DNA of 64,000 bases from an uncultured Clostridia bacterium (GTDB lineage Bacteria; Bacillota; Clostridia; TANB77; CAG-465): the NCBI GenBank assembly GCA_934130595.1, contig CAKOYF010000002.1, positions 49,989 through 113,988 of the forward strand, read 5' to 3'. Of this stretch, positions 1-64,000 are shown piece by piece. The notes beneath the pieces were generated by a model. The model was not told where the DNA came from. It saw only the letters and a program-made list of their open reading frames with translations, and did not search any database. Positions within the stretch are counted from its first letter, which is position 1, and each line of letters opens with the position of its first letter. A program made the position numbers and the translations under genes.

Positions 1-2
1 TA

Positions 3-443
3 TCTGATCTAGAAAAAATAGGAGCAAAAACTTTATTTGCTACACATTATCATGAATTAATAGAACTTGAAAAGAAAATAGATGGAGTAAAAAATTATTC
101 TGTCGCAGTAAAAGAAAAAGGTGATGATGTAATATTCTTAAGAAAAATAGTACCAGGTGGTGCAGATGAATCTTATGGAATATATGTTGCAAAACTTGCT
201 GGAATAAAGAAATCAGTTATAACAAGAGCAAAAGAAATATTAAAATATCTTGAAAATGTTGATCTTGCTAAAAAGACAATAGACGAGAAAAAGAAAAAAA
301 TAACTACTGAAGAAGTTCAAGTTGATATGTTTAACTATAAAATGGCTGGAGTTGTAAGTACTTTAGAAAAAATAGATTTAGATGAACTTACACCAAAAGA
401 TGCTTTAGAAGTGTTATATAAATTAAAAGAAAAATTAGACTAA
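3..443 (+). CDS. mutS: DNA mismatch repair protein MutS, C-terminal fragment (5' end lies outside the window)
   Basis: Frame-3 ORF is open from the window edge to TAA at 441-443. Translation ...TLFATHYHELIELE...VPGGADESYGIYVAKLAG... matches the MutS ATPase-domain end and C-terminal tail. mutL lies downstream. Confidence 0.85.
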   Translation, partial: SDLEKIGAKTLFATHYHELIELEKKIDGVKNYSVAVKEKGDDVIFLRKIVPGGADESYGIYVAKLAGIKKSVITRAKEILKYLENVDLAKKTIDEKKKKITTEEVQVDMFNYKMAGVVSTLEKIDLDELTPKDALEVLYKLKEKLD

Positions 444-485
444 AAAAATATGCAAAAGCTTTATAGCTTTTGCATATTTTTATTT
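442..485. terminator. Bidirectional Rho-independent terminator (mutS / antisense operon)
   Basis: Perfect 13-bp stem atatgcaaaagct (448-460) / agcttttgcatat (465-477) with a 4-nt loop. An A-run lies upstream and a T-run downstream. Confidence 0.8.
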
Positions 486-490
486 AAAAG

Positions 491-703
491 TTAGTTATTT
501 AATTCGGCTTTTAATTTAGAGATTTGATTAAAATAGTAATTTGTTTCTTCTTGAATTTCTTTTAAATTTTTTCTTATTTGTTCGATCTCATCTCTATATA
601 ATTTTGAAACTTCAAATATTTCTTCTGAAGATAATTCACTTGTGGAAATTGTATGATTATCTAATGATTTTTTTAATTTTTGAATATTATTTTGATTTAT
701 CAT
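491..703 (-). CDS. Small coiled-coil protein (70 aa), last gene of the antisense 3-gene operon
   Basis: ORF start overlaps the stop of the upstream 524-aa ORF (687-703), suggesting translational coupling. Heptad-like charged sequence; no recognisable family. Confidence 0.4.
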   Translation of the reverse strand: MINQNNIQKLKKSLDNHTISTSELSSEEIFEVSKLYRDEIEQIRKNLKEIQEETNYYFNQISKLKAELNN

Positions 704-2261
704 TTTTATTTTTCATTTCCTCCTTTGATTTATCTAATAAAGAATAATACTGAGATTTTGCTTCTTCTAAATTCTCTAAATTTTTAGATTCTAAATTTTT
801 ATAATTGTCTCTTAAATCAATCATTTCTTGAAGTTGTTCAGAAGTTATAATAGAATCAGAAGAATTTATATGCTCTTCAGTTTCTTTATCGTATCCAGCT
901 TTTGGCATATATACTGCTTTGCTACGTCCTTTTATTTTTTGGGATTTAGCTCTACTTTTTACAGCTAGGTGTTGGATTTTATCTTGCTTTATTTTTTCTA
1001 TATTTGAAAATTCTTTTGTTTTTAAAGATCTTGTATAATCTAAATATTCGTTTAATGCTTTTTGATTTTGTTCAGAAATATCATTAACATATTGAAGTTT
1101 CATATATTTAATTCTAGAATTTTTAGGATTAGATCCATCAAATCTTTCTTTTATTTCATAATCAAATTCTGCGCTTTCTACTAAATCTTTTTCATAATTT
1201 TTAGCATGCTTTTTGGCTATTCGAATCATTTGCATCATTGAACCTTTTCCAACCATTTTGCAAGATAAAATATATTCTTTTTCATCACAATAATGATTAA
1301 GAGTTTCTGTATATATTTCACCATATAAATTTTGCAAATCAGTAAGTTTGTCTTTTTTTACAGTACTATTTAAAAATGGATTTGCTTTTATTGTAAATGC
1401 TGATTTTAAATAATCTTTTACAGTTTGATATGGCAACTTTCTTGAGCCATCTTTGTTAAAAGCTTTTTGAAGCACTTTATATCTTTTTATAATTTTAGGA
1501 TTTTCTTTAATAGCTGCAGCTAGCACCTGATTATTATATTCTTGTCTATCTACTAAATTTCCGTTTACATCTGTTAGCATATTAGATTCTCTAAAAGTAT
1601 CTTCAAGAATACTTTTTATTCTATCTTTATCATAGAAATCTCTAACTTCTTTTTTATTATTAAGCATAGCAAGTACGTCAGAAGTTTTCACAAATCCTGC
1701 TATTCTAGCATCTCTTTCATGTAGCATGTTTTTATAGTTATCTTCTTTTTTATAATAGTCTTGCTTTAGAAAATCTTTACAAGCAAATTCAATACCATAT
1801 TTGTATGCATATTCAGGAGCTATATCTTTTAACTTAGAAGCCTTTCTTGCTATTTCTCTTTGTTTAATATGCTCTGATTCGTGAAAGATAGTTTGTGAAA
1901 AAGTAGTAAGAATCACAGCTTTATCTTCAGGTGTTTCGGCTTTTTTTAAGTCATTAATAGTTCGCGCATAATTTATTCCAACATAAGATAAAAAACTGCC
2001 ACGTGAAGCAGTTAATCCGTTTGGTGCATCTTTAGTATTTTTTATTTTATCAAATAAGACAATTTTATGAATGTTTGATTGATTTAAATCATATTTAACA
2101 CACTTCTTTACAAATTTTTTTAATATTTTTCCATATGCATTAAAAGATAGTCTTTTATTATTACATATTTTAGGAAAAGTATCTAGAAATAATTCGGATT
2201 TTTTCTCTAAATACTTTTGTTCTCTTTTAGAAAGTTTTTCTTTTTTAGGATTGTTACTCAT
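687..2261 (-). CDS. Hypothetical 524-aa protein with an HExxH (HESEH) zincin-like motif
   Basis: Long uninterrupted ORF. Contains TIFHESEHIKQREIA with a later HERDA. ATGAGTAA-type 8-nt overlap with the upstream small ORF. Lys/Glu-rich C-terminal half. Confidence 0.6.
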   Translation of the reverse strand: MSNNPKKEKLSKREQKYLEKKSELFLDTFPKICNNKRLSFNAYGKILKKFVKKCVKYDLNQSNIHKIVLFDKIKNTKDAPNGLTASRGSFLSYVGINYARTINDLKKAETPEDKAVILTTFSQTIFHESEHIKQREIARKASKLKDIAPEYAYKYGIEFACKDFLKQDYYKKEDNYKNMLHERDARIAGFVKTSDVLAMLNNKKEVRDFYDKDRIKSILEDTFRESNMLTDVNGNLVDRQEYNNQVLAAAIKENPKIIKRYKVLQKAFNKDGSRKLPYQTVKDYLKSAFTIKANPFLNSTVKKDKLTDLQNLYGEIYTETLNHYCDEKEYILSCKMVGKGSMMQMIRIAKKHAKNYEKDLVESAEFDYEIKERFDGSNPKNSRIKYMKLQYVNDISEQNQKALNEYLDYTRSLKTKEFSNIEKIKQDKIQHLAVKSRAKSQKIKGRSKAVYMPKAGYDKETEEHINSSDSIITSEQLQEMIDLRDNYKNLESKNLENLEEAKSQYYSLLDKSKEEMKNKNDKSK

Positions 2262-2544
2262 TTTTATCTGCTCCTTCTTTATATTCTTCTGGAATATAAT
2301 CTAGTACATTTGTTGAGTTAATATTTTCTTGGATAGATTCTATTTCAGATAATACTTTTGCATTTTGTTTATCTTTAAAATGCTTAGCAATTTTATTTAT
2401 AAATCCTTTTCCTTCTAATTTGTTCATTTCTTTTTCGCTTAAGCAAGAATTTATCATCTGATCATCTTCTTCAGAATATTTTTCATATTCTCTTGCTTCT
2501 ACGCTTTTTGCATATTCTTCTAATTCTTTATCTGTTAATTTCAT
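2254..2544 (-). CDS. Small acidic protein (96 aa), first gene of the antisense operon
   Basis: The internal ATG (MKLTDKE...) is preceded by GGAGTGGAGG on the minus strand, so the longer 114-aa ORF start at 2598 is unlikely. No family recognised. Confidence 0.5.
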   Translation of the reverse strand: MKLTDKELEEYAKSVEAREYEKYSEEDDQMINSCLSEKEMNKLEGKGFINKIAKHFKDKQNAKVLSEIESIQENINSTNVLDYIPEEYKEGADKNE

Positions 2545-2618
2545 AAGAATACCTCCACTCCATAATTTTATTATACATAAAATTATTATATTATACAATA
2601 GTATAGAGGCTTTTTGGC

Positions 2619-2647
2619 TTGTAAATTGACAAAAAACATAGTATAAT
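2619..2647 (+). promoter_or_regulatory. Sigma-A-type promoter for mutL-miaA
   Basis: TTGTAA (2619-2624), 17-nt spacer, TATAAT (2642-2647), 27 nt upstream of the mutL ATG. Confidence 0.6.
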
Positions 2648-2673
2648 TATGTAGAATTAAAGGAGAAAAATTA

Positions 2674-4602
2674 ATGGGAGATATTGTATTATTAGATGAA
2701 CAAACAATAAATAAAATAGCAGCAGGAGAAGTTGTAGATAGACCTTCTTCAATAGTTAAAGAATTGGTAGAAAACTCAATAGATGCCAAGGCAACAGCAG
2801 TTACTGTTGAAATTAGAAAAGGTGGAATAAGCTATATAAAGATCACAGATAATGGTTTAGGATTTAAAAGCGATGATATAGAACTAGCTTTTGAAAGACA
2901 TGCTACAAGTAAAATTAGAAAAGAAGAAGACTTGCAAAAAATAACTTCTATGGGATTTAGAGGTGAGGCTTTAGCATCAGTTGCAGCAATTGCAAAGATT
3001 TCGCTTACAACTAAAAATGTAAATGAAGATATAGGTACAAAAGTAAGAGTAGAAGCTGGAAATATTATTTCTAGAGAAGAAGTACCTTGTGTAACTGGTA
3101 CAACAATTGAGATTTTTGATGTTTTTTATAACGTACCTGCAAGATTTAAGTTCTTGAAAAAAGATTATACAGAAGCAGGATATATTGAAGACGTTATGAC
3201 TAGAATAGCACTTGCTTATCCACAAGTAAGCTTTAGATATATAAATAATGGTAAAACTATATTACAAACTTCTGGAACTGGAGATTTACATGATGCTATT
3301 TATGATGTCTTTGGAAAAGAAATATATGATGCTGTATTACCTATAGATTATGAAACAGGAGACATGAAAGTATTTGGAATGATAGGAAAGCCTTCTGTAT
3401 CACGTTCTACAAGAATGCATCAATTTACTTTTTTAAATAACAGATATATAAAAGATAAAACAGTATCATCTGCTATAGATAGAGCATGTGAAGAAAAATA
3501 TGCAATAAGTAAACACGCTTTTATAGTTTGCAATATATACATGAATCCTGCGCAAGTAGATGTTAATGTTCATCCAGCTAAGTTAGAAGTAAAATTTGCT
3601 GATGAAGCAAAAATATTTGATGTAGTTTATCATGCAGTTAGAAGTGCAATAGAAAATGATAATAAGAGTACAAACCCATTTACAATAGCAAGAGAAGAAA
3701 TATCAGCTATTGAAAAAAGAGAAAATGAAGTACCAGAAAATGATTCTTCAAAAATAGAACAGATATCTAAAGATTTGATGAACAATGGAGTTATACCAAA
3801 TAAAGAAGAAAAGAAATATAATTTTGATGTTGCTACTAAAAAATTATATCAACCTCAAAAAGTAGAGCCAGTTGGAATAAACAGCTTAATTGAGTCATTA
3901 AATGAAAAATTTGGAGATATAAATACAGATACACAAGATAAGAAAGATCAAGAAGAAAAAGAAGAAAAATTCGAACAAGCGAAATTTGATGTAGAATCTT
4001 ATGAAGAAACTCAAATAGAAAAAGTTGAAAATGTGTATAAGTATATTGGAAATTTATTTGATACGTATATAATAATTCAAATGAAAGATAAAATGTATTT
4101 TGTTGATCAACATGCTGCCCATGAAAGATACTTATTTGAACAAATTAAAAAAGCATATTATGCTAAAGATAGAGAAACACAAATGCTACTTGTTCCTATT
4201 TTAGTTGGATTATCTACAAAAGAAATGAATATAGTTAAAGAAAATATTGAAATGTTTGAAAATTCAGGATTTATTCTAGAAGAATTTGGTGAAAATTCAT
4301 ATAAAATATCTGGAGTACCAAATGTTGGATATAACATAGATCATAAATCTATGTTTAAGGATATGATTACTGAACTTTCAACAAATGAAAAAACAGAAAG
4401 ACAAGAAAAAGAACATAGATTTTTAGCTACTTTAGCTTGTAGAGCAGCTGTAATGGCAGGAGATAAACTAGATGTTGAAGAACAAAAAAGACTAGTGGAT
4501 AACATGATAGGATTAGACAATCCATTTACTTGTCCACATGGTAGACCTACTGCTGTTCCTATGACAAGATATGAAATAGAAAGAAAGTTTATGAGAAAAT
4601 AA
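2674..4602 (+). CDS. mutL: DNA mismatch repair protein MutL
   Basis: N-terminal GHKL ATPase motifs (INKIAAGEVVDRPSSIVKELVENSIDA, DNGLGF, GFRGEAL). C-terminal endonuclease/dimerisation region (DQHAAHER, CPHGRP). Confidence 0.95.
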   Translation: MGDIVLLDEQTINKIAAGEVVDRPSSIVKELVENSIDAKATAVTVEIRKGGISYIKITDNGLGFKSDDIELAFERHATSKIRKEEDLQKITSMGFRGEALASVAAIAKISLTTKNVNEDIGTKVRVEAGNIISREEVPCVTGTTIEIFDVFYNVPARFKFLKKDYTEAGYIEDVMTRIALAYPQVSFRYINNGKTILQTSGTGDLHDAIYDVFGKEIYDAVLPIDYETGDMKVFGMIGKPSVSRSTRMHQFTFLNNRYIKDKTVSSAIDRACEEKYAISKHAFIVCNIYMNPAQVDVNVHPAKLEVKFADEAKIFDVVYHAVRSAIENDNKSTNPFTIAREEISAIEKRENEVPENDSSKIEQISKDLMNNGVIPNKEEKKYNFDVATKKLYQPQKVEPVGINSLIESLNEKFGDINTDTQDKKDQEEKEEKFEQAKFDVESYEETQIEKVENVYKYIGNLFDTYIIIQMKDKMYFVDQHAAHERYLFEQIKKAYYAKDRETQMLLVPILVGLSTKEMNIVKENIEMFENSGFILEEFGENSYKISGVPNVGYNIDHKSMFKDMITELSTNEKTERQEKEHRFLATLACRAAVMAGDKLDVEEQKRLVDNMIGLDNPFTCPHGRPTAVPMTRYEIERKFMRK

Positions 4603-4615
4603 AGGAGAAAGAAAG

Positions 4616-5545
4616 TTGGAAAATATTATATGTATAGTTGGGCCAACAGCTTCAGGAAAAACTGGGCTAGCAATAGAACTAGCTAAAGCTATTGATGCTG
4701 AGGTTATATCTGCAGATTCAATGCAAATATATAAAGGATTAGATGTAGGTACAGCTAAAGTAACTGAAGAAGAGGCACAAGGAATACCTCATCATTTGAT
4801 TGATATCTGTAATGTAGATGAAAAGTTTAGCGTTGCAGATTTTAAGAAGATGTGCTATGATAAAATTGAAGAAATAATTAGTCGTGGTAAAAAAGTAATA
4901 ATAGCTGGGGGTACAGGTTTATATGTAAATGCCGTAGTATATAATATGAATTTTGAAGATGAAGAAACAGACTTTGCTTTAAGAGAAGAACTTCAAAAAA
5001 TATATGAAGAAAAAGGCAATGATTACTTATATGATATGCTAAAAAAGATAGATCCTGAATCAGCTAGTAAGATTCATAAGAACAATGTAAAAAGAGTTAT
5101 AAGAGCTATTGAGATGGCAAAGAATGTAAAACTTAAATCTGTTCATATGAAAGAGGAAGCAGAAAGAATAAAAAAAGAAGAGAGTAAATATAGATTTTTT
5201 GTATTTTGTATTGAGCAAGATAGAGAATACCTATATAATAGAATAAATCTTAGAGTAGATTTAATGGTAAAAGATGGAGTATTAGAAGAAGCTAAAAAGG
5301 TGTATGATATGAAACTTCCAAAAGATAATACTTGTATGCAAGCAATAGGATATAAAGAATTTTTCCCATATTTTGAAGGAAAAATAACTTTAGAAGAAGC
5401 TATTGACAATCTAAAAAAAGAAACAAGACATTATGCTAAAAGACAGATGACTTGGTTTAACAATAAATTAGAGTGTATTAAATTAGATGGAAGTAAGCCA
5501 AAAGATGAATTAGTAAAGGAAATTCTAGGATATTTAAATAGTTAA
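4616..5545 (+). CDS. miaA: tRNA dimethylallyltransferase MiaA (TTG start)
   Basis: P-loop IVGPTASGKT, SADSMQIYKGLDVGTAK, YAKRQMTWF. AAGGAG RBS lies 7 nt upstream of the TTG. Confidence 0.92.
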   Translation: MENIICIVGPTASGKTGLAIELAKAIDAEVISADSMQIYKGLDVGTAKVTEEEAQGIPHHLIDICNVDEKFSVADFKKMCYDKIEEIISRGKKVIIAGGTGLYVNAVVYNMNFEDEETDFALREELQKIYEEKGNDYLYDMLKKIDPESASKIHKNNVKRVIRAIEMAKNVKLKSVHMKEEAERIKKEESKYRFFVFCIEQDREYLYNRINLRVDLMVKDGVLEEAKKVYDMKLPKDNTCMQAIGYKEFFPYFEGKITLEEAIDNLKKETRHYAKRQMTWFNNKLECIKLDGSKPKDELVKEILGYLNS

Positions 5546-5559
5546 TTAGGAGAGAGAGT

Positions 5560-6774
5560 ATGGCTAAAATAATTGACTTTTTTAAGGAAAATATCAAAGT
5601 AATTATTGTTGTGGCAATTTTACTGACTTTTTTGATATTTTATTTATCTAAAGAAGAACTTGGAAAGAAAACAATATATACTGTTGTAAATGGTAGTATA
5701 GAAAGTTCAATAGAAACTAATTTGTACTTAATAAAAAATGAAACAGTAATAGATTATGATAAAACACAGGCAATAACTTCTATAATTGATCAAGGAAAAA
5801 GAACATCTAAAAATGAAGCTATTGCAACATATAAAAATGATAGCTATGATGAATATCAAAATCAAATCAATGATATAGATAAACAAATACAAACATTAGT
5901 TAAAGACTTACCAGTTACTTATTCTGCAGACATATCTAATATTGAAGATAAAATTTTTAAATATTCTAATGAAGTTCAAAAGACAACTTCATATTTAAAA
6001 ATTCAAGAATATAAAACAAAGCTAGATGAGTTAGCGTATAAAAAAATAACTATATTAGCTAATTCTTCACCAGATAGTTCAGCAATAAGAGACTTGGTTT
6101 CAAAAAGAGAAAATTTAGTTAAATTAAGTAAAAGTTCGAATAATATAATATCTTCTAGTATGGCAGGAATTGTTACATATAAGGTAGATGGATTAGAAAA
6201 TAAATTTTCATACAAAAATGTGCAAAAATTTTCTACGCAGGATTTTGAAGAACTAATTTCAGCTTATGACGAAAGTAAAAATAGTGAATTTGGAATAAAA
6301 GTAGTAGATAATTTTGGAGCATACTTTTTAGTTAAAACAAATTGTGGAGATTTTGATCAGTATATAAAAGAAGGAAAAAAATACAAAATAAGAATATCTG
6401 ACTTAGAAAACCTTTCAATGTATGCAACATTAGTAAGTAATTCTACAGATAATGGATATAACTATTCTTTATTCAAAATAGATAATGAAATAGACAATTT
6501 AATAGATTATAGAAAATTATCATGTGAAGTTGTATGGAATACTATTGAAGGTATGGCTGTTCCACTAAATTCAATATATACAGATGAGATAGAAGGATAT
6601 GAGTATGTTTTAATGGTGTTTGGTACGGACTATGTTAAAGTACCAGTAAATATTATTGCTAAAAGTGATAGTATAGCAATTGTTGAAAATGCAAGTAATG
6701 AAGTATATGAAAAATATAATTTAGATACAACCTTTAAACTAGAATTATATGATGAATTAGTAATAGAAAAATAA
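5560..6774 (+). CDS. Membrane-anchored coiled-coil protein, possibly a HlyD-type periplasmic-adaptor-like protein
   Basis: N-terminal TM helix (VIIVVAILLTFLIFYL), central coiled coil, beta-rich C-terminus (MAGIVTYKVDGLEN). Family assignment is an impression only. Confidence 0.4.
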   Translation: MAKIIDFFKENIKVIIVVAILLTFLIFYLSKEELGKKTIYTVVNGSIESSIETNLYLIKNETVIDYDKTQAITSIIDQGKRTSKNEAIATYKNDSYDEYQNQINDIDKQIQTLVKDLPVTYSADISNIEDKIFKYSNEVQKTTSYLKIQEYKTKLDELAYKKITILANSSPDSSAIRDLVSKRENLVKLSKSSNNIISSSMAGIVTYKVDGLENKFSYKNVQKFSTQDFEELISAYDESKNSEFGIKVVDNFGAYFLVKTNCGDFDQYIKEGKKYKIRISDLENLSMYATLVSNSTDNGYNYSLFKIDNEIDNLIDYRKLSCEVVWNTIEGMAVPLNSIYTDEIEGYEYVLMVFGTDYVKVPVNIIAKSDSIAIVENASNEVYEKYNLDTTFKLELYDELVIEK

Positions 6775-6775
6775 A

Positions 6776-6808
6776 GGGCAATTGAAAAAAATCAATTGCT
6801 CTTTTTTG
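6776..6808. terminator. Bidirectional terminator hairpin between convergent genes
   Basis: 10-bp stem gggcaattga (6776-6785) / tcaattgctc (6792-6801, one G-U pair), A6 loop, T-run 6802-6807. Confidence 0.65.
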
Positions 6809-7379
6809 TGTACTTTTTATTACTAATAGGGTCTGTATAAATTTTTATGTTTTGATGCTTTTCAACATTAAGAACTTTCTTTTGATCTCCAAGAATTAAT
6901 AAAGTTTGGTACAATTCATATTTAGAGAACATATCGGTTTCTAAAATTTCATTTATACATTTTTCATAATAAAACTCTCTTGAGTTTTGAACTAGTAAAG
7001 GCTTATCTAAAATTTTATTATAATGAAATAAATTGCCAGGCATTATAGAAGAGCATATTATAGCTTCGGGACATTCGTAATCTCCAACAGTATAGTTTTC
7101 TATATCTGTTACAAAGTCGTCAATTAATTCTGTGTTTTCACATATTTTATTAAAAACTATGGCAGTTAATCCATTAGTTAGTACTCTAATACATTCAAAA
7201 TCTTCACTTTTATATAGTGGTGAATCTTTTGGTGATAAGAAAGCTCGTATTCCTCGTTTTGAAGAATCCTTCAAAGAAAGAACACTGTTTTCTTGATCGG
7301 ACAATTTAATTCCATATTTAAGGCAATCACTAGCTATATTTTTGTCTACATATATATATAGGTCTTGCACAATAATCAC
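6792..7379 (-). CDS. Hypothetical protein (195 aa)
   Basis: Clean ORF with host-like composition. No motif recognised. Confidence 0.5.
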   Translation of the reverse strand: MIIVQDLYIYVDKNIASDCLKYGIKLSDQENSVLSLKDSSKRGIRAFLSPKDSPLYKSEDFECIRVLTNGLTAIVFNKICENTELIDDFVTDIENYTVGDYECPEAIICSSIMPGNLFHYNKILDKPLLVQNSREFYYEKCINEILETDMFSKYELYQTLLILGDQKKVLNVEKHQNIKIYTDPISNKKYTKKSN

Positions 7380-7440
7380 TCCTAAGTGAGTATATTATAA
7401 CATAATATAGCTTAAAAGTTAATACATTTGTCGAATGTAA

Positions 7441-7470
7441 GAAAAAAAGCTATTGATATAATAGCTTTTT
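7441..7470 (-). terminator. Rho-independent terminator after dut
   Basis: 11-bp stem aaaaagctatt (7444-7454) / aatagcttttt (7460-7470). T-run on the minus strand. Confidence 0.7.
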
Positions 7471-7476
7471 ACATAA

Positions 7477-7938
7477 TTATTTATTATCTGTTGAACCAAA
7501 TCCACCTTGTCTAGTTCCTGTTGCAGCATCATCATCAACAATTAGATATTTTTGGAAAATAGCTTGAGCTACTGCATCTCCTTTTTTTATATGTACATCT
7601 TCATCTTTTAAATTAATACATTGAACAAAAATGTGACCATCATTGTCTGCATTGCCATAATAATCTGCATCAATTACTCCAACATTATGTGGAAAACTAA
7701 TTCCTTGTTTTTTTGGACCAGAACTACGTGGAACAATTAATAATACTTCATCTGGTTGCATATAAGCTTTTAAACCTGTAGGAATTAATGTAGGTTTTAT
7801 ACCAAGTTTGAAACTTGGTAATACGATATCTTCAGCAGCTTCTAAGTCATAAGCAGCAGAACGTACAGTTTTTCTTACTGGAATATTAATGTTTTTATCT
7901 TCAAATCCTTTTGCAATTTCAAATCCTCTCTGTCTCAT
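7477..7938 (-). CDS. dut: dUTP diphosphatase (trimeric dUTPase, YncF-like)
   Basis: Motifs AAYDL, VPRSSG, GVIDADYYG, RQGGFGSTD. Confidence 0.85.
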   Translation of the reverse strand: MRQRGFEIAKGFEDKNINIPVRKTVRSAAYDLEAAEDIVLPSFKLGIKPTLIPTGLKAYMQPDEVLLIVPRSSGPKKQGISFPHNVGVIDADYYGNADNDGHIFVQCINLKDEDVHIKKGDAVAQAIFQKYLIVDDDAATGTRQGGFGSTDNK

Positions 7939-7984
7939 TTTATACCTCCTAACAACATTTAGAATTATATCATAATAATAATAT

Positions 7985-8031
7985 ATTTAAAAGAAAAAGA
8001 AAAAAATTAGTCTCAAATATTGAGACTAATT
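7985..8031 (-). terminator. Rho-independent terminator after htpX
   Basis: 11-bp stem aattagtctca (8005-8015) / tgagactaatt (8021-8031) overlapping the stop codon. Long T-rich run on the minus strand (7985-8004). Confidence 0.65.
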
Positions 8032-8910
8032 TATATGTTCAAGTCTAGCTATACGCTCAGATAGTGGAGGGTGAGTAGAGAAGATATCTGTTTTTTCTCT
8101 TTTTGCCTTCACTGGCTCACTAATATACATGTGAGCTGTCGCATTACTAACATTTTGCATACTTGAATCATCATTTTGTAATTTTTTCAAAGCACTAATA
8201 AGACCATTTGGATTTCTAGTAAATTCTACAGCAGTTGCATCTGCAAGATATTCTCTTTTTCTAGAAACAGCAAGCTGTATTAATTTTGTAAATAAAGGAG
8301 ATAAAATAACAAATATTAATCCAACGATTAATAATATTCCCTCTATTGGATTTTTATCTTCTGAATCACGTTTTCTTCTAAATCCATATCTTAAAGTAAA
8401 GTCTGAAACCATTACAACAAAACCTGCAAATACAGATATAACTGTAGATAAAAGTATGTCATAATTTTTAATGTGAGATAGCTCGTGAGCTAAGACTCCT
8501 TCAAGTTCATATTTGTCCATTCTCTCAAGCAAACCAGTTGTAACACAAATTACTGCATTTTGAGGATTTCTTCCTGTAGCAAAAGCATTAGGTGATGGAT
8601 CATTAACTACATATAGTTTAGGTCTTGGTAGTCCAGATGCTATGCAAAGACCATCAAGTAAAGTAGATATTAATTGATCTTGTTCTTGAGTTGCAGGTCT
8701 TGCTCCATTCATTGCTAAAACTAGTTTATCACAATTATAATATGAAATAATACTAGTTGCCGCTGAAAAAATAAACGCTATAACCAATGAATAAGGTCCA
8801 AGGTCCATTAAATAGCAAACAAAATAAATGAACAATGTAACAATTAATAAAAATCCTAAAACTATAAAGTAAGATTGAATTTTGTTATCTCTAACAGATT
8901 TTAAAATCAT
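8026..8910 (-). CDS. htpX: M48-family zinc metalloprotease HtpX
   Basis: HELSHIKN HExxH motif, four TM segments, C-terminal STHPPLSERI. Confidence 0.9.
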   Translation of the reverse strand: MILKSVRDNKIQSYFIVLGFLLIVTLFIYFVCYLMDLGPYSLVIAFIFSAATSIISYYNCDKLVLAMNGARPATQEQDQLISTLLDGLCIASGLPRPKLYVVNDPSPNAFATGRNPQNAVICVTTGLLERMDKYELEGVLAHELSHIKNYDILLSTVISVFAGFVVMVSDFTLRYGFRRKRDSEDKNPIEGILLIVGLIFVILSPLFTKLIQLAVSRKREYLADATAVEFTRNPNGLISALKKLQNDDSSMQNVSNATAHMYISEPVKAKREKTDIFSTHPPLSERIARLEHIN

Positions 8911-8922
8911 AATATCACCTTA

Positions 8923-9471
8923 TTAGAATTGAACTTTTACAGGTTCTTTTTGTGCTTCATCAATTTGGAAGAAAGGCTCTTCTTTATATCCAAACATTCC
9001 AGCTATTATATTAGCAGGAAATTTCATTATAGCAGTGTTGTACATTTGAACTGTATCATTATAAAATTGTCTTGAATAAGCAATTTTATCTTCTGTTCCT
9101 GTTAATTCAGTTTGTAAAGCCATAAAATTAGTGTTTGCTTTTAAATCTGGATAAGATTCAGATAAAGCAAAAATGCTTTTTAAAGTTTTAGATAATTCAT
9201 TATTTGCTGCTGCTTTATCTTCAATAGTTGAAGCTGTTGCATAACTATTTCTAGCTGCAATAACTTTTTCAAGAGTTCCTTGCTCGTGAGCTGCATATCC
9301 TTTTACAGTTTCAACAAGATTTGGTATTAAGTCAAATCTTCTTTTTAATTGAGTATCGATTTGTGCCCAAGCATTTTTTACTCTCATTTTTAAACTAACT
9401 AAGTTGTTATACATACCAATTATAGATAATATAAGTAATAATAGAACAACTATTGTAATTATTAACCACAT
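8923..9471 (-). CDS. lemA: LemA family membrane protein
   Basis: N-terminal TM then YNNLV...WAQIDTQLKRRFDLIPNLVETVKGYAAHE, a typical LemA sequence. The lemA-htpX pairing is common. Confidence 0.9.
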   Translation of the reverse strand: MWLIITIVVLLLLILSIIGMYNNLVSLKMRVKNAWAQIDTQLKRRFDLIPNLVETVKGYAAHEQGTLEKVIAARNSYATASTIEDKAAANNELSKTLKSIFALSESYPDLKANTNFMALQTELTGTEDKIAYSRQFYNDTVQMYNTAIMKFPANIIAGMFGYKEEPFFQIDEAQKEPVKVQF

Positions 9472-9630
9472 AAAACATACCTCCCTTTATTGTGATAATA
9501 ATATTCTATCATTAAAACATTATATTTGCAATAAAATATCTTAATGACATTTATCATATATTGCTACAAATTCGAGTATAAGTCGATTTGTGTAGTAATT
9601 AGTTATTTATCTAAATAAGTAATAATGAAT

Positions 9631-9659
9631 TTGACAAAGAATATATTATATAGTATAAT
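9631..9659 (+). promoter_or_regulatory. Consensus sigma-A promoter
   Basis: TTGACA (9631-9636), 17-nt spacer, TATAAT (9654-9659). Confidence 0.65.
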
Positions 9660-9691
9660 AAACTTGTTAAATATTCTTAGGAGGAATTTTT

Positions 9692-10750
9692 GTGAAAGAA
9701 GATAAAGCATTTATAGTTAGAAAGGTTCTTACTGTTGTAAGTCTAATTCTTATATTTGCTACAGCTGGATTACTAGCAATAACAACTCAACTTAAGACAA
9801 TAACATTTAATTACTATGGTAACGTTAAATCAATTAAAACATTAGCCAGTTCTGTAGATGCATTTTTACTACAAAATGATATTTGTTTAAATGAAAGTGC
9901 AATAATAGAACCTGCCAAAAAATCTAGATTAACTAACGGAATGACTATAACAGTTTCTAGTAAAGAAACTGAATCTTTTGATATAGAAAGTGTAAGAGAG
10001 TCATATTCTCCAGTAGTAGCTAGTGTAAGTGAAGAAATTGAGTCTATACCATACGAAGAAGAAAAAGTAAATAATGATGAGAGAGAATCTGGAGAAACAG
10101 CCGTATTAAAAGAAGGCGTTGAGGGTTCTAAATCAATAAGTTATATAGTTAAATCAACAAATGATAAAGTAATTCAAAAAGATGAAATAAGAAGTAAAGT
10201 GCTTGCAGAAGCACAAAACAGAGTAGTAGAAGTTGGAACAAAGGTTACAGTTTCAAGAAGTAATGTTGTAACATCAATTATGACAGATGTTGTTGATGGT
10301 GGATTTGTTCAATATAATATTTCACTACCTGTTGAATATCAACAGTATGCATATAATCTATGTAAAAGATATGGAATAGATTATCCATTATTCTTAGCTA
10401 TGATGTATCAAGAAAGTACATTTAATGTTAATGCAGGAGCAAATGGATTATATAAAGGTCTATGTCAAGTTGGTGTAGGTAACTTACCTATTGCTGGAAT
10501 TGAAACCGCAGCACAATTACTAGATCCATATAATAACATGGCTGCAGGAGCATATATGCTATATAATAATCTAGTAGCTGCTAGAAATTATACTTCAGAT
10601 ACACAAACACAATGGGTTTTTGCATTAAACTCATATAATATGGGAATTGGCGGATATCTATCTGTGTTCAATTCTGGAACTATTGATAGAGCATATAGCA
10701 CAAATATATTAAGAACTAGAGATAGATTAATAACAAATGGTGGATTATAA
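9692..10750 (+). CDS. Membrane-anchored G5-domain protein with a C-terminal SLT-type lytic transglycosylase-like domain (GTG start)
   Basis: N-terminal TM. G5-like block (ETAVLKEGVEGSKSISYIV...VVEVGTK). C-terminal MMYQESTFN...GLCQV resembles the SLT catalytic Glu-Ser motif. Sits upstream of rsmA like YabE-type genes. Confidence 0.7.
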   Translation: MKEDKAFIVRKVLTVVSLILIFATAGLLAITTQLKTITFNYYGNVKSIKTLASSVDAFLLQNDICLNESAIIEPAKKSRLTNGMTITVSSKETESFDIESVRESYSPVVASVSEEIESIPYEEEKVNNDERESGETAVLKEGVEGSKSISYIVKSTNDKVIQKDEIRSKVLAEAQNRVVEVGTKVTVSRSNVVTSIMTDVVDGGFVQYNISLPVEYQQYAYNLCKRYGIDYPLFLAMMYQESTFNVNAGANGLYKGLCQVGVGNLPIAGIETAAQLLDPYNNMAAGAYMLYNNLVAARNYTSDTQTQWVFALNSYNMGIGGYLSVFNSGTIDRAYSTNILRTRDRLITNGGL

Positions 10751-10761
10751 TATATTAATAT

Positions 10762-10792
10762 AAAGAATAGCGTATGCTATTCTTTTATTTTT
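10762..10792 (+). terminator. Rho-independent terminator
   Basis: 10-bp stem aaagaatagc (10762-10771) / gctattcttt (10776-10785), loop gtat, T-rich tail. Confidence 0.7.
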
Positions 10793-10806
10793 AAAGGAGC
10801 AAATAC

Positions 10807-11667
10807 ATGGAAAATACATTATCAAAGACTAGAAAAATAATGAATAAATTTAATATTGTAGCAAACAAAAGATTTGGGCAAAACTTTTTAATAGACGATA
10901 ATATTTTACAAGGAATAGTAGATGTTGCAGATGTAGAAGAAAATGATTTGGTAATAGAAATAGGACCAGGTCTTGGAAATTTAACCGAATATTTACTTGA
11001 AAGAGCAAAATATGTATTATTAGTTGAAATAGATCCAAAGATGATAGAAGTATTGCAAGATAGATTTAAACAAAATACGAATTATACATTAATTAATGAG
11101 GATATATTAAAGGTAAATATAGATGAAAAGGTAAAGCAGATTGAAAATGATAATAATATAAAATTTAGTTCTGTTAAAGTAGTAGCTAATTTACCATATT
11201 ATATTACTACACCAATTCTTTTTAAGTTACTAGAAGATGAAAATTCTATATCAAGTATAACTGTAATGGTTCAAAAGGAAGTAGCAGATAGAATGGTAGC
11301 AAGTCCTAAGAGCAAAGAATATGGTATATTAACATTAATGGTAGATTATTTTTCAAATGCAGATACTAAATTAATAGTACCTAATTCAAGCTTTATTCCT
11401 GAACCAGGAGTTACTTCTGCAGTTATTAATTTACAAAAAGACAGAAAGTATGAAGTAAAAGATGAAAAAGTATTTTTTGAATTAATACATAAGGCTTTTG
11501 CACAAAGAAGAAAGAAAATGGTTAATTCATTAACATCTACTAATTTTAATAATATGGATAAGCAAAGTATTGAAAAACTATTTTCAGATTGTGGTATAAA
11601 GCTTACTGCAAGAGCAGAAGAACTAGAGATAGAAGATTTTATTAAATTAGCAAATAGTATTGAATAA
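10807..11667 (+). CDS. rsmA: 16S rRNA (adenine1518/1519-N6)-dimethyltransferase RsmA/KsgA
   Basis: KRFGQNFLID, VIEIGPGLGNLT SAM motif, ANLPYYITTPI. Confidence 0.93.
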   Translation: MENTLSKTRKIMNKFNIVANKRFGQNFLIDDNILQGIVDVADVEENDLVIEIGPGLGNLTEYLLERAKYVLLVEIDPKMIEVLQDRFKQNTNYTLINEDILKVNIDEKVKQIENDNNIKFSSVKVVANLPYYITTPILFKLLEDENSISSITVMVQKEVADRMVASPKSKEYGILTLMVDYFSNADTKLIVPNSSFIPEPGVTSAVINLQKDRKYEVKDEKVFFELIHKAFAQRRKKMVNSLTSTNFNNMDKQSIEKLFSDCGIKLTARAEELEIEDFIKLANSIE

Positions 11668-11677
11668 GAGGGATAAT

Positions 11678-12400
11678 ATGAATTTAGAAAAGTATAAATA
11701 TATTGCACATAGAGGTCTATATAATAGATTAGATACTCCAGAAAATTCTATGAAAGCATTCGAAAATGCAATTTTAAAAGGATATGCAATAGAATTAGAT
11801 GTTAATATGACTAATGATGGACATTTAGTTGTATTTCATGATGAAAGCTTAAAAAGGATGACTGGCATAAAAAATAATATAACTGCATTAGATTTAAATG
11901 AAATAAAAAAGTTAAAATTATTAGGTACTAATAATTTAATTCCAACATTTGAGGATGTTTTGATGTTAGTTAATGGTAAAGTTCCATTAATGATCGAAGT
12001 TAAAAGAAACGAGAGATATAAAGAACTTATGCCTAAATTAAAGAGAATGCTTGAAAAGTATGATGGAGAGTATGTTATTGAATCTTTTGATCCTAGAGTA
12101 ATATATTGGTTAAGAAAAAATGCACCAGACGTTATAAGAGGACAATTAGCAGCAAAGAATTTACGAGAAATATCAAATAAAACTTTGAAATATCTTCTTG
12201 GAAAAATGGCATTTAATGTAATTACCAAACCTAACTTTGTATCATATGTTTTTACTGAGGTAGATGAGAACTTTTACAAAAAACAAAAAGCTAAAAATAG
12301 AGATGTCGCTGTATGGACTGTAAAAAATAAAGAAGATTACGAAAGAGTAAAGGGCTGTGCAGATATGTATATATTTGAAAATGAGGAGACTATCAGATAA
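11678..12400 (+). CDS. Glycerophosphodiester phosphodiesterase family protein
   Basis: IAHRG...PENS...AIELDV...HDESL motifs of the GDPD family. ATG at 11678 follows AGAGGG. The ORF-track TTG start at 11660 overlaps the rsmA end. Confidence 0.82.
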   Translation: MNLEKYKYIAHRGLYNRLDTPENSMKAFENAILKGYAIELDVNMTNDGHLVVFHDESLKRMTGIKNNITALDLNEIKKLKLLGTNNLIPTFEDVLMLVNGKVPLMIEVKRNERYKELMPKLKRMLEKYDGEYVIESFDPRVIYWLRKNAPDVIRGQLAAKNLREISNKTLKYLLGKMAFNVITKPNFVSYVFTEVDENFYKKQKAKNRDVAVWTVKNKEDYERVKGCADMYIFENEETIR

Positions 12401-12420
12401 TGAAGTCTCCTCATTTAATT
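12381..12420. terminator. Hairpin between convergent GDPD and tdk genes (putative bidirectional terminator)
   Basis: 11-bp stem atgaggagact (12381-12391) / agtctcctcat (12404-12414). The T-run is weak. Confidence 0.45.
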
Positions 12421-13000
12421 ATATACCAGCTACATGGTGCGTTAATCTTTTATAACATTTTCTACATACTGCTTTATATGAATCATTTCCACCAATTAAG
12501 ATGTCGGGCCCTGTAGTTACGGGAACACCACTTATCATACGCATATTTACAGTGGCTTTTTTTCCACATTCACAGATAGTTTTAATTTCTTCAATTTTAT
12601 CGGCCATTTCCATTAATGGTCCTGAGCCTTCAAAGAACTTCATTCTAAAATTAGTTCTTAACCCATAACAAATTACAGGAATTTCTAGTATATCTACAAT
12701 GTCTGTAAGCTGTACTACTTGCTTACGAGTTAAAAATTGAGCCTCATCTATTAAAATGCAATCTGGTTTGGTTTCTAGTTGTTTAATTTGCCTATAAATA
12801 TTTGTTTCTGAATCGAATAATTCTGCATCAGATTGTATACCTATTCTAGTTGTTACTTTTCCTACATCATATCTATCATCTATTTTTGCTGTGTAAATAA
12901 CTACGTTTTGACCTCTTTCTTTGTAATTGTATGCTACTTTTAGTAAATCTATTGTTTTACCGCTTCCCATTGCTCCATATCTAAAATATAATTTTGACAT
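12419..13000 (-). CDS. tdk: Thymidine kinase
   Basis: MSKLYFRYGAMGSGKT P-loop, ILIDEAQF, C-terminal zinc motif CECG...CRKC. ATG at 13000 is preceded by GGAGGAAGG. Confidence 0.93.
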   Translation of the reverse strand: MSKLYFRYGAMGSGKTIDLLKVAYNYKERGQNVVIYTAKIDDRYDVGKVTTRIGIQSDAELFDSETNIYRQIKQLETKPDCILIDEAQFLTRKQVVQLTDIVDILEIPVICYGLRTNFRMKFFEGSGPLMEMADKIEEIKTICECGKKATVNMRMISGVPVTTGPDILIGGNDSYKAVCRKCYKRLTHHVAGI

Positions 13001-13087
13001 ATACCTTCCTCCAAAATTACAAAAATTATAGCATAAAAGATATTTGTTGTTAATAAAAAACGACAAAAAAATAAAAAAATCTACATA

Positions 13088-13116
13088 TTGACATGCTAAC
13101 TCTTTTCATATATAAT
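13088..13116 (+). promoter_or_regulatory. Perfect consensus sigma-A promoter of the metallophosphoesterase pair
   Basis: TTGACA (13088-13093), 17-nt spacer, TATAAT (13111-13116). Confidence 0.7.
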
Positions 13117-13196
13117 TTGGTCAGTTGTAATACATGATGAGCGAAAATAATTATTAGCTTGATTTACCACAAGATTAATATTAAGGAGGGGTTATT

Positions 13197-14150
13197 ATGA
13201 GAAATTATAGCCATATAATTGAAAAAATGAAAAAGGAGCAGCTCACTTTAAAACAACTAAGATTACAAATGGAGGACATAAATTATCTAAGAGACATGGG
13301 ATACAATGTAAAAGAACAATATGATCCTAGAAAGGGTGATGATGTTTATTATATTGTAACTTCTGGTGATACAGCATATATTAAAATTTCTGATGCACCA
13401 AAAAAAGGCAAAAGTGTAGTTTTAAAACTTCTAGAGATATCTGATTTACACACAGGATGTAGAAATTTTGATAAAGTTGGATTAGATAAAACACTTCAAG
13501 AAGCAAAAGAAAGAGGAGTTGAGTATGTTCACATATCAGGAGATCTGATTGATGGATTTGGAGTATATAGGGGACAAGAAAACAACCTAAAATTAAACAA
13601 AGCCATCGAACAAGTAAACGAGCTTATGTCTGTACTTGAAAAATATGACTTCTGGTATATTGCCAGTATGGGAAATCACGACCAATCATATTGTATGAAA
13701 GGTGGAGTAGATCCCATAAAATACTTAGAAAGCAAAATGGCAAAAAAAGGTAGAAGATTTACCTATTTGAATGCATATGAAGCAAATATAATTCATGCAG
13801 GTATAGTTTTCAGATTGGTTCATTTGCAAGGTGGTGCAGCTAGAGCCGCATCATATAAAGTACAAGTGTACTTATCCAGAGTGTTTGAAAGCAACTTAAA
13901 TGATGTATATATTGGAGGAAAAGTATACAATTTAAGAAGTATTCAAGCTGGACATTTTCATACTTTTTATTCACTATCTATGAGTGGTATTAGAATAATA
14001 ATGCCTGGTAATTTTCAACATGATGGTGACTTAGAAAAAAGAATGGGAATATCTGGAAAAACAGGTGGAATATTTACTGAATTAACAATAGTTGGAGATA
14101 AAATTGCAAGAGAAAAAATTGAATTTTTTAATCCTTGGAAGGAGGGGTAA
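13197..14150 (+). CDS. Calcineurin-like metallophosphoesterase with all catalytic motifs intact, plus an N-terminal ~75-aa extra domain
   Basis: ISDLHTG (DxH), SGDLIDG (GD), MGNHD (GNHD), VHLQGG, AGHFH (GHxH). Confidence 0.75.
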   Translation: MRNYSHIIEKMKKEQLTLKQLRLQMEDINYLRDMGYNVKEQYDPRKGDDVYYIVTSGDTAYIKISDAPKKGKSVVLKLLEISDLHTGCRNFDKVGLDKTLQEAKERGVEYVHISGDLIDGFGVYRGQENNLKLNKAIEQVNELMSVLEKYDFWYIASMGNHDQSYCMKGGVDPIKYLESKMAKKGRRFTYLNAYEANIIHAGIVFRLVHLQGGAARAASYKVQVYLSRVFESNLNDVYIGGKVYNLRSIQAGHFHTFYSLSMSGIRIIMPGNFQHDGDLEKRMGISGKTGGIFTELTIVGDKIAREKIEFFNPWKEG

Positions 14151-14153
14151 ATT

Positions 14154-15116
14154 ATGAATGAGAATTTCTTAACCTCACAAAAAGCAACTAATGCACTTTC
14201 AAAGATGAGATCAAAAGCTTGCACATTAGAAGAACTAGAACTAACTAAAGAAGAAATAGAAGAACTTATTTCGGCAACTGGCAATATTAACTATAATGAT
14301 ACGGATAAAACGTATTATATAACCAAATTTAACGAGAATAACTATGAAATAATTTCTTTTTATAGTAAAGATGAAGTAACAGAAAAATGGCTTGAACTTA
14401 GTGATATATATTTGGGTAGTAAGTTTTGTGACTTTGACACTTTAGTATATATGCTAGATTTAGCTAAGCAAGAAGGTGTTACTAACATTCATATTGCAGG
14501 AGATTTATGTGCTGGACATCCATCATATAAAAATCAAGATCTTTATCTTACTGCAAAGACTTCTCAAGAACAAGCAGATATAGCAATAAAGCTTTTTTCA
14601 AAGTATCCTCAGTTTAAATTTTACTGTATTAATGGTGAAAGGGATTTATCTTTTGAAAAAGGTGGATCAATAAATCCGCTTATATTAGTTCAAAGAGAAC
14701 TTACCGAAAAAGGAATAGAATTTCATCACATAAATGAAATGGTAGCAAATTTAGTAATACAAGGGGTTGTAAAGAGAATTCAGCATGGAACAGGTAGACT
14801 AGCATATACGAAATCATATAAGATTGAAAAAGAAATGTGGCAACAATTTGAGAATATGAGTGATAATGTTATAATAAAAAACAGAAACTATAATATCCGC
14901 TTTGTACAATTTGGACATTATCATGTAAATAGTTATCAAAAATTAGGTGGTATAATGATAACATCAACAGCTGGTATGGTTTTTGATGACAAAGGTGTAT
15001 TAAACGAAAATACATCATATCCTTCTGCTAAAATTTGTACAGCAGTTATAAAAAAAGGAAAGGTACTAAGATTTATAACAGAAAGTATTACTAATCCTAA
15101 AAATGTAATAATGTAA
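14154..15116 (+). CDS. Paralogous metallophosphoesterase-fold protein with degenerate catalytic motifs
   Basis: Same architecture as the upstream gene, but LSDIYLG replaces DxH and INGERD replaces GNHD. AGDLCAG, IQHGTG and FGHYH are retained. 3-nt gap to the upstream gene, whose end contains the RBS. Confidence 0.65.
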   Translation: MNENFLTSQKATNALSKMRSKACTLEELELTKEEIEELISATGNINYNDTDKTYYITKFNENNYEIISFYSKDEVTEKWLELSDIYLGSKFCDFDTLVYMLDLAKQEGVTNIHIAGDLCAGHPSYKNQDLYLTAKTSQEQADIAIKLFSKYPQFKFYCINGERDLSFEKGGSINPLILVQRELTEKGIEFHHINEMVANLVIQGVVKRIQHGTGRLAYTKSYKIEKEMWQQFENMSDNVIIKNRNYNIRFVQFGHYHVNSYQKLGGIMITSTAGMVFDDKGVLNENTSYPSAKICTAVIKKGKVLRFITESITNPKNVIM

Positions 15117-15119
15117 ATG

Positions 15120-15149
15120 AACACTTCATTTGAAGTGTTTATTTTTTTA
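15120..15149 (+). terminator. Rho-independent terminator after the phosphoesterase pair
   Basis: aacacttca / tgaagtgtt hairpin followed by tattttttt. Confidence 0.65.
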
Positions 15150-15246
15150 TTAATATTCTTTATATAGAAAATAGCAAAAGAAAATTATGGAGTGATGCTA
15201 ATGGTAGAGAAGATGTAATAATCTTCTTTATTTTTATTTTAAGATG

Positions 15247-15342
15247 TGGTATAATGATATTAGTATATAAGATTTGTGGAATTTTTGTCTTATATACGAT
15301 GTTACAAACATGGGAGATATGTTAAGGCATATCTCCTTTTTT
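15247..15342 (+). ncRNA. Candidate small RNA (extended -10 promoter, two hairpins, intrinsic terminator); unassigned
   Basis: TGgTATAAT at 15247-15255. Perfect 10-bp hairpin gtatataaga / tcttatatac (15263-15297). Terminator ggagatatg / catatctcc (15313-15336) plus T6. Confidence 0.3.
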
Positions 15343-15401
15343 GTTATTAGAAAACCCCCAGATAGTCTGGGGGGTTCAGTAAAGCTTTTAGCGATGACTA
15401 A

Positions 15402-15443
15402 ACAAAAAAATATCAAGTCTTCTGATAATAAAAGACTTGATAT
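15402..15443 (-). terminator. Rho-independent terminator of the tRNA operon
   Basis: Perfect 12-bp stem (15410-15421 / 15432-15443), followed on the minus strand by TTTTTTTG. Confidence 0.8.
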
Positions 15444-15459
15444 TATACCATTGTTTAGA

Positions 15460-15535
15460 TGGAGCTGAAACTCAGATTTGAACTGAGGACCTACGGTTTA
15501 CAAGACCGTTGCTCTACCAACTGAGCTATTCCAGC
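15460..15535 (-). tRNA. tRNA-Thr (anticodon UGU)
   Basis: Reverse complement GCTGGAATAGCTCAGTTGGTAGAGCAACGGTCTTGTAAACCGTAGGTCCTCAGTTCAAATCTGAGTTTCAGCTCCA folds as a cloverleaf. Anticodon loop is CTTGTAA and CCA is encoded. Confidence 0.93.
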
Positions 15536-15549
15536 AATATACTTTTTAA

Positions 15550-15624
15550 TGGTGACCCGTAGGAGAGTCGAACTCCTCACTCCGCCGTGAAAGGGCGATG
15601 TCTTAACCGATTGACCAACGGGCC
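15550..15624 (-). tRNA. tRNA-Glu (anticodon UUC)
   Basis: Reverse complement GGCCCGTTGGTCAATCGGTTAAGACATCGCCCTTTCACGGCGGAGTGAGGAGTTCGACTCTCCTACGGGTCACCA. Anticodon loop is CTTTCAC and CCA is encoded. Confidence 0.93.
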
Positions 15625-15631
15625 CCATTTG

Positions 15632-15707
15632 TGGTGAGCCATCGCAGATTCGAACTGCGGACAACTTGATTAAAAGTCAAGTGCTCTGCCAACTGAGCTA
15701 ATGGCCC
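15632..15707 (-). tRNA. tRNA-Lys (anticodon UUU)
   Basis: Reverse complement GGGCCATTAGCTCAGTTGGCAGAGCACTTGACTTTTAATCAAGTTGTCCGCAGTTCGAATCTGCGATGGCTCACCA. Anticodon loop is CTTTTAA and CCA is encoded. Confidence 0.93.
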
Positions 15708-15750
15708 ATCAAAGTATATTACAATCAGTCTCACAACTGACTGCGCATAT

Positions 15751-15779
15751 ATAATACTACAATTTTGATGACTTGTCAA
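15751..15779 (-). promoter_or_regulatory. Sigma-A promoter of the tRNA-Lys/Glu/Thr operon
   Basis: On the minus strand: TTGACA (15779-15774), 17-nt spacer, TATTAT (15756-15751). Confidence 0.7.
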
Positions 15780-16143
15780 TAGATTTTTGATAAAAAATTA
15801 AAAAAAAATAAATTTTATTTTAAAATAGTATAAAATTCAACAAAACCACTTTTTCAAAAAGGTCTAGTTTTATAACATGATATGTAAAGTATTGCCTGTT
15901 GGAAGGCATAGTGCTAGTATATTTGTGTGATTCAAATAGTTTATTCAATCATTTATTTTTTCTAAAAAGTTTTTTCTTTATTATTTTTTTAATATTAATA
16001 TTCTTAATGTATTCATCTTATGATTTTTAGATTTTTTATTAGGAGAAAAAAGATTTGAATTTTGAAAGAATACATTGCAACTTTAGTTTTAGCGTAAAAT
16101 TTCTATTTGAATCACAATATATTTTTTTGAAGGGAGTTGTTTT

Positions 16144-16467
16144 ATGAAATTAAAAATTTTGTTGTGTATAATGTGTATAACTTTTTCATTTTGCTTTGCT
16201 TCAACTGTTTTTGCAGCAACTACTACTCCAAGTCTAGTCACTAAAATTAATACAGCATTTACTAGAATACAAGGATATTTAAAGAAAATATCTACGCCGA
16301 TAGCAGGAGTGTGTCTTACAAGTGGGATATTAATTAGAAAATTGAGCTTTGGTGATGAAAAGAAAATGATAATTGGAAAAAAGGTAATAACTAATACCGT
16401 AGTAGGATATGCTGCTATTCAACTTTTAGATTTAATAATTAAGTTTATTGAGTCTGTAGTAAAATAA
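16144..16467 (+). CDS. Small secreted two-TM protein with VirB2/TrbC-pilin-like topology
   Basis: Signal peptide ending VFA/ATT, then two hydrophobic helices separated by a charged loop (SFGDEKKMIIGKK). 107 aa. Assignment is from topology only. Confidence 0.35.
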   Translation: MKLKILLCIMCITFSFCFASTVFAATTTPSLVTKINTAFTRIQGYLKKISTPIAGVCLTSGILIRKLSFGDEKKMIIGKKVITNTVVGYAAIQLLDLIIKFIESVVK

Positions 16468-16469
16468 TT

Positions 16470-17246
16470 ATGGACATAATAAAAAATATCAACAGTATAT
16501 TAAATAGTTTTAGTTCAAATTTTAAAAGTGAAGGATATAAATTATTAAATAGTATATCAAACATAGATATGGAGATATTTCAAAAAAATCCATTGAAACT
16601 TTTATATTCAGAAAAAAATATTCAAAATTATATATTAATAATAAATGTACTAATAACTAGTGTTGTTATATACTATGCATTTAAATACATTTTATCTTTA
16701 TATAGTAACGTTACAATTTCCAATATGTACAAAAATCTATTGAAAGTAATTATGGTTATGATTGTTTGTATTAATAGTTTAGATATTTGTAAATATATAG
16801 TTAAAATTAATTCTGAAATATCTAAAGTAGAAGATACATTTTTAAAAGAATTATATAATGATGACTTAAACTATAATTATTTAGAAGAAAATATAGACAC
16901 TTTAGAAGATTTTTTTAAAAGTTCAAATAAAACAGGAATAAATGGTATGAAAGATATAGTAGTATGTTCATATGTTATGGCTATAATAGTTTTTCTTTCA
17001 GCAAGATATGTGATTGTTGTTATTTGTATATTAGTTTCACCACTAGCATTTTTTGGTTTAATAATAGATAAAAATATATTTAGAAAATGGCTCAAACTCT
17101 TTTTATATAATTTATTACTACAGAATATAAATAAAATTATAATATTTATACCATTAAGCAGTAAAAGTGAAAAAGGTATTTTCCCTGCTATTTTAATTGG
17201 CAGTTTAGTAATAATGTACAATGTGGATAAGAAGGTGATAAAATAG
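16470..17246 (+). CDS. Polytopic membrane protein (258 aa, 5 or more TM), possibly VirB6/TrbL-like
   Basis: 2-nt gap to the preceding gene. Several long hydrophobic segments. No catalytic motif. Confidence 0.4.
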   Translation: MDIIKNINSILNSFSSNFKSEGYKLLNSISNIDMEIFQKNPLKLLYSEKNIQNYILIINVLITSVVIYYAFKYILSLYSNVTISNMYKNLLKVIMVMIVCINSLDICKYIVKINSEISKVEDTFLKELYNDDLNYNYLEENIDTLEDFFKSSNKTGINGMKDIVVCSYVMAIIVFLSARYVIVVICILVSPLAFFGLIIDKNIFRKWLKLFLYNLLLQNINKIIIFIPLSSKSEKGIFPAILIGSLVIMYNVDKKVIK

Positions 17247-17650
17247 CTATGGAGAGGATAAATAAGCAAAGAATATTTAATTTTTATAGTAGAAAAAACA
17301 AATGACTAGGTATAATAGACTATAAGACGTTAAGTTTAAGTGTAATATATGTTTTAGTAGTGTTTAAAATATGTATGAACTTGAGTATTCAATTAGAATT
17401 TAAAATATATATTTTTTTAAATCTTGTAATTCCACTTTTTATTTTTATCGTTTTAAATATTCAAGAAGATAATATAGTTTTGAAATTAGAATTTATTTTA
17501 AAATTTGTTTTAAATAAAAAAATATATGTTAATTATAATCCCTATGCATATAGAAAAACAATTTATATGAAAAATGTAGAAAAACATTATATTGAAAAAT
17601 AGACATAAAAGTGATATAATGTGTCCCAGTTAAATAGGAGATTTATTTAT

Positions 17651-18622
17651 ATGAAGTTTATACAAAAAAGCAAACTGGAACTAGGAGATACTTTGGTGCC
17701 AGATTTATTTATTTTAAATAATATGAAGTCTTTGAATAAAAATGATATCAAAGTATACATGTATATATTATATTTGTTTAAAAAAGGTATGGATGTAGAT
17801 TCAGATACAATAATAAAAGAATTAAATTTAACAGCAGAAGAATTTAAAACAAGTATAGAAGTGTTATTAGCTGAAGAATTACTTCAAAAAACAACAAGAG
17901 GAATCCTAGTTGTAGATTTAAAAGAAGCAGAGATAAATAAATCATATATGCCTAAATTTGAGAATAAGCCAAAAAGATATGAAAATGTTATTGACGAAAA
18001 GAGAAAAGCTGCAGTTGAAGCAATTTGTGAAAGCTTCTTTGGAGGAATTATGTCATATAATTGGAATACAGACATAGGTAATTTGTTTAATATGTATTCT
18101 TTCTCAGAAGAAGTAATGATTGCATTATTTCAATATTGCAAAGAAAGAAATGCTTTAAATAGAAAATATGTATTTGCAGTTGCAGAAACTTGGCATAATG
18201 GCGGAGTAAAAACATTTGAAGAATTAGAAAGCTTTTTGGATAATTATGATAAATTTAGTAAGATAAAACAAAAGATTTCTAAATCACTTAATCTTGGAAG
18301 AAATCTTTCTAAGTATGAAGAAGTATATGTTAGAAAGTGGATTGAGGATTATGAATATGATTTTGATATAATAGAAGAAGGATTAAAAAGAAGTACATCT
18401 ACAACTAATCCTTCAATAAAATACATAGATGCAATAATTTCTAGCTGGTATAAAAAAGGATTTAGAACAGTAGAACAGATTAATGAAAGCGAGAATGGTA
18501 AGGAAATTACTGAGAAAAAGCCTGATGTAAAAAGAACAGTTTCAGAGCCCAAAAGAAAAAGTTATCAAAGCTATTCACAAAGAGAATATGATAGTTCAGA
18601 CGACTTTTATGATGAAATTTAA
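17651..18622 (+). CDS. DnaD-domain replication/helicase-loading protein (DnaB/DnaD-like)
   Basis: DnaD-like C-terminal domain (WNTDIGNLFNMYSF...VFAVAETWHNGGVKTFEE and a second IDAIISSWYKKGFRT repeat). ATG at 17651 follows AGGAG. Paired with a DnaI-like ATPase as in other Clostridia. Confidence 0.75.
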   Translation: MKFIQKSKLELGDTLVPDLFILNNMKSLNKNDIKVYMYILYLFKKGMDVDSDTIIKELNLTAEEFKTSIEVLLAEELLQKTTRGILVVDLKEAEINKSYMPKFENKPKRYENVIDEKRKAAVEAICESFFGGIMSYNWNTDIGNLFNMYSFSEEVMIALFQYCKERNALNRKYVFAVAETWHNGGVKTFEELESFLDNYDKFSKIKQKISKSLNLGRNLSKYEEVYVRKWIEDYEYDFDIIEEGLKRSTSTTNPSIKYIDAIISSWYKKGFRTVEQINESENGKEITEKKPDVKRTVSEPKRKSYQSYSQREYDSSDDFYDEI

Positions 18623-18639
18623 GAAAGGAAGTGAGTCAT

Positions 18640-19644
18640 ATGCAAAGTAGTGTCTATAGAAAAGTAGAAGGTGAATATAGTATAAAGAGGCAGCATGCTC
18701 AAAGTGATGCCAAAATATACAAGAAAAATGTGTATGACGAAAATCCTAAGCTTTCAGAGATTGAAGATGAAATAAATAAAGTATCTTTAAAATCTATTAA
18801 GGCAAGAATATTTTCAGATGATCTAAGCAGACAAATAGAACAAGATAAACTTACATTACAACTAGATAGATTAAGTAAAGAATATGATGAGCAACTAGAA
18901 AAATTAGGACTAACAAGAAAAGATTTTGAACCTAAATATGAGTGTGATAAATGTAAAGATACAGGATATATTGGAAATAAAATATGTAGTTGCTTTAAAC
19001 AAGCACTAATTAATGAAGCATATAAACAATCTAATATATTTAAGATCAAAGATGAAAATTTTGAGACTTTTGATTTTGGATATTATTCATCAACAAATGA
19101 TAAACAAAAATATGGTATTGAAAAATCACCACTTGAAAATATTGATGCAATAAGAAAATTAGCATACAATTTTTCACACAATTTAGATGATCCTGCACAA
19201 AAAAACTTACTTTTTACAGGAAGTACAGGACTTGGAAAGACATTCTTAGCAAATTGTGTTGCAGCAGAAGCAATAAAACAAGGTGAATCTGTAATTTATC
19301 AGACAGCTCCAATATTATTAGATAAAATGGTAGATTACAAGTTTAAATTTAATAAAACAGAAGCTGAAAGAGAAGAATATGAAAAGATTTTTGATGTGGA
19401 TTTGCTTATTCTTGATGATTTAGGAACAGAAGCAATGAACGGTGCAAAATTTAGTGAATTATTTAATATACTTAATACAAGACTTTTAAAAAATAAAAAA
19501 ATTCTTATATCAACAAATTTGACTCCACAAGAAATAAAACGCGAATATGAAGAGAGAATTTTCTCTAGATTCGTTGGAGATTTTATAATATGCAGATTTG
19601 TAGGTGAAGATATTAGAATATTAAAGAAGAAATTGGCAAGATAA
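18640..19644 (+). CDS. dnaI: DnaI/DnaC-like helicase loader AAA+ ATPase
   Basis: Zinc module CDKCKDTGYIGNKICSC, Walker A GSTGLGKTF, Walker B LLILDDLGTE. Confidence 0.8.
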   Translation: MQSSVYRKVEGEYSIKRQHAQSDAKIYKKNVYDENPKLSEIEDEINKVSLKSIKARIFSDDLSRQIEQDKLTLQLDRLSKEYDEQLEKLGLTRKDFEPKYECDKCKDTGYIGNKICSCFKQALINEAYKQSNIFKIKDENFETFDFGYYSSTNDKQKYGIEKSPLENIDAIRKLAYNFSHNLDDPAQKNLLFTGSTGLGKTFLANCVAAEAIKQGESVIYQTAPILLDKMVDYKFKFNKTEAEREEYEKIFDVDLLILDDLGTEAMNGAKFSELFNILNTRLLKNKKILISTNLTPQEIKREYEERIFSRFVGDFIICRFVGEDIRILKKKLAR

Positions 19645-19734
19645 TGTATTTTGCCAATTTTTCTTTTTTGTGATATAATTCGTTAGCTTGCTTAATATAT
19701 AAACTCGAATAATAATTTATAGGAGGGATAAAGT

Positions 19735-20538
19735 ATGAGCAAATTTAAATTTTATGTCTTGGGAAATTTTTCACCTAATATAAGAACTTTTGGCAAATGT
19801 AGGTGTACTTGCTATTTTCTAAAAGGATTTAGCAAAAGTATATTTTTAGATTTTGGTGCAGGTGTGTTTAAAAAGTTTTATGAATTATTAAAAAAGAAAG
19901 AAATTGATTTAGAAAATATAATCATAATAATATCGCATAACCATGTGGATCATAATTTTGCAATTTTATCGCTGGGAGCATTTTTAAAAGCATATAATTT
20001 TAAAAATAAATCATCAGTAAAAATAGATATTTATTTACCACAAAAGAGTATAATGTTTAAAATAATATCAACATTTAAATCAGTATTTAATATTCATATA
20101 CTAAATGAGAATACTAATATTATAATAGAAAAAGCAAATATTAGCTTTTGCAAGACTATTCATAAAGGTGAATCGTATGCTACTAAAATTCAAATAGAAG
20201 ATAATATATTTGTGTACACTTCGGATATTGCAAAATATTCTAAAAGTTTAGAAGAATTTGTTAAAAATAGCAATGCAGTTTTAATAGATGCAGGATATCC
20301 TAAAAAATTACTAAATTCTTTTAAAAACTATCATGGAAGAACAAAGCAAATACTTGGTGAAACATCGAAATTAGGAATAGGAGTTATATATGCAACACAT
20401 ATTAGATTCTTTTCTAAAAAGGAAGATTATATTGAAAATTTTCCAAAGGGACAGACTACATATCTTGTTAAAATTAATAATGAATATGATATGTTTCCCA
20501 AAAAAATAAAAGAATACATTTTAACTATAAGAAAATAA
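19735..20538 (+). CDS. MBL-fold metallo-hydrolase
   Basis: HNHVDH (HxHxDH) motif, later conserved His/Asp (TIHKG, LIDAGY, THI). Confidence 0.65.
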   Translation: MSKFKFYVLGNFSPNIRTFGKCRCTCYFLKGFSKSIFLDFGAGVFKKFYELLKKKEIDLENIIIIISHNHVDHNFAILSLGAFLKAYNFKNKSSVKIDIYLPQKSIMFKIISTFKSVFNIHILNENTNIIIEKANISFCKTIHKGESYATKIQIEDNIFVYTSDIAKYSKSLEEFVKNSNAVLIDAGYPKKLLNSFKNYHGRTKQILGETSKLGIGVIYATHIRFFSKKEDYIENFPKGQTTYLVKINNEYDMFPKKIKEYILTIRK

Positions 20539-20557
20539 TTAAAATGTATTCTTTTTT

Positions 20558-21487
20558 TTAATAATTGAACTCTTCACGTTTTCTTTCTATCTTTAATAAC
20601 TGTTCGTATAATTTTTCTTCACGCTCTGAAATATCTTCAGGTAAGTCTATATGAATTTTTAAGTTTAAATCTCCTCTTGTTCCATCTTCAGATGTATAAC
20701 CTTTGTTTGGAACAGTAACTATTTCACCGTCTTTTAAACGCTTTGGTAAAGAAACAAAAAGCTTTTCATCCATAACTTGTAGTTTGTACTTTCCACCTAA
20801 AGCAGCTACTGCTGGAGTTATATTAATTTCTTTTATAAAATCTTTTCCAGATAATTTTAAATCGTTATCTTCAAGAAGTTTTACATGGATAATTAAATCT
20901 CCATTTTTTCCACCATTTTTTCCTGGATTACCAAGGGCAGCAAGTCTAATTTTATCTCCGTTTTTTATTCCTACTGGAACTTTTACTGAGAAAGTCTTCA
21001 TACCAGTTTTATATGCTTTTATTGCAATCTTTTTCTCGGCTCCGAAAAATCCTTCCTCTAAAGTTACATCTAGATGTGTAACAATATCTGTTCCTTTAAT
21101 AGGTTTTTGTTTCTTATCTACAGAATCTATATCATTATCAGAATCTTGTGATGAAGAATCTTTTCTAAATCCTAGTATTTGATTTAAAATATCGTTAAAG
21201 ACATTAGCGCCAGATTTAAATTCATATTTTACATCTTGAAGCCCAGACTCAATATTAGCAAATCCATATCCGTATTTTGCAACTTGTCTATCATATTTTC
21301 TTCTTTTTTCAGCATCCATTAATACTGCATAAGCTTCATTAATATCTTTAAATTTATCTTCAGCACCAGGCTCTTTATTTTTATCTGGATGATATTCTTT
21401 AGCGAGTCTTCTGAAATTTAATTTTATATCTTGATCAGAACTTTTTCTGTTTACTTCTAATATTGCGTAATAGTTTTTGTATTTCAT
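20558..21487 (-). CDS. cbpA: DnaJ-class co-chaperone lacking the zinc-finger domain (CbpA-like)
   Basis: J-domain (YYAILEV...YHPDKN), Gly-poor linker, two DnaJ C-terminal beta domains, no CxxCxGxG repeats. Confidence 0.8.
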   Translation of the reverse strand: MKYKNYYAILEVNRKSSDQDIKLNFRRLAKEYHPDKNKEPGAEDKFKDINEAYAVLMDAEKRRKYDRQVAKYGYGFANIESGLQDVKYEFKSGANVFNDILNQILGFRKDSSSQDSDNDIDSVDKKQKPIKGTDIVTHLDVTLEEGFFGAEKKIAIKAYKTGMKTFSVKVPVGIKNGDKIRLAALGNPGKNGGKNGDLIIHVKLLEDNDLKLSGKDFIKEINITPAVAALGGKYKLQVMDEKLFVSLPKRLKDGEIVTVPNKGYTSEDGTRGDLNLKIHIDLPEDISEREEKLYEQLLKIERKREEFNY

Positions 21488-21563
21488 ATAGTACCCCTTT
21501 AAAAACCAACATTTTACTGATTTTTATTATATCATATTTAATGCAAAATTCAAGGATATTAAC

Positions 21564-21592
21564 TTGCTTTTTTATATTTTTTTTAGTATAAT
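21564..21592 (+). promoter_or_regulatory. Sigma-A promoter of gyrA
   Basis: TTGCTT (21564-21569), 17-nt spacer, TATAAT (21587-21592). Confidence 0.55.
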
Positions 21593-21627
21593 AAGGGAGT
21601 AAAAACACAGATGGAGGTATGAATATA

Positions 21628-24099
21628 ATGGACATTAATGATGAAAACTTTTTATCGGCGCAAAAAATTGTACCTGTAAAAATCGAAGATGAAATGAAAA
21701 AATCATATATAGACTATGCCATGAGTGTTATAGTTGCCCGTGCCTTACCAGATGTTAGAGATGGTTTGAAACCTGTTCATAGAAGAATTTTATATACAAT
21801 GTATGAAGACAGTCTATGGCCAGAAAAAGCATACAGAAAATGTGCTAATATTGTTGGTAGTGCTATGGGTAGATATCACCCACATGGTGATGCAGCTATA
21901 TATGATGCGTTAGTTCGTTTATCACAAAACTTTTCACTAAGATATCCTTTGGTTGATGGACATGGAAACTTTGGTTCTATGGATAATGATCCACCAGCCG
22001 CAATGAGATACACAGAAGCAAAACTTGAAAAGATTGCTTTAGAAATGTTAGGTGACTTGGATAAGGAAACAGTAGACTTTATGCCAAACTATGATGACAG
22101 ATTAAAAGAACCTACTGTATTACCTGCTAAATTACCATATTTGTTAATAAACGGTGCTTATGGTATAGCTGTTGGTATGGCATCTAATATTCCACCACAC
22201 AACTTAAGTGAAGTTGTTGATGGAACTATTGCTCAATTAGACAATCCAGATATTACTAATGAGGAATTGATGGCATATATTAAAGGACCAGATTTTCCTA
22301 CAGCTGGAATTATAGTTGGAAAAGAAGGCATAAAAGATGCATATACTACAGGTCGTGGAAAAGTTTGCTTAAGAGCAAAAGCTGAAATAGAAGAAGATAA
22401 TCGTGGTAGATTTAGAATAATAGTTACAGAGATACCATATCAAGTAAATAAAGCAGCTTTAGTAGAAAATATTGCAAAATTAGTACAAGCTAAAACACTT
22501 GAAGGAATTTCAGATTTAAGAGATGAAACAGATAGAGAATCTGGAATGAACTGTTCTGTACGTATAGTTATCGAGTTAAAGAGGGATGCTAATCCTAATG
22601 TTGTTCTAAATCAATTATATAAACATACTCAATTACAAAATACACAAAGTATGTTAATGCTTGCAATTGTAAATGGAGTACCTAGAGTTTTAACTCTAAG
22701 AGAAATTTTAGCTGAATATATAAAACACAGAGAAAATGTTGTTGTAAGAAGAACAAAATTTGATCTAGCTAAAGCAGAAGCAAGAATACACATATTAGAG
22801 GGATTAAGAATAGCTATAGATAATATTGATGAAGTTATTCATGTAATAAGAAATTCTTATGATAATGCATTACAAAACTTGATGGAAAGATTTGGTCTTA
22901 CAGAGATACAAGCACAAGCAATTTTGGACATGCAATTAAGAAGATTACAAGGATTACAAAGAGATAAAATTGAAGAAGAATATAATCAATTATTAGCATT
23001 AGCAAAACACTTAAGAGAAATTCTTGCATCAGAACAATTAGTAAAAGATATAATCAAACAAGAACTTATTGAATTAAAAGAAAAATTCGGTGATGAAAGA
23101 AAAACTCAAATAACTCATGGAGCAGGAGATATAGACATTGAATCTTTAATAAAAGAAGAAAATAATGTTGTAACTCTAACTCATTTTGGATATATTAAGA
23201 GAGTTGCAGCAGATGTTTATAGAAGCCAAAAACGTGGTGGAAAAGGTCTTACTGCAATGAATACTCGTGAGGAAGATTTTGTTGAACATCTTTTTGTTAC
23301 TTCAACACATAACAGTTTAATGTTCTTTACAAATACTGGTAAAGTATTCAGATTAAAGACATATGAATTACCAGAAGCTAGCAGAACTGCTAAAGGAACT
23401 GCAATTGTTAATTTATTACAATTAGCTCAAGGTGAAAAAGTTACTGCTGTTATGCCAGTTACAGACTTTAATGACGATTCATTATATGTACTTATGGCAA
23501 CAAGTAACGGATTAATTAAGAAAACAAAATTATCTGAGTATTCAAATATAAGAAAAACAGGAATACAAGCTATTACTCTTAAAGAAGATGATGAATTAAT
23601 AGATGTAAGATTAACTGATGGTAACAATGATATTATAATGGTTACAAAAGAAGGATTGTCTATTAGATTCAAGGAAGAAGAAGTTAGAGCTGTAGGTAGA
23701 ACATCTATGGGTGTTAAAGGTATAGCTTTAGGAAAAGAAGATAAAGTAGTTGGTATGGAACCAATTAAAGAAGATAATGGTTACGTTTTAGCAATTACTG
23801 AAAATGGATTCGGAAAGAGAACAGAGCTAGAAGAGTACAGATGCCAAGGAAGAGCTGGTAAAGGTGTACTTACATATAAGATAACATCTAAAACTGGAAA
23901 TATTGTTGGTGTTAAACTTGTTAATGACCATGACGAAGTTATGCTAATAACTGATACTGGTGTAATAATAAGATTAAATGTTGACGATATAAGTATTCTT
24001 GGTAGAAATACACAAGGTGTAACTCTAATGAGAACTTCAGATGGTGGAAAAGTAATAAACATTGCTAAAGTTCCAAATGAAGAAGAAACAGAAGAATAA
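21628..24099 (+). CDS. gyrA: DNA gyrase subunit A
   Basis: SVIVARALPDVRDGLKPVHRRILY, catalytic AAMRYTEAKL, GyrA box QKRGGKG, beta-pinwheel C-terminal domain. The ATG at 21628 has better RBS spacing than the one at 21619. Confidence 0.95.
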   Translation: MDINDENFLSAQKIVPVKIEDEMKKSYIDYAMSVIVARALPDVRDGLKPVHRRILYTMYEDSLWPEKAYRKCANIVGSAMGRYHPHGDAAIYDALVRLSQNFSLRYPLVDGHGNFGSMDNDPPAAMRYTEAKLEKIALEMLGDLDKETVDFMPNYDDRLKEPTVLPAKLPYLLINGAYGIAVGMASNIPPHNLSEVVDGTIAQLDNPDITNEELMAYIKGPDFPTAGIIVGKEGIKDAYTTGRGKVCLRAKAEIEEDNRGRFRIIVTEIPYQVNKAALVENIAKLVQAKTLEGISDLRDETDRESGMNCSVRIVIELKRDANPNVVLNQLYKHTQLQNTQSMLMLAIVNGVPRVLTLREILAEYIKHRENVVVRRTKFDLAKAEARIHILEGLRIAIDNIDEVIHVIRNSYDNALQNLMERFGLTEIQAQAILDMQLRRLQGLQRDKIEEEYNQLLALAKHLREILASEQLVKDIIKQELIELKEKFGDERKTQITHGAGDIDIESLIKEENNVVTLTHFGYIKRVAADVYRSQKRGGKGLTAMNTREEDFVEHLFVTSTHNSLMFFTNTGKVFRLKTYELPEASRTAKGTAIVNLLQLAQGEKVTAVMPVTDFNDDSLYVLMATSNGLIKKTKLSEYSNIRKTGIQAITLKEDDELIDVRLTDGNNDIIMVTKEGLSIRFKEEEVRAVGRTSMGVKGIALGKEDKVVGMEPIKEDNGYVLAITENGFGKRTELEEYRCQGRAGKGVLTYKITSKTGNIVGVKLVNDHDEVMLITDTGVIIRLNVDDISILGRNTQGVTLMRTSDGGKVINIAKVPNEEETEE

Positions 24100-24110
24100 T
24101 AGTATAGAAT

Positions 24111-24147
24111 AATAAGGTAGGCGATAAGCTTACCTTATTTTTTTCTT
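24111..24147 (+). terminator. Rho-independent terminator after gyrA
   Basis: aataaggtaggc / gcttaccttatt hairpin followed by a T7 run. Confidence 0.75.
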
Positions 24148-24279
24148 GTAATTGTAGTGTAAGTATGATATAATAATTATTATGTAACTTGATTTGGATG
24201 TTTATTACTAAATAGTGGAAAATGCAAATATAACTGACTCAAATAAGTTATAATATAAAATAGAAAAGGAGGATTTGAT

Positions 24280-25458
24280 ATGTTTGAATTAAATTCTAAA
24301 AACATAAAGAAAATTCTAATTATAATAACATACACTATATTATTGTGTTTTGCTTGTGTTAAATTCAACCTTGTTTTAAAAGGATTAGGATACATTTTAA
24401 ATCTATTAAAACCATTTTTATTTGGATTTTGTATTGCCTTTATTCTTAATATACCATTAAGTAAAATAGAAACAATGATGACTAAAAATAAAGGAAAAAA
24501 GAAAAATAAAAAAGGCAAAGAAAATATAAAAACACAACAAGAAACTACTCAACCTAGTAAAAAAACTAGAACAATTTCTTTAGTTTTGTCACTAGCTATA
24601 GTTTTAGGAATAATATTTTTAACATTATTTTTAGTTATTCCAGAGTTTATAAATACTATAAGTATGTTTAAAGATAGCATACCAACCGCTTTTAATAATT
24701 CTAAGGAATGGCTGGAAGAAGTTATGAGAAATAATCCAAACTTCATAGAGAAAATAAAAAGCTTTAAACCAGATTGGCAACAATTAGATCAAAATGTAAC
24801 TGATTGGATAAAAGGTGCAGCAACAGGAATTATAGGAGTATCTGTAGATTTTGTTATAGGATTCTTTTCTGGCGTTATAAATTTCTTTATGGGATTTGTT
24901 TTTGCAGTATATATGCTTATGCAAAAAGAAAAATTAGTAATGCAATTTAAAAAGCTATTAAAAGCATATATACCAGAAGAAAAATGTAAAAAGTTATTTT
25001 ATGTTGGAAGAATAACTAATGATACTTTTAAAAAATTCTTTGGAGGTCAATTTATAGAAGCAATTCTTTTAGGAGTGTTATGCTTTATAGGAATGCTAAT
25101 ATTTAAGATGCCATATGCTTTAACAATTTCTGTACTTGTTGGAGTAACAGCACTTATACCTTTCTTTGGAGCATTTTTTGGAACTATAATTGGTGCAATA
25201 TTGATACTTGCAGTAAATCCAACTCAAGCTGTTTGGTTTGTGATTTATATAATAGTACTTCAACAAATTGATGGAAACTTATTTTATCCAAAGATAGTTG
25301 GAGATTCGGTTGGACTACTAGGTATTTGGGTAATGCTTGCTGTTATTGTTGGAGGAAACAGTCTAGGAATAATAGGAATGCTTATTGGTGTACCAGTAGC
25401 TTCAGTAATTTATAAGTTAATTAAAGAATATGTAAATAATAAGAAAATAGAAGAATAA
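24280..25458 (+). CDS. AI-2E family transporter (PerM/YhhT-like, UPF0118)
   Basis: Multi-TM protein with the family-typical C-terminal half (ALIPFFGAFFGTIIGAI...LQQIDGNLFYPKIVGDSVGL). Confidence 0.82.
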   Translation: MFELNSKNIKKILIIITYTILLCFACVKFNLVLKGLGYILNLLKPFLFGFCIAFILNIPLSKIETMMTKNKGKKKNKKGKENIKTQQETTQPSKKTRTISLVLSLAIVLGIIFLTLFLVIPEFINTISMFKDSIPTAFNNSKEWLEEVMRNNPNFIEKIKSFKPDWQQLDQNVTDWIKGAATGIIGVSVDFVIGFFSGVINFFMGFVFAVYMLMQKEKLVMQFKKLLKAYIPEEKCKKLFYVGRITNDTFKKFFGGQFIEAILLGVLCFIGMLIFKMPYALTISVLVGVTALIPFFGAFFGTIIGAILILAVNPTQAVWFVIYIIVLQQIDGNLFYPKIVGDSVGLLGIWVMLAVIVGGNSLGIIGMLIGVPVASVIYKLIKEYVNNKKIEE

Positions 25459-25500
25459 AGGAATTTTCAATCCTTTATTCTTTATTTTTTTTGTATTATG

Positions 25501-25509
25501 TGTTATAAT
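25501..25509 (+). promoter_or_regulatory. Extended -10 promoter (TGtTATAAT) of rnpB
   Basis: TGTTATAAT lies 7 nt upstream of the predicted P1 5' end. Confidence 0.5.
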
Positions 25510-25515
25510 AATTAT

Positions 25516-25846
25516 GTTTTAGTATTCCAAATGATCGCTTGCTTTTGCAAGAGGAAAGTCCGGACACTATAGAGCAGGGTGCTAGATAACGTCTAGTGGA
25601 AGTGATTCTAAGGAAAGTGCAACAGAAAATTACCGCTATGTAAATAGTAAGGGTGAAAACGCGAGGTAAGAGCTCACGAGCAACTATGGAGACTTAGTTG
25701 CGGTGTAAACCCCACCTAGTGCAACGCCAGAATAAAACGTTAAGGTTGCTCGCTAAGTTTTGAGTTGGCGGCTTGAAATATATAGCAATATATATTCTAG
25801 ATAAATGATCATTAAATACAGAATCCGGCTTACGGAATGCTAAAAC
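25516..25846 (+). ncRNA. rnpB: RNase P RNA (bacterial, presumably Firmicute type B)
   Basis: Universal GAGGAAAGTCCGG (25551-25563) and ACAGAATCCGGCTTA near the 3' end. P1 helix gttttagtattcc (25516-25528) / ggaatgctaaaac (25834-25846). Confidence 0.9.
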
Positions 25847-25857
25847 ACCACAAATAT

Positions 25858-25907
25858 CCTATATAAAGTAAAGATTAAATTTTACTTTATATAGGAACTT
25901 TTTTTAT
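25858..25907 (+). terminator. Rho-independent terminator after rnpB
   Basis: Perfect 15-bp stem cctatataaagtaaa (25858-25872) / tttactttatatagg (25881-25895), then a T-run. Confidence 0.8.
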
Positions 25908-25996
25908 ACTTAAATTGACATATTTACAATATAGTGGTATTATATTAGGCAACATAATAAATTATAGCTCATATTTAATAAAAAGGAGGGATAATT

Positions 25997-27278
25997 ATGA
26001 ATAAAAAATTTAATGGATTTAGGTGCTCAATTTGTAAACGTCCAATTTACCGGGAATACAAAAATCTTAATGTTAAAGGAAGGATTGATATGTCCAAGTT
26101 GTCAAAGTGAACTTAATTTGTACTATATTAATGAACTTTTTAGAATGTCTGATGCTTTAGAAGAAATGGCAGATGAATATTATGGAATAGAAGAAGTAGA
26201 AGACTATTGCAATAAAATTGACGAAAAAGTTAACAACAAAGTAGTTGAAAATCCAAAAAAAGTAAATAACTCAACTACAATAAATGTATATGATATATAC
26301 AAAAAAGTAACTAAAAATGTTATAGGACAAAATAAACAAATAAAAAATATATTATCTATTTTAGTAAAAAATGGTCTTACAAATAATCCACATTTTAAAA
26401 GTAATATATTTTTGATTGGTGGAACTGGAAATGGAAAATCTGAGACAATTAAGCAAATTGCCAAATTATTAGATAAACCATACGTCATAGAAGATGCTTC
26501 AAAATATACTCAAGAAGGATATGTTGGAGATAGTGTAGAAAACGCTTGTGCCAAGTTAATATCTGAAGCAAATGGAGATATATTAAAAGCAGAACATGGA
26601 ATAATTATATTTGACGAAATAGATAAGAAAACAGATAACGGAGACAGAAGTGGAGTTTCTACAACTAGTGTTCAAGATAGTCTATTAAAGATGCTTGAAG
26701 GAGTTAAAGTGCAGACATCTCAAGGTAGTATAAATACAGAGTTAATTACTTTTGTTTTAATTGGTGCGTGCGAAAATGCGTACAAAGAAAGAGAAAAAAG
26801 ACTAAAAGGAAAAGGAACAATTGGATTTTCAAAAGAAGAAGAAAAACAAATAAAAGATGAAATGAAAAATCCAAATTTCATTCCACAAGATCTAATTAAT
26901 GCTGGATTTAAAAGTGAGTTTATTGGTAGAATAGATGCAATTGTAGAATTTAACAAAATGGATGAAAAAATAGCCACTAAGATAATTAATGAATCAGAAA
27001 TATCTATATTTAATATGTTTATAAAAGAACTAAAAAATATAAATGTAGATGTAGTTATGGATAGAGAAAAAATAGTCCAAGAAATTTCTAGAAGAGCAAT
27101 CCAATTAAATACTGGAGCTAGAGGAATTAGACAAATAGTAGTAGAAATGTTTGAAAACATTTATGCAGATTTAATTGTAAGCAACTTAAATACAAGGCAA
27201 AAATACGAATGTCATATATATAAAGAAACTGTATATGATAATACTAAGTTTAAACTTGTAAAAGTTAAACAAGTATAA
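25997..27278 (+). CDS. ClpX-family AAA+ unfoldase paralogue; N-terminal zinc ribbon interrupted by an apparent +1 frameshift
   Basis: Walker A GGTGNGKSE, pore loop GYVGD, Walker B IIIFDEIDK, IGF loop (GTIGFSKEE), GARGIRQ. The strong RBS GGAGGG serves the ATG at 25997 (frame A, CSIC). The long ORF is in the +1 frame (CPSC onward). Span is 1282 nt, i.e. 3n+1. Confidence 0.8.
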
Positions 27279-27283
27279 AAAGC

Positions 27284-27320
27284 AAAAAAACTTGAAAATT
27301 ATTTTTTTCAAGTTTTTTTT
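27284..27320. terminator. Bidirectional terminator between the clpX-like and glycosyltransferase genes
   Basis: aaaaaaacttgaaaa / ttttcaagttttttt hairpin with flanking A/T runs. Confidence 0.7.
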
Positions 27321-27339
27321 ATTTATTATTTATTAGCTA

Positions 27340-28821
27340 TTATTCATGTATAGTATTTTTAGCATCTTTGTTTTCTAAAGAAATATTTATTAGTTGATTA
27401 CTAACTTTTAATTCACATTTACCAAGATCTGTTGAATAAGATTGATTTACTAAAATTCCTTCGTCACCATAAATGTTTTTTAATTGTAGTGGTACTTTAG
27501 TATTATTTACAGATAAGGCAATATAGTATGTCCTTTCTTTTTCTATAGGAATTTCACCTGTAACAAAGTATGTTCTACCTACTATAGTATCGAAGAATCT
27601 TTTTTGTAAAAAGATGTTTGCAGTCTCTTCAATTTTCATCTCAGCAGCAATTTGTTGATTATCTTGATATAAACAAAGTATTCTAAAGTTTTCGGCTAAT
27701 ATATCGTTAAAATAACCATTAATAACAAGTTTATTATTAGCTATTTTTAATGAACTTATTTGAAAACTATAGCTTGCTATATTTTCTATAATTCTTCCTT
27801 TAATACAGATGTTATTTTTACTATCCATATAAATTATTTTCTTTATATCATAATCTCTGCTTTTAAACATCAACATCATAGCTAGCATGTAATAGCTACT
27901 GTAGTTATATGAGATTATAATGTCGTCATCAACGTAAGATAAAATCTCTTCACAAATCTTATAAAAACTATTCAATTTGTTTTTGCTTATAAAATTTGGA
28001 GTATCTAGTCTTTTTACAATATTATATATGAAAATATATTGTAGAAATTCAGGAACTTTTTTAAACTTCTTTTTAGATTCTTTTAGTAGTCCTTTATAAA
28101 CAAATTCTAAAGTATCAACTAACCAATCTTCTGCATATTCGTTTGTATTTGTTATAGAATTATTTGAAAATCTTTTTCTATAATAATATACTGCATCTGT
28201 TGGTGAAATAAATCCAAATTTAGGATTTCTTAAATATAAAGTTGTGTTAAAGTATAAATCTTCAGCTAATTTTAAATTAGTATTGAATTTATTTGTTTCG
28301 AAAATTTCAGCTCTATAAAAAGAAGCTGCAGAAGAAAATACATAATCTTGAGGTGATTCTTCTAAATCTATAACTTTAGATTTATTACCGAATTTTATGT
28401 ATCTGTGGTAAAGACCTTGTTGGCGTTCTATACATTCAATAGGTAAAGTTACCATATCTATCTCACTGTGCTTTGAGAAAAAGTTATATACTTTTTCTAA
28501 TGCATTTTCATGTAGTAAATCGTCTGAATCTAGAAAATTAAAAAATTTACCACTAGCTATTTTTATTCCTGCATTTCTTGCAGAAGAAGCTCCACCGTTA
28601 GTTTTATATATGTATTTTATATTTTGTGGATATTTTTTTACGTATTCTTTGCATATAACTGCTGAGTTATCTGTTGAACCATCATCTACTAGAATTATTT
28701 CAGTTGTTTGTAAGAAGCCAATTGATTGATTAATAACTGATTCTATAGTTTCTTCTAGGTATTTTTCAACATTATACACAGCAATTATTATTGAAAATTT
28801 CATTTCATTCATATCTTTCAC
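27340..28821 (-). CDS. Family-2 glycosyltransferase with a ~250-aa C-terminal extension
   Basis: FSIIIAVYNVEKYLEETIESVINQS...VDDGSTDNS...DSDD GT-A motifs. The exact start (28821, 28812 or 28803) is uncertain. Confidence 0.8.
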   Translation of the reverse strand: MKDMNEMKFSIIIAVYNVEKYLEETIESVINQSIGFLQTTEIILVDDGSTDNSAVICKEYVKKYPQNIKYIYKTNGGASSARNAGIKIASGKFFNFLDSDDLLHENALEKVYNFFSKHSEIDMVTLPIECIERQQGLYHRYIKFGNKSKVIDLEESPQDYVFSSAASFYRAEIFETNKFNTNLKLAEDLYFNTTLYLRNPKFGFISPTDAVYYYRKRFSNNSITNTNEYAEDWLVDTLEFVYKGLLKESKKKFKKVPEFLQYIFIYNIVKRLDTPNFISKNKLNSFYKICEEILSYVDDDIIISYNYSSYYMLAMMLMFKSRDYDIKKIIYMDSKNNICIKGRIIENIASYSFQISSLKIANNKLVINGYFNDILAENFRILCLYQDNQQIAAEMKIEETANIFLQKRFFDTIVGRTYFVTGEIPIEKERTYYIALSVNNTKVPLQLKNIYGDEGILVNQSYSTDLGKCELKVSNQLINISLENKDAKNTIHE

Positions 28822-28945
28822 CCTAATTTAATTTCTAATAAAATCATATATACAGATGTACATATGATTTCATTTGTTGTATAATTGTTAGCGTAATTTT
28901 ATCACAAAAAATGATAGTAGTCAATTGCATTAAATTTGCACAGAA

Positions 28946-29740
28946 TTATTTGAAGTATTCACTAAAAGTATTGTTGTCATGTTCTACTAGTTCATTTAAA
29001 ATGTTTAATCTTGTATCTAGTTTATCTGCTTTTATTCTGTTTAAAATACACATTTTATATTGTGGGTATTTAAAACATAAATAATATAGTTTAGATATTT
29101 CCATAAGTAAATCTGTCATTACAGTTCCAGAGATTTCTTGAGTAGTATTGCTGTTTTCTACACGTCTATATGTAAAGAAACAACTGCCTAAATAATCATA
29201 TGATTTACACTTACATAAGCACTCAAGAGTAAAGTTTACATCTTCATATGCTGTATTTTCTGTAAATCTTGTAGTACCAATTAAATCTCTTTTAAAGCAT
29301 TTTGTTGTACATCCTAAACGTTTTGTTTTTTCAAGTTTTTCTGCTATTGAATTTCTATCTTCTAGTATTGTTCTTTTCTTTCCAAAATTATCTTCTTCAA
29401 AATCAAAGAAAACAATGTCTTTTCCGTCTATAATTTTGTCTAATTTTTCAAATACTTCATTAGAATATAAGTAATCATCACTATCAACAAAAATAATGTA
29501 TTCTCCTTGAGCAGCATCTATTCCTACGTTTCTAGCCCCACCAGCTCTTTTTCTATTAGTTCTTAAAAGTTTTACATCATAGTTTTTTATTATATCTAGA
29601 CTGTTATCTGTACTACCGTCATCAATTACTATTACTTCGTACATATCTTTACTAAGTGTTTGATTAAAAATACTATCTAAGCATTCTTTTACATATTTTT
29701 CTTTGTTGTAATTTGGTATTATTACTGAATATTTATACAT
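28946..29740 (-). CDS. Family-2 glycosyltransferase
   Basis: YSVIIPNYNKEKYVKECLDSIFNQT...IDDGSTDNS...VDSDD. Confidence 0.85.
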   Translation of the reverse strand: MYKYSVIIPNYNKEKYVKECLDSIFNQTLSKDMYEVIVIDDGSTDNSLDIIKNYDVKLLRTNRKRAGGARNVGIDAAQGEYIIFVDSDDYLYSNEVFEKLDKIIDGKDIVFFDFEEDNFGKKRTILEDRNSIAEKLEKTKRLGCTTKCFKRDLIGTTRFTENTAYEDVNFTLECLCKCKSYDYLGSCFFTYRRVENSNTTQEISGTVMTDLLMEISKLYYLCFKYPQYKMCILNRIKADKLDTRLNILNELVEHDNNTFSEYFK

Positions 29741-29741
29741 A

Positions 29742-30764
29742 TTAAATTCCTCCTTGATTAAGTATATTAGTCCAATCTTTCAATATATCATCATTAGACC
29801 ATTTAAATTTAGACAAGTTTTTTTTGTATTTATGTTTGTTATTTAAAATTAAATCTATTTTATTATCATATGAGGTTGTATCTTCACGGCTTAAGATTAG
29901 ACCATTTTCATTATCTTTTATTTGTTCATATGCTGCTTCAAAATCTGTTACAATACATGGTATACCTAAGATTTTAGCTTCTGTTATTACTAATCCCCAT
30001 GTTTCTGTATCACTTAAAAGTACTAAGTAATCACATTGTTTTATGATATTAAATGGATTATCTACAAAGCCAGTAAATACAAAGTAATCTCCTAATTTTT
30101 CACATTGTTTTTTAATTTCCATTTCCTTTTCAGCGTAGTAATTTCCACCTACTATGTACCATTTAAAATCTATGTTATGCTTTATTAGATATTTTGCAAG
30201 TTCAATTTGTCTGCCCATTCCTTTTTCATAGCATACTCTTCCTACAGATACAAGAGTTAACGTATGACTTAAATCTAAATTTATTTTTTCTTCAGATTTA
30301 TTAATAATATCTTCAACATCCATAACATTATATATTACTTCTATTTTATCTTTTATTCTAGGACCATATTCTTTGGCTAAAAGCATATTTTTAGTTGTTT
30401 GACTTACGGTAATTATAGTATCAACTACACTATAGAATCTTTCATCTGTAAAAATTGCATTTTCTTTGCTACCAAAATAATGAAACCATAAAATAGTTCT
30501 TTTTCTTTTTATGATGTCGTTTATTTCTAATGCTTTTTTATTTGGAGAACAAAGTATAAGTACATCTAATTCTTCATGAAAGTTCTCATCAACCTTTACA
30601 ACCTTTGCATAATTACTGTAATTATCCAATACATCTTGACTTGAGCTTTCGTCTGTATAACCTATGTATATTTCAAATCCATGTAATTTTTTTATTAGGT
30701 TTAGTATAGCTATTTCAGTACCACCAATATAAAATAATGGTCTAAAAAACATTATTTTCTTCAT
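29742..30764 (-). CDS. GT-B (family 4-like) glycosyltransferase
   Basis: C-terminal E-x7-E type motif region (SDTETWGLVITEAKILGIPCIV). 1-nt gap to the downstream GT2 gene. Confidence 0.82.
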   Translation of the reverse strand: MKKIMFFRPLFYIGGTEIAILNLIKKLHGFEIYIGYTDESSSQDVLDNYSNYAKVVKVDENFHEELDVLILCSPNKKALEINDIIKRKRTILWFHYFGSKENAIFTDERFYSVVDTIITVSQTTKNMLLAKEYGPRIKDKIEVIYNVMDVEDIINKSEEKINLDLSHTLTLVSVGRVCYEKGMGRQIELAKYLIKHNIDFKWYIVGGNYYAEKEMEIKKQCEKLGDYFVFTGFVDNPFNIIKQCDYLVLLSDTETWGLVITEAKILGIPCIVTDFEAAYEQIKDNENGLILSREDTTSYDNKIDLILNNKHKYKKNLSKFKWSNDDILKDWTNILNQGGI

Positions 30765-31014
30765 ATATTTTTGCTCCTTATTACTGCAAAGATTGTATCA
30801 TCTTTTATATTTTTTAGCAATACTACTTTAACTAGAATAAAATATAAAAAATATGGCTAAAATAACTATTGAAAAAATAACTAGTAAAATACAAAAAAAT
30901 ACAGCAGAATATTATGGTATATGAAATGAAATAAATGTCAATTATATTGACTTTTATTTCTTTTTATAATAAAATCTTAAGTAGTATTAATTTTAAAAGA
31001 TTGGAGGTCTTTTT

Positions 31015-31713
31015 ATGGAATTTAAAGCATTAGAAGGAAAAAAAGTAGAAATTAAGGTAGGAGACAATACATATTTAAGACATGCTATTGAAACACACTA
31101 TGTTCAATTAGGTGAAAGCTATGTTGATTTAATTAAAAAATATGTTGAACCTATATATGAAGAAGGTGATATAGTTTCCATCAGTGAAAAAGTAATAAGT
31201 CTTTGTCAAAGAAGAATTGTATATAAAAAGGATGTTAAAGTATCAGGACTTGCAAAATTTTTATCAAAATTTGCAATGAGAAGTGATGCAGGTGTTGGGG
31301 TAGATAACCCATACAAAATGCAATTTGCAATAAATCTTTGTGGACCTATGAAAGTATTATGGGCTGCTATAGCAGGAGGAGTATGCAAACTATTTGGTAA
31401 AAAAGGAGTATTTTATGAAATAGTTGGACAAGAAGTTAGTGGACTAGATGGTTTCTATGGAAATGTATTTTCAGATTACGCTGAATTTGGTATAAGAATT
31501 CCAGATAATTCAACAGGAGTTTGTAATGAAATTTATCAAGCTACAGGTGTAAAATGTATGATAGTTGATGCAAACGACTTTAACGTTGAAATATTAGGAA
31601 AGGCAGATGCTATAGAAGAAAGTGAAGCTGAACTAAAAGGAATGATAAAAGACAATCCTTGTGGTCAAGCTAAAACTTTAACACCAATGGTTTTAATTAG
31701 AAAACAAAAATAA
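31015..31713 (+). CDS. CofE-like (F420-0:gamma-glutamyl ligase family, COG1478-like) protein of unknown role
   Basis: Pattern GDIVSISEKVISLCQ...GVGVDNP...GLDGFYG...MIVDANDF recalls the CofE fold. This is a memory-based assignment. Confidence 0.45.
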   Translation: MEFKALEGKKVEIKVGDNTYLRHAIETHYVQLGESYVDLIKKYVEPIYEEGDIVSISEKVISLCQRRIVYKKDVKVSGLAKFLSKFAMRSDAGVGVDNPYKMQFAINLCGPMKVLWAAIAGGVCKLFGKKGVFYEIVGQEVSGLDGFYGNVFSDYAEFGIRIPDNSTGVCNEIYQATGVKCMIVDANDFNVEILGKADAIEESEAELKGMIKDNPCGQAKTLTPMVLIRKQK

Positions 31714-31733
31714 TTTGGAAGAGAGGTTGAATT

Positions 31734-32315
31734 ATGAGTAGTTTATTAAAAATGAACAAATTTGAGGTTATAGATTTACCTGGAATGAATACGTTAGCTT
31801 TTTTAGTAGATAGAGATTATGAAGCTTATAGTCAAGGATATGCATTTTTATCACTAGAAAAATTAAGAAGTGTCGAAGTTCGTGAGGACGGGCAAATAAA
31901 AAAAGTATTTAATGTCTTAATTGAAGACCCAGAAGATGAAGATGATATCGTATTATTGACTTTAACAGATAAAAAAGCAATTTTACGTATTGGTGTATTA
32001 GACAGTTCTGGATTTCAAACAGAAGATACAAGTATATCATTAAGCTATGGAACAATATACAATTCTGAAGGAATAGAGTATAGAGATGTTGCATATACAC
32101 CAGATATGAAGAGAAACTTTTCAATAATAGATTCTCAAACAGGAGAAGAGGTAAAACCATCTCTTTATAGAGATGAAAATGGTAATGTAAAAGGAAGATG
32201 TAAAATCATGCCTAACAGACCATATATAGTTTTAGAAGTAACAATGGACGACGAAGCGATAGCTAAACATCTTTTAATGGAAGAAGAGATGAACACTAAC
32301 GCTAGTATTGTATAA
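31734..32315 (+). CDS. Hypothetical acidic protein (193 aa)
   Basis: ORF with RBS AGAGAGG. No motif recognised. Immediately upstream of the T4CP gene block. Confidence 0.5.
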   Translation: MSSLLKMNKFEVIDLPGMNTLAFLVDRDYEAYSQGYAFLSLEKLRSVEVREDGQIKKVFNVLIEDPEDEDDIVLLTLTDKKAILRIGVLDSSGFQTEDTSISLSYGTIYNSEGIEYRDVAYTPDMKRNFSIIDSQTGEEVKPSLYRDENGNVKGRCKIMPNRPYIVLEVTMDDEAIAKHLLMEEEMNTNASIV

Positions 32316-32328
32316 GGAGGGATAATAA

Positions 32329-32514
32329 ATGAGAGCACCAAAAAGATCATTAATAAAGGAAGAAGATTCAAAACTAAAAATAAGAGCTACAACAGAAATG
32401 CCTGAACTTGATAGAGAAGGAAAAATGAATTTGAAAACTATTGATGATGTTGAAATAAGTAACGGGAAAGTTAAAAAAGGACAATCAAAAGAAGACAGAG
32501 AAATACAACAATAG
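32329..32514 (+). CDS. Small charged protein (61 aa)
   Basis: Good RBS AAGGAGGG 8 nt upstream. Lys/Glu-rich. No family recognised. Confidence 0.4.
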   Translation: MRAPKRSLIKEEDSKLKIRATTEMPELDREGKMNLKTIDDVEISNGKVKKGQSKEDREIQQ

Positions 32515-32543
32515 TATTGTCATAAAATAGTGAGGGAGATAAG

Positions 32544-34655
32544 ATGAGAAAATTTTTTGAGGACTTTAAACAAAAGGCACCAATACTAATTGTATTAGCT
32601 TTGGTTGCATCTGTAGTTCTTGGTGGTGCGTTAACTAAATCAATAGCTGATGCAAAAGCAGCAGGATCTGATTCACTAATTTTTGATGTTATCAGTACTG
32701 TACTTGGTAACATTACTCAAATGTCTTTCTTTTCTGGTATATTTGCAGACTTTGGTACATTTTTACATATAACATTTTGGATATTTGCTATAGTATTTAT
32801 GCTATATTTTACTGCATATTATAAAAATAGCAATAAGAGTGAATATGAAGGAAGAGAAAATGGTTCTAGCCAATGGAGTGATGGTGTTGAAGATTATAAA
32901 CATGACTCTAGTGGAAGAGAAATCCTAAATAAAAAACAAGGTTTTATACTTAGTACAAAACACTATTTAGGAACAGATTTGAAAAAAGTTGGTATAAACA
33001 AGAATATCCTTGTTGTCGGTGGATCTGGATCTGGTAAAACTGCATGTTATATTAAACCTAATATAATGCAATGTTTAGGATCATATGTAATAACAGACCC
33101 TAAAGGAGAACTATATAAAGAAACATCAAAATTCTTACAAAGAGAAGGATATGATGTTAAAGCATTTAACTTGGTAAATCCAAAGTATAGTGATTTTTAC
33201 AACCCAATCACTAATATATGCTCAGAACAAGATGTAGATACAATATCACATATACTTGTACAAGGAGCAAAAAAAGAAGGTGGCGGAAGTGAAGATCCAT
33301 TCTGGGATGATACAGCAAATATGCTAATTAGTGCTACTATATATTATGTAATATCTGTTTTACCTATTGAACAACAAAACATAGGAAGTTGTTTGAATAT
33401 CATACGTCAAGGTGGATCAGACAATAGTATATTTGATAAATTATTTATAGACGATTTAAAACCAGATCATCCTGGAAGAAAAAGCTATGAATCATTTAAG
33501 ACTGCTGCAGATAAAACAATGCAGAGTATAGTAATTTCATCAATTTCTAAAATGCGTGTTTTTGATTCAGCTCCAATTCAAAAAATAACATCAACAAACA
33601 GTATAGATTTTAGAAGTGTAGCTAAAAAGAAAACAGCTATTTTCGTTATAACATCAGCAGCTGAAAGTACATATGATTTCGTATCAACAATGTTCTTTAG
33701 CCAGATGTTTTCAATACTATATAAACAAGCTGATGATTATGGATCAAGACTACCAAATCAAGTATATTTCTTACTAGATGAGTTTGCAAATATTGGACAA
33801 ATACCAGATTTCCAGAAAAAACTTAGTACAACTAGAAGTTTAGGTATCAGTATATCAATAATCGTTCAGTCTTTAGACCAATTAGAGTCTTTATACAGAG
33901 AATCATATGAGAATATACTAGGTAACTGTGATACACAATTATTACTTGGTACTAACTCACAAAAAACTGCAGAATATTTTTCTAAGAGTTTAGGACAAAC
34001 AACAATTAAAATAGTGCAAAAATCTGTTAGTAAAGATAAAGATGAATCTAAAAAACAAGGTGTATCTATTAGTACTCAAAAACAAGCAAGAGATCTTATG
34101 ACTGTTGATGAAATAAGAAGAATGGATAATAATAAAGAAATTCTTATGGTTAGAGGATTAAAGCCAATACTTGCAAATAAAGCTTGGTATTTTAAATTTC
34201 ATCCAAAGCGTGATATTATTGAACCATTAAAAATAGATAATATAAGTGAAATGCCTTTACCAGAAGAAAAGCCATATTCATTCTTTAATGTTCAACAATA
34301 CTTAATAGATAGAAAGAAAAGAGCTCAAGAAATTCTTAAATCTAGACAAAAAGAAGTTGAAGTTGATACATCAAGTACAACAACTACTTCTACTAGTACT
34401 ACAACTTCTAAAGCTTATACAACTTATGAAGAAAATAAAAATAGAGGACCTGAAATAGATAATAGACCTCTAGCAGATGGATTAGGAGATCTTTCATATA
34501 ACGATTTATATGAAAATACAGATAATAACCCTATAGCGGGCTCTAAAAAGAATAGCAAAGCAAATAATGACGAATATGATTTACAAAATGAACTTGAATC
34601 TAAGTTTGATAAATTATTTGGAAGTAGCTCAAAAAAGAATAATGATGATTATTAA
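32544..34655 (+). CDS. Type IV secretion coupling protein (VirD4/TraG/TraD family ATPase)
   Basis: Two N-terminal TM helices, Walker A VVGGSGSGKT, ITDPKGELY, Walker B YFLLDEFANIG, IVQSLDQLESLY. Ser/Thr- and Asn/Asp-rich C-terminal tail. Confidence 0.85.
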   Translation: MRKFFEDFKQKAPILIVLALVASVVLGGALTKSIADAKAAGSDSLIFDVISTVLGNITQMSFFSGIFADFGTFLHITFWIFAIVFMLYFTAYYKNSNKSEYEGRENGSSQWSDGVEDYKHDSSGREILNKKQGFILSTKHYLGTDLKKVGINKNILVVGGSGSGKTACYIKPNIMQCLGSYVITDPKGELYKETSKFLQREGYDVKAFNLVNPKYSDFYNPITNICSEQDVDTISHILVQGAKKEGGGSEDPFWDDTANMLISATIYYVISVLPIEQQNIGSCLNIIRQGGSDNSIFDKLFIDDLKPDHPGRKSYESFKTAADKTMQSIVISSISKMRVFDSAPIQKITSTNSIDFRSVAKKKTAIFVITSAAESTYDFVSTMFFSQMFSILYKQADDYGSRLPNQVYFLLDEFANIGQIPDFQKKLSTTRSLGISISIIVQSLDQLESLYRESYENILGNCDTQLLLGTNSQKTAEYFSKSLGQTTIKIVQKSVSKDKDESKKQGVSISTQKQARDLMTVDEIRRMDNNKEILMVRGLKPILANKAWYFKFHPKRDIIEPLKIDNISEMPLPEEKPYSFFNVQQYLIDRKKRAQEILKSRQKEVEVDTSSTTTTSTSTTTSKAYTTYEENKNRGPEIDNRPLADGLGDLSYNDLYENTDNNPIAGSKKNSKANNDEYDLQNELESKFDKLFGSSSKKNNDDY

Positions 34656-34659
34656 TATT

Positions 34660-34695
34660 AAAAGCTTATGATGAATTTTGTCATAAGCTTTTTTC
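34660..34695 (+). terminator. Rho-independent terminator after the T4CP gene
   Basis: 11-bp stem aaagcttatga (34661-34671) / tcataagcttt (34681-34691) plus a T-run. Confidence 0.75.
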
Positions 34696-34758
34696 ATACA
34701 TTTTTTCTTGTAAAAAATAATTAGATATAGTATAATTTACATATAAGCGGAGGATAGT

Positions 34759-35451
34759 ATGGATAAGGTAAAAGGAATATCTATAATAATCATTGCTGTT
34801 GTGTCAGTAATAGTAACAGTTTTAGTAGCAAATGTACTTCTTGACACTACAGGAAAAGTTAATCAAGGAAATTTTAGAATAAATGATGTTACAGTAGAAT
34901 CTACTGCTAATGTAACAGAAGTTCAAGATAAAGACACTAAAATAGAAAATTTATCTGGTTTAGTTTTTGATGTTTCACAGGTAAATGCTATTTCTATATT
35001 AGTTGAATCAAATGTAAAAGCTAGTAAAATTAGCATTGAAAATTTAGTGGTTACTGAGCCAGAATTAAAAGGAAAGATGAATATTTGTCAAAAAGATCAT
35101 GATAAATATGATATAACCCCAGAGCTTACATCAGTTCCTATTTATTTAGAACAAGAAGATGGAAAATATATAATTAGACTTTTAATAGATAATGATGATG
35201 TAGTGACAGATAAAAGCGTTGGTGACGATATAACTAAGATAAAATATGATGCAGATATATTTAATGTATTAGGAATAAGTGTAACACAATTACAGTTTAA
35301 TGTTACTTTTGATTTAGTAATAACAGATGAAGCTGGTCAAACAGTAAAAACTAATATGAGTTTTGTGATGCCAACAGATGAAACATTAACTGCTGGAATG
35401 TCAATTTTAAGACATGATGCATCTAAATTTTTATTTACTAAAGTAAAATAA
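34759..35451 (+). CDS. N-terminally membrane-anchored extracytoplasmic protein (230 aa)
   Basis: Single TM (ISIIIIAVVSVIVTVLVANVLL) followed by a beta-rich domain. No family recognised. Confidence 0.5.
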   Translation: MDKVKGISIIIIAVVSVIVTVLVANVLLDTTGKVNQGNFRINDVTVESTANVTEVQDKDTKIENLSGLVFDVSQVNAISILVESNVKASKISIENLVVTEPELKGKMNICQKDHDKYDITPELTSVPIYLEQEDGKYIIRLLIDNDDVVTDKSVGDDITKIKYDADIFNVLGISVTQLQFNVTFDLVITDEAGQTVKTNMSFVMPTDETLTAGMSILRHDASKFLFTKVK

Positions 35452-35472
35452 TAAAATTATATAAAAAAGATA

Positions 35473-35501
35473 TTGAAAAAACGTAGAATATATTGTATAA
35501 T
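35473..35501 (+). promoter_or_regulatory. Near-consensus sigma-A promoter of the SRP RNA
   Basis: TTGAAA (35473-35478), 17-nt spacer, TATAAT (35496-35501). Confidence 0.7.
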
Positions 35502-35504
35502 AAT

Positions 35505-35590
35505 CTTATGCCAAGCGATAGAGTACTGTGAACCTTGTCAGATCCGGAAGGAAGCAGCAATAAGCAATATACTCTATGTGCTTGGTTTTT
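35505..35590 (+). ncRNA. ffs: Small (4.5S-type) signal recognition particle RNA
   Basis: Conserved domain-IV sequence GTCAGATCCGGAAGGAAGCAGC (35538-35559). Closing helices ccaagc/gcttgg and atagagta/tactctat. T-run at 35586-35591. Located directly upstream of dnaX as in other Firmicutes. Confidence 0.85.
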
Positions 35591-35610
35591 TGTTGTTTAG
35601 GAGGAAAAAA

Positions 35611-37152
35611 GTGGGATATATAGCATTATACAGAAAGTACAGACCAAATACTTTTGAAAATATAATTGGTCAAGAAAATGTAACAAGAATACTTAGAAAT
35701 CAAATAAAAAATGGAAAAATATCTCATGCATATTTGTTTAGTGGTACAAGAGGTACAGGTAAAACTAGTGCTGCTAAAGTATTTGCAAGGGCAATAAACT
35801 GTCTTAACCCAAAAGATGGTGAACCTTGTAATGAGTGTGAAGTATGTAAAGGAATTTTAAATGGAAATATTACAGATGTTATAGAAATGGATGCAGCTTC
35901 AAATAACAGTGTAGAAAATATTCGTCAAATTAGGCAAGAAGTGGTATATGCAACTGTTGATGTAAAATATAGAGTATATATTATAGATGAGGTACATATG
36001 CTTACAACAAGTGCTTTTAACGCACTACTTAAAACACTAGAAGAGCCACCAGAAAATGTAGTATTTATACTTGCAACAACTGAACAACATAAAATACCGG
36101 TTACAATTTTATCTAGATGTCTTAAGTTTGATTTTAACAGACTTACAGAAGAAGATTTATACAAGAGAATAACTTATGTACTAGACTGTGAACATGTAAA
36201 ATATGAAGAAGAAGCTTGTAGATATATAGCAACATTAGCAGATGGTGCGGCTAGAGATGCTCTTAGTATATTAGATAGATGTATATCTGAGACAGAAGAT
36301 GTATTAAGATATGAGGATGTACAAAATATTGTAGGTGCAATAGACAAAAAAGTTATTCAAAAAGTTGTTGAAAACGTTTTAAATTATGACTCAATAAATG
36401 CTATATCTGCAATAGATGAAGTTATTAAAAAAGGTAAAGATTTAAGACAATTTACTTTTGAACTTACAACAGAGTTCTTAAATAGATTAATAGCAGATAG
36501 TCAAAATACACAAAGATATGTTCAGATAATTGATAGATTATCTAGTTTAGATAATGATTTAAAATCTACAACAAGAAAAGAAATAGTTTTAAAAGCATGT
36601 ATTGTACAGCTTTGTAATGCACATCAGATATCTGAATCAACACCTGCACAAGGCGGACAAATAGATAAAATTTATATAAAGAAAATAGAAAATTTAGAAA
36701 ATGAAATAAAGAAGTTAAAAGAAAGTATTGGCAATAACAATGTTGTTGTTGAAAGAGTGGATAAAGAAGCTTCAAAGCCAAATATAAACATTAGTGCTAA
36801 AAAAATTACTAATGAAACAGAGGATGTAAGTGAAGAAAAATTAACTGAATTTCCTAATACAGAAGAATTGAAAAAAGCAGTTATTGAAAAAGGAAAGATA
36901 AAGTTGTATTCTGCTTTAGCTGGAGCAAAAGTATATGTAGATGATGTTGTAAGAATAATAACAACTAATTCATTTGGATATAAACTTTTAACTTTAGATG
37001 AAAATGCAGAAGTTATGGCGCAAATATTATATGAAAAATATAAAATTAATAAGAATATAATATTAGAATTAAAAACAGAATCAGGAGAATCTGTATCTAA
37101 AATTGAAAAAATATTTAAAGATAATAATATAGAATATACTAAATTAGATTAA
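35611..37152 (+). CDS. dnaX: DNA polymerase III subunit gamma/tau (GTG start)
   Basis: [16 protein letters not shown], Walker [10 protein letters not shown], zinc module CNECEVC, Walker B DEVHML, SRC motif. AGGAGG lies 6 nt upstream of the GTG. The ORF-track extension overlaps the SRP RNA. Confidence 0.93.
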
Positions 37153-37211
37153 ACTTGAAAAATAGGATAAAGTATAATATAATACTTTTTGTGAAAGGAT
37201 GGATGAAAATT

Positions 37212-37547
37212 ATGGGAAGTAAATATGGCGGATTTCCAGGCGGAGGCATGGGAAATATGCAAAACTTATTAAAACAAGCACAAAAAATGCAAGCAGACAT
37301 GCAAAAGAAACAAGAAGCAGTTGCTGCAAAAGAAATAGAGACTTCAGCTGGTGGAGGAGCTGTTGTAGTTAAAGCTACAGGAGATAAAGTTATAAAAGAA
37401 ATAATAATAAAAAAAGATGTTGTAGACCCAGATGATGTTGAAATGCTACAAGATTTAGTTTTAACAGCTGTAAATGAAGCTTTAAAGAAAGCAGATTCAA
37501 TGATGGAACAAGAAATGGGATCATTTAATATTCCTGGATTATTTTAG
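37212..37547 (+). CDS. ybaB: Nucleoid-associated protein YbaB/EbfC
   Basis: [18 protein letters not shown]...[12 protein letters not shown]...[12 protein letters not shown]. Conserved dnaX-ybaB-recR order. Start could alternatively be at 37203. Confidence 0.9.
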
Positions 37548-37555
37548 GTGATAAT

Positions 37556-38149
37556 ATGTATTCAGATACAGTTAACAAATTAATAAATCAATTTGAAAGA
37601 CTTCCTGGAATTGGACATAAGAGTGCTGTAAGATTAGCTTTTTATATCTTAGAGTCACCAAAAGAAGTAGCTGAAGAAATGTCTAAAACTTTAATTGAAG
37701 CAAAAGAAAAAGTAAAGTTTTGTTCTGTATGTTTTAATTTAACTGAAAAAGATCCATGCGATATTTGTTCAGATAAAAAAAGAGACGATTCAACAATTTG
37801 TGTTGTGGAAAATGTTAAAGATGTTGTAGCAATGGAAAAAACACATGAGTATAGAGGATTATATCATGTGTTACATGGCTCTATTTCTCCTATGAATAAT
37901 ATTTCAGCTGGAGATATAAAGATAAAAGAATTACTTCAAAGATTAAGTGATGATAAAATAAAAGAAGTAATTCTTGCTACAAATCCAACTGTTGAAGGAG
38001 AAGCAACAGCTATGTATATATCAAGATTAATAAAGCCACTTGGAATTAGCGTAACAAGAATTGCTCATGGAATTCCAGTTGGTGGAGACCTTGAATATAC
38101 AGATGAAATAACACTTATAAAAGCGCTTGAAGGAAGAAGAGAAATGTAA
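37556..38149 (+). CDS. recR: Recombination protein RecR
   Basis: LPGIGHKSA helix-hairpin-helix, C4 zinc finger (CSVC...CDIC), Toprim domain. Confidence 0.95.
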
Positions 38150-38174
38150 ATAGGTGCTTGCACCTATTTTTTTA
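38148..38174 (+). terminator. Hairpin plus T-run after recR (possibly a partial terminator)
   Basis: aaataggtg / cacctattt stem, loop cttg, T-run. murI starts 11 nt later. Confidence 0.55.
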
Positions 38175-38184
38175 GGAGTAAATT

Positions 38185-39000
38185 ATGAAGATAGGATTTT
38201 TTGATTCGGGATTAGGTGGCTTAACAGTATTAAAAGAAGCTATAGAAAATGAAAATTTGAGAGAAGAAATTGTATATCTTGGAGATACTAAAAACACACC
38301 ATATGGTGTAAAAGATAAAGAATATGTAAAAGAAATAATAGAGGATAACATTAAGTATCTTGTTGAACAAGGTTGTAATCCAATAGTTATAGCTTGTAAT
38401 ACAGCAACAAGTTTATGTATAAAAAACTTAAGAAATGAGTATCCTGATGTTTGCTTGATAGGAACGGAACCTGCAGTAAAAGTAGCTGTCGATTCAAATA
38501 GTAATAAAAAGATATTAGTTTTGGCAACTAGTATTACTGTAAGAGAAGAGAAGCTCCATAATTTAATAACAAATTTAAATGCAGAAGATAAAGTGGAACT
38601 TGAACCTGCAGATAAGTTGGTTACTTTTGCAGAAAACGTTAATTGTAGAGAAATGTCAGAAGAAATAGAAGAATATATAGCTTCTATTTTAGAAAAATAC
38701 AATCTAGAAGAGTTTAGCCATATAGTTTTAGGTTGTACACATTTTCCTCTATTTAGAGAAAATTTTAAAAGAGTTATAAATAATATAGATAAAAAATTAA
38801 ATATAGAAATTGTAGATGGTGCAAAAGGAATATCAAATAATTTAATTAACCATTTGAACCAAATGAAAAAAGACAAAAAATATATTTCAAGTAAGTATAG
38901 TGTTACAATTGTTACAACTAGCAAAAGTGAAAGTTTTGAAAAGAGAGCTGAACAAATACTTGATCATGAAAATATTGAGTTTAAATATAAATTACAATAA
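38185..39000 (+). CDS. murI: Glutamate racemase
   Basis: IGFFDSGLGGLTV, IACNTAT and LGCTHFP catalytic Cys motifs. Confidence 0.9.
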   Translation: MKIGFFDSGLGGLTVLKEAIENENLREEIVYLGDTKNTPYGVKDKEYVKEIIEDNIKYLVEQGCNPIVIACNTATSLCIKNLRNEYPDVCLIGTEPAVKVAVDSNSNKKILVLATSITVREEKLHNLITNLNAEDKVELEPADKLVTFAENVNCREMSEEIEEYIASILEKYNLEEFSHIVLGCTHFPLFRENFKRVINNIDKKLNIEIVDGAKGISNNLINHLNQMKKDKKYISSKYSVTIVTTSKSESFEKRAEQILDHENIEFKYKLQ

Positions 39001-39092
39001 AATTACAGAAAAATTTCAATAAATAGTAGCAATATTTTTTTTAACGTGATATAATTAGTTCAGTTTTATAAGAGTTGATGAGGTGTATATAT

Positions 39093-39794
39093 ATGAATGA
39101 CAAAAAAATCTTAATAGTAGATGACGAGAAGGCAATAGTAGATATATTAAAATTTAATCTTGAAAAAGAGGGATTTACTACTACTGTAGCATATGATGGT
39201 GAAGAAGCTATTAAAATAGCATTATCTGTTAATCCAGATTTGATATTATTAGACTTAATGTTACCAAAGATTGATGGATTTAATGTATGTAAGAAATTAA
39301 GAAAAAGCTTAGTTTGCCCAATAATAATGTTAACAGCTAAAGAAGAAGTTGTGGACAAGATTATAGGATTAGAATTAGGTGCTGACGATTATATGACTAA
39401 ACCATTCAGCATAAGAGAAGTTATTGCAAGAGTAAAAGCTAATTTAAGAAAACATACTTTGCCTGAAGCTGAAGAAGATAAAAACTCTTCAAAAAATAAA
39501 ATAAAAGTTAAGGATATGATAATTGATCCTGAAAGATATATAGCAATTGTTGGTGGAAAAACAATTGATTTAACTATAAAAGAATTCGAACTATTAAAAT
39601 TATTATCTACAAATCCAAACCAAGTATTTACAAGAGAACAAATACTTAGAGGTGTTTGGGGATATGATTTTTATGGTGATGCAAGAACTGTTGATGTTAC
39701 AGTAAGAAGACTAAGAGAAAAAATAGAAAAGAATTCTGCTGAGCCACAATATGTTCAAACAAAGAGAGGAATGGGATATTACGTCTCATTATAA
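39093..39794 (+). CDS. OmpR/PhoB-family response regulator
   Basis: Receiver domain (ILIVDDE...LLDLMLPKIDG...LTAK) plus a winged-helix domain (TVDVTVRRLREKIE...VQTKRGMGY). Confidence 0.9.
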   Translation: MNDKKILIVDDEKAIVDILKFNLEKEGFTTTVAYDGEEAIKIALSVNPDLILLDLMLPKIDGFNVCKKLRKSLVCPIIMLTAKEEVVDKIIGLELGADDYMTKPFSIREVIARVKANLRKHTLPEAEEDKNSSKNKIKVKDMIIDPERYIAIVGGKTIDLTIKEFELLKLLSTNPNQVFTREQILRGVWGYDFYGDARTVDVTVRRLREKIEKNSAEPQYVQTKRGMGYYVSL

Positions 39795-39813
39795 TGCAGA
39801 AAGTGAGTAAACA

Positions 39814-41196
39814 ATGAAGGTTTCTATGAAAAAAATTATTAGAGCTATGAGTATAATTATGGTAGTTATAGTATATATAACTACCATAATTTTATCTAGT
39901 TCAGTTTTAGATACAAGTAATATATTTAATAAAAATAATATAATAGCACTAATTATTTTTGTAGCTGTAGCATATATTTGTTCTGTTATAGTTTCAAACA
40001 AGATAGTTCTACCTTTAAGAAAAATTGAAAAGGGTATGAGAGTAGTTAGTGAAGGTAAGCTTCCAGATGTATCAAGAATAAAGGAAAATGAAGATTTTAA
40101 AGAATATCATGATTTGATGGATGCATATGTTGCAATGCTTAAAGTTATAAAGAAAAATACTTTTGATTTAAATAGTCAACAAAGCAAAACAGAGATTATA
40201 CTAGAGCATATGGCAGATGGTGTTATGGCTTTTTCAACCACAAAAGAAATTGTACATATGAATAAATCTGCTATGAGAATGTTAAACATAACAAATGAAG
40301 ATGAAAACTTTGATACAATATGTCAAAAACTAAGTTTAAATATAGACTTTAGCAAAATAATGTATTTACCAAATTATCAAAGTGTTGAGATAAAGACACA
40401 AATTGGAGAAATGGCATTAAGCATTGTTTTTGCACCATTTTTTAGTGATGAACTAAGTCCAATGGGAATTATAATGATTATTAGAAATATAACAGATAGT
40501 GTTAAGACAGATAATGTAAGAAAAGAATTTGTTGCAAATGTTTCTCATGAATTAAAAACTCCATTAACATCAATAAGAGGATATTCAGAAACTATTATGA
40601 ATGGAGACTTAACATATCAAGAGATCATAAAATTCTCAAAAGTAATAAATCAAGAAGCAAATAGAATGAGTAGACTAGTATCAGATCTATTACAACTTTC
40701 TAAAATGGATTACAATAGAGTAAATTGGAATAAAGCTACTTTAAATACAGTGGATATATTGAAAAAGGTATGTGAAAAAGTAAGATTTGAAGCAGAAGAG
40801 AAAAAACATAAATTAGAATTAATCTGTGCTGAAAATACACCTACAATATATGCAGACAAAGATTCTATTGAACAAATTGTAATAAACATTTTAACAAATA
40901 GTATAAAATATACTCCAGAAGGTGGTTTAATTAGAATTTATGCAGGACCAATAGACAATAGAGTATATATAAAAGTAATAGATAATGGAATAGGAATTCC
41001 ACAAAAAGACTTAGGAAGAATTTTTGAAAGATTTTATAGAGTAGATAAAGCACGTTCTAGAAAAATGGGTGGAACAGGTTTAGGTTTATCTATTGTTAAG
41101 GAAATGGTAGATAGAAATAATGGTACTATTAATATAGATAGTAAACTTAATGAAGGAACAGAGGTAACAATGACTTTCCCTGTAAATAGAGAATAG
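39814..41196 (+). CDS. Sensor histidine kinase (TM, PAS-like, HisKA and HATPase domains)
   Basis: H-box VSHELKTPLTSIRGY. N/G boxes (NSIKYTPEGG, DNGIGIP, GGTGLGLSIV). Two N-terminal TM segments. Confidence 0.9.
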   Translation: MKVSMKKIIRAMSIIMVVIVYITTIILSSSVLDTSNIFNKNNIIALIIFVAVAYICSVIVSNKIVLPLRKIEKGMRVVSEGKLPDVSRIKENEDFKEYHDLMDAYVAMLKVIKKNTFDLNSQQSKTEIILEHMADGVMAFSTTKEIVHMNKSAMRMLNITNEDENFDTICQKLSLNIDFSKIMYLPNYQSVEIKTQIGEMALSIVFAPFFSDELSPMGIIMIIRNITDSVKTDNVRKEFVANVSHELKTPLTSIRGYSETIMNGDLTYQEIIKFSKVINQEANRMSRLVSDLLQLSKMDYNRVNWNKATLNTVDILKKVCEKVRFEAEEKKHKLELICAENTPTIYADKDSIEQIVINILTNSIKYTPEGGLIRIYAGPIDNRVYIKVIDNGIGIPQKDLGRIFERFYRVDKARSRKMGGTGLGLSIVKEMVDRNNGTINIDSKLNEGTEVTMTFPVNRE

Positions 41197-41204
41197 GAGT
41201 AAAT

Positions 41205-41975
41205 ATGAAATTTTTTGATACACATGCACATTATAATGATGAAAAATTTAATGGAATTGTAGACGAAACATTAAATGAGTGTTTTGATATAGGCGTTGAA
41301 AAAATCAACGTAGTAGGATATAATGTAGAAAGTTCAAAGAGTGCAATAGAGTTATCTAATAAATATAGTAAATTATATGCTGTAATAGGTATTCATCCAA
41401 GTGATGTAGAAAAATGCACAGTTGATGAAATTGAAAAACTATATAATGAATATAATAATGGAAAGATAGTAGCAATCGGTGAAATTGGATTAGATTACTA
41501 TTGGGTAAAAGATAATAAAGAAAAGCAAAAAGCTTTATTTATTGAACAAATAGATTTAGCAAATAAACTAAAGCTACCAATTGTAGTTCATAGTAGGGAT
41601 GCATCTCTTGATACATATTTAACATTAAAAGAGCATCCAGCTAAATATGGTACTTTGCTTCATTGCTTTTCACCTACTGAAGATTTAGTAAGGTTAGTAA
41701 TAGAAAATGGATATAAAGTTGCTTTTGGTGGAAATATAACGTATAATAGAGCTAAATCATTTAAACGTTATATGGACATGCTACCAGTAGAGCAAATAGT
41801 AATTGAAACAGATTGTCCATATCTTCCGCCTGAACCTTTAAGAGGAACAGTAAATACATCAAAAAATCTACCAATTATTTTAAATAAATTGGCAGAATAT
41901 AAAAATATTGATGTAGAAGAATTAGCTAAAATTGTATACCGAAATTCGCTTGAATTTTTCAATATAAAAGAGTAA
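41205..41975 (+). CDS. tatD: TatD-family metal-dependent hydrolase
   Basis: FDTHAHY, GEIGLDYY, VVHSRDA, ETDCPYL. Confidence 0.9.
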   Translation: MKFFDTHAHYNDEKFNGIVDETLNECFDIGVEKINVVGYNVESSKSAIELSNKYSKLYAVIGIHPSDVEKCTVDEIEKLYNEYNNGKIVAIGEIGLDYYWVKDNKEKQKALFIEQIDLANKLKLPIVVHSRDASLDTYLTLKEHPAKYGTLLHCFSPTEDLVRLVIENGYKVAFGGNITYNRAKSFKRYMDMLPVEQIVIETDCPYLPPEPLRGTVNTSKNLPIILNKLAEYKNIDVEELAKIVYRNSLEFFNIKE

Positions 41976-41998
41976 GAAATATTTCTTACTCTTTTTTC
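41968..41998. terminator. Bidirectional terminator (palindrome aagagtaagaaat/atttcttactctt)
   Basis: 13-bp palindromic arms at 41968-41993 followed by a T-run. Lies between convergent genes. Confidence 0.65.
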
Positions 41999-42463
41999 TT
42001 ACACTAATGTATTACAGTAAAAATAGAATAATACAAATGTTAAATAAAACAGAATGCTTAAATGAAAATTACAAACTGTTTGACGAACAAAAAATACGGA
42101 TAAGCATATATCTATAAAAAATGATATTAGGCATAACCAAAATGCAAATATAAAATTAGCAAATTTAAAAAGTAATAATGAAGAAAGCATTACCAATAGT
42201 ATTAAGACTAAATATATAGCAGCAATAATTAATATATTAGATTGACTATCTATGGTTTTAGAATAAACATATATGCTATAACCTAATAATATATAAAAAA
42301 TAGGATATATTAGTTTTAGGCTAATATAGTTTTTAGTTATACTGTGTATGTTTATTTTTAAGTTAGATATATCTAAACATATAAGAGAATGTATAATCAA
42401 ACAAATAAATGTTAAAGTAAGTATAAAGGCGAATACTTTAGCATAATATGTGAATATTTTCAA
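41999..42463 (-). CDS. Hypothetical integral membrane protein (154 aa, about 4 TM)
   Basis: ORF composed almost entirely of hydrophobic segments. No motif. Confidence 0.4.
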   Translation of the reverse strand: MKIFTYYAKVFAFILTLTFICLIIHSLICLDISNLKINIHSITKNYISLKLIYPIFYILLGYSIYVYSKTIDSQSNILIIAAIYLVLILLVMLSSLLLFKFANFIFAFWLCLISFFIDICLSVFFVRQTVCNFHLSILFYLTFVLFYFYCNTLV

Positions 42464-42514
42464 TTCGAATCACCATATATATTATGTACAAAAAAATAGA
42501 GTAATATTTATATA

Positions 42515-43024
42515 TTACTCTACATATCCAATATATGGTAAGTTTCTATATTTTTCATTATAGTCTAATCCATATCCTATTACGAACTTATCTGGAATTT
42601 CAAAACATGTATAGTCTGGATTTAAATCCACAACTCTACGTTCTTTTTTGTCTAGAAGTGTACAGATTTTTACACTCTTAGGAGATTTTTTTAGTAAATA
42701 ACTTTTTAGAAAACTTAATGTTCTTCCAGTATCTATGATGTCTTCTAGTATAATAACATTTTTATTTGTTATATCTGTTGAAACGTCTAAAGTAAAATTA
42801 ATTTTACCAGAGCTTTCTGTACCAGAATAACTTGAAACTTTTACAAAGTCCATAATTGTTGAAAGTGATATATTCTTAGCAAGCTCTGTTGTAAAAAATA
42901 CAGCACCTTTTAGAGTACATATAAGGACAATTTCTTCATTTTCATAGTCTTTTTCTATTTGCTTAGCTATTTCTTTAATACGATTTTGAATTTCTTTCTC
43001 ACTAATTAAAACTTTAATGTTCAT
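42515..43024 (-). CDS. hpt: Hypoxanthine-guanine phosphoribosyltransferase
   Basis: PRPP-binding motif VIILEDIIDTGRTL. KVSSY and GYGLDY motifs. Confidence 0.92.
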   Translation of the reverse strand: MNIKVLISEKEIQNRIKEIAKQIEKDYENEEIVLICTLKGAVFFTTELAKNISLSTIMDFVKVSSYSGTESSGKINFTLDVSTDITNKNVIILEDIIDTGRTLSFLKSYLLKKSPKSVKICTLLDKKERRVVDLNPDYTCFEIPDKFVIGYGLDYNEKYRNLPYIGYVE

Positions 43025-43119
43025 AGAATATCCTCCTTGTGTGCTAGAATTATATCATAAACATAATATATAAACAACTAAAATTAGACTATTTATGATA
43101 TGGTAAAAAGTATAATTGG

Positions 43120-43148
43120 TTGACATAAAGGTAAAAAAATGGTATAAT
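43120..43148 (+). promoter_or_regulatory. Perfect consensus sigma-A promoter with a TG extension
   Basis: TTGACA (43120-43125), 17-nt spacer ending in TGG, TATAAT (43143-43148). Confidence 0.65.
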
Positions 43149-43206
43149 ATTGGTGGAGCTTTGATAAAATAGCATATTTTTTAAATAAAAAAATGGAGGT
43201 GTGTAT

Positions 43207-44109
43207 ATGAAAGAAAAGCTAAGGAAAGTGATTTCTTCAAACTTCGTATTTTATGGAGCGGTTTTAATTATTATCATTGCAGCTGGGTATTTCTTTTATG
43301 CCTATAGACATGCAGATGAAGTTAAAGTGGAAAGCTTAAAAGAGGAATCGGCATATCCGGTATATAGTGGCAGAAATGTTTATGAGTACTGGAGAAGTAC
43401 TTTGTCTGAAAATCAGCAAGTGCTTTATGATGAAATTAAAGAGACAGAATTACAGTTTAAGAAAGAATTCTCAACACAAGCAAAAGGAGAGATAACACAA
43501 AATGATTTAAGTGAGACTTTCACTGCAGTTAAGCTAGATCATCCAGAGATTTTCTGGATTAATACGTATAACAATAGCTTAACGTTGAAAGATACTGTAA
43601 ACAAAAATAGAAAAATTGAGATTATATACAAGTATAATCTTAGTGAAGCTAAAGAAATAAAGTCAGAAATAGAAAAAAGCTATCAACCAATAATTGATGG
43701 TGCAATGCAACAAGAAAATGACTTTAAGAAAATTAAGTATGTCCATGATGAATTAATTAAGCTAGCTACATATCAAATGTATGAAGATGACCAAATACAT
43801 GACTATCAAACAATTATCTCAATTTTTAGAGATAAAAAGACAGTATGTGCTGGATACACACATGGCTTTAAATTTATTATGGATAAATTGGGGATAGATT
43901 CTGTGTCTGTGATGGATGCTGTAAACGATGATCCTATGGAAAATCATATTTGGAACATGGTAAATCTTTATGGCAAATGGTACAACTTAGACATAACCTA
44001 TGATAGACATTACACTGAAGGAGAGGTTGTAGCATACAATTATTTTCTAAAAGATAACGATACATTTTATGTAAGTCATAAAATGCCAAAAAATATCCCA
44101 GAAAATTAG
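43207..44109 (+). CDS. Membrane-anchored transglutaminase-like (Cys-His-Asp) protein
   Basis: N-terminal TM. KKTVCAGYTHGFKFIM (Cys nucleophile), NHIWNMV (His), NLDITYD (Asp). Confidence 0.6.
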   Translation: MKEKLRKVISSNFVFYGAVLIIIIAAGYFFYAYRHADEVKVESLKEESAYPVYSGRNVYEYWRSTLSENQQVLYDEIKETELQFKKEFSTQAKGEITQNDLSETFTAVKLDHPEIFWINTYNNSLTLKDTVNKNRKIEIIYKYNLSEAKEIKSEIEKSYQPIIDGAMQQENDFKKIKYVHDELIKLATYQMYEDDQIHDYQTIISIFRDKKTVCAGYTHGFKFIMDKLGIDSVSVMDAVNDDPMENHIWNMVNLYGKWYNLDITYDRHYTEGEVVAYNYFLKDNDTFYVSHKMPKNIPEN

Positions 44110-44244
44110 CAAAAGGAGTAAGTAATAACTTACTTCTTTTTTTATTCAAATAAAGAAAAGTATCAATCAATAAGGTTACATAACTTTACTTTTTGCCTAA
44201 AATATGGTATAATAGAAATGTAGTGATTTTAAGGAGAAGAGACA

Positions 44245-44547
44245 ATGGAAGATGCAAAAATAAATGTACTAATTAATGAAGAAAGATATGATGATGCAAT
44301 AGAGCTAATGAAAGAAAAGTATGTAGATCTATTTGATAAAATGTTAAATGAAAAAAATGTAGAAACTCCTAAAAATAGGGATTTTTATTGTTATACAACT
44401 AAAATAATGAATGAGTATCCAAATCTTTTAGGATGTATACAAATGCTAAGAAAAGGCATAATAAATGAAGATTTCAGTTATTTAAATGAAATCGAATTAT
44501 TAAAAAACACATATAATTTCATAAAAGTAAATCAAGAAGCTATATAA
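44245..44547 (+). CDS. Hypothetical protein (100 aa)
   Basis: ORF with RBS AAGGAGAAGAG and its own terminator. No motif. Confidence 0.45.
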   Translation: MEDAKINVLINEERYDDAIELMKEKYVDLFDKMLNEKNVETPKNRDFYCYTTKIMNEYPNLLGCIQMLRKGIINEDFSYLNEIELLKNTYNFIKVNQEAI

Positions 44548-44568
44548 TAAATGTAGCTTCTTTTTTTA
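44534..44568 (+). terminator. Rho-independent terminator
   Basis: aagaagcta (44534-44542) / tagcttctt (44554-44562) plus a T-run. Confidence 0.65.
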
Positions 44569-44623
44569 TTTTATTTTATTTATTTATATTTTGTGGTATA
44601 ATTTTTTTACGGAGGAATGAGAT

Positions 44624-47254
44624 ATGAAATACTATGATGTAGATAAGCAAAAAGTTTTAGAATCACTTGAAACAAGTGAAGATGGATTATCTAGTGATGA
44701 GGCTAAAGCTAGACTCACAAGATATGGTGCTAACAAGTTAAAAGAAACAAATAAAAAAAGCAATATTTCAAAATTTTTTGATCAATTTAAAGATTTAATG
44801 ATAATTATATTAATTGTAGCAGCTATCTTTTCAGCAATAAGTTCATACTTAAATCATGAAAGCTATACAGATACAATTGTAATTTTAGCAGTTGTAATAA
44901 TTAATGCTATAATGGGATTTGTTCAAGAAATAAAGGCTGAATCTGCAGTAGAAAGCCTTAAGAAAATGACTACTCCTAGTGCAAAGGTAAAAAGAAATGG
45001 AAAGATAATGGTATGCTCTTCAGAAGATATTGTACCAGGAGATATAATTGAGCTTGAAGCTGGAGACAGAGTACCAGCTGATGCAAGAGTTATATGGGAA
45101 GTTGCTTCAAGTGTAGACGAGTCAATGCTTACTGGAGAAAGTGAAATGGTAAAGAAAAATCCAGATAGTGTTGATACTAATTCACAGATAAATGAAAGAA
45201 CAAATATGATTTATTCTGGTTGTAATGTAGTATATGGAAAGATTACAGCTGTAGTTACTTCTACAGGTATGAATACAGAGCTTGGAAAAATAGCTTCTTC
45301 AATTCAAAAAGATAAAGAGGTATTATCTCCACTTCAAATAAAAATAAATAATATTAGTAAGGTACTATCTATTATAATAGCAATTATTATATGTATGCTT
45401 TTAGTATATGGTATTGTTATGAAAAATAGCATATTAGAAATAATAATGCTTTGTATTTCTTTAGCAGTAGCAGCAATACCAGAAGGGTTACCTGCTGTAA
45501 TTACTATTGCATTATCATTAGGTACTACATCTATGGCTAAGAAAAATACTATAGTAAGAAAGATATCAGCAGTAGAAACACTAGGATCTATAGATGTAAT
45601 TTGCTCAGATAAAACAGGTACTATTACTCAAAATAAAATGACAGTAAAGGAAGTAATATTTAATAATAAGAATTATAAAGTTGAAAAAGAACCAATAGAA
45701 AATAGTGATTTGTTAATTAACATGATGGTATTATGCAATGATACAAAAACTGACGATGAAGATAAAACTAATTTAATAGGTGATCCTACAGAAACAGCAT
45801 TATTTAAATATGCTTTAGATAGAGGATATAATCCTAAGTATATAGTAGAATCTAACAAAAGAATAGGAGAAATTCCATTTGATTCAGATAGAAAAATGAT
45901 GACTACTATAAATGAACTTAATGGTAAAATAGTTGTTATTACCAAAGGAAGTTTAGATTCGTTAGTAAGCAAGTGTAGTAATTATATAGAAAATAACGAA
46001 ACATTTAAAATGTCAAAAGAAGAAATTGAGACAATACAAAAATTTGAGAAAGATATGGCACAAAAGTCTTTAAGAGTTTTAGGATTTGCGTATAAAGTAA
46101 TAGATGAGTTACCAAAATCTCAAGAAGAAATTTTAGATCTTGAAGATGAACTAACTTTTGTTGGTATGGTTGGAATGATGGATCCGCCTAGAGAAACAGT
46201 AAAAGAGTCAATAAGAGTATGTAAAGAGGCCGGAATAAGACCTGTTATGATTACAGGTGATAGCTTAAGTACAGCTACAGCTATTGCAAAAGAAATTGGT
46301 ATACTTGAAGAAGGTCATATGGCAATCGAAGGAAAGAAAATTGACGAGTTAAGTGATGAACAATTAATAAAGGAAGTTGAAAAATACAGTGTATATGCTA
46401 GAGTACAACCTGAACATAAGGTAAGAATAGTAAAAGCTTGGCAAGCTAAACAAAAGGTTGTTGCAATGACTGGGGATGGTGTTAATGATGCTCCAGCAAT
46501 AAAACTATCACATGTAGGAATTGGTATGGGTAAAACAGGTACTGAAGTTACAAAAAGTGTAGCAGATGTAGTTCTTGTAGATGATAGTTTTAGTACTATA
46601 GTAGATGCTGTTGAAGAAGGTAGAAAGATTTATGATAATATTAGAAATGATATTATATATTCACTATCAAGTAACTTTGCAGAAATGATTATTGTTATAG
46701 CAGGATTATTAATGAAAGTAGAAATATTCTTACCAATTCATATTTTATATATAGACTTGGCTACTGATTCTATACCTTCTATATGTCTTGCTTTTGAAAA
46801 ATCTGCAAAAGGAATAATGAAAAGAAAACCAAAACCTGTAAATAGACCATTCTTTACACCATTTATAATAGCAACACTTGCTATTTCAGCACTATTTGAA
46901 GGAATTTCTGGACTATTAGTATATCATTTTTCTAAATTACAATATGGAGCGGATATAGCACAAACTATGACTTTCTTATGTATTATTCTTCAAGAAATGG
47001 TATATGCAGTAAATTGTAGAAATCTTAAAGAGCCAATTGTAAAACAAGGTATATTTTCAAATAAAGCTATGAATATTGGTATGCTTATATTAATATTAAT
47101 GCAAGTACTTGTATTTAGTACACCGATTGGAAGCTTATTTAAAATAACACCTTTAAATTTAACGCAAGTTTTAATTGTTGTTATTGTAAATATAGTAGCA
47201 TTTCTATTCATTGAGTTATCTAAACCAATAATCAAAAAATTATTTAAAGATTAA
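44624..47254 (+). CDS. P2-type cation-transporting ATPase (Ca2+ pump-like)
   Basis: TGES, phosphorylation site CSDKTGTITQN, AAIPEGLPAV, MITGD, TGDGVNDAPA. Ten predicted TM segments. Confidence 0.93.
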   Translation: MKYYDVDKQKVLESLETSEDGLSSDEAKARLTRYGANKLKETNKKSNISKFFDQFKDLMIIILIVAAIFSAISSYLNHESYTDTIVILAVVIINAIMGFVQEIKAESAVESLKKMTTPSAKVKRNGKIMVCSSEDIVPGDIIELEAGDRVPADARVIWEVASSVDESMLTGESEMVKKNPDSVDTNSQINERTNMIYSGCNVVYGKITAVVTSTGMNTELGKIASSIQKDKEVLSPLQIKINNISKVLSIIIAIIICMLLVYGIVMKNSILEIIMLCISLAVAAIPEGLPAVITIALSLGTTSMAKKNTIVRKISAVETLGSIDVICSDKTGTITQNKMTVKEVIFNNKNYKVEKEPIENSDLLINMMVLCNDTKTDDEDKTNLIGDPTETALFKYALDRGYNPKYIVESNKRIGEIPFDSDRKMMTTINELNGKIVVITKGSLDSLVSKCSNYIENNETFKMSKEEIETIQKFEKDMAQKSLRVLGFAYKVIDELPKSQEEILDLEDELTFVGMVGMMDPPRETVKESIRVCKEAGIRPVMITGDSLSTATAIAKEIGILEEGHMAIEGKKIDELSDEQLIKEVEKYSVYARVQPEHKVRIVKAWQAKQKVVAMTGDGVNDAPAIKLSHVGIGMGKTGTEVTKSVADVVLVDDSFSTIVDAVEEGRKIYDNIRNDIIYSLSSNFAEMIIVIAGLLMKVEIFLPIHILYIDLATDSIPSICLAFEKSAKGIMKRKPKPVNRPFFTPFIIATLAISALFEGISGLLVYHFSKLQYGADIAQTMTFLCIILQEMVYAVNCRNLKEPIVKQGIFSNKAMNIGMLILILMQVLVFSTPIGSLFKITPLNLTQVLIVVIVNIVAFLFIELSKPIIKKLFKD

Positions 47255-47263
47255 TAAATAAAA

Positions 47264-47307
47264 ATAAATGTATATGTATGTAAAATTACTATACATTTAT
47301 TTTTTTC
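47264..47307 (+). terminator. Rho-independent terminator
   Basis: ataaatgtata (47264-47274) / tatacatttat (47290-47300) plus T6. Confidence 0.65.
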
Positions 47308-47364
47308 TTTATTTTTATTGACTAATGATGTATAATTATTTAAGGAAAAAGGAGAATAAAAGAC

Positions 47365-48564
47365 ATGGCAAATAATAAGATTGTACCTATTACTCTACTT
47401 ACAGGGTATTTAGGATCAGGAAAAACAACATTAATAAATCATATACTAAATAATCAAGAGGGATATAAAGTTGCAGTAATAGTTAATGATATCGGTGAAG
47501 TAAATATTGACGCAGACTTAATATCAAAAGGTGGAGTTGTTAATCAAACAGATGATAGCTTAGTACCTTTAACAAATGGATGTATATGTTGTACATTAAA
47601 AGTTGATTTAATGCAACAAATAGTAGATTTAATTAAAACAGGACAATTTGATTATATTTTAATTGAAGCTAGTGGAATATGTGAACCAATTCCAATTGCA
47701 CAAACAATAACAGTCTTATCTGAATCAACTGAACAATATGGATTACCTAAGATATGTAGACTAGATAACGTTGTTTCAGTAGTTGATGCTTTAAGACTAG
47801 CAAGTGAATTTGGATGTGGTGAAAACTTAGTAAAAGAAGATATAGAAGATGAAGATATAGAGAATCTTCTTATTCAACAAATTGAATTTTGTAATATAAT
47901 AATATTAAATAAAGTAGATGAAATATCAAAAGAAGAATTACAAAAAGTTAAAGCAATAATTAAGAAATTACAACCTAATGCACAAATAATAGAAACAAAC
48001 TATGGTAAAGTTGATACAGATAAACTTTTAAATACAAATCTTTTTGATTTTAACAAAGCATCTGTTAGTGCTGGATGGGTTGAAGAACTTGAAAGAGATG
48101 ACGTAGAAGAAGATGACGACGATGATGACGATCATGATCATGATCACGAGCACGAACATTCTCATCACCATCACCACGACGAAACTGAAACAGAAGAGTA
48201 TGGAATAAGTTCTTTCGTATACTATAGAAGAAAACCTTTTAGAGCGAAGAAATTTGAAAAATTCTTAGATGAATTTCCAAAGAATATAATAAGAGCTAAA
48301 GGATTAGTTTGGTTAAGTGATGATGATTATATGTCTTATTGCTTCGAACAAGCCGGAAAACAAAAGACAATATCTGAAGCTGGCCAATGGATTGCAGCTG
48401 CACCAAAATCTGAAATAGATAAAATATTAAGATATAATCCAGATATTGAAAAAATATGGGATAAATCATGTGGCGATAGAATGAATAAAATAGTATTTAT
48501 TGGAAAAGACATGAACAAAGAAGAAATAATAAAAAGATTAGATGAATGTCTATCAGAGATTTAG
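47365..48564 (+). CDS. COG0523 (CobW/YjiA/ZigA-type) GTPase metallochaperone with an Asp/His-rich insert
   Basis: P-loop GYLGSGKTTL, metal motif GCICCTLK, tract DDDDDDDHDHDHEHEHSHHHHHDE, CobW C-terminal domain. Confidence 0.88.
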   Translation: MANNKIVPITLLTGYLGSGKTTLINHILNNQEGYKVAVIVNDIGEVNIDADLISKGGVVNQTDDSLVPLTNGCICCTLKVDLMQQIVDLIKTGQFDYILIEASGICEPIPIAQTITVLSESTEQYGLPKICRLDNVVSVVDALRLASEFGCGENLVKEDIEDEDIENLLIQQIEFCNIIILNKVDEISKEELQKVKAIIKKLQPNAQIIETNYGKVDTDKLLNTNLFDFNKASVSAGWVEELERDDVEEDDDDDDDHDHDHEHEHSHHHHHDETETEEYGISSFVYYRRKPFRAKKFEKFLDEFPKNIIRAKGLVWLSDDDYMSYCFEQAGKQKTISEAGQWIAAAPKSEIDKILRYNPDIEKIWDKSCGDRMNKIVFIGKDMNKEEIIKRLDECLSEI

Positions 48565-48578
48565 TATATGATTTTTTT

Positions 48579-48608
48579 AGAGTAGGTAAATTAAACCTAC
48601 TCTTTTTC
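48579..48608 (+). terminator. Rho-independent terminator
   Basis: agagtaggt / acctactct hairpin plus T5. Confidence 0.7.
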
Positions 48609-48698
48609 TATTGAACAATTTCTATAAATTATAGTATAATATAAACATATGTAGTATTAATCAATTAAATATTGCAATTAAGACAATGAGGTATGCGT

Positions 48699-49361
48699 AT
48701 GAATTATTATGAAATTTTGGAAGTTAGTACAAATGCATCTAAAGAGGTTATAAAAAATGCATATAGAGCTTTGATAAAAAAATATCATCCAGATTCATAT
48801 ACTGGAGATAAAGAATTTGCTCAAGAAAAAGTAAAAGAAATAAATGAAGCATATGAAACTCTAATTGATGATGATAAAAGATTATTATATGACTATGATA
48901 ATGGATTTAAAATAGATCCAAATGCACCAAAAGAAGAGGAGCAAATTACTGTTACATATGAAACAGAAGAACCCAAAGTAAAACAAGAAGAAAAAGCAAA
49001 GTTTGATATAAGGAGTTTCTTAAAAAATAAAAAGGCAGTTGTGTTTTCTGTAATAGTATTATTTATATGTGCTTTTTCTATTGGACTAATTATTGCAGGA
49101 AAGACTGGGGAAGATGTGGATAGTAACAAAGATACAACTAATGAAGTAGTAGAAAACAAGACTGTAGATAAAGAATATCATGAAAATAATAATACATATA
49201 AACAAAATAATAAAACTAATACGAATACAAATACTACAACTAAAGTAGAAGATAACAAGACAAATAATGATAATAAACAAAATACTATACCAAAAGATAA
49301 TACAGTAGATAAAAATGATCAAAATAATAGTTCAGTTGACAATACTGGAGGAATATCATAA
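48699..49361 (+). CDS. J-domain protein with a central TM helix and an Asn/Thr-rich tail
   Basis: NYYEILEV...YHPDS J-domain, [24 protein letters not shown], low-complexity C-terminus. Confidence 0.72.
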
Positions 49362-49387
49362 AAAAAGTCGCTTATGCGACTTTTTTT
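49361..49387. terminator. Bidirectional terminator
   Basis: aaaaaagtcgc / gcgactttttt stem with loop ttat. Confidence 0.8.
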
Positions 49388-49910
49388 AAACTTTATAATG
49401 AATTGGTTCTGGAAATTTTACTCCATGTGTGTCTACTGTTACTTTTTTCATTATTTGATCTTCTAAAGGTCTGTCCATAGGACCAGTAGGAACATTTGCA
49501 ATTTTATCTACAACATCCATTCCTTCAATAACTTTTCCAAAAGCAGCATAGTCACCATCAAGATGAGGTGCATCTTTATGCATTATAAAAAATTGTGAAC
49601 CAGCAGAATTTGGCATCATTGATCTTGCCATTGAAAGAACACCTGCTTCGTGTTTTAATGTGTTTTTAAATCCATTTCTTGCAAATTCACCCTTTATAGA
49701 ATATCCTGGTCCGCCAATACCAGTTCCTTGTGGATCTCCACCTTGAATCATAAATCCAGGAATTACTCTGTGAAATATTAATTCGTCATAAAATCCTTTA
49801 TTTATTAAAGAAATAAAGTTATTAACTGTGTTTGGTGCAATGGCTGGATATAGTTCAGCACGAATTATATCTCCATTTTCCATTTCAATTGTTACTATTG
49901 GATTAGACAT
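49386..49910 (-). CDS. ppiB: Cyclophilin-type peptidyl-prolyl cis-trans isomerase
   Basis: FHRVIPGFMIQGGDP, SMAR...NSAGSQFFI. ATG at 49910 (MSNPIV...) follows AGGAG. Confidence 0.92.
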   Translation of the reverse strand: MSNPIVTIEMENGDIIRAELYPAIAPNTVNNFISLINKGFYDELIFHRVIPGFMIQGGDPQGTGIGGPGYSIKGEFARNGFKNTLKHEAGVLSMARSMMPNSAGSQFFIMHKDAPHLDGDYAAFGKVIEGMDVVDKIANVPTGPMDRPLEDQIMKKVTVDTHGVKFPEPIHYKV

Positions 49911-49964
49911 AAAAATTCTCCTTTCATTTTTCTCATACATTTTATCACACTTAAGCTTAAAATA

Positions 49965-50492
49965 CTATTTATTTAAACTATATTTATAAAAATGTGCACA
50001 TTCTGGTTTAGATATACCAGTTAAAGCATTAATTACCATTCCGTGTGTTACAACAATTACTTTTTTGTAATTATTGTATTTTTCTAAAACACTTTTTACT
50101 CTTTTAATTATTTCATTTTTTTCTTCAAAGTTATCATCACTATATAAATTTTTTCCGTTATTTTTATCATAATGCTCTCGCCAAGATACCACCTTTGAAT
50201 AGTCGTTATATAAATATGTTTTATCTGGAATCCATTCCATTAAATCTATTTCTACTTTTATATTTAAATTAAGTTCTCTAGACAATATACTAGCTGTTTG
50301 CATAGTTCTAGTATATGGAGAACATATTATTAATTGGGCATCTTGCAGTTCCTTTTCTTTAGATAAAATTAAAGTCTGTTTTTCTCCATCATCAGTTATT
50401 GGTGCAAGGTCATTTCCAAATCCAACATAATGCCTTTTATCTATTATAGAGTAATCTGGAGTTGCATGTCTAACAAGTATAAAATCAGCCAT
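49965..50492 (-). CDS. Histidine phosphatase (phosphoglycerate mutase) family protein
   Basis: LVRHATPDY (RH motif) and VVTHG. Confidence 0.78.
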   Translation of the reverse strand: MADFILVRHATPDYSIIDKRHYVGFGNDLAPITDDGEKQTLILSKEKELQDAQLIICSPYTRTMQTASILSRELNLNIKVEIDLMEWIPDKTYLYNDYSKVVSWREHYDKNNGKNLYSDDNFEEKNEIIKRVKSVLEKYNNYKKVIVVTHGMVINALTGISKPECAHFYKYSLNK

Positions 50493-50636
50493 TAATCTAT
50501 TACCTCCTAAATATAAAGTAAATATATCATAATGAACTTAAATTTACAATAAATATATACATATAACATAATTTGTATATTTTAAATTAATACTTTTATG
50601 ATATAATTAAATATATAGTGTAAAATGGAGGGGTGT

Positions 50637-51338
50637 ATGGCATATATTGAATTTAAAGATGTTGTTAAAAAATATACAATGGGTGAAGTGGAAATAACTG
50701 CCTTAGATAAAGCATCTTTTGAAATAAACGAAGGTGAACTAGTAGTAATTGTAGGTGCAAGTGGAGCTGGAAAAACAACAGCATTAAACATTCTTGGTGG
50801 CATGGATAATGCAACAAGTGGAAAAGTAATTGTTGCAGGAAAAGATATAACTAAACTTAAAGGAAAATCTTTAATTAAATATAGAAGAGAAGATATAGGA
50901 TTTGTTTTTCAGTTTTATAATCTTGTACAAAATCTTACAGCTGTTGAAAATGTGGAATTAGCAACACAGATTTGTAAGAATTCATTATCTTCTAGAGAAG
51001 TAATAAAAAAAGTAGGCCTTGAAAATAGAATGGATAATTTTCCATCTCAACTATCTGGTGGAGAACAACAGCGTGTGGCTATAGCCAGAGCAATAGCTAA
51101 AAATCCAAAATTACTTTTATGTGATGAACCGACTGGAGCCTTAGATTATAATACAGGAAAACAGATATTAAAGCTTTTACAAGATACTTCTAGAAAAGAA
51201 AAAATGACAGTAGTAATTATTACGCATAATCAAGCTATAACTCCGATGGCAGATAAAATTATTCAGTTTAAAAATGGAAAAGCAATAAGTGTAAAACAAA
51301 ACGATAATATTATTCCTGTAGAAAATATAGAATGGTAG
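50637..51338 (+). CDS. ABC transporter ATP-binding protein (MacB/LolD/FtsE-like)
   Basis: Walker [10 protein letters not shown], signature LSGGEQQR, Walker [13 protein letters not shown]. Confidence 0.92.
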
Positions 51339-51344
51339 GTGGCT

Positions 51345-54300
51345 ATGAAAAAAGCACTTTTAAAAGATAGTATAAAAGAAATTAAAAATACATATAAAAG
51401 ATTTTTGTCTATTATGCTTATGTCATTTTTAGGAGTAGGATTTTTTGCTGGAATTAGAGCTACTAGCCCAGATATGAAGGAAACTATAGATAATTATTTT
51501 AAAGATAAAAATGTATATGACATAGAGCTAATATCTACATTAGGATTAACAGATGATGATGTAAAAATACTAAGTAATAATGAGTATGTTTCAGATATAA
51601 TAGGAACATATTCTAAGGACTTCTTAGTAAAAGTATCTGAAAATGATGAACCAGTAGTAAAAGTAAATGCTATAGAAGATTTTAATGAATTAGAATTAAT
51701 TGATGGAAATTTACCAACAAGTGAAGATGAATGTGTAGTTGAGAAAAATTTCTTGAAGTTTAAAAATAAAAATATTGGAGATACAATTGAAATTATAGAT
51801 GAAGATGGAAATTTAAATGAAAAGAATCTAAAAATTGTTGGTACAATTGAAAGCCCACTATATGTATCAAGCGACAGAGGAACAAGTACTTTAGGAGCTG
51901 GGAAAGTAAATTATTATATGTATGTACCTCGTTCAAATTTCAATATGGAGGTATATACTCAAATATATTTAAAAGTAAAAGATTCAGAAAATTACATTAC
52001 CGGTTCAGATGAATATAATAGTTTAATTTCTGATGCTAAATCTAGTATAGAACAATATAAAGACGAAATAAATACTAGAAGATACGATGAATTAATAACT
52101 AAGGCAAATGATAAAATTAATGAAGCACAATCAGAGTTAGATACAGAGCGTGAAAGTAATCAAAAGAAAATAGATGATGCTCAGTCAGAAATAGATGGAT
52201 ATAAAACACAATTAGAAAATGCAAAGGCAGAGCTAGAGAAAAATAGAAAGCAAATATATAACACGTTTTTAGATTATGAAAATCAGATTCAAGAAGGAAA
52301 AACAAAAATTGAAAATGCTCAAACACAGCTAGAAAGTCAAAAAACAAAAGCACAGCAAAGTATATCACAAGCAAATGAAGCAAAAACAATGCTCCAGCAA
52401 AATATAGATGAAATAGACAGAAACTTAGCTATAATAGAAAGTAAGTATAATGATGCATTTAATGCATTAGAAAATCCTGGAGATTTATCAGAAGATGATA
52501 TAAATTATTTAAAAGGGTTAATGGTAGAACTTACAACAGAAAAAGAGAGTCTTGAGCAAAATAAAGAATTAATTAATGAAAAAATATATAATATAGATGC
52601 TACAATATATCAAATAAATGAGAGCATTGAAAATGCACAAAATACAATAACAGATCAGAAAATATTATTAACTCAAAAGGAAAACGAATTAGAAGTATCA
52701 AAACAGCAAGCAAATAATGAACTAGATAATGCACAAGAAGAGTTAAATAGTAAACAGAGAGAGCTAGAAGACAGTCAAAAAGAATTAGATGATAATAAAG
52801 AAGAGTTTGATAATAAAATTAAAGAGGCACAAGACAAAATAATAGATGCAAAAGAGGAAGCATTAAATATTGAAAAACCTAAATTATACATTTTAGAAAG
52901 AGAAGATAATACAGGATATAGTGGGTTTATACAAGATACACAGAGTATGGAAAATATAGGAAAAGTTTTCCCAGTAGTATTTTTTGTAGTAGCTACATTA
53001 ATAAGTTTAACTTCTATGACACGTATGGTTGAAGAGCAAAGACAACAAATTGGAACTTTGAAAGCATTAGGTTATACAAAAATGCAAATATCTATGAAGT
53101 ATATATTATATGCAAGCCTTGCAACAGTAATTGGTGGAATACTAGGAATGTGTTTATGTTTCTATCTTCTTCCTAAAATAATCTGGATGATGTATGGAAT
53201 GATGTATGCTATTCCAAATTTTGTTATTAGATTTAATGTTAAAATAGCAATATTAGGTATGGCTTGCTCTATAATTTGTATAGTTGGAGCTACAGTATAC
53301 GCATGTATGAAAGAGTTAATTGAAAGACCAGCTGTACTAATGAGACCAAAGGCTCCAAAGAGTGGAAAAAGAGTTATATTAGAAAAAATACCTTTTATTT
53401 GGAATAAGATGAATTTCACAACAAAAGTTACAGTAAGAAATATGTTTAGGTATAAAAAGAGATTTTTAATGACTATAATTGGAATATTTGGTTGTACTTC
53501 AATGATATTATTTGGATTTTTACTTAAAGATTCAGTTGCTAATATTGTAAATAATCAATATGGAAAAATCTTTAATTATAATTTTATAGTAACTTCTAAA
53601 GAGTCTTTGACATTTGAGGATATAGATGAACTAAAAAGTGAAGTCCTAGAAAAAGATTATGTGGATAAATCTGTTTTAGTAGATTTAACATCTGCAAGTG
53701 TAACAAATGGAGAAAAAACAGAAGATGTTCAGATAATTGTTCCAGATAATAAAGAAGAGTTATATGATTTAGTTAATTTCTTAGATCTAAAAGAAAACAA
53801 AGTAACTATAGAAAACGACGGAGTATTGCTTACAGATAAAGCTGCTAGTATACTTGGAGTAAGTTCAGGAGATACTATAACAGTTATAACAAACGATGAT
53901 AAAGAAATTGATGTAAAAATACAAGGCGTTGTAAAAAACTATGTATATCATTATATGTATATGTCAAAAGATGTATATGATCAGATCTTTGGAGATTATT
54001 CAACAAACGGAATGTTAATAAGAACTCATGATATGACTGATGAACAAAAAGATGAAGTAGCAAAAGAAATAATGGCAAATAGTAAAGTGGCATCAGTAAC
54101 AAACATAGATAGTTTGAAATCAACAATAGATGATATGATGAGCTTGATGAAATATGTAGTATGGGTATTAATAGTATCCGCTGGACTATTAGCATTTGTA
54201 GTGTTATATAATTTAGCAACTGTAAATATTAGTGAAAGAATAAGGGAACTTGCTACAATTAAAGTATTAGGCTTTTATGATAATGAAGTATATAAATATG

Positions 54301-54548
54301 TTTCAAAAGAGACATCAATCCTAACATTTATAGGAATTTTAATGGGAATGTTTGGAGGAGTTATATTAAATGCTTTTATACTTAAAACTTGTGAAATAAA
54401 TGTTTTAAGATTTGAAGCTAAGTATAACTGGTATGCATTCATAATAGCAGCTTTAATTACAATAGTATTTACAATTATTGTTAATATAGCAACATATTTT
54501 GCACTTAAGAAAATAAATATGATAGAATCATTAAAGAGTGTAGAATAA
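51345..54548 (+). CDS. FtsX-family (MacB-type) ABC permease with two 4-TM modules and a long coiled-coil extracytoplasmic insert
   Basis: Two FtsX-like TM blocks (about aa 545-660 and 940-1060). The region at about 52110-52870 encodes roughly 250 aa of uninterrupted Q/E/N/K-rich coiled coil. Confidence 0.85.
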   Translation: MKKALLKDSIKEIKNTYKRFLSIMLMSFLGVGFFAGIRATSPDMKETIDNYFKDKNVYDIELISTLGLTDDDVKILSNNEYVSDIIGTYSKDFLVKVSENDEPVVKVNAIEDFNELELIDGNLPTSEDECVVEKNFLKFKNKNIGDTIEIIDEDGNLNEKNLKIVGTIESPLYVSSDRGTSTLGAGKVNYYMYVPRSNFNMEVYTQIYLKVKDSENYITGSDEYNSLISDAKSSIEQYKDEINTRRYDELITKANDKINEAQSELDTERESNQKKIDDAQSEIDGYKTQLENAKAELEKNRKQIYNTFLDYENQIQEGKTKIENAQTQLESQKTKAQQSISQANEAKTMLQQNIDEIDRNLAIIESKYNDAFNALENPGDLSEDDINYLKGLMVELTTEKESLEQNKELINEKIYNIDATIYQINESIENAQNTITDQKILLTQKENELEVSKQQANNELDNAQEELNSKQRELEDSQKELDDNKEEFDNKIKEAQDKIIDAKEEALNIEKPKLYILEREDNTGYSGFIQDTQSMENIGKVFPVVFFVVATLISLTSMTRMVEEQRQQIGTLKALGYTKMQISMKYILYASLATVIGGILGMCLCFYLLPKIIWMMYGMMYAIPNFVIRFNVKIAILGMACSIICIVGATVYACMKELIERPAVLMRPKAPKSGKRVILEKIPFIWNKMNFTTKVTVRNMFRYKKRFLMTIIGIFGCTSMILFGFLLKDSVANIVNNQYGKIFNYNFIVTSKESLTFEDIDELKSEVLEKDYVDKSVLVDLTSASVTNGEKTEDVQIIVPDNKEELYDLVNFLDLKENKVTIENDGVLLTDKAASILGVSSGDTITVITNDDKEIDVKIQGVVKNYVYHYMYMSKDVYDQIFGDYSTNGMLIRTHDMTDEQKDEVAKEIMANSKVASVTNIDSLKSTIDDMMSLMKYVVWVLIVSAGLLAFVVLYNLATVNISERIRELATIKVLGFYDNEVYKYVSKETSILTFIGILMGMFGGVILNAFILKTCEINVLRFEAKYNWYAFIIAALITIVFTIIVNIATYFALKKINMIESLKSVE

Positions 54549-54561
54549 ATAATAAAGAATT

Positions 54562-54591
54562 AAAACAGAGTAGATTGCTACTCTGTTTTTT
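54562..54591 (+). terminator. Rho-independent terminator
   Basis: Perfect 12-bp stem aaaacagagtag / ctactctgtttt with loop attg. Confidence 0.8.
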
Positions 54592-54651
54592 GCTATTGAA
54601 ATATGTTATTTTTTTCTATATAATTTTATTGTGAATGAGAGGATTAAGATT

Positions 54652-55677
54652 ATGATTAGATTTGATTGTGATTATTTAGAAGGAGCACACCCTAAGATAT
54701 TAAAGAAGATTGTTGAAACAAATTATGTTCAACAAGCAGGATATAGTAACGATGAATATACAAAAAGAGCTAAAGAAAAGATAAAGAAGGCTATAGGAGA
54801 TGAAAATGTAGATATTCATATACTTGTTGGCGGAACTCAGACAAATATGACAGTTATATCAAGTATATTAAAGAGTTATCAAGCTGTAATTTGTGCAGAT
54901 ACAGGACATATAAATGTGCATGAAACAGGTGCAGTAGAACTTTTTGGAAATAAAGTAATAACTGTACAAAACGAGTTTGGAAAAATTAGTGCAACTCAAA
55001 TAGATAAATTAATGAAAAGATATGTTGATGATGAAGCACCAGAACATATGGTTATGCCTAAATTAGTTTTTATATCTTTACCAACTGAGTGTGGTACAAA
55101 TTACACTAAAAAAGAGCTTGAAGATATAAAAGAAGTATGTAAAAAGTATGCCTTATATTTATATATAGATGGCGCAAGACTTGGGTACGGGCTTGTTGCT
55201 AAAGATACAGATTTAGTCCTTAATGATATACCTAAATTATGTGATGCGTTTTATATAGGCGGAACCAAATGTGGTGCTTTAATGGGAGAAGCAGTTGTAT
55301 TAGTAAATGATGAGCTTAAAAAAGATTTTAGATATTATATTAAACAAAGAGGTGCATTACTAGCTAAGGGAAGATTACTTGGATTGCAATTTGATGTTTT
55401 ATTTGATGATGATTTATATTTTAAAATTGCAAGACAAGCTGTAGATTTAGCTTTAAAAATTAAAGAGGCAGCTATAGAAAAAGGATATAAGCTACTATAT
55501 AATTCTTTTACAAATCAACAATTTATAATAATAAAAAATACAAAATTAAAAGAGCTTAAGAAAAAGTATTGCTTTTATACATGGGAAAAAATAGATGATG
55601 AAAATACAGCAGTTAGAATATGTACCTCATGGGCTACAACTGATGAAAATGTAGATAAATTAATAGCGGATTTATAG
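54652..55677 (+). CDS. Threonine aldolase / beta-eliminating-lyase family PLP enzyme
   Basis: GGTQTNM, HINVHETGA, YIDGARLG, GGTKCGA (PLP lysine) fit low-specificity threonine aldolase-like enzymes. Confidence 0.68.
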   Translation: MIRFDCDYLEGAHPKILKKIVETNYVQQAGYSNDEYTKRAKEKIKKAIGDENVDIHILVGGTQTNMTVISSILKSYQAVICADTGHINVHETGAVELFGNKVITVQNEFGKISATQIDKLMKRYVDDEAPEHMVMPKLVFISLPTECGTNYTKKELEDIKEVCKKYALYLYIDGARLGYGLVAKDTDLVLNDIPKLCDAFYIGGTKCGALMGEAVVLVNDELKKDFRYYIKQRGALLAKGRLLGLQFDVLFDDDLYFKIARQAVDLALKIKEAAIEKGYKLLYNSFTNQQFIIIKNTKLKELKKKYCFYTWEKIDDENTAVRICTSWATTDENVDKLIADL

Positions 55678-55768
55678 CAAATTGATTTTTATGTAAAACT
55701 GTGATATAATAAAATAGTTATATAAGGTAGGAGATAACCAGAGATTAATTAATTGAAGGAGGAAATAT

Positions 55769-56092
55769 ATGAAAGAGACGGTATATGTTTTTAGACTAGA
55801 TTCACAAAATAGAATTTTGGTACCATTAATGGCTCGGCAAATATACGGGTTTGAAGATGATGTGTATCTGAAATTACAAGTGATAGATGGTGAGAAATAC
55901 TTGCAAATATCTGGTAGAGAGATTCAGTTCTTTCAATCTATGTCTAAGTTAGACGAAAAAGGACGATTTAGCGTTCCAAAAGAAGTAAGGGAAAAGCTTG
56001 AATTTAGTCCACATCAAGAGTTTGATTCTTACGAAGAAGAGATTGATAGCAATAATAGAACTTTATTACTCAAAAAGGTATACAGAAGATGA
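55769..56092 (+). CDS. Tandem AbrB/SpoVT-like (MraZ-like pseudo-dimer) small DNA-binding protein
   Basis: Two internal repeats of the swapped-hairpin signature: LDSQNRILVPLMARQIYG and LDEKGRFSVPKEVREKLEF. Confidence 0.45.
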   Translation: MKETVYVFRLDSQNRILVPLMARQIYGFEDDVYLKLQVIDGEKYLQISGREIQFFQSMSKLDEKGRFSVPKEVREKLEFSPHQEFDSYEEEIDSNNRTLLLKKVYRR

Positions 56093-56115
56093 AGGGGATT
56101 CCCTTCATTTTTTGT
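56089..56115 (+). terminator. Rho-independent terminator
   Basis: atgaaggg gatt cccttcat hairpin overlapping the stop codon, then a T-run. Confidence 0.75.
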
Positions 56116-56197
56116 TTTATATAAAAAAATAAAAGACTTCATTTTTGAAAAAATGTGTGATATAATATACCTCCGTAAGAAAATTGGAGGGATAGCA

Positions 56198-56623
56198 ATG
56201 GAATGGAATCAAATGATACCAGAATTTGATGTTTTTGATTTAAAAGAGAGTTTACATTTTTATATAGATTTAATTGGTTTTCATGTAGAATATGATAGAA
56301 AAGAAAATAAATTTGCTTTTTTGCAACTTGAAAAAGTTCAAATTATGATACAGGAAATAGACAAAGAAAATAATAAATGGGGAACAGGAAAATTAGAATA
56401 CCCACTAGGAGTTGGAATAAATTTTCAAATAGATGTAACTAACATAGATGAAATTTATGGTAGACTTAAAGAGGCAAAATATCAAATTTTTGTAGAAATG
56501 GAAGATCACTGGTACAGAAAAGATAATGTTTTAATGGGATGTCGTGAATTTTTAGTTCAAGATCCTAACGGATTTGTATTAAGATTTAGCCAAGACCTTG
56601 AAAATAGACCAGTAGAAGAATAA
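56198..56623 (+). CDS. VOC-superfamily protein (glyoxalase / bleomycin-resistance fold)
   Basis: IPEFDVFDLKESLHFYIDLIGF...FLVQDPNGFVLRF, a typical beta-alpha-beta-beta-beta module pair. ATG at 56198 follows GGAGGG. Confidence 0.68.
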   Translation: MEWNQMIPEFDVFDLKESLHFYIDLIGFHVEYDRKENKFAFLQLEKVQIMIQEIDKENNKWGTGKLEYPLGVGINFQIDVTNIDEIYGRLKEAKYQIFVEMEDHWYRKDNVLMGCREFLVQDPNGFVLRFSQDLENRPVEE

Positions 56624-56637
56624 TTAGAAAAATATCT

Positions 56638-56676
56638 AAATAAAGCTTAGTTTTTTAACTAAGCTTTATTTTTTTG
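56638..56676 (+). terminator. Strong Rho-independent terminator marking the left edge of the atypical operon
   Basis: Perfect 15-bp stem aaataaagcttagtt (56638-56652) / aactaagctttattt (56657-56671), loop tttt, T-run. Confidence 0.85.
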
Positions 56677-56689
56677 CAAATCATTTGCA
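56675..56689. promoter_or_regulatory. Perfect palindrome TGCAAAT-C-ATTTGCA upstream of the operon promoter (candidate operator)
   Basis: 7-bp arms, centre at 56682, 19 nt upstream of the -35 hexamer. Confidence 0.3.
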
Positions 56690-56707
56690 CATAAAAGTCG
56701 ATTTTCC

Positions 56708-56736
56708 TTGACTTTTAGGCTACATAATTGTATAAT
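56708..56736 (+). promoter_or_regulatory. Near-consensus sigma-A promoter of the atypical operon
   Basis: TTGACT (56708-56713), 17-nt spacer, TATAAT (56731-56736). Leaves a leader of about 125 nt before the ATG at 56866. Confidence 0.7.
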
Positions 56737-56865
56737 AATTCCGATTATCAAATTTTATATCCGTTTTTTAATGATTTTTACGGACTTTAATGTATGTGTA
56801 ATTACACTGCAGATTCGATAGTCAAACAATATTAGTAGATGAACTTTTTAAAGGAGGAGAAGCTT

Positions 56866-58227
56866 ATGAGAAAAATTTCTAAAGCAGAGTATGTTTCCCT
56901 TCGTAAGAAGGGATCGAACTACATGACTTTACCTGTTCATGACGAAAGACTGCAAAAGCAATTAGCCGAGTCTGGCATAGAACTCAATATGTTTCTTAAA
57001 CAGCCTCTAGAAAAAATTCGAGATTGGCAACTAAGAAGAATTAGCTACTTAGTAGACTATGCTTTTGAAAACATTCCTTTATATAGGAAAAAATATTCAG
57101 AAGTAGGTTATACAAAAGGTAGTATAAGAACATGGGATGACTTTTTTAAGTTACCTTATCTTAGAAAAGAGGAATTAATCGAAGGATTTCCAGGAGAGAT
57201 TGTTAAAGATGTTGATGATTTTATGCTATCAACTCGTAGTTCTGGATCTAGTGGAAAATTTGTAACTATCGCGGTTTCAGAAGAAGCTATATATAAAGAT
57301 ACGTTACAAACTATTAGACAGTTCAATATGCAGTCTGGTGGAAAGTATCAAGCAGATGATACTATTCTTTACATTTATACTTGCCCTTGGTGGGTAGATA
57401 ATGTAGGAGGAAAGTATAGGCAAGATTACTTGCCAACCACAACTAGAGTTGAAGACGCTGTTGAATATATCAAGAGCACAAAACCTAGATATATTTCAAC
57501 TTATCCAACTTACCTTGAAAAAATAGCATCGACTGGTGTTAAACTTTCAGATTATGGGGTAGAGCTGGTTATTGTTCATTCTGAGCAATCAGATGCAAAA
57601 CAGCGTAGAATGTTGAGTGAGGCTCTTAATGTAGAAGTTCTTGATGAATATAGTAGTGAAGAACTAACAAGAATTGCATTAGAGTGTCCAAAACATCACT
57701 ATCATCTTGAAGAAGATGCTTGCTTTATCGAAATAGTAGATAAAGACGGTAATAAACTTCCAGATGGTGAAATTGGAATTGTAGTAGGTACAAACCTTTT
57801 AAATACTGCAACGCCAATAATTCGTTATATCCAAGGTGATCTTGCAAAGATTACCGAAATTCAAGAATGTGAATGTGGAAGTAACGGAAGAATAATCGAG
57901 GGGGTTAAAGGTCGTAATATGGACTCAGTAATAACTGAAACTGGTGAATGCGTTCCAGCATCATGTTTTATGGATTTAGCATATAACTGGTTTTTAGTTT
58001 ATGAGATTCCTGTTCACGGTCTTAAGTATCAATTCATTCAGCCAGAGATAGGAAAACTTGATCTTTATATAATAGAAGGAGAGTATTCTTTAGATCTGGA
58101 TGCTATCAAAGAAAGTATATATACTTTGATGCCACGAACAACACAAGTAACTGTTAATTGTGTGGATAAATTGCCTTATGACAAAGGTACAAAGTATAGG
58201 CCAGTTATTAGCTATGTTAGGAGGTAA
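56866..58227 (+). CDS. PaaK/CapK/F390-synthetase-type adenylate-forming ligase
   Basis: STRSSGSSGKFVTI (phosphate-binding loop), EYSSEE, PIIRYIQGDLA, C-terminal KYRPV. RBS AAAGGAGGAG. Confidence 0.72.
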   Translation: MRKISKAEYVSLRKKGSNYMTLPVHDERLQKQLAESGIELNMFLKQPLEKIRDWQLRRISYLVDYAFENIPLYRKKYSEVGYTKGSIRTWDDFFKLPYLRKEELIEGFPGEIVKDVDDFMLSTRSSGSSGKFVTIAVSEEAIYKDTLQTIRQFNMQSGGKYQADDTILYIYTCPWWVDNVGGKYRQDYLPTTTRVEDAVEYIKSTKPRYISTYPTYLEKIASTGVKLSDYGVELVIVHSEQSDAKQRRMLSEALNVEVLDEYSSEELTRIALECPKHHYHLEEDACFIEIVDKDGNKLPDGEIGIVVGTNLLNTATPIIRYIQGDLAKITEIQECECGSNGRIIEGVKGRNMDSVITETGECVPASCFMDLAYNWFLVYEIPVHGLKYQFIQPEIGKLDLYIIEGEYSLDLDAIKESIYTLMPRTTQVTVNCVDKLPYDKGTKYRPVISYVRR

Positions 58228-58232
58228 GTAAT

Positions 58233-59456
58233 ATGAGCCATTTGTTTGAAACCAAATTAGCATGCAAAAATACTGCATTTATTGAAGCTTCTGCATTAGT
58301 AGAGGATAAAATTAAGCAGTTGCGTGCTAATACACCAAATTTGCCTTTTGAAAAAACTAAACTTGCAGAAGTTGAAATAAATAAGTTTTTTTATGAAGGT
58401 AAAACTGTAGACAGAGTTATGATTGTTTTGAGATCCAACGGGTGTCAACATTATAAAACTAATGGAGGCTGCTCAATGTGTGCACATTTAAATGGAGCAC
58501 CACTTATGGAGAAAATAACACATCAGAACTATGTTGAACAGTGGAATTCAGTGCTTGACGGAAGTTTCATTGAGGTTAGTAACTCTAGTTTTAATCTTAA
58601 TGATTATCCTGTAGTTTGTGTGTACAACCTTGGAAGTCTGTTAAATCCTGAGGAGATTTCAGTAGAAACTGTAAAATACATTTTTGAAACATTAAATGCG
58701 TATAAAGGTGTAAAAAAAGTTATTGTTGAATCTCGAGCAGAATATGTAACAGATGATATTTTGAAAGCTATTCGTAGTGTATATGATGGAGTTGTTGAAG
58801 TAGGAATTGGAGTTGAATCAACCGATTTTTATATAAGAGAACTTTGTCATCACAAAGCAATTCTTGATACTAAGATTATTAAAGAAGCTGTTGAAAATTT
58901 GCATAAGTATGGTATGAAAGCTTTAGCTTATGTTAATTTTAAGCCAGTATTTTTAACAGAATCTGAAGCAATTAAAGATGCTATTACAACATCAGTAGAT
59001 TGTTTTAAAGCATTCGGTTTTGATGCTGTTTCTATCGAGCCTACATCTTTGCAGGAAAATTCACTTGCAAACTATATGTATGATTTAGGTTTGTATAGAG
59101 TTCCATGGCTTTGGAGCTTAAGAGATATTATTCATGGTATCTATGAAGCAACAGATTCTAATAAATTAGATATTAGACTTGGTGGATACTTTGATGAAGA
59201 AGTATTAAGCGGTAGTCAAGGTACAGGTTTTGCAGAAAGAAATGAGATTTTCCCACATATGACTTCAAGTAATTGTAGTTATTGTACTAATGAGTTTGTC
59301 AATGCTATTAAGCAATTTAACATGACGTATGATGTGAGTGATTTAGACAAGGTAAAACCATGTCCACATTGTTACAGTTTGTGGCAGGACACTAAGAAGA
59401 TACGTGATTCTAGAAGCATTTTTGATCGTGTAAAAGATGTTCTTGGAAAGGAGTGA
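58233..59456 (+). CDS. Radical-SAM-like protein with a non-canonical C-x8-C-x2-C cluster motif (Elp3/TIGR01210-like branch?) and a C-terminal CxxC...CxxC
   Basis: VLRSNGCQHYKTNGGCSMC (Cys71/80/83, nt 58443-58481). TIM-barrel-like alternation. C-terminal NCSYC...PCPHC. RBS AGGAGG lies inside the end of the upstream gene. Confidence 0.5.
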   Translation: MSHLFETKLACKNTAFIEASALVEDKIKQLRANTPNLPFEKTKLAEVEINKFFYEGKTVDRVMIVLRSNGCQHYKTNGGCSMCAHLNGAPLMEKITHQNYVEQWNSVLDGSFIEVSNSSFNLNDYPVVCVYNLGSLLNPEEISVETVKYIFETLNAYKGVKKVIVESRAEYVTDDILKAIRSVYDGVVEVGIGVESTDFYIRELCHHKAILDTKIIKEAVENLHKYGMKALAYVNFKPVFLTESEAIKDAITTSVDCFKAFGFDAVSIEPTSLQENSLANYMYDLGLYRVPWLWSLRDIIHGIYEATDSNKLDIRLGGYFDEEVLSGSQGTGFAERNEIFPHMTSSNCSYCTNEFVNAIKQFNMTYDVSDLDKVKPCPHCYSLWQDTKKIRDSRSIFDRVKDVLGKE

Positions 59457-59464
59457 GACTTTCT

Positions 59465-60559
59465 ATGAAATTAGTTTGTGAAATTTGTAACAAAGAATTT
59501 GATTATCCTATGGAACAAATTAAACATAGACATAGTGAAGTCGAGCTTGATTTGGTTCCACCAAATTTTTGGAGAATAAAAGATTATCTTCCAGATTTTG
59601 AAATTAAACTTTCAGACAAGAAGATAGTTTATCCAAAACTTAAGGCAAAGAGCAGACTAAAAGCTCAAGATACACCACTAATTAAGTATTCTGAAAACAT
59701 ATTCTTAAAGGATGAATCTGTTAATCCAACAGGAAGCTTTAAGGATCGTGGTATGGATAACTTGATGAATGAAATATTAATGAGCAAAAAGAAAAAAGTA
59801 GCTGTAGTTTCTTGTGGAAGTGGTGCAATTTCTGTTGTGCGCTATGCAAAAGAATACGGTATAACATCACAAGTTTTTGTTCATAAAGGCGTTTCAAAGT
59901 CGAGTTTGGACAAAATTAAAGATGCAGATGAGGTCTTTTATAGTGAAACATTTATAAAAAGCTATGAAGACTTTATGAGATATTCACTAGTACACGATGA
60001 AGTTTACTGGGGATTCTTAAATACAAATATTTCATATATGCTAGGTCTTAGGGCTATGGCTTATGAAATTATTAGAGATATGAAAAAAGTCCCTGATGTA
60101 GTAATCATCCCTTGTGGAAGCGGAATGGACATCATTGCTCAGAATTTAGCATTTAGAGAAATGTATAATGCTAAAAAAATATCTAAAATTCCTAAGATTG
60201 GAGTAGTTGAAATTGAAGGAGGAAATCCTATCAAAAGAGGATTTGAAAGTAGAGTAGAAGGTTATTTATATGTAATAGATGATCCAGTTGACTCAAAAAC
60301 AATTCTTTCAAATGATACTTGCTTTAATTACAGGAAGATTTATGATATGGCAAATCGCGATGAGGCTTTTTTTATATCTGTTAGTGATGCACAAATAGAT
60401 GAATTTATTATGAAGCATCCAGAATTTGGTGCTAAGTATGATTACACATCTATTAGTGCTATGGCAGCGTTAGTCGAGTATGAAAAGAGTAACAAAGATG
60501 ATGTAGTGGTTGTAGTGTTAACGTGTAAAAACAGAAATGGAGGTATCTTTTATGAGTAA
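59465..60559 (+). CDS. Threonine-synthase-like fold-type-II PLP enzyme
   Basis: NPTGSFKDRGM (PLP lysine motif), CGSGAIS and IPCGSGMD glycine-rich loops, N-terminal CEIC...HRH. Confidence 0.72.
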   Translation: MKLVCEICNKEFDYPMEQIKHRHSEVELDLVPPNFWRIKDYLPDFEIKLSDKKIVYPKLKAKSRLKAQDTPLIKYSENIFLKDESVNPTGSFKDRGMDNLMNEILMSKKKKVAVVSCGSGAISVVRYAKEYGITSQVFVHKGVSKSSLDKIKDADEVFYSETFIKSYEDFMRYSLVHDEVYWGFLNTNISYMLGLRAMAYEIIRDMKKVPDVVIIPCGSGMDIIAQNLAFREMYNAKKISKIPKIGVVEIEGGNPIKRGFESRVEGYLYVIDDPVDSKTILSNDTCFNYRKIYDMANRDEAFFISVSDAQIDEFIMKHPEFGAKYDYTSISAMAALVEYEKSNKDDVVVVVLTCKNRNGGIFYE

Positions 60560-61811
60560 TGATCATAAAGAAAAACTTACAATGTCACAATATTTTGATA
60601 TTGGACTTGAAAGACATGCACTCTTGATGGATGCATCTAATCTGGATTGGTTTACGTTTCCTCTTTTTTCTTGTATAAGAAATGAGATTTATAGAACGCT
60701 TGAAGATCCAGATGAAGATATGGACTGGGGATATTCTTATCCTGGTGGAAAGAGCCGTTTAAGAGAGCTTATCTCAATGCATGAATCATTTATCGAAGGA
60801 GAAGAAATAACTCCTGACGAGGTAATCGTAGGTGGTAACGGTACAACAGGAACTTTGAATTTCATTGCTCAAATAATTGCAAGAGAATATCATTTTGCAA
60901 ATGACATTGAAATTATATATCCTGTTCCTGCTTACGCTGGTCTTAAAAAAAGCTTAACATTTTATGGAATTGTTCCAAAAGTTATGCCTATGGATAAGGC
61001 AAATGATTATAAGATGAAGCTTGAAGATGTTAAGAAAGCGTATACGGAAAAAACAGTTGCACTTTTGATTACAAATCCTGCAAATCCGGCTTGCAAGTTC
61101 ATAGATGAGGACGAGCTTAAAAAGATTGTGGAGTTTTGCATAGAAAAAAACATCTATATTATTTATGATGCTATTTTTGAAGAAGCTCCTATGTTTAATA
61201 ATAAGCGAGTTCAAATTTTTAAACTTGCTCATGATTACAGTAAGCTCATAAAAATAAAGGGGTTTAGCAAAGATATCCCACAGCTTAGTGATTTAAGATG
61301 CGGTTGGACAATTTGTAAAAATCCTAAGTTTATTGAGTGGCTGTTAGAACTTGGCGAGGCTGTAAACTATTCTAATTCTACTTTTCTTGAAGCGTTAGGA
61401 ATAGTTGAAATGACTCAAAGAGTTAATGTGGATAAAGGGGATAAATCTCCTGAAACACTTGAGTATATTGCTCAGAAAGAGCAGTATCATAACCAAATAA
61501 TTACTCTTTTTAATGATGCATACAAGTACTTGATGTCCCAAAAGGATGTTGTGGAAAATGTAGTATATCCAGATGCTGGAAATATTATGTATGTTACATT
61601 AAAAAAAGAGGCTTGTAACAAAAAAGGTGTATACACATCACATGAACTTTTTGTTTATATTCTTGAAAAAGAAAATATTCTGGTTACTCCTGGTAATGTT
61701 TTTGGTATTCCTTTGGAAGACTTAAGCTTTAGAGTAACTATTTCTAGAGGATATGAGCAGTTTATGGATGGTTTAAAGCGCATTGTTGAATTGTTTAAGG
61801 AGGAAAGGTAA
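60552..61811 (+). CDS. Class I/II (fold-type-I) aminotransferase
   Basis: NPANPAC, YDAIF, KGFSKDIPQLSDLRCGW (SxSK...R motif). 8-nt ATGAGTAA overlap with the upstream gene. Confidence 0.78.
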   Translation: MSNDHKEKLTMSQYFDIGLERHALLMDASNLDWFTFPLFSCIRNEIYRTLEDPDEDMDWGYSYPGGKSRLRELISMHESFIEGEEITPDEVIVGGNGTTGTLNFIAQIIAREYHFANDIEIIYPVPAYAGLKKSLTFYGIVPKVMPMDKANDYKMKLEDVKKAYTEKTVALLITNPANPACKFIDEDELKKIVEFCIEKNIYIIYDAIFEEAPMFNNKRVQIFKLAHDYSKLIKIKGFSKDIPQLSDLRCGWTICKNPKFIEWLLELGEAVNYSNSTFLEALGIVEMTQRVNVDKGDKSPETLEYIAQKEQYHNQIITLFNDAYKYLMSQKDVVENVVYPDAGNIMYVTLKKEACNKKGVYTSHELFVYILEKENILVTPGNVFGIPLEDLSFRVTISRGYEQFMDGLKRIVELFKEER

Positions 61812-62698
61812 TGAGAAATACATTTCTTGAACTTGAAACAAAGCCGATGCGTTCTTGTGATTTTTGCTTTCTAGGTATTAACTATTGCAGCGCAGAGTAT
61901 CTTTCAGGTGTTGAAAAGGCAGCAAAAAAAGTAAGAGCTTTATCTTATAGATATGCTAATGCTGATGGAACTGCTATTCCACTTAAGGTGTATAGTCCCG
62001 AAGAAGGATATATCTTAAAAGATACAATAGCTTGTGATTTAGGAAATGTATGTGCATCTAGTCTGAAAGAGTTAGGTAAGAAATTATCTAAAATACATCT
62101 TCAGGCTGGATGTATTCCAGTTTTTGTAGGCGGAGATCATAGTGTGACGTATGAGCTTGTTAAAAGAATGGCAAAAAACTATGGCAACATTGTTGTAGTT
62201 CAGTTTGACGCTCACAGTGATTTTATTGATGAGTTTGAGGATTATCCACATGGTTCAGTAATGAACGAAACTAGTAAGTTAGATAACGTATCTAGAATTG
62301 TTCATTTTGGAATTAGAGGTAACCTTAACAGTGGACCGGCTATTTGCCAAAGCAAAGAGAAAGGAAATTATGTTATACCATATATTAAGATTGAAGAAGA
62401 GTTTGAAAAGCTTTTAAGATATCTTGAAGGTAAAAACGTATATATTACGTTTGATACGGATTTTCTTAATCCTGCTTATGCACCGGCTACTAATTGTCCT
62501 GAACCTGGCGGCCCTTCATATGAAGATGCTCTTAAATATTTAAAATCAATTATTAATGCTTCCGGCAGTGTGATTGGTATGGATTTTGTAGAGTACAATC
62601 CTGAATGTGAGGGATCTGAGGTAACAGGAACAACAATTGCTAATTTGATCATGGAGTCATTAAGCTACATGACAAAGAAGAAACACACTACTACGTAA
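61811..62698 (+). CDS. Ureohydrolase (arginase/agmatinase/amidinohydrolase family) with complete Mn-binding motifs
   Basis: GGDHSVTY, QFDAHSDF, TFDTDFLNP, DFVEYNP. TAATG overlap with the upstream gene. Confidence 0.85.
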   Translation: MRNTFLELETKPMRSCDFCFLGINYCSAEYLSGVEKAAKKVRALSYRYANADGTAIPLKVYSPEEGYILKDTIACDLGNVCASSLKELGKKLSKIHLQAGCIPVFVGGDHSVTYELVKRMAKNYGNIVVVQFDAHSDFIDEFEDYPHGSVMNETSKLDNVSRIVHFGIRGNLNSGPAICQSKEKGNYVIPYIKIEEEFEKLLRYLEGKNVYITFDTDFLNPAYAPATNCPEPGGPSYEDALKYLKSIINASGSVIGMDFVEYNPECEGSEVTGTTIANLIMESLSYMTKKKHTTT

Positions 62699-62720
62699 CT
62701 TATAGAATGGAGGAATAACT

Positions 62721-64000
62721 ATGTTAGATGTAGAACTTAGTAATGTTACGCTAAATTATGGATTTAAAAACATCTTAGATGGAGCAACATTCCAGGTTAA
62801 CAGTGGTGACAAAGTTGCTATTGTTGGTGATAACGGAACTGGAAAAACTTCGATTTTTAAACTCATTGTCGCTGAGGAAAAGCCTAGTAGTGGTATTGTA
62901 TCTAAAAGAAAAGATGCAACTATTGGACTTTTGACGCAGATTGCTCCCAAGGCAGAAGACGGACTTAGTGTTCGAGATTTCTTAAAGACTGCATATAGTG
63001 ATATTGCAGATCTTCAAAGAAAGCTTCGTCAGCTTGAAAGCGTTATGGGTGACCCTAATGTTACACCTGAAGAGCTTGAAAAAGCAATGAATGCTTATGG
63101 TAAAGCTCAGGATCTTTTCATGGATAAGGGTGGATACGAAGTAGATTCCAATATCGAAAAGATGGCTGGTAATCTTAAGATTAGTGAAATGCTGGATCAG
63201 GAGTATAACTCTCTTAGCGGTGGCCAGAAGACAATTGTATGTCTTGCTAGAATGCTGTTACAGAAACCAGATATTTTACTTTTGGATGAACCTACCAACC
63301 ACTTGGATATTCCAACTCTTGGTTGGCTTGAAGATTTTATCAAAGGATACACTGGATCTGTGATTTTAATATCACATGACAGATATTTTTTGGATAGAAC
63401 TGTAAACAAGGTTTTTGCTATCGCAGATGGCAAAATCAAGACTTACTTTGGAAATTATACTCAGTATGTCGAAGCACTTGCTTTAGAAAAAGAAGCACAG
63501 GAACAGGCCTATGTAACTCAGCAGAAAAAGATTGCTGGCATGGAAGATACTATTCGTAAGAATAGAGCTTGGGGTGCTCAGAGTTCTGAAAAGGCTTATA
63601 GAGTTGCTAAGCAGCTTGAAAGACGTATTGACGAAATGGAAAAAGTTGAAAAGCCTAAGACTCAAAGAGATATCGCTTTGAACTTTAGCCAGGAGACTAG
63701 ATCTGGTAATGATGTATTAAAGCTTGAAGATATGTGTTTTTCTTACAATGGTGATGATATCATTCTTTGTGGAGGAAACTTAGAGCTTGAATATCAGGAC
63801 AAGGTTTGTCTTCTTGGTAAAAATGGTTGTGGTAAATCTACTGTTCTTAAAATTGTTTTAGGACAGATTAAGAACTATGATGGAAAGGTAACAATTGGCA
63901 GCAATGTTAAGATTGGTTACTTACCACAGCATGTCTCTTTTGAGAATGAAGATGAAACAATTCTTCAGGAGTTCCAAAAACATTTTACTGGCAACTTAAC
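62721..64000 (+). CDS. ABC-F family ATPase (3' end lies outside the window)
   Basis: No TM segments. Walker A GDNGTGKTS, signature LSGGQK, Walker B LLLDEPTNHLD, charged inter-domain linker (YVEALALEKEAQEQAY...EKVEKPK), second Walker A GKNGCGKST. RBS GGAGG. Absent from the ORF track because it runs off the window. Confidence 0.9.
   Translation, partial: MLDVELSNVTLNYGFKNILDGATFQVNSGDKVAIVGDNGTGKTSIFKLIVAEEKPSSGIVSKRKDATIGLLTQIAPKAEDGLSVRDFLKTAYSDIADLQRKLRQLESVMGDPNVTPEELEKAMNAYGKAQDLFMDKGGYEVDSNIEKMAGNLKISEMLDQEYNSLSGGQKTIVCLARMLLQKPDILLLDEPTNHLDIPTLGWLEDFIKGYTGSVILISHDRYFLDRTVNKVFAIADGKIKTYFGNYTQYVEALALEKEAQEQAYVTQQKKIAGMEDTIRKNRAWGAQSSEKAYRVAKQLERRIDEMEKVEKPKTQRDIALNFSQETRSGNDVLKLEDMCFSYNGDDIILCGGNLELEYQDKVCLLGKNGCGKSTVLKIVLGQIKNYDGKVTIGSNVKIGYLPQHVSFENEDETILQEFQKHFTGNL

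Follow-up and report, generated by a model that had tools for sequence, protein, structure and literature searches.

A PaaK-type ligase and a RaSEA-like radical SAM enzyme form the core of a candidate NRPS-independent operon with an ABC-F protein in a gut Clostridia bacterium

Introduction

The archaeosine radical SAM enzyme RaSEA functions only in complex with its amine-transferring partner, ArcS (PMC11298593). ABC-F proteins occur in antibiotic producers (PMC8546547). The adenylating PaaK/CapK fold is found in phenylacetate-CoA ligase and in stand-alone ligases such as AjiA1/NatL2, BagE/FevW, and FlxY. A precedent for the pairing of a ligase with a radical SAM enzyme is the beta-lysylation of EF-P. 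In clavulanate synthesis proclavaminate amidinohydrolase (PAH) unmasks an arginine-derived amine, arginine serving as masked ornithine. Tabtoxin-type pathways, which are independent of NRPSs, recruit lysine-pathway paralogues. Tabtoxin itself targets glutamine synthetase, and its cluster is not known to encode an ABC-F or any enzyme resembling RaSEA.

Here we analyzed a 64,000-nt stretch of DNA from an uncultured gut Clostridia bacterium (the window) that carries relatives of several of these enzymes in one operon. An initial annotation had read the operon, with hedging, as making or breaking down a modified amino acid or a small amide-linked metabolite, and did not recognize the gene combination as a described pathway. 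Full-text literature searches likewise found no description of the combination.

Results

The terminator and the near-consensus promoter proposed in the initial annotation were both confirmed (Table 1). The terminator hairpin (56638-56671) has equivalents in related loci. The promoter occupies the only sizeable intergenic gap and is the top-scoring plus-strand match of its region, although promoter-like matches as a class were not enriched (42 observed versus 41.5 expected). Its -35 and -10 boxes are kept in 15 related loci. The starts of g1-g6 were re-set to start codons having an upstream RBS, which is of the GGAGG type in each case. The junctions were then +5, +8, -8, -1, and +22 nt, in order, with overlaps of ATGAGTAA at g3/g4 and TAATG at g4/g5, precisely as annotated. 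The annotation had seen no hairpin or T run between the genes, and a search of the plus strand of the operon for internal terminators gave only two 5-bp stems lacking a real T run. Ahead of the translationally coupled g1-g6 lie a single promoter and a structured leader RNA.

Table 1 Features of the operon and its upstream flank, in window coordinates
Feature	Coordinates	Strand	Evidence
VOC/glyoxalase/bleomycin-resistance-like protein, 156 aa	56153..56623	+	Pfam Glyoxalase, 26 bits
Intrinsic terminator of upstream gene, insulates operon	56638..56676	+	15-bp stem, then T tract
Sigma-70-type promoter	56708..56736	+	TTGACT-17-TATAAT, 11/12 match
Structured 5' leader RNA, three-way junction, candidate cis-regulator	56737..56865	+	RNAalifold, covariation
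g1, PaaK/CapK-type adenylate-forming ligase, 453 aa, core enzyme	56866..58227	+	PDB PaaK 4r1l, 2.6e-23
g2, RaSEA-like radical SAM enzyme, 407 aa, core enzyme	58233..59456	+	TIGR01210
g3, threonine-synthase-like fold-type-II PLP enzyme, 364 aa	59465..60559	+	PALP, 1.9e-31
g4, class I/II PLP aminotransferase-fold enzyme, 419 aa	60552..61811	+	Aminotran_1_2, 7.8e-29
g5, agmatinase-like ureohydrolase, 295 aa	61811..62698	+	Arginase, 1.2e-48
g6, ABC-F ATPase, 558 aa in full, cut by window end	62721..64000	+	NF000355

The operon had been described as a six-gene unit. All six genes stood but the count did not. In near-identical contigs (2 and 32 mismatches across 15.8 kb) that extend past the window end, a LysA-like decarboxylase gene, g7, follows g6 after an 87-nt spacer, which contains a hairpin and leaves no space for a promoter. 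The strong terminator is placed after g7, not earlier. Although just outside the window, g7 belongs to the conserved gene set. No transporter gene was found in the window's own operon, a point against a biosynthetic role. The GC content of the operon is 31.5-36% versus about 27-28% across the remaining window, a difference that speaks for such a role but could also stem from the conservation of coding sequence.

The fold of the leader RNA was computed by RNAalifold from 11 loci and consists of helices P1 (56743-56749 with 56817-56823), P2 (56760-56764 with 56780-56784), and P3 (56795-56799 with 56804-56808), followed by a highly conserved tract that extends into the g1 RBS. Pairing was retained in 96.3% of cells with compensatory changes in 10 of 17 pairs. 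None of 500 shuffles equaled this, and slid controls were only 28-45% paired. In loci that were not part of the seed (L013-L015, L084, and L091), the covariance model likewise located the element ahead of g1. Rfam gave no match. The leader probably senses a ligand or protein and governs the initiation of translation accordingly.

The motifs quoted in the initial annotation for g1-g5 were all found in the translations. In g1 these are the P-loop SSGSSGKF (aa 125) and RYIQGD (aa 320). The protein shares the fold and adenylation motifs of the PaaK/CapK ligases, matching PaaK and AjiA1 in the PDB and the PaaK, FlxY, and BagE/FevW models of NCBIfam, with no match in Pfam. However, the scores are about 37-110 bits against cut-offs of 300-800 (about 110 bits, far under the cut-offs, for the PaaK and DVU_1553 models) and the paa operon context is missing.

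The annotation of g2 as radical-SAM-like held and could be sharpened. The C-x8-C-x2-C motif is present at aa 71-83, its cysteines are invariant, and the protein spans nearly the full length of TIGR01210 (191.2 bits, cut-off 212.15). By homology, g2 is a divergent relative of RaSEA. Members of the g2 family are few, a set of 1.84e9 proteins yielding 1141 representatives, and identity is at least 49% inside the g2 clade, dropping to 39% or less outside. Like RaSEA of the Euryarchaeota, g2 is always paired with an adjacently encoded group-transferring partner: g1 lies directly upstream in 31 of 31 g2-clade loci, with spacings ranging from an 11-nt overlap to a 13-nt gap in the loci checked. The PaaK-type ligase g1 directly preceding the RaSEA-like g2 is the invariant core of the system. 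In contrast to the archaeal pair, the partner is an ATP-dependent PaaK-type ligase rather than the TGT-like ArcS, g2 scores under the family cut-off and is 27-33% identical to archaeal RaSEA-type genes, it has a clade-specific insertion of about 19 aa, a tRNA/7-deazaguanine context is missing, and small-molecule enzymes are encoded nearby.

The folds claimed for the remaining enzymes were upheld by Pfam and NCBIfam searches, although g1-g5 all scored under the curated cut-offs of every named family and are therefore not housekeeping copies. g3 (GSFKDRG at aa 90) gave at most 97 bits with ThrC models having cut-offs of at least 301, and was found in every variant-A locus including the minimal L030 and L031. 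The top NCBIfam model for g4 (GFSKD at aa 237, LRCGW at aa 248) was the arginine-derivative cyclodehydratase GntC of guanitoxin synthesis (120.6 bits, cut-off 415). Among its better matches were also the arginine-specific models of VioD of the capreomycidine pathway (62 bits versus 391) and the 3-methylarginine (beta-methylarginine) aminotransferase, whereas the PDB sequence search returned only generic aminotransferases. The partner hydroxylases are missing. Across loci g4 co-occurs with the decarboxylase g7. The ureohydrolase g5 carries all Mn-ligand motifs (GGDHS, DAHSD, DTDFLNP, and EYNP) and scored 132.6 bits with agmatinase TIGR01230 (cut-off 174.3). Like PAH, it is agmatinase-like with all metal ligands and is encoded in an operon next to an adenylating enzyme, but the similarity to PAH (1gq6, 2e-16) is only at the level of fold, the clavulanate enzymes CEAS, beta-lactam synthetase, and clavaminate synthase are missing, and the host is anaerobic.

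The gene set is a conserved unit across phyla and domains in which gene order is shuffled. Cluster and flanks are conserved throughout one Clostridia family (L004-L016 and L020), the loci of which contain g1-g6 plus g7. The Bacilli loci L032 and L086 contain DUF6271, g1, g2, g3, g4, g7, g5, a methyltransferase, and an ABC-F. Other loci are archaeal (L026, L027, L029, and L030; the origin of L029 was confirmed by its split RNA polymerase A'/A'' genes) or from a CPR bacterium (L031). The g1-g2 core extends to further gut bacteria as well as to archaea and bacteria of candidate phyla. Variant B keeps g1, g2, and an ABC-F, with the tailoring genes swapped for a further radical SAM, an ATP-grasp ligase, an ArgE-like M20 hydrolase, a GNAT, and a radical SAM/SPASM protein; some variant-B loci add ADI/DDAH-like, lysine-aminomutase-like, methyltransferase, or MATE genes. 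An arginine/guanidino theme recurs in the arginine-specific matches of g4, the full metal site of g5, the ADI/DDAH-like and ArgE-like genes of variant B, and a family member fused to a DDAH-like domain.

Full-length g6, taken from a near-identical contig, gave 463.7 bits with NF000355 ('ribosomal protection-like ABC-F', cut-off 380), and is about equally distant from Uup, EttA, YheS, PoxtA, and YbiT. As g6 lacks the extended inter-domain linker and scored far under the cut-off of every named ARE subfamily (ARE ABC-Fs include VmlR, PoxtA, and OptrA), its protective role is only a candidate one. Despite rearrangement, every bacterial locus with sufficient flank has an ABC-F gene no more than a few genes away from the cluster. 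Moreover, all seven g6 relatives sampled (45-70% identity) are in or beside biosynthetic-type gene runs, three being g1-g7-type clusters and four a nucleoside-antibiotic-like set with an APH kinase. Linkage that outlasts several independent rearrangements, together with these seven relatives, makes chance adjacency unlikely, and upholds the earlier assignment of g6 as a candidate self-resistance protein tied to the operon. In a rough NJ tree built without reference housekeeping subfamilies, the g6-type proteins separated from a neighboring 630-aa ABC-F. Like LmrC, OleB, CarA, SrmB, TlrC, and Ard1 of antibiotic clusters, g6 is co-transcribed beside biosynthetic enzymes, although the host is not an actinomycete.

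The upstream VOC protein also matched the NCBIfam bleomycin-binding protein bleO weakly (32 bits). Its homologues adjoin the cluster in the Clostridia family loci, archaeal L030, and CPR L031, making it a conserved neighbor of the operon that may act in binding or immunity.

Discussion

We propose with moderate confidence that the locus is an NRPS-independent biosynthetic gene cluster whose product is a small amide-linked metabolite, the probable precursor being arginine or lysine and the probable target the ribosome, with a co-transcribed protective ABC-F. Each chemical step proposed rests on fold-level homology. g1 would use ATP to activate a carboxylate and couple it to an amine, which may sit on the side chain of an amino acid of the lysine, ornithine, or arginine type. 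g2 would perform radical chemistry on the side chain attached by g1, probably within a g1-g2 complex, the model being RaSEA, which acts on a lysyl adduct when complexed with the lysine-transferring ArcS. g3 (ThrC-like beta/gamma-replacement), g4 (GntC/VioD-like), and g7 would produce or tailor the building block, an amino acid or an amine, whereas g5 would turn a guanidino group into an amine as does PAH. g6 would protect, or tune, the producer's own ribosomes and the VOC protein may bind the product. In logic this resembles tabtoxin-type pathways: an aminotransferase and an adenylating enzyme are joined by a LysA-like decarboxylase and an ATP-grasp ligase, and the GNAT and peptidase of relatives would serve self-protection or activation. 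The hedged reading of the initial annotation gains support from the conserved but shuffled gene set and from the exporters, extra ATP-grasp ligases, GNAT/ArgE-like pairs, methyltransferases, and glycosyltransferases of relatives.

An unlikely alternative is that no diffusible compound is made and a component of the translation machinery is modified. In this scheme g3, g4, g5, and g7 would supply a moiety resembling an amino acid or a polyamine. g1 would attach it to a tRNA, a ribosomal protein, or a translation factor, and g2 would then remodel it, as in the action of EpmA/EpmB on EF-P or ArcS/RaSEA on tRNA. The ABC-F of bacteria, or an Obg/Drg-like GTPase of archaea, would serve as target or functional partner. 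The only characterized relative of g2 is a tRNA-modification enzyme, EF-P provides the precedent for the enzyme pairing, and lineages with reduced genomes (CPR, Woesearchaeota, and gut Bacilli) carry the system. In both domains it is linked to an NTPase associated with translation, the ABC-F in bacteria and, in two archaeal loci, a TGS-domain GTPase gene translationally coupled inside the operon (L029, 7697-8617; L030, 13242-14168). However, the extra genes of relatives are typical of small-molecule pathways: exporters (MATE in L028, EamA in L026, and ABC-2 with a GT2 glycosyltransferase in L085), GNAT/ArgE-like pairs, and duplicated g1. Moreover, a fixed modification would not be expected to come with tailoring sets that vary so strongly among variants. 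The g1 and g2 proteins equal PaaK and RaSEA in length with no extra RNA- or protein-binding domain, and close g6 relatives are also found in the unrelated nucleoside-type cluster with its APH kinase.

The conservation of cluster and flanks by vertical descent in one Clostridia family counts against biosynthesis in that it would also fit a lineage-specific housekeeping function. It is improbable, however, that the genes encode a primary-metabolic route with the ABC-F just a neighbor. Such a route could be amino-acid synthesis or salvage, or else an alternative way to polyamines in which ThrC-like gamma-replacement is followed by decarboxylation and a ureohydrolase step, by analogy with spermidine synthesis through carboxyaminopropylagmatine. 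Polyamine pathways classically pair a decarboxylase with an agmatinase-like enzyme, and g3, g4, and g7 are paralogous to aspartate-family enzymes (ThrC, DapL-type aminotransferases, and LysA). Yet g7 resembles LysA and did not match a carboxynorspermidine decarboxylase model, the enzymes are all under equivalog cut-offs, and the cluster is patchily distributed across domains. The ligase-radical SAM core, the exporters, and the GNAT/M20 genes would be left unexplained, as would the persistent ABC-F linkage.

Least probable is a catabolic or detoxifying island in which ABC-F and VOC protect against, and the enzymes degrade, an external guanidino- or amidino-containing ribosome-targeting antibiotic: ABC-F, a bleomycin-binding-like VOC, GNAT, and M20 hydrolase are resistance-type functions and ureohydrolases and DDAH-like enzymes cleave guanidines, but the ATP-dependent ligases (g1, ATP-grasp, and Ddl-like), several radical SAMs, methyltransferases, and glycosyltransferases are anabolic features, the MATE and ABC-2 proteins of relatives are exporter types with no uptake system evident, and related radical SAM genes adjoin NRPS and ligase genes. 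Natural-product settings are seen for more distant RaSEA-like genes: that of L038 sits after an NRPS C-A-PCP-TE module, and that of L050 is accompanied by genes for an ABC-2 exporter and an alanine racemase as well as for PaaK-like and RimK-like ligases. We favor a pathway that builds over one that degrades.

A ligase/RaSEA-like pair forms the core of the operon

The two leading genes of the operon, g1 and g2, encode an invariant pair. The g1 protein is a PaaK/CapK-type adenylating ligase (PDB 4r1l, 2.6e-23; NCBIfam about 110 bits versus cut-offs of 300-700) and gave no Pfam match. On the PaaK (phenylacetate-CoA ligase) equivalogs it scored 107-109 bits versus membership cut-offs of 646-700, and no paa genes lie nearby. 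The initial annotation had read g2 as radical-SAM-like. Its three-cysteine motif stands (C71, C80 and C83, in the form C-x8-C-x2-C, invariant in the family alignment), but from its alignments g2 is best described as a relative of the archaeosine enzyme RaSEA rather than as a generic radical SAM protein. It aligned over nearly its full length with the RaSEA equivalog TIGR01210 (archaeosine biosynthesis) at 191.2 bits, under the 212.15 bits required for membership, and scored only 19.7 bits on Pfam Radical_SAM.

The g2 family is small (1141 representatives at E <= 0.001 among 1.84 billion proteins) and the closest relatives of g2 form a clade (at least 49% identity) sharply set off from the remainder (at most 39%). 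Scanning prokaryotes with one genome for each species gave 31 clade loci, in all of which g1 lies directly 5' of g2; where the junction was checked, the two genes overlap by as much as 11 nt or are spaced by up to 13 nt. RaSEA processes a lysyl adduct and is active only when complexed with ArcS, the partner that transfers lysine (PMC11298593), whereas g2 is paired with a PaaK-like ligase instead. In the 31 clade loci, neither the annotated genes of the cluster nor its conserved neighbours include an ArcS- or TGT-like gene, and the gene context is thus not that of an enzyme working with ArcS on preQ0-lysine in tRNA. To our knowledge, RaSEA-type enzymes have so far been known solely from archaeosine synthesis in tRNA. 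The gene combination had not been recognised as a described pathway, and a full-text literature search agreed, finding neither the gene set nor a bacterial RaSEA-like enzyme described in a biosynthetic role.

Natural-product surroundings are also seen for more distant bacterial RaSEA-like genes: one lies immediately 3' of an NRPS C-A-PCP-TE module and another neighbours an alanine racemase, an ABC-2 exporter, a PaaK-like ligase and a RimK-like ligase. Three distant family members encoded outside the window are fusions, two with TIR domains (P0206 and P0236) and one with a DDAH/arginine-deiminase-like domain (P0171), which hints at additional uncharacterised roles of the RaSEA family.

Operon anatomy and extension to g7

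The terminator and near-consensus promoter initially placed ahead of the operon both held up, as did the absence of intervening hairpins or T-runs, in that a scan for internal terminators found no convincing one within g1-g6. The promoter is the top plus-strand match of the region, sits in the sole real intergenic gap and has both boxes kept in 15 related loci; note that promoter-like hexamers as a class were not enriched (42 versus 41.5 in shuffled sequence). The gaps, given as -8 to +22 nt, were confirmed as +5, +8, -8, -1 and +22 nt, with a GGAGG-type ribosome-binding site (RBS) at each junction, and all the protein motifs quoted were found at their expected positions.

The exact g2 protein is present on many metagenome contigs, two of which, compared with the window along 15.8 kb, show 2 and 32 mismatches. 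Near-identical contigs provided the extension past position 64,000: the 558-aa ABC-F (g6) is followed, after 87 nt, by the gene for a 403-aa LysA-like decarboxylase, g7. A hairpin with a weak T run lies in the spacer, which is too short for a promoter; a strong terminator and a new promoter appear only 3' of g7, ahead of a second ABC-F (630 aa). As g7 is located within the cluster in distant versions having the tailoring set seen in the window (variant A), it belongs to the gene set. The coupling of six genes stands, but the unit extends to g7, past the window.

GC content is about 27-28% in most of the window and climbs to 31.5-36% in the operon (56001-64000). Two genes 5' of the operon lies the gene for a 107-aa protein (55769-56092) with weak AbrB/MraZ-type matches, which is kept at the same position in several loci (L004-L008) and may be a regulator.

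Features of the operon, its leader RNA and related loci. Start codons of g1-g6 were assigned downstream of ribosome-binding sites.
Feature	Sequence	Position (nt)	Strand	Remarks
Intrinsic terminator of upstream gene	Window	56638-56676	+	15-bp-stem hairpin and T tract
Promoter	Window	56708-56736	+	TTGACT-17-TATAAT, 11/12 match
Structured 5' leader	Window	56737-56865		Three-way junction, between -10 box and g1 start codon
P1 helix	Window	56743-56749 with 56817-56823
P2 helix	Window	56760-56764 with 56780-56784
P3 helix	Window	56795-56799 with 56804-56808
g1	Window	56866-58227	+	Adenylating ligase
g2	Window	58233-59456	+	RaSEA-like
g3	Window	59465-60559	+	PLP enzyme
g4	Window	60552-61811	+	PLP enzyme
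g5	Window	61811-62698	+	Ureohydrolase
g6	Window	62721 to beyond 64000	+	ABC-F
Second operon type	L087	645-11452		Gut metagenome
Second operon type	L088	1-10665		Gut metagenome
Second operon type	L089	84-10695		Gut metagenome
Second operon type	L090	1248-11437		Gut metagenome
Obg/Drg-like GTPase with TGS domain	L029	7697-8617		Divergent, inside operon
Obg/Drg-like GTPase with TGS domain	L030	13242-14168		Divergent, inside operon

Tailoring enzymes

The g3 protein is a ThrC-like PLP enzyme that carries the PLP-lysine motif GSFKDRG; its best threonine synthase score was 97.4 bits versus a membership cut-off of 301. The g4 protein has the class I/II aminotransferase fold. Its top model was GntC, an arginine-derivative cyclase (120.6 bits versus 415), VioD gave 62.3 bits versus 390.9 and a beta-methylarginine aminotransferase model was also among the matches. 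The agmatinase-like g5 belongs to the arginase/ureohydrolase superfamily (166 bits on Pfam Arginase) with its binuclear Mn ligand motifs (H, DxHxD and DxD) intact as GGDHS, DAHSD and DTD, and scored 132.6 bits versus 174.3 on the SpeB agmatinase equivalog. For g7 the score on TIGR01048 was 221.9 bits versus 297.9. The scores of g1 to g5 below the cut-offs indicate that all five enzymes are divergent superfamily members and not housekeeping enzymes. Among the clusters compared g4 and g7 are either both present or both absent. A guanidino/ornithine theme recurs in the top models of g4, in g5, in the ADI/DDAH-like and ArgE-like genes of clusters having the same core with other tailoring genes (variant B) and in the DDAH-like fusion of the family, and points to a putative precursor of arginine type.

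Distribution and variants of the cluster

Variant A consists of g1, g2, g3 and g5, mostly with g4 and g7. It is found in one low-GC family of gut Clostridia (about 14 species-level MAGs, with conserved flanks), in gut Bacilli (L032, L086 and L085) and in a Shapirobacteria (CPR) genome (L031). Four archaeal contigs (L026, L027, L029 and L030) carry it too, and the split RNA polymerase A'/A'' genes on L029 confirm that this contig is archaeal. Variant B, from gut Bacilli, Christensenellales-like and Lachnospiraceae MAGs, retains g1 (duplicated in some) and g2 and has exchanged the tailoring genes for a 'variant' radical SAM enzyme plus an ATP-grasp ligase, an ArgE-like M20 hydrolase plus a GNAT protein, and a radical SAM/SPASM enzyme. 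Some variant B loci add ADI/DDAH-like, MoaA-like, lysine-aminomutase-like, methyltransferase and MATE genes. A pyrrolysine-like PylB/PylC identity for the radical SAM/ATP-grasp pair was rejected, there being no match to either model.

Further accessory genes are EamA in L026, a GT2 glycosyltransferase plus an ABC-2 exporter in L085, DUF6271 in Bacilli, Ddl-like ligases in L027 and L031 and a C39-like peptidase that closes three archaeal clusters; the window copy of the cluster has no exporter. The VOC/bleomycin-resistance-like gene upstream of the operon (56153-56623) also adjoins the cluster in L030 and L031. As in secondary-metabolite gene clusters, the biosynthetic enzymes stay co-located through rearrangement, the taxonomy is patchy and resistance-type and export genes occur among the relatives. 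Comparison of these loci gives the picture of a biosynthetic gene cluster that is diversifying, with an invariant core, variable tailoring, transporters, patchy cross-domain spread and genes that are reordered yet linked.

ABC-F proteins and the link to translation

Biosynthetic clusters that carry an ABC-F are already known as a general kind; the novelty here lies in the leader RNA, in the core enzymes and in the hosts, which are CPR bacteria, archaea and uncultured gut anaerobes. Scored in full length from a contig of 99.8% identity, g6 passed the generic NCBIfam model NF000355, 'ribosomal protection-like ABC-F' (463.7 bits versus 380). It fell far under the cut-offs of the named ARE subfamilies Vga, Lsa, Msr, Sal, OptrA, CplR and TlrC/CarA and was about equally distant from Uup, EttA, YheS, PoxtA and YbiT. 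Wherever a bacterial clade locus has enough flanking DNA, an ABC-F is found no more than a few genes away, in at least five different arrangements.

To determine whether g6-type ABC-Fs occur without such clusters, seven relatives of 45-70% identity were sampled. Three lie in a g1-g2-type cluster (L084, L085 and L086) and the other four are the last or second-last gene of another biosynthetic-looking operon. From its gene content this second, unrelated operon looks like a nucleoside-antibiotic cluster: it has nucleoside deoxyribosyltransferase-like and radical SAM genes, DegT aminotransferases and an APH kinase, with a methyltransferase in one of the four loci and MazG- or PHP-like genes in some. 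Its ABC-F is 45-47% identical to g6, and in a rough NJ tree the cluster-linked ABC-Fs all group apart from the neighbouring 630-aa ABC-F.

The archaeal clusters are without an ABC-F, and in two of them the Obg/Drg-like TGS GTPase is translationally coupled into the cluster, at differing positions. Linkage of an ABC-F in bacteria, or of the TGS GTPase in archaea, makes the ribosome link robust. That link may be one of protection, of functional partnership or of regulation, as for LmrC, an ABC-F with a regulatory role (PMC8546547). The lysine-rich N-terminal 100 residues of the archaeal GTPase matched the linker of ABC-F models weakly (22 bits), which may be compositional.

Proposed pathway and alternatives

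On balance we lean towards a small-molecule biosynthetic cluster functionally linked to translation, with much less confidence in any individual chemical step. In the proposed pathway g1 would adenylate a carboxylate and then form an amide, whereas g2, probably complexed with g1, would perform radical chemistry on the attached amino-acid side chain, with RaSEA as the model. The building block would be supplied or tailored by g3, g4 and g7, paralogues of ThrC, of arginine-specific/DapL-type aminotransferases and of LysA. As in the clavulanate pathway, where urea is removed from a guanidino group, g5 would strip urea from such a group, and the ABC-F would shield the producer's own ribosome. A wider reading, rather doubtful as a whole, makes the operon the first of a two-domain family of NRPS-independent ligase/radical-SAM clusters for ribosome-targeting metabolites. 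Such clusters would occur in CPR bacteria, in gut Firmicutes and in archaea of the DPANN or methanogenic kind. An ATP-dependent ligase would build an amino-acid adduct for a RaSEA-type enzyme to process. The producers' ribosomes would be protected in bacteria by a dedicated ABC-F clade and in archaea by an Obg/Drg-like TGS GTPase, and in the Clostridia lineage a new riboswitch-like class of leader RNA would control expression.

It is unlikely that the operon modifies a translation component. RaSEA ancestry and the NTPase linkage would suit that role, but exporters, glycosyltransferases, GNAT/M20 pairs and variable tailoring sets would not. Less probable still is a primary polyamine or amino-acid route, which would explain neither the exporters nor the core pair, nor why the ABC-F linkage persists; canonical polyamine genes were rejected because g5 falls under the SpeB cut-off and g7 under that of LysA, and g7 had no match to the carboxynorspermidine decarboxylase model. 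A detoxification island, the most improbable of the three, is at odds with the numerous ATP-dependent ligases and anabolic tailoring enzymes. Anti-phage defence was discarded, as PADLOC gave no matches for g1-g5 and g7 and generic ATPase matches for the ABC-F only, and TIR fusions are limited to distant RaSEA-like proteins, with none in the g2 clade. A RiPP with a peptide arginase was likewise discarded for want of space for a precursor gene, the sole sizeable gap being the leader, which has no conserved ORF.

If the small-molecule reading is true, a class of small molecules not seen before, targeting translation, is made by abundant uncultured Clostridia and Bacilli of the gut and even by archaea and CPR bacteria, and the RaSEA family gains a second function, in small-molecule biosynthesis. 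The ABC-F clade would then be a handle for finding ribosome-targeting compounds of anaerobes, and the leader an orphan structured RNA with a ligand to be found. Standard cluster-mining rules would probably overlook the logic of a PaaK-type ligase with a RaSEA-type radical SAM enzyme. The ABC-F clade may also be a gut reservoir of target-protection resistance genes.

A structured leader RNA precedes g1

The three-way junction of the leader is followed by a near-invariant tract that continues into the RBS. In an alignment of 11 loci, 96.3% of cells pair and compensatory changes occur in 10 of the 17 pairs; none of 500 shuffles attained these values and slid controls paired at 28-45%. The covariance model matched 5' of g1 in five non-seed loci and nowhere else, and the leader is limited to one Clostridia family, always ahead of the g1-g6 operon. 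A metagenome scan using a degenerate leader pattern gave one more real copy, 5' of the same operon, the other four pattern matches having failed the covariance model. No Rfam match to the leader was obtained even at a permissive threshold (E up to 1). As the leader lacks a terminator, it likely acts by translational control, and it is a candidate new riboswitch or protein-binding leader. A leader peptide or attenuator was rejected: no RBS precedes the ATG in the P2 loop, the frame is broken by indels between relatives and no terminator lies downstream.

Other features of the window

Over the whole window, Rfam at gathering thresholds returned only RNase P RNA, SRP RNA and three tRNAs. These RNA genes, at 15463-15707, 25519-25847 and 35507-35592, mark the window as chromosomal. 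The first ~120 nt of a mechanically listed 559-aa ORF (35473-37152) overlap the SRP RNA gene, and therefore the TTG start listed for it, at the least, is probably spurious. On contig L001, in which two bases differ from the window over 15.8 kb, the gene for a 1069-aa FtsX-type permease (3113-6316; window 51345-54548) and g4 (12320-13579 in L001) are each called as two pieces, and hence each of the two differences looks like either a nonsense change or a sequencing error.
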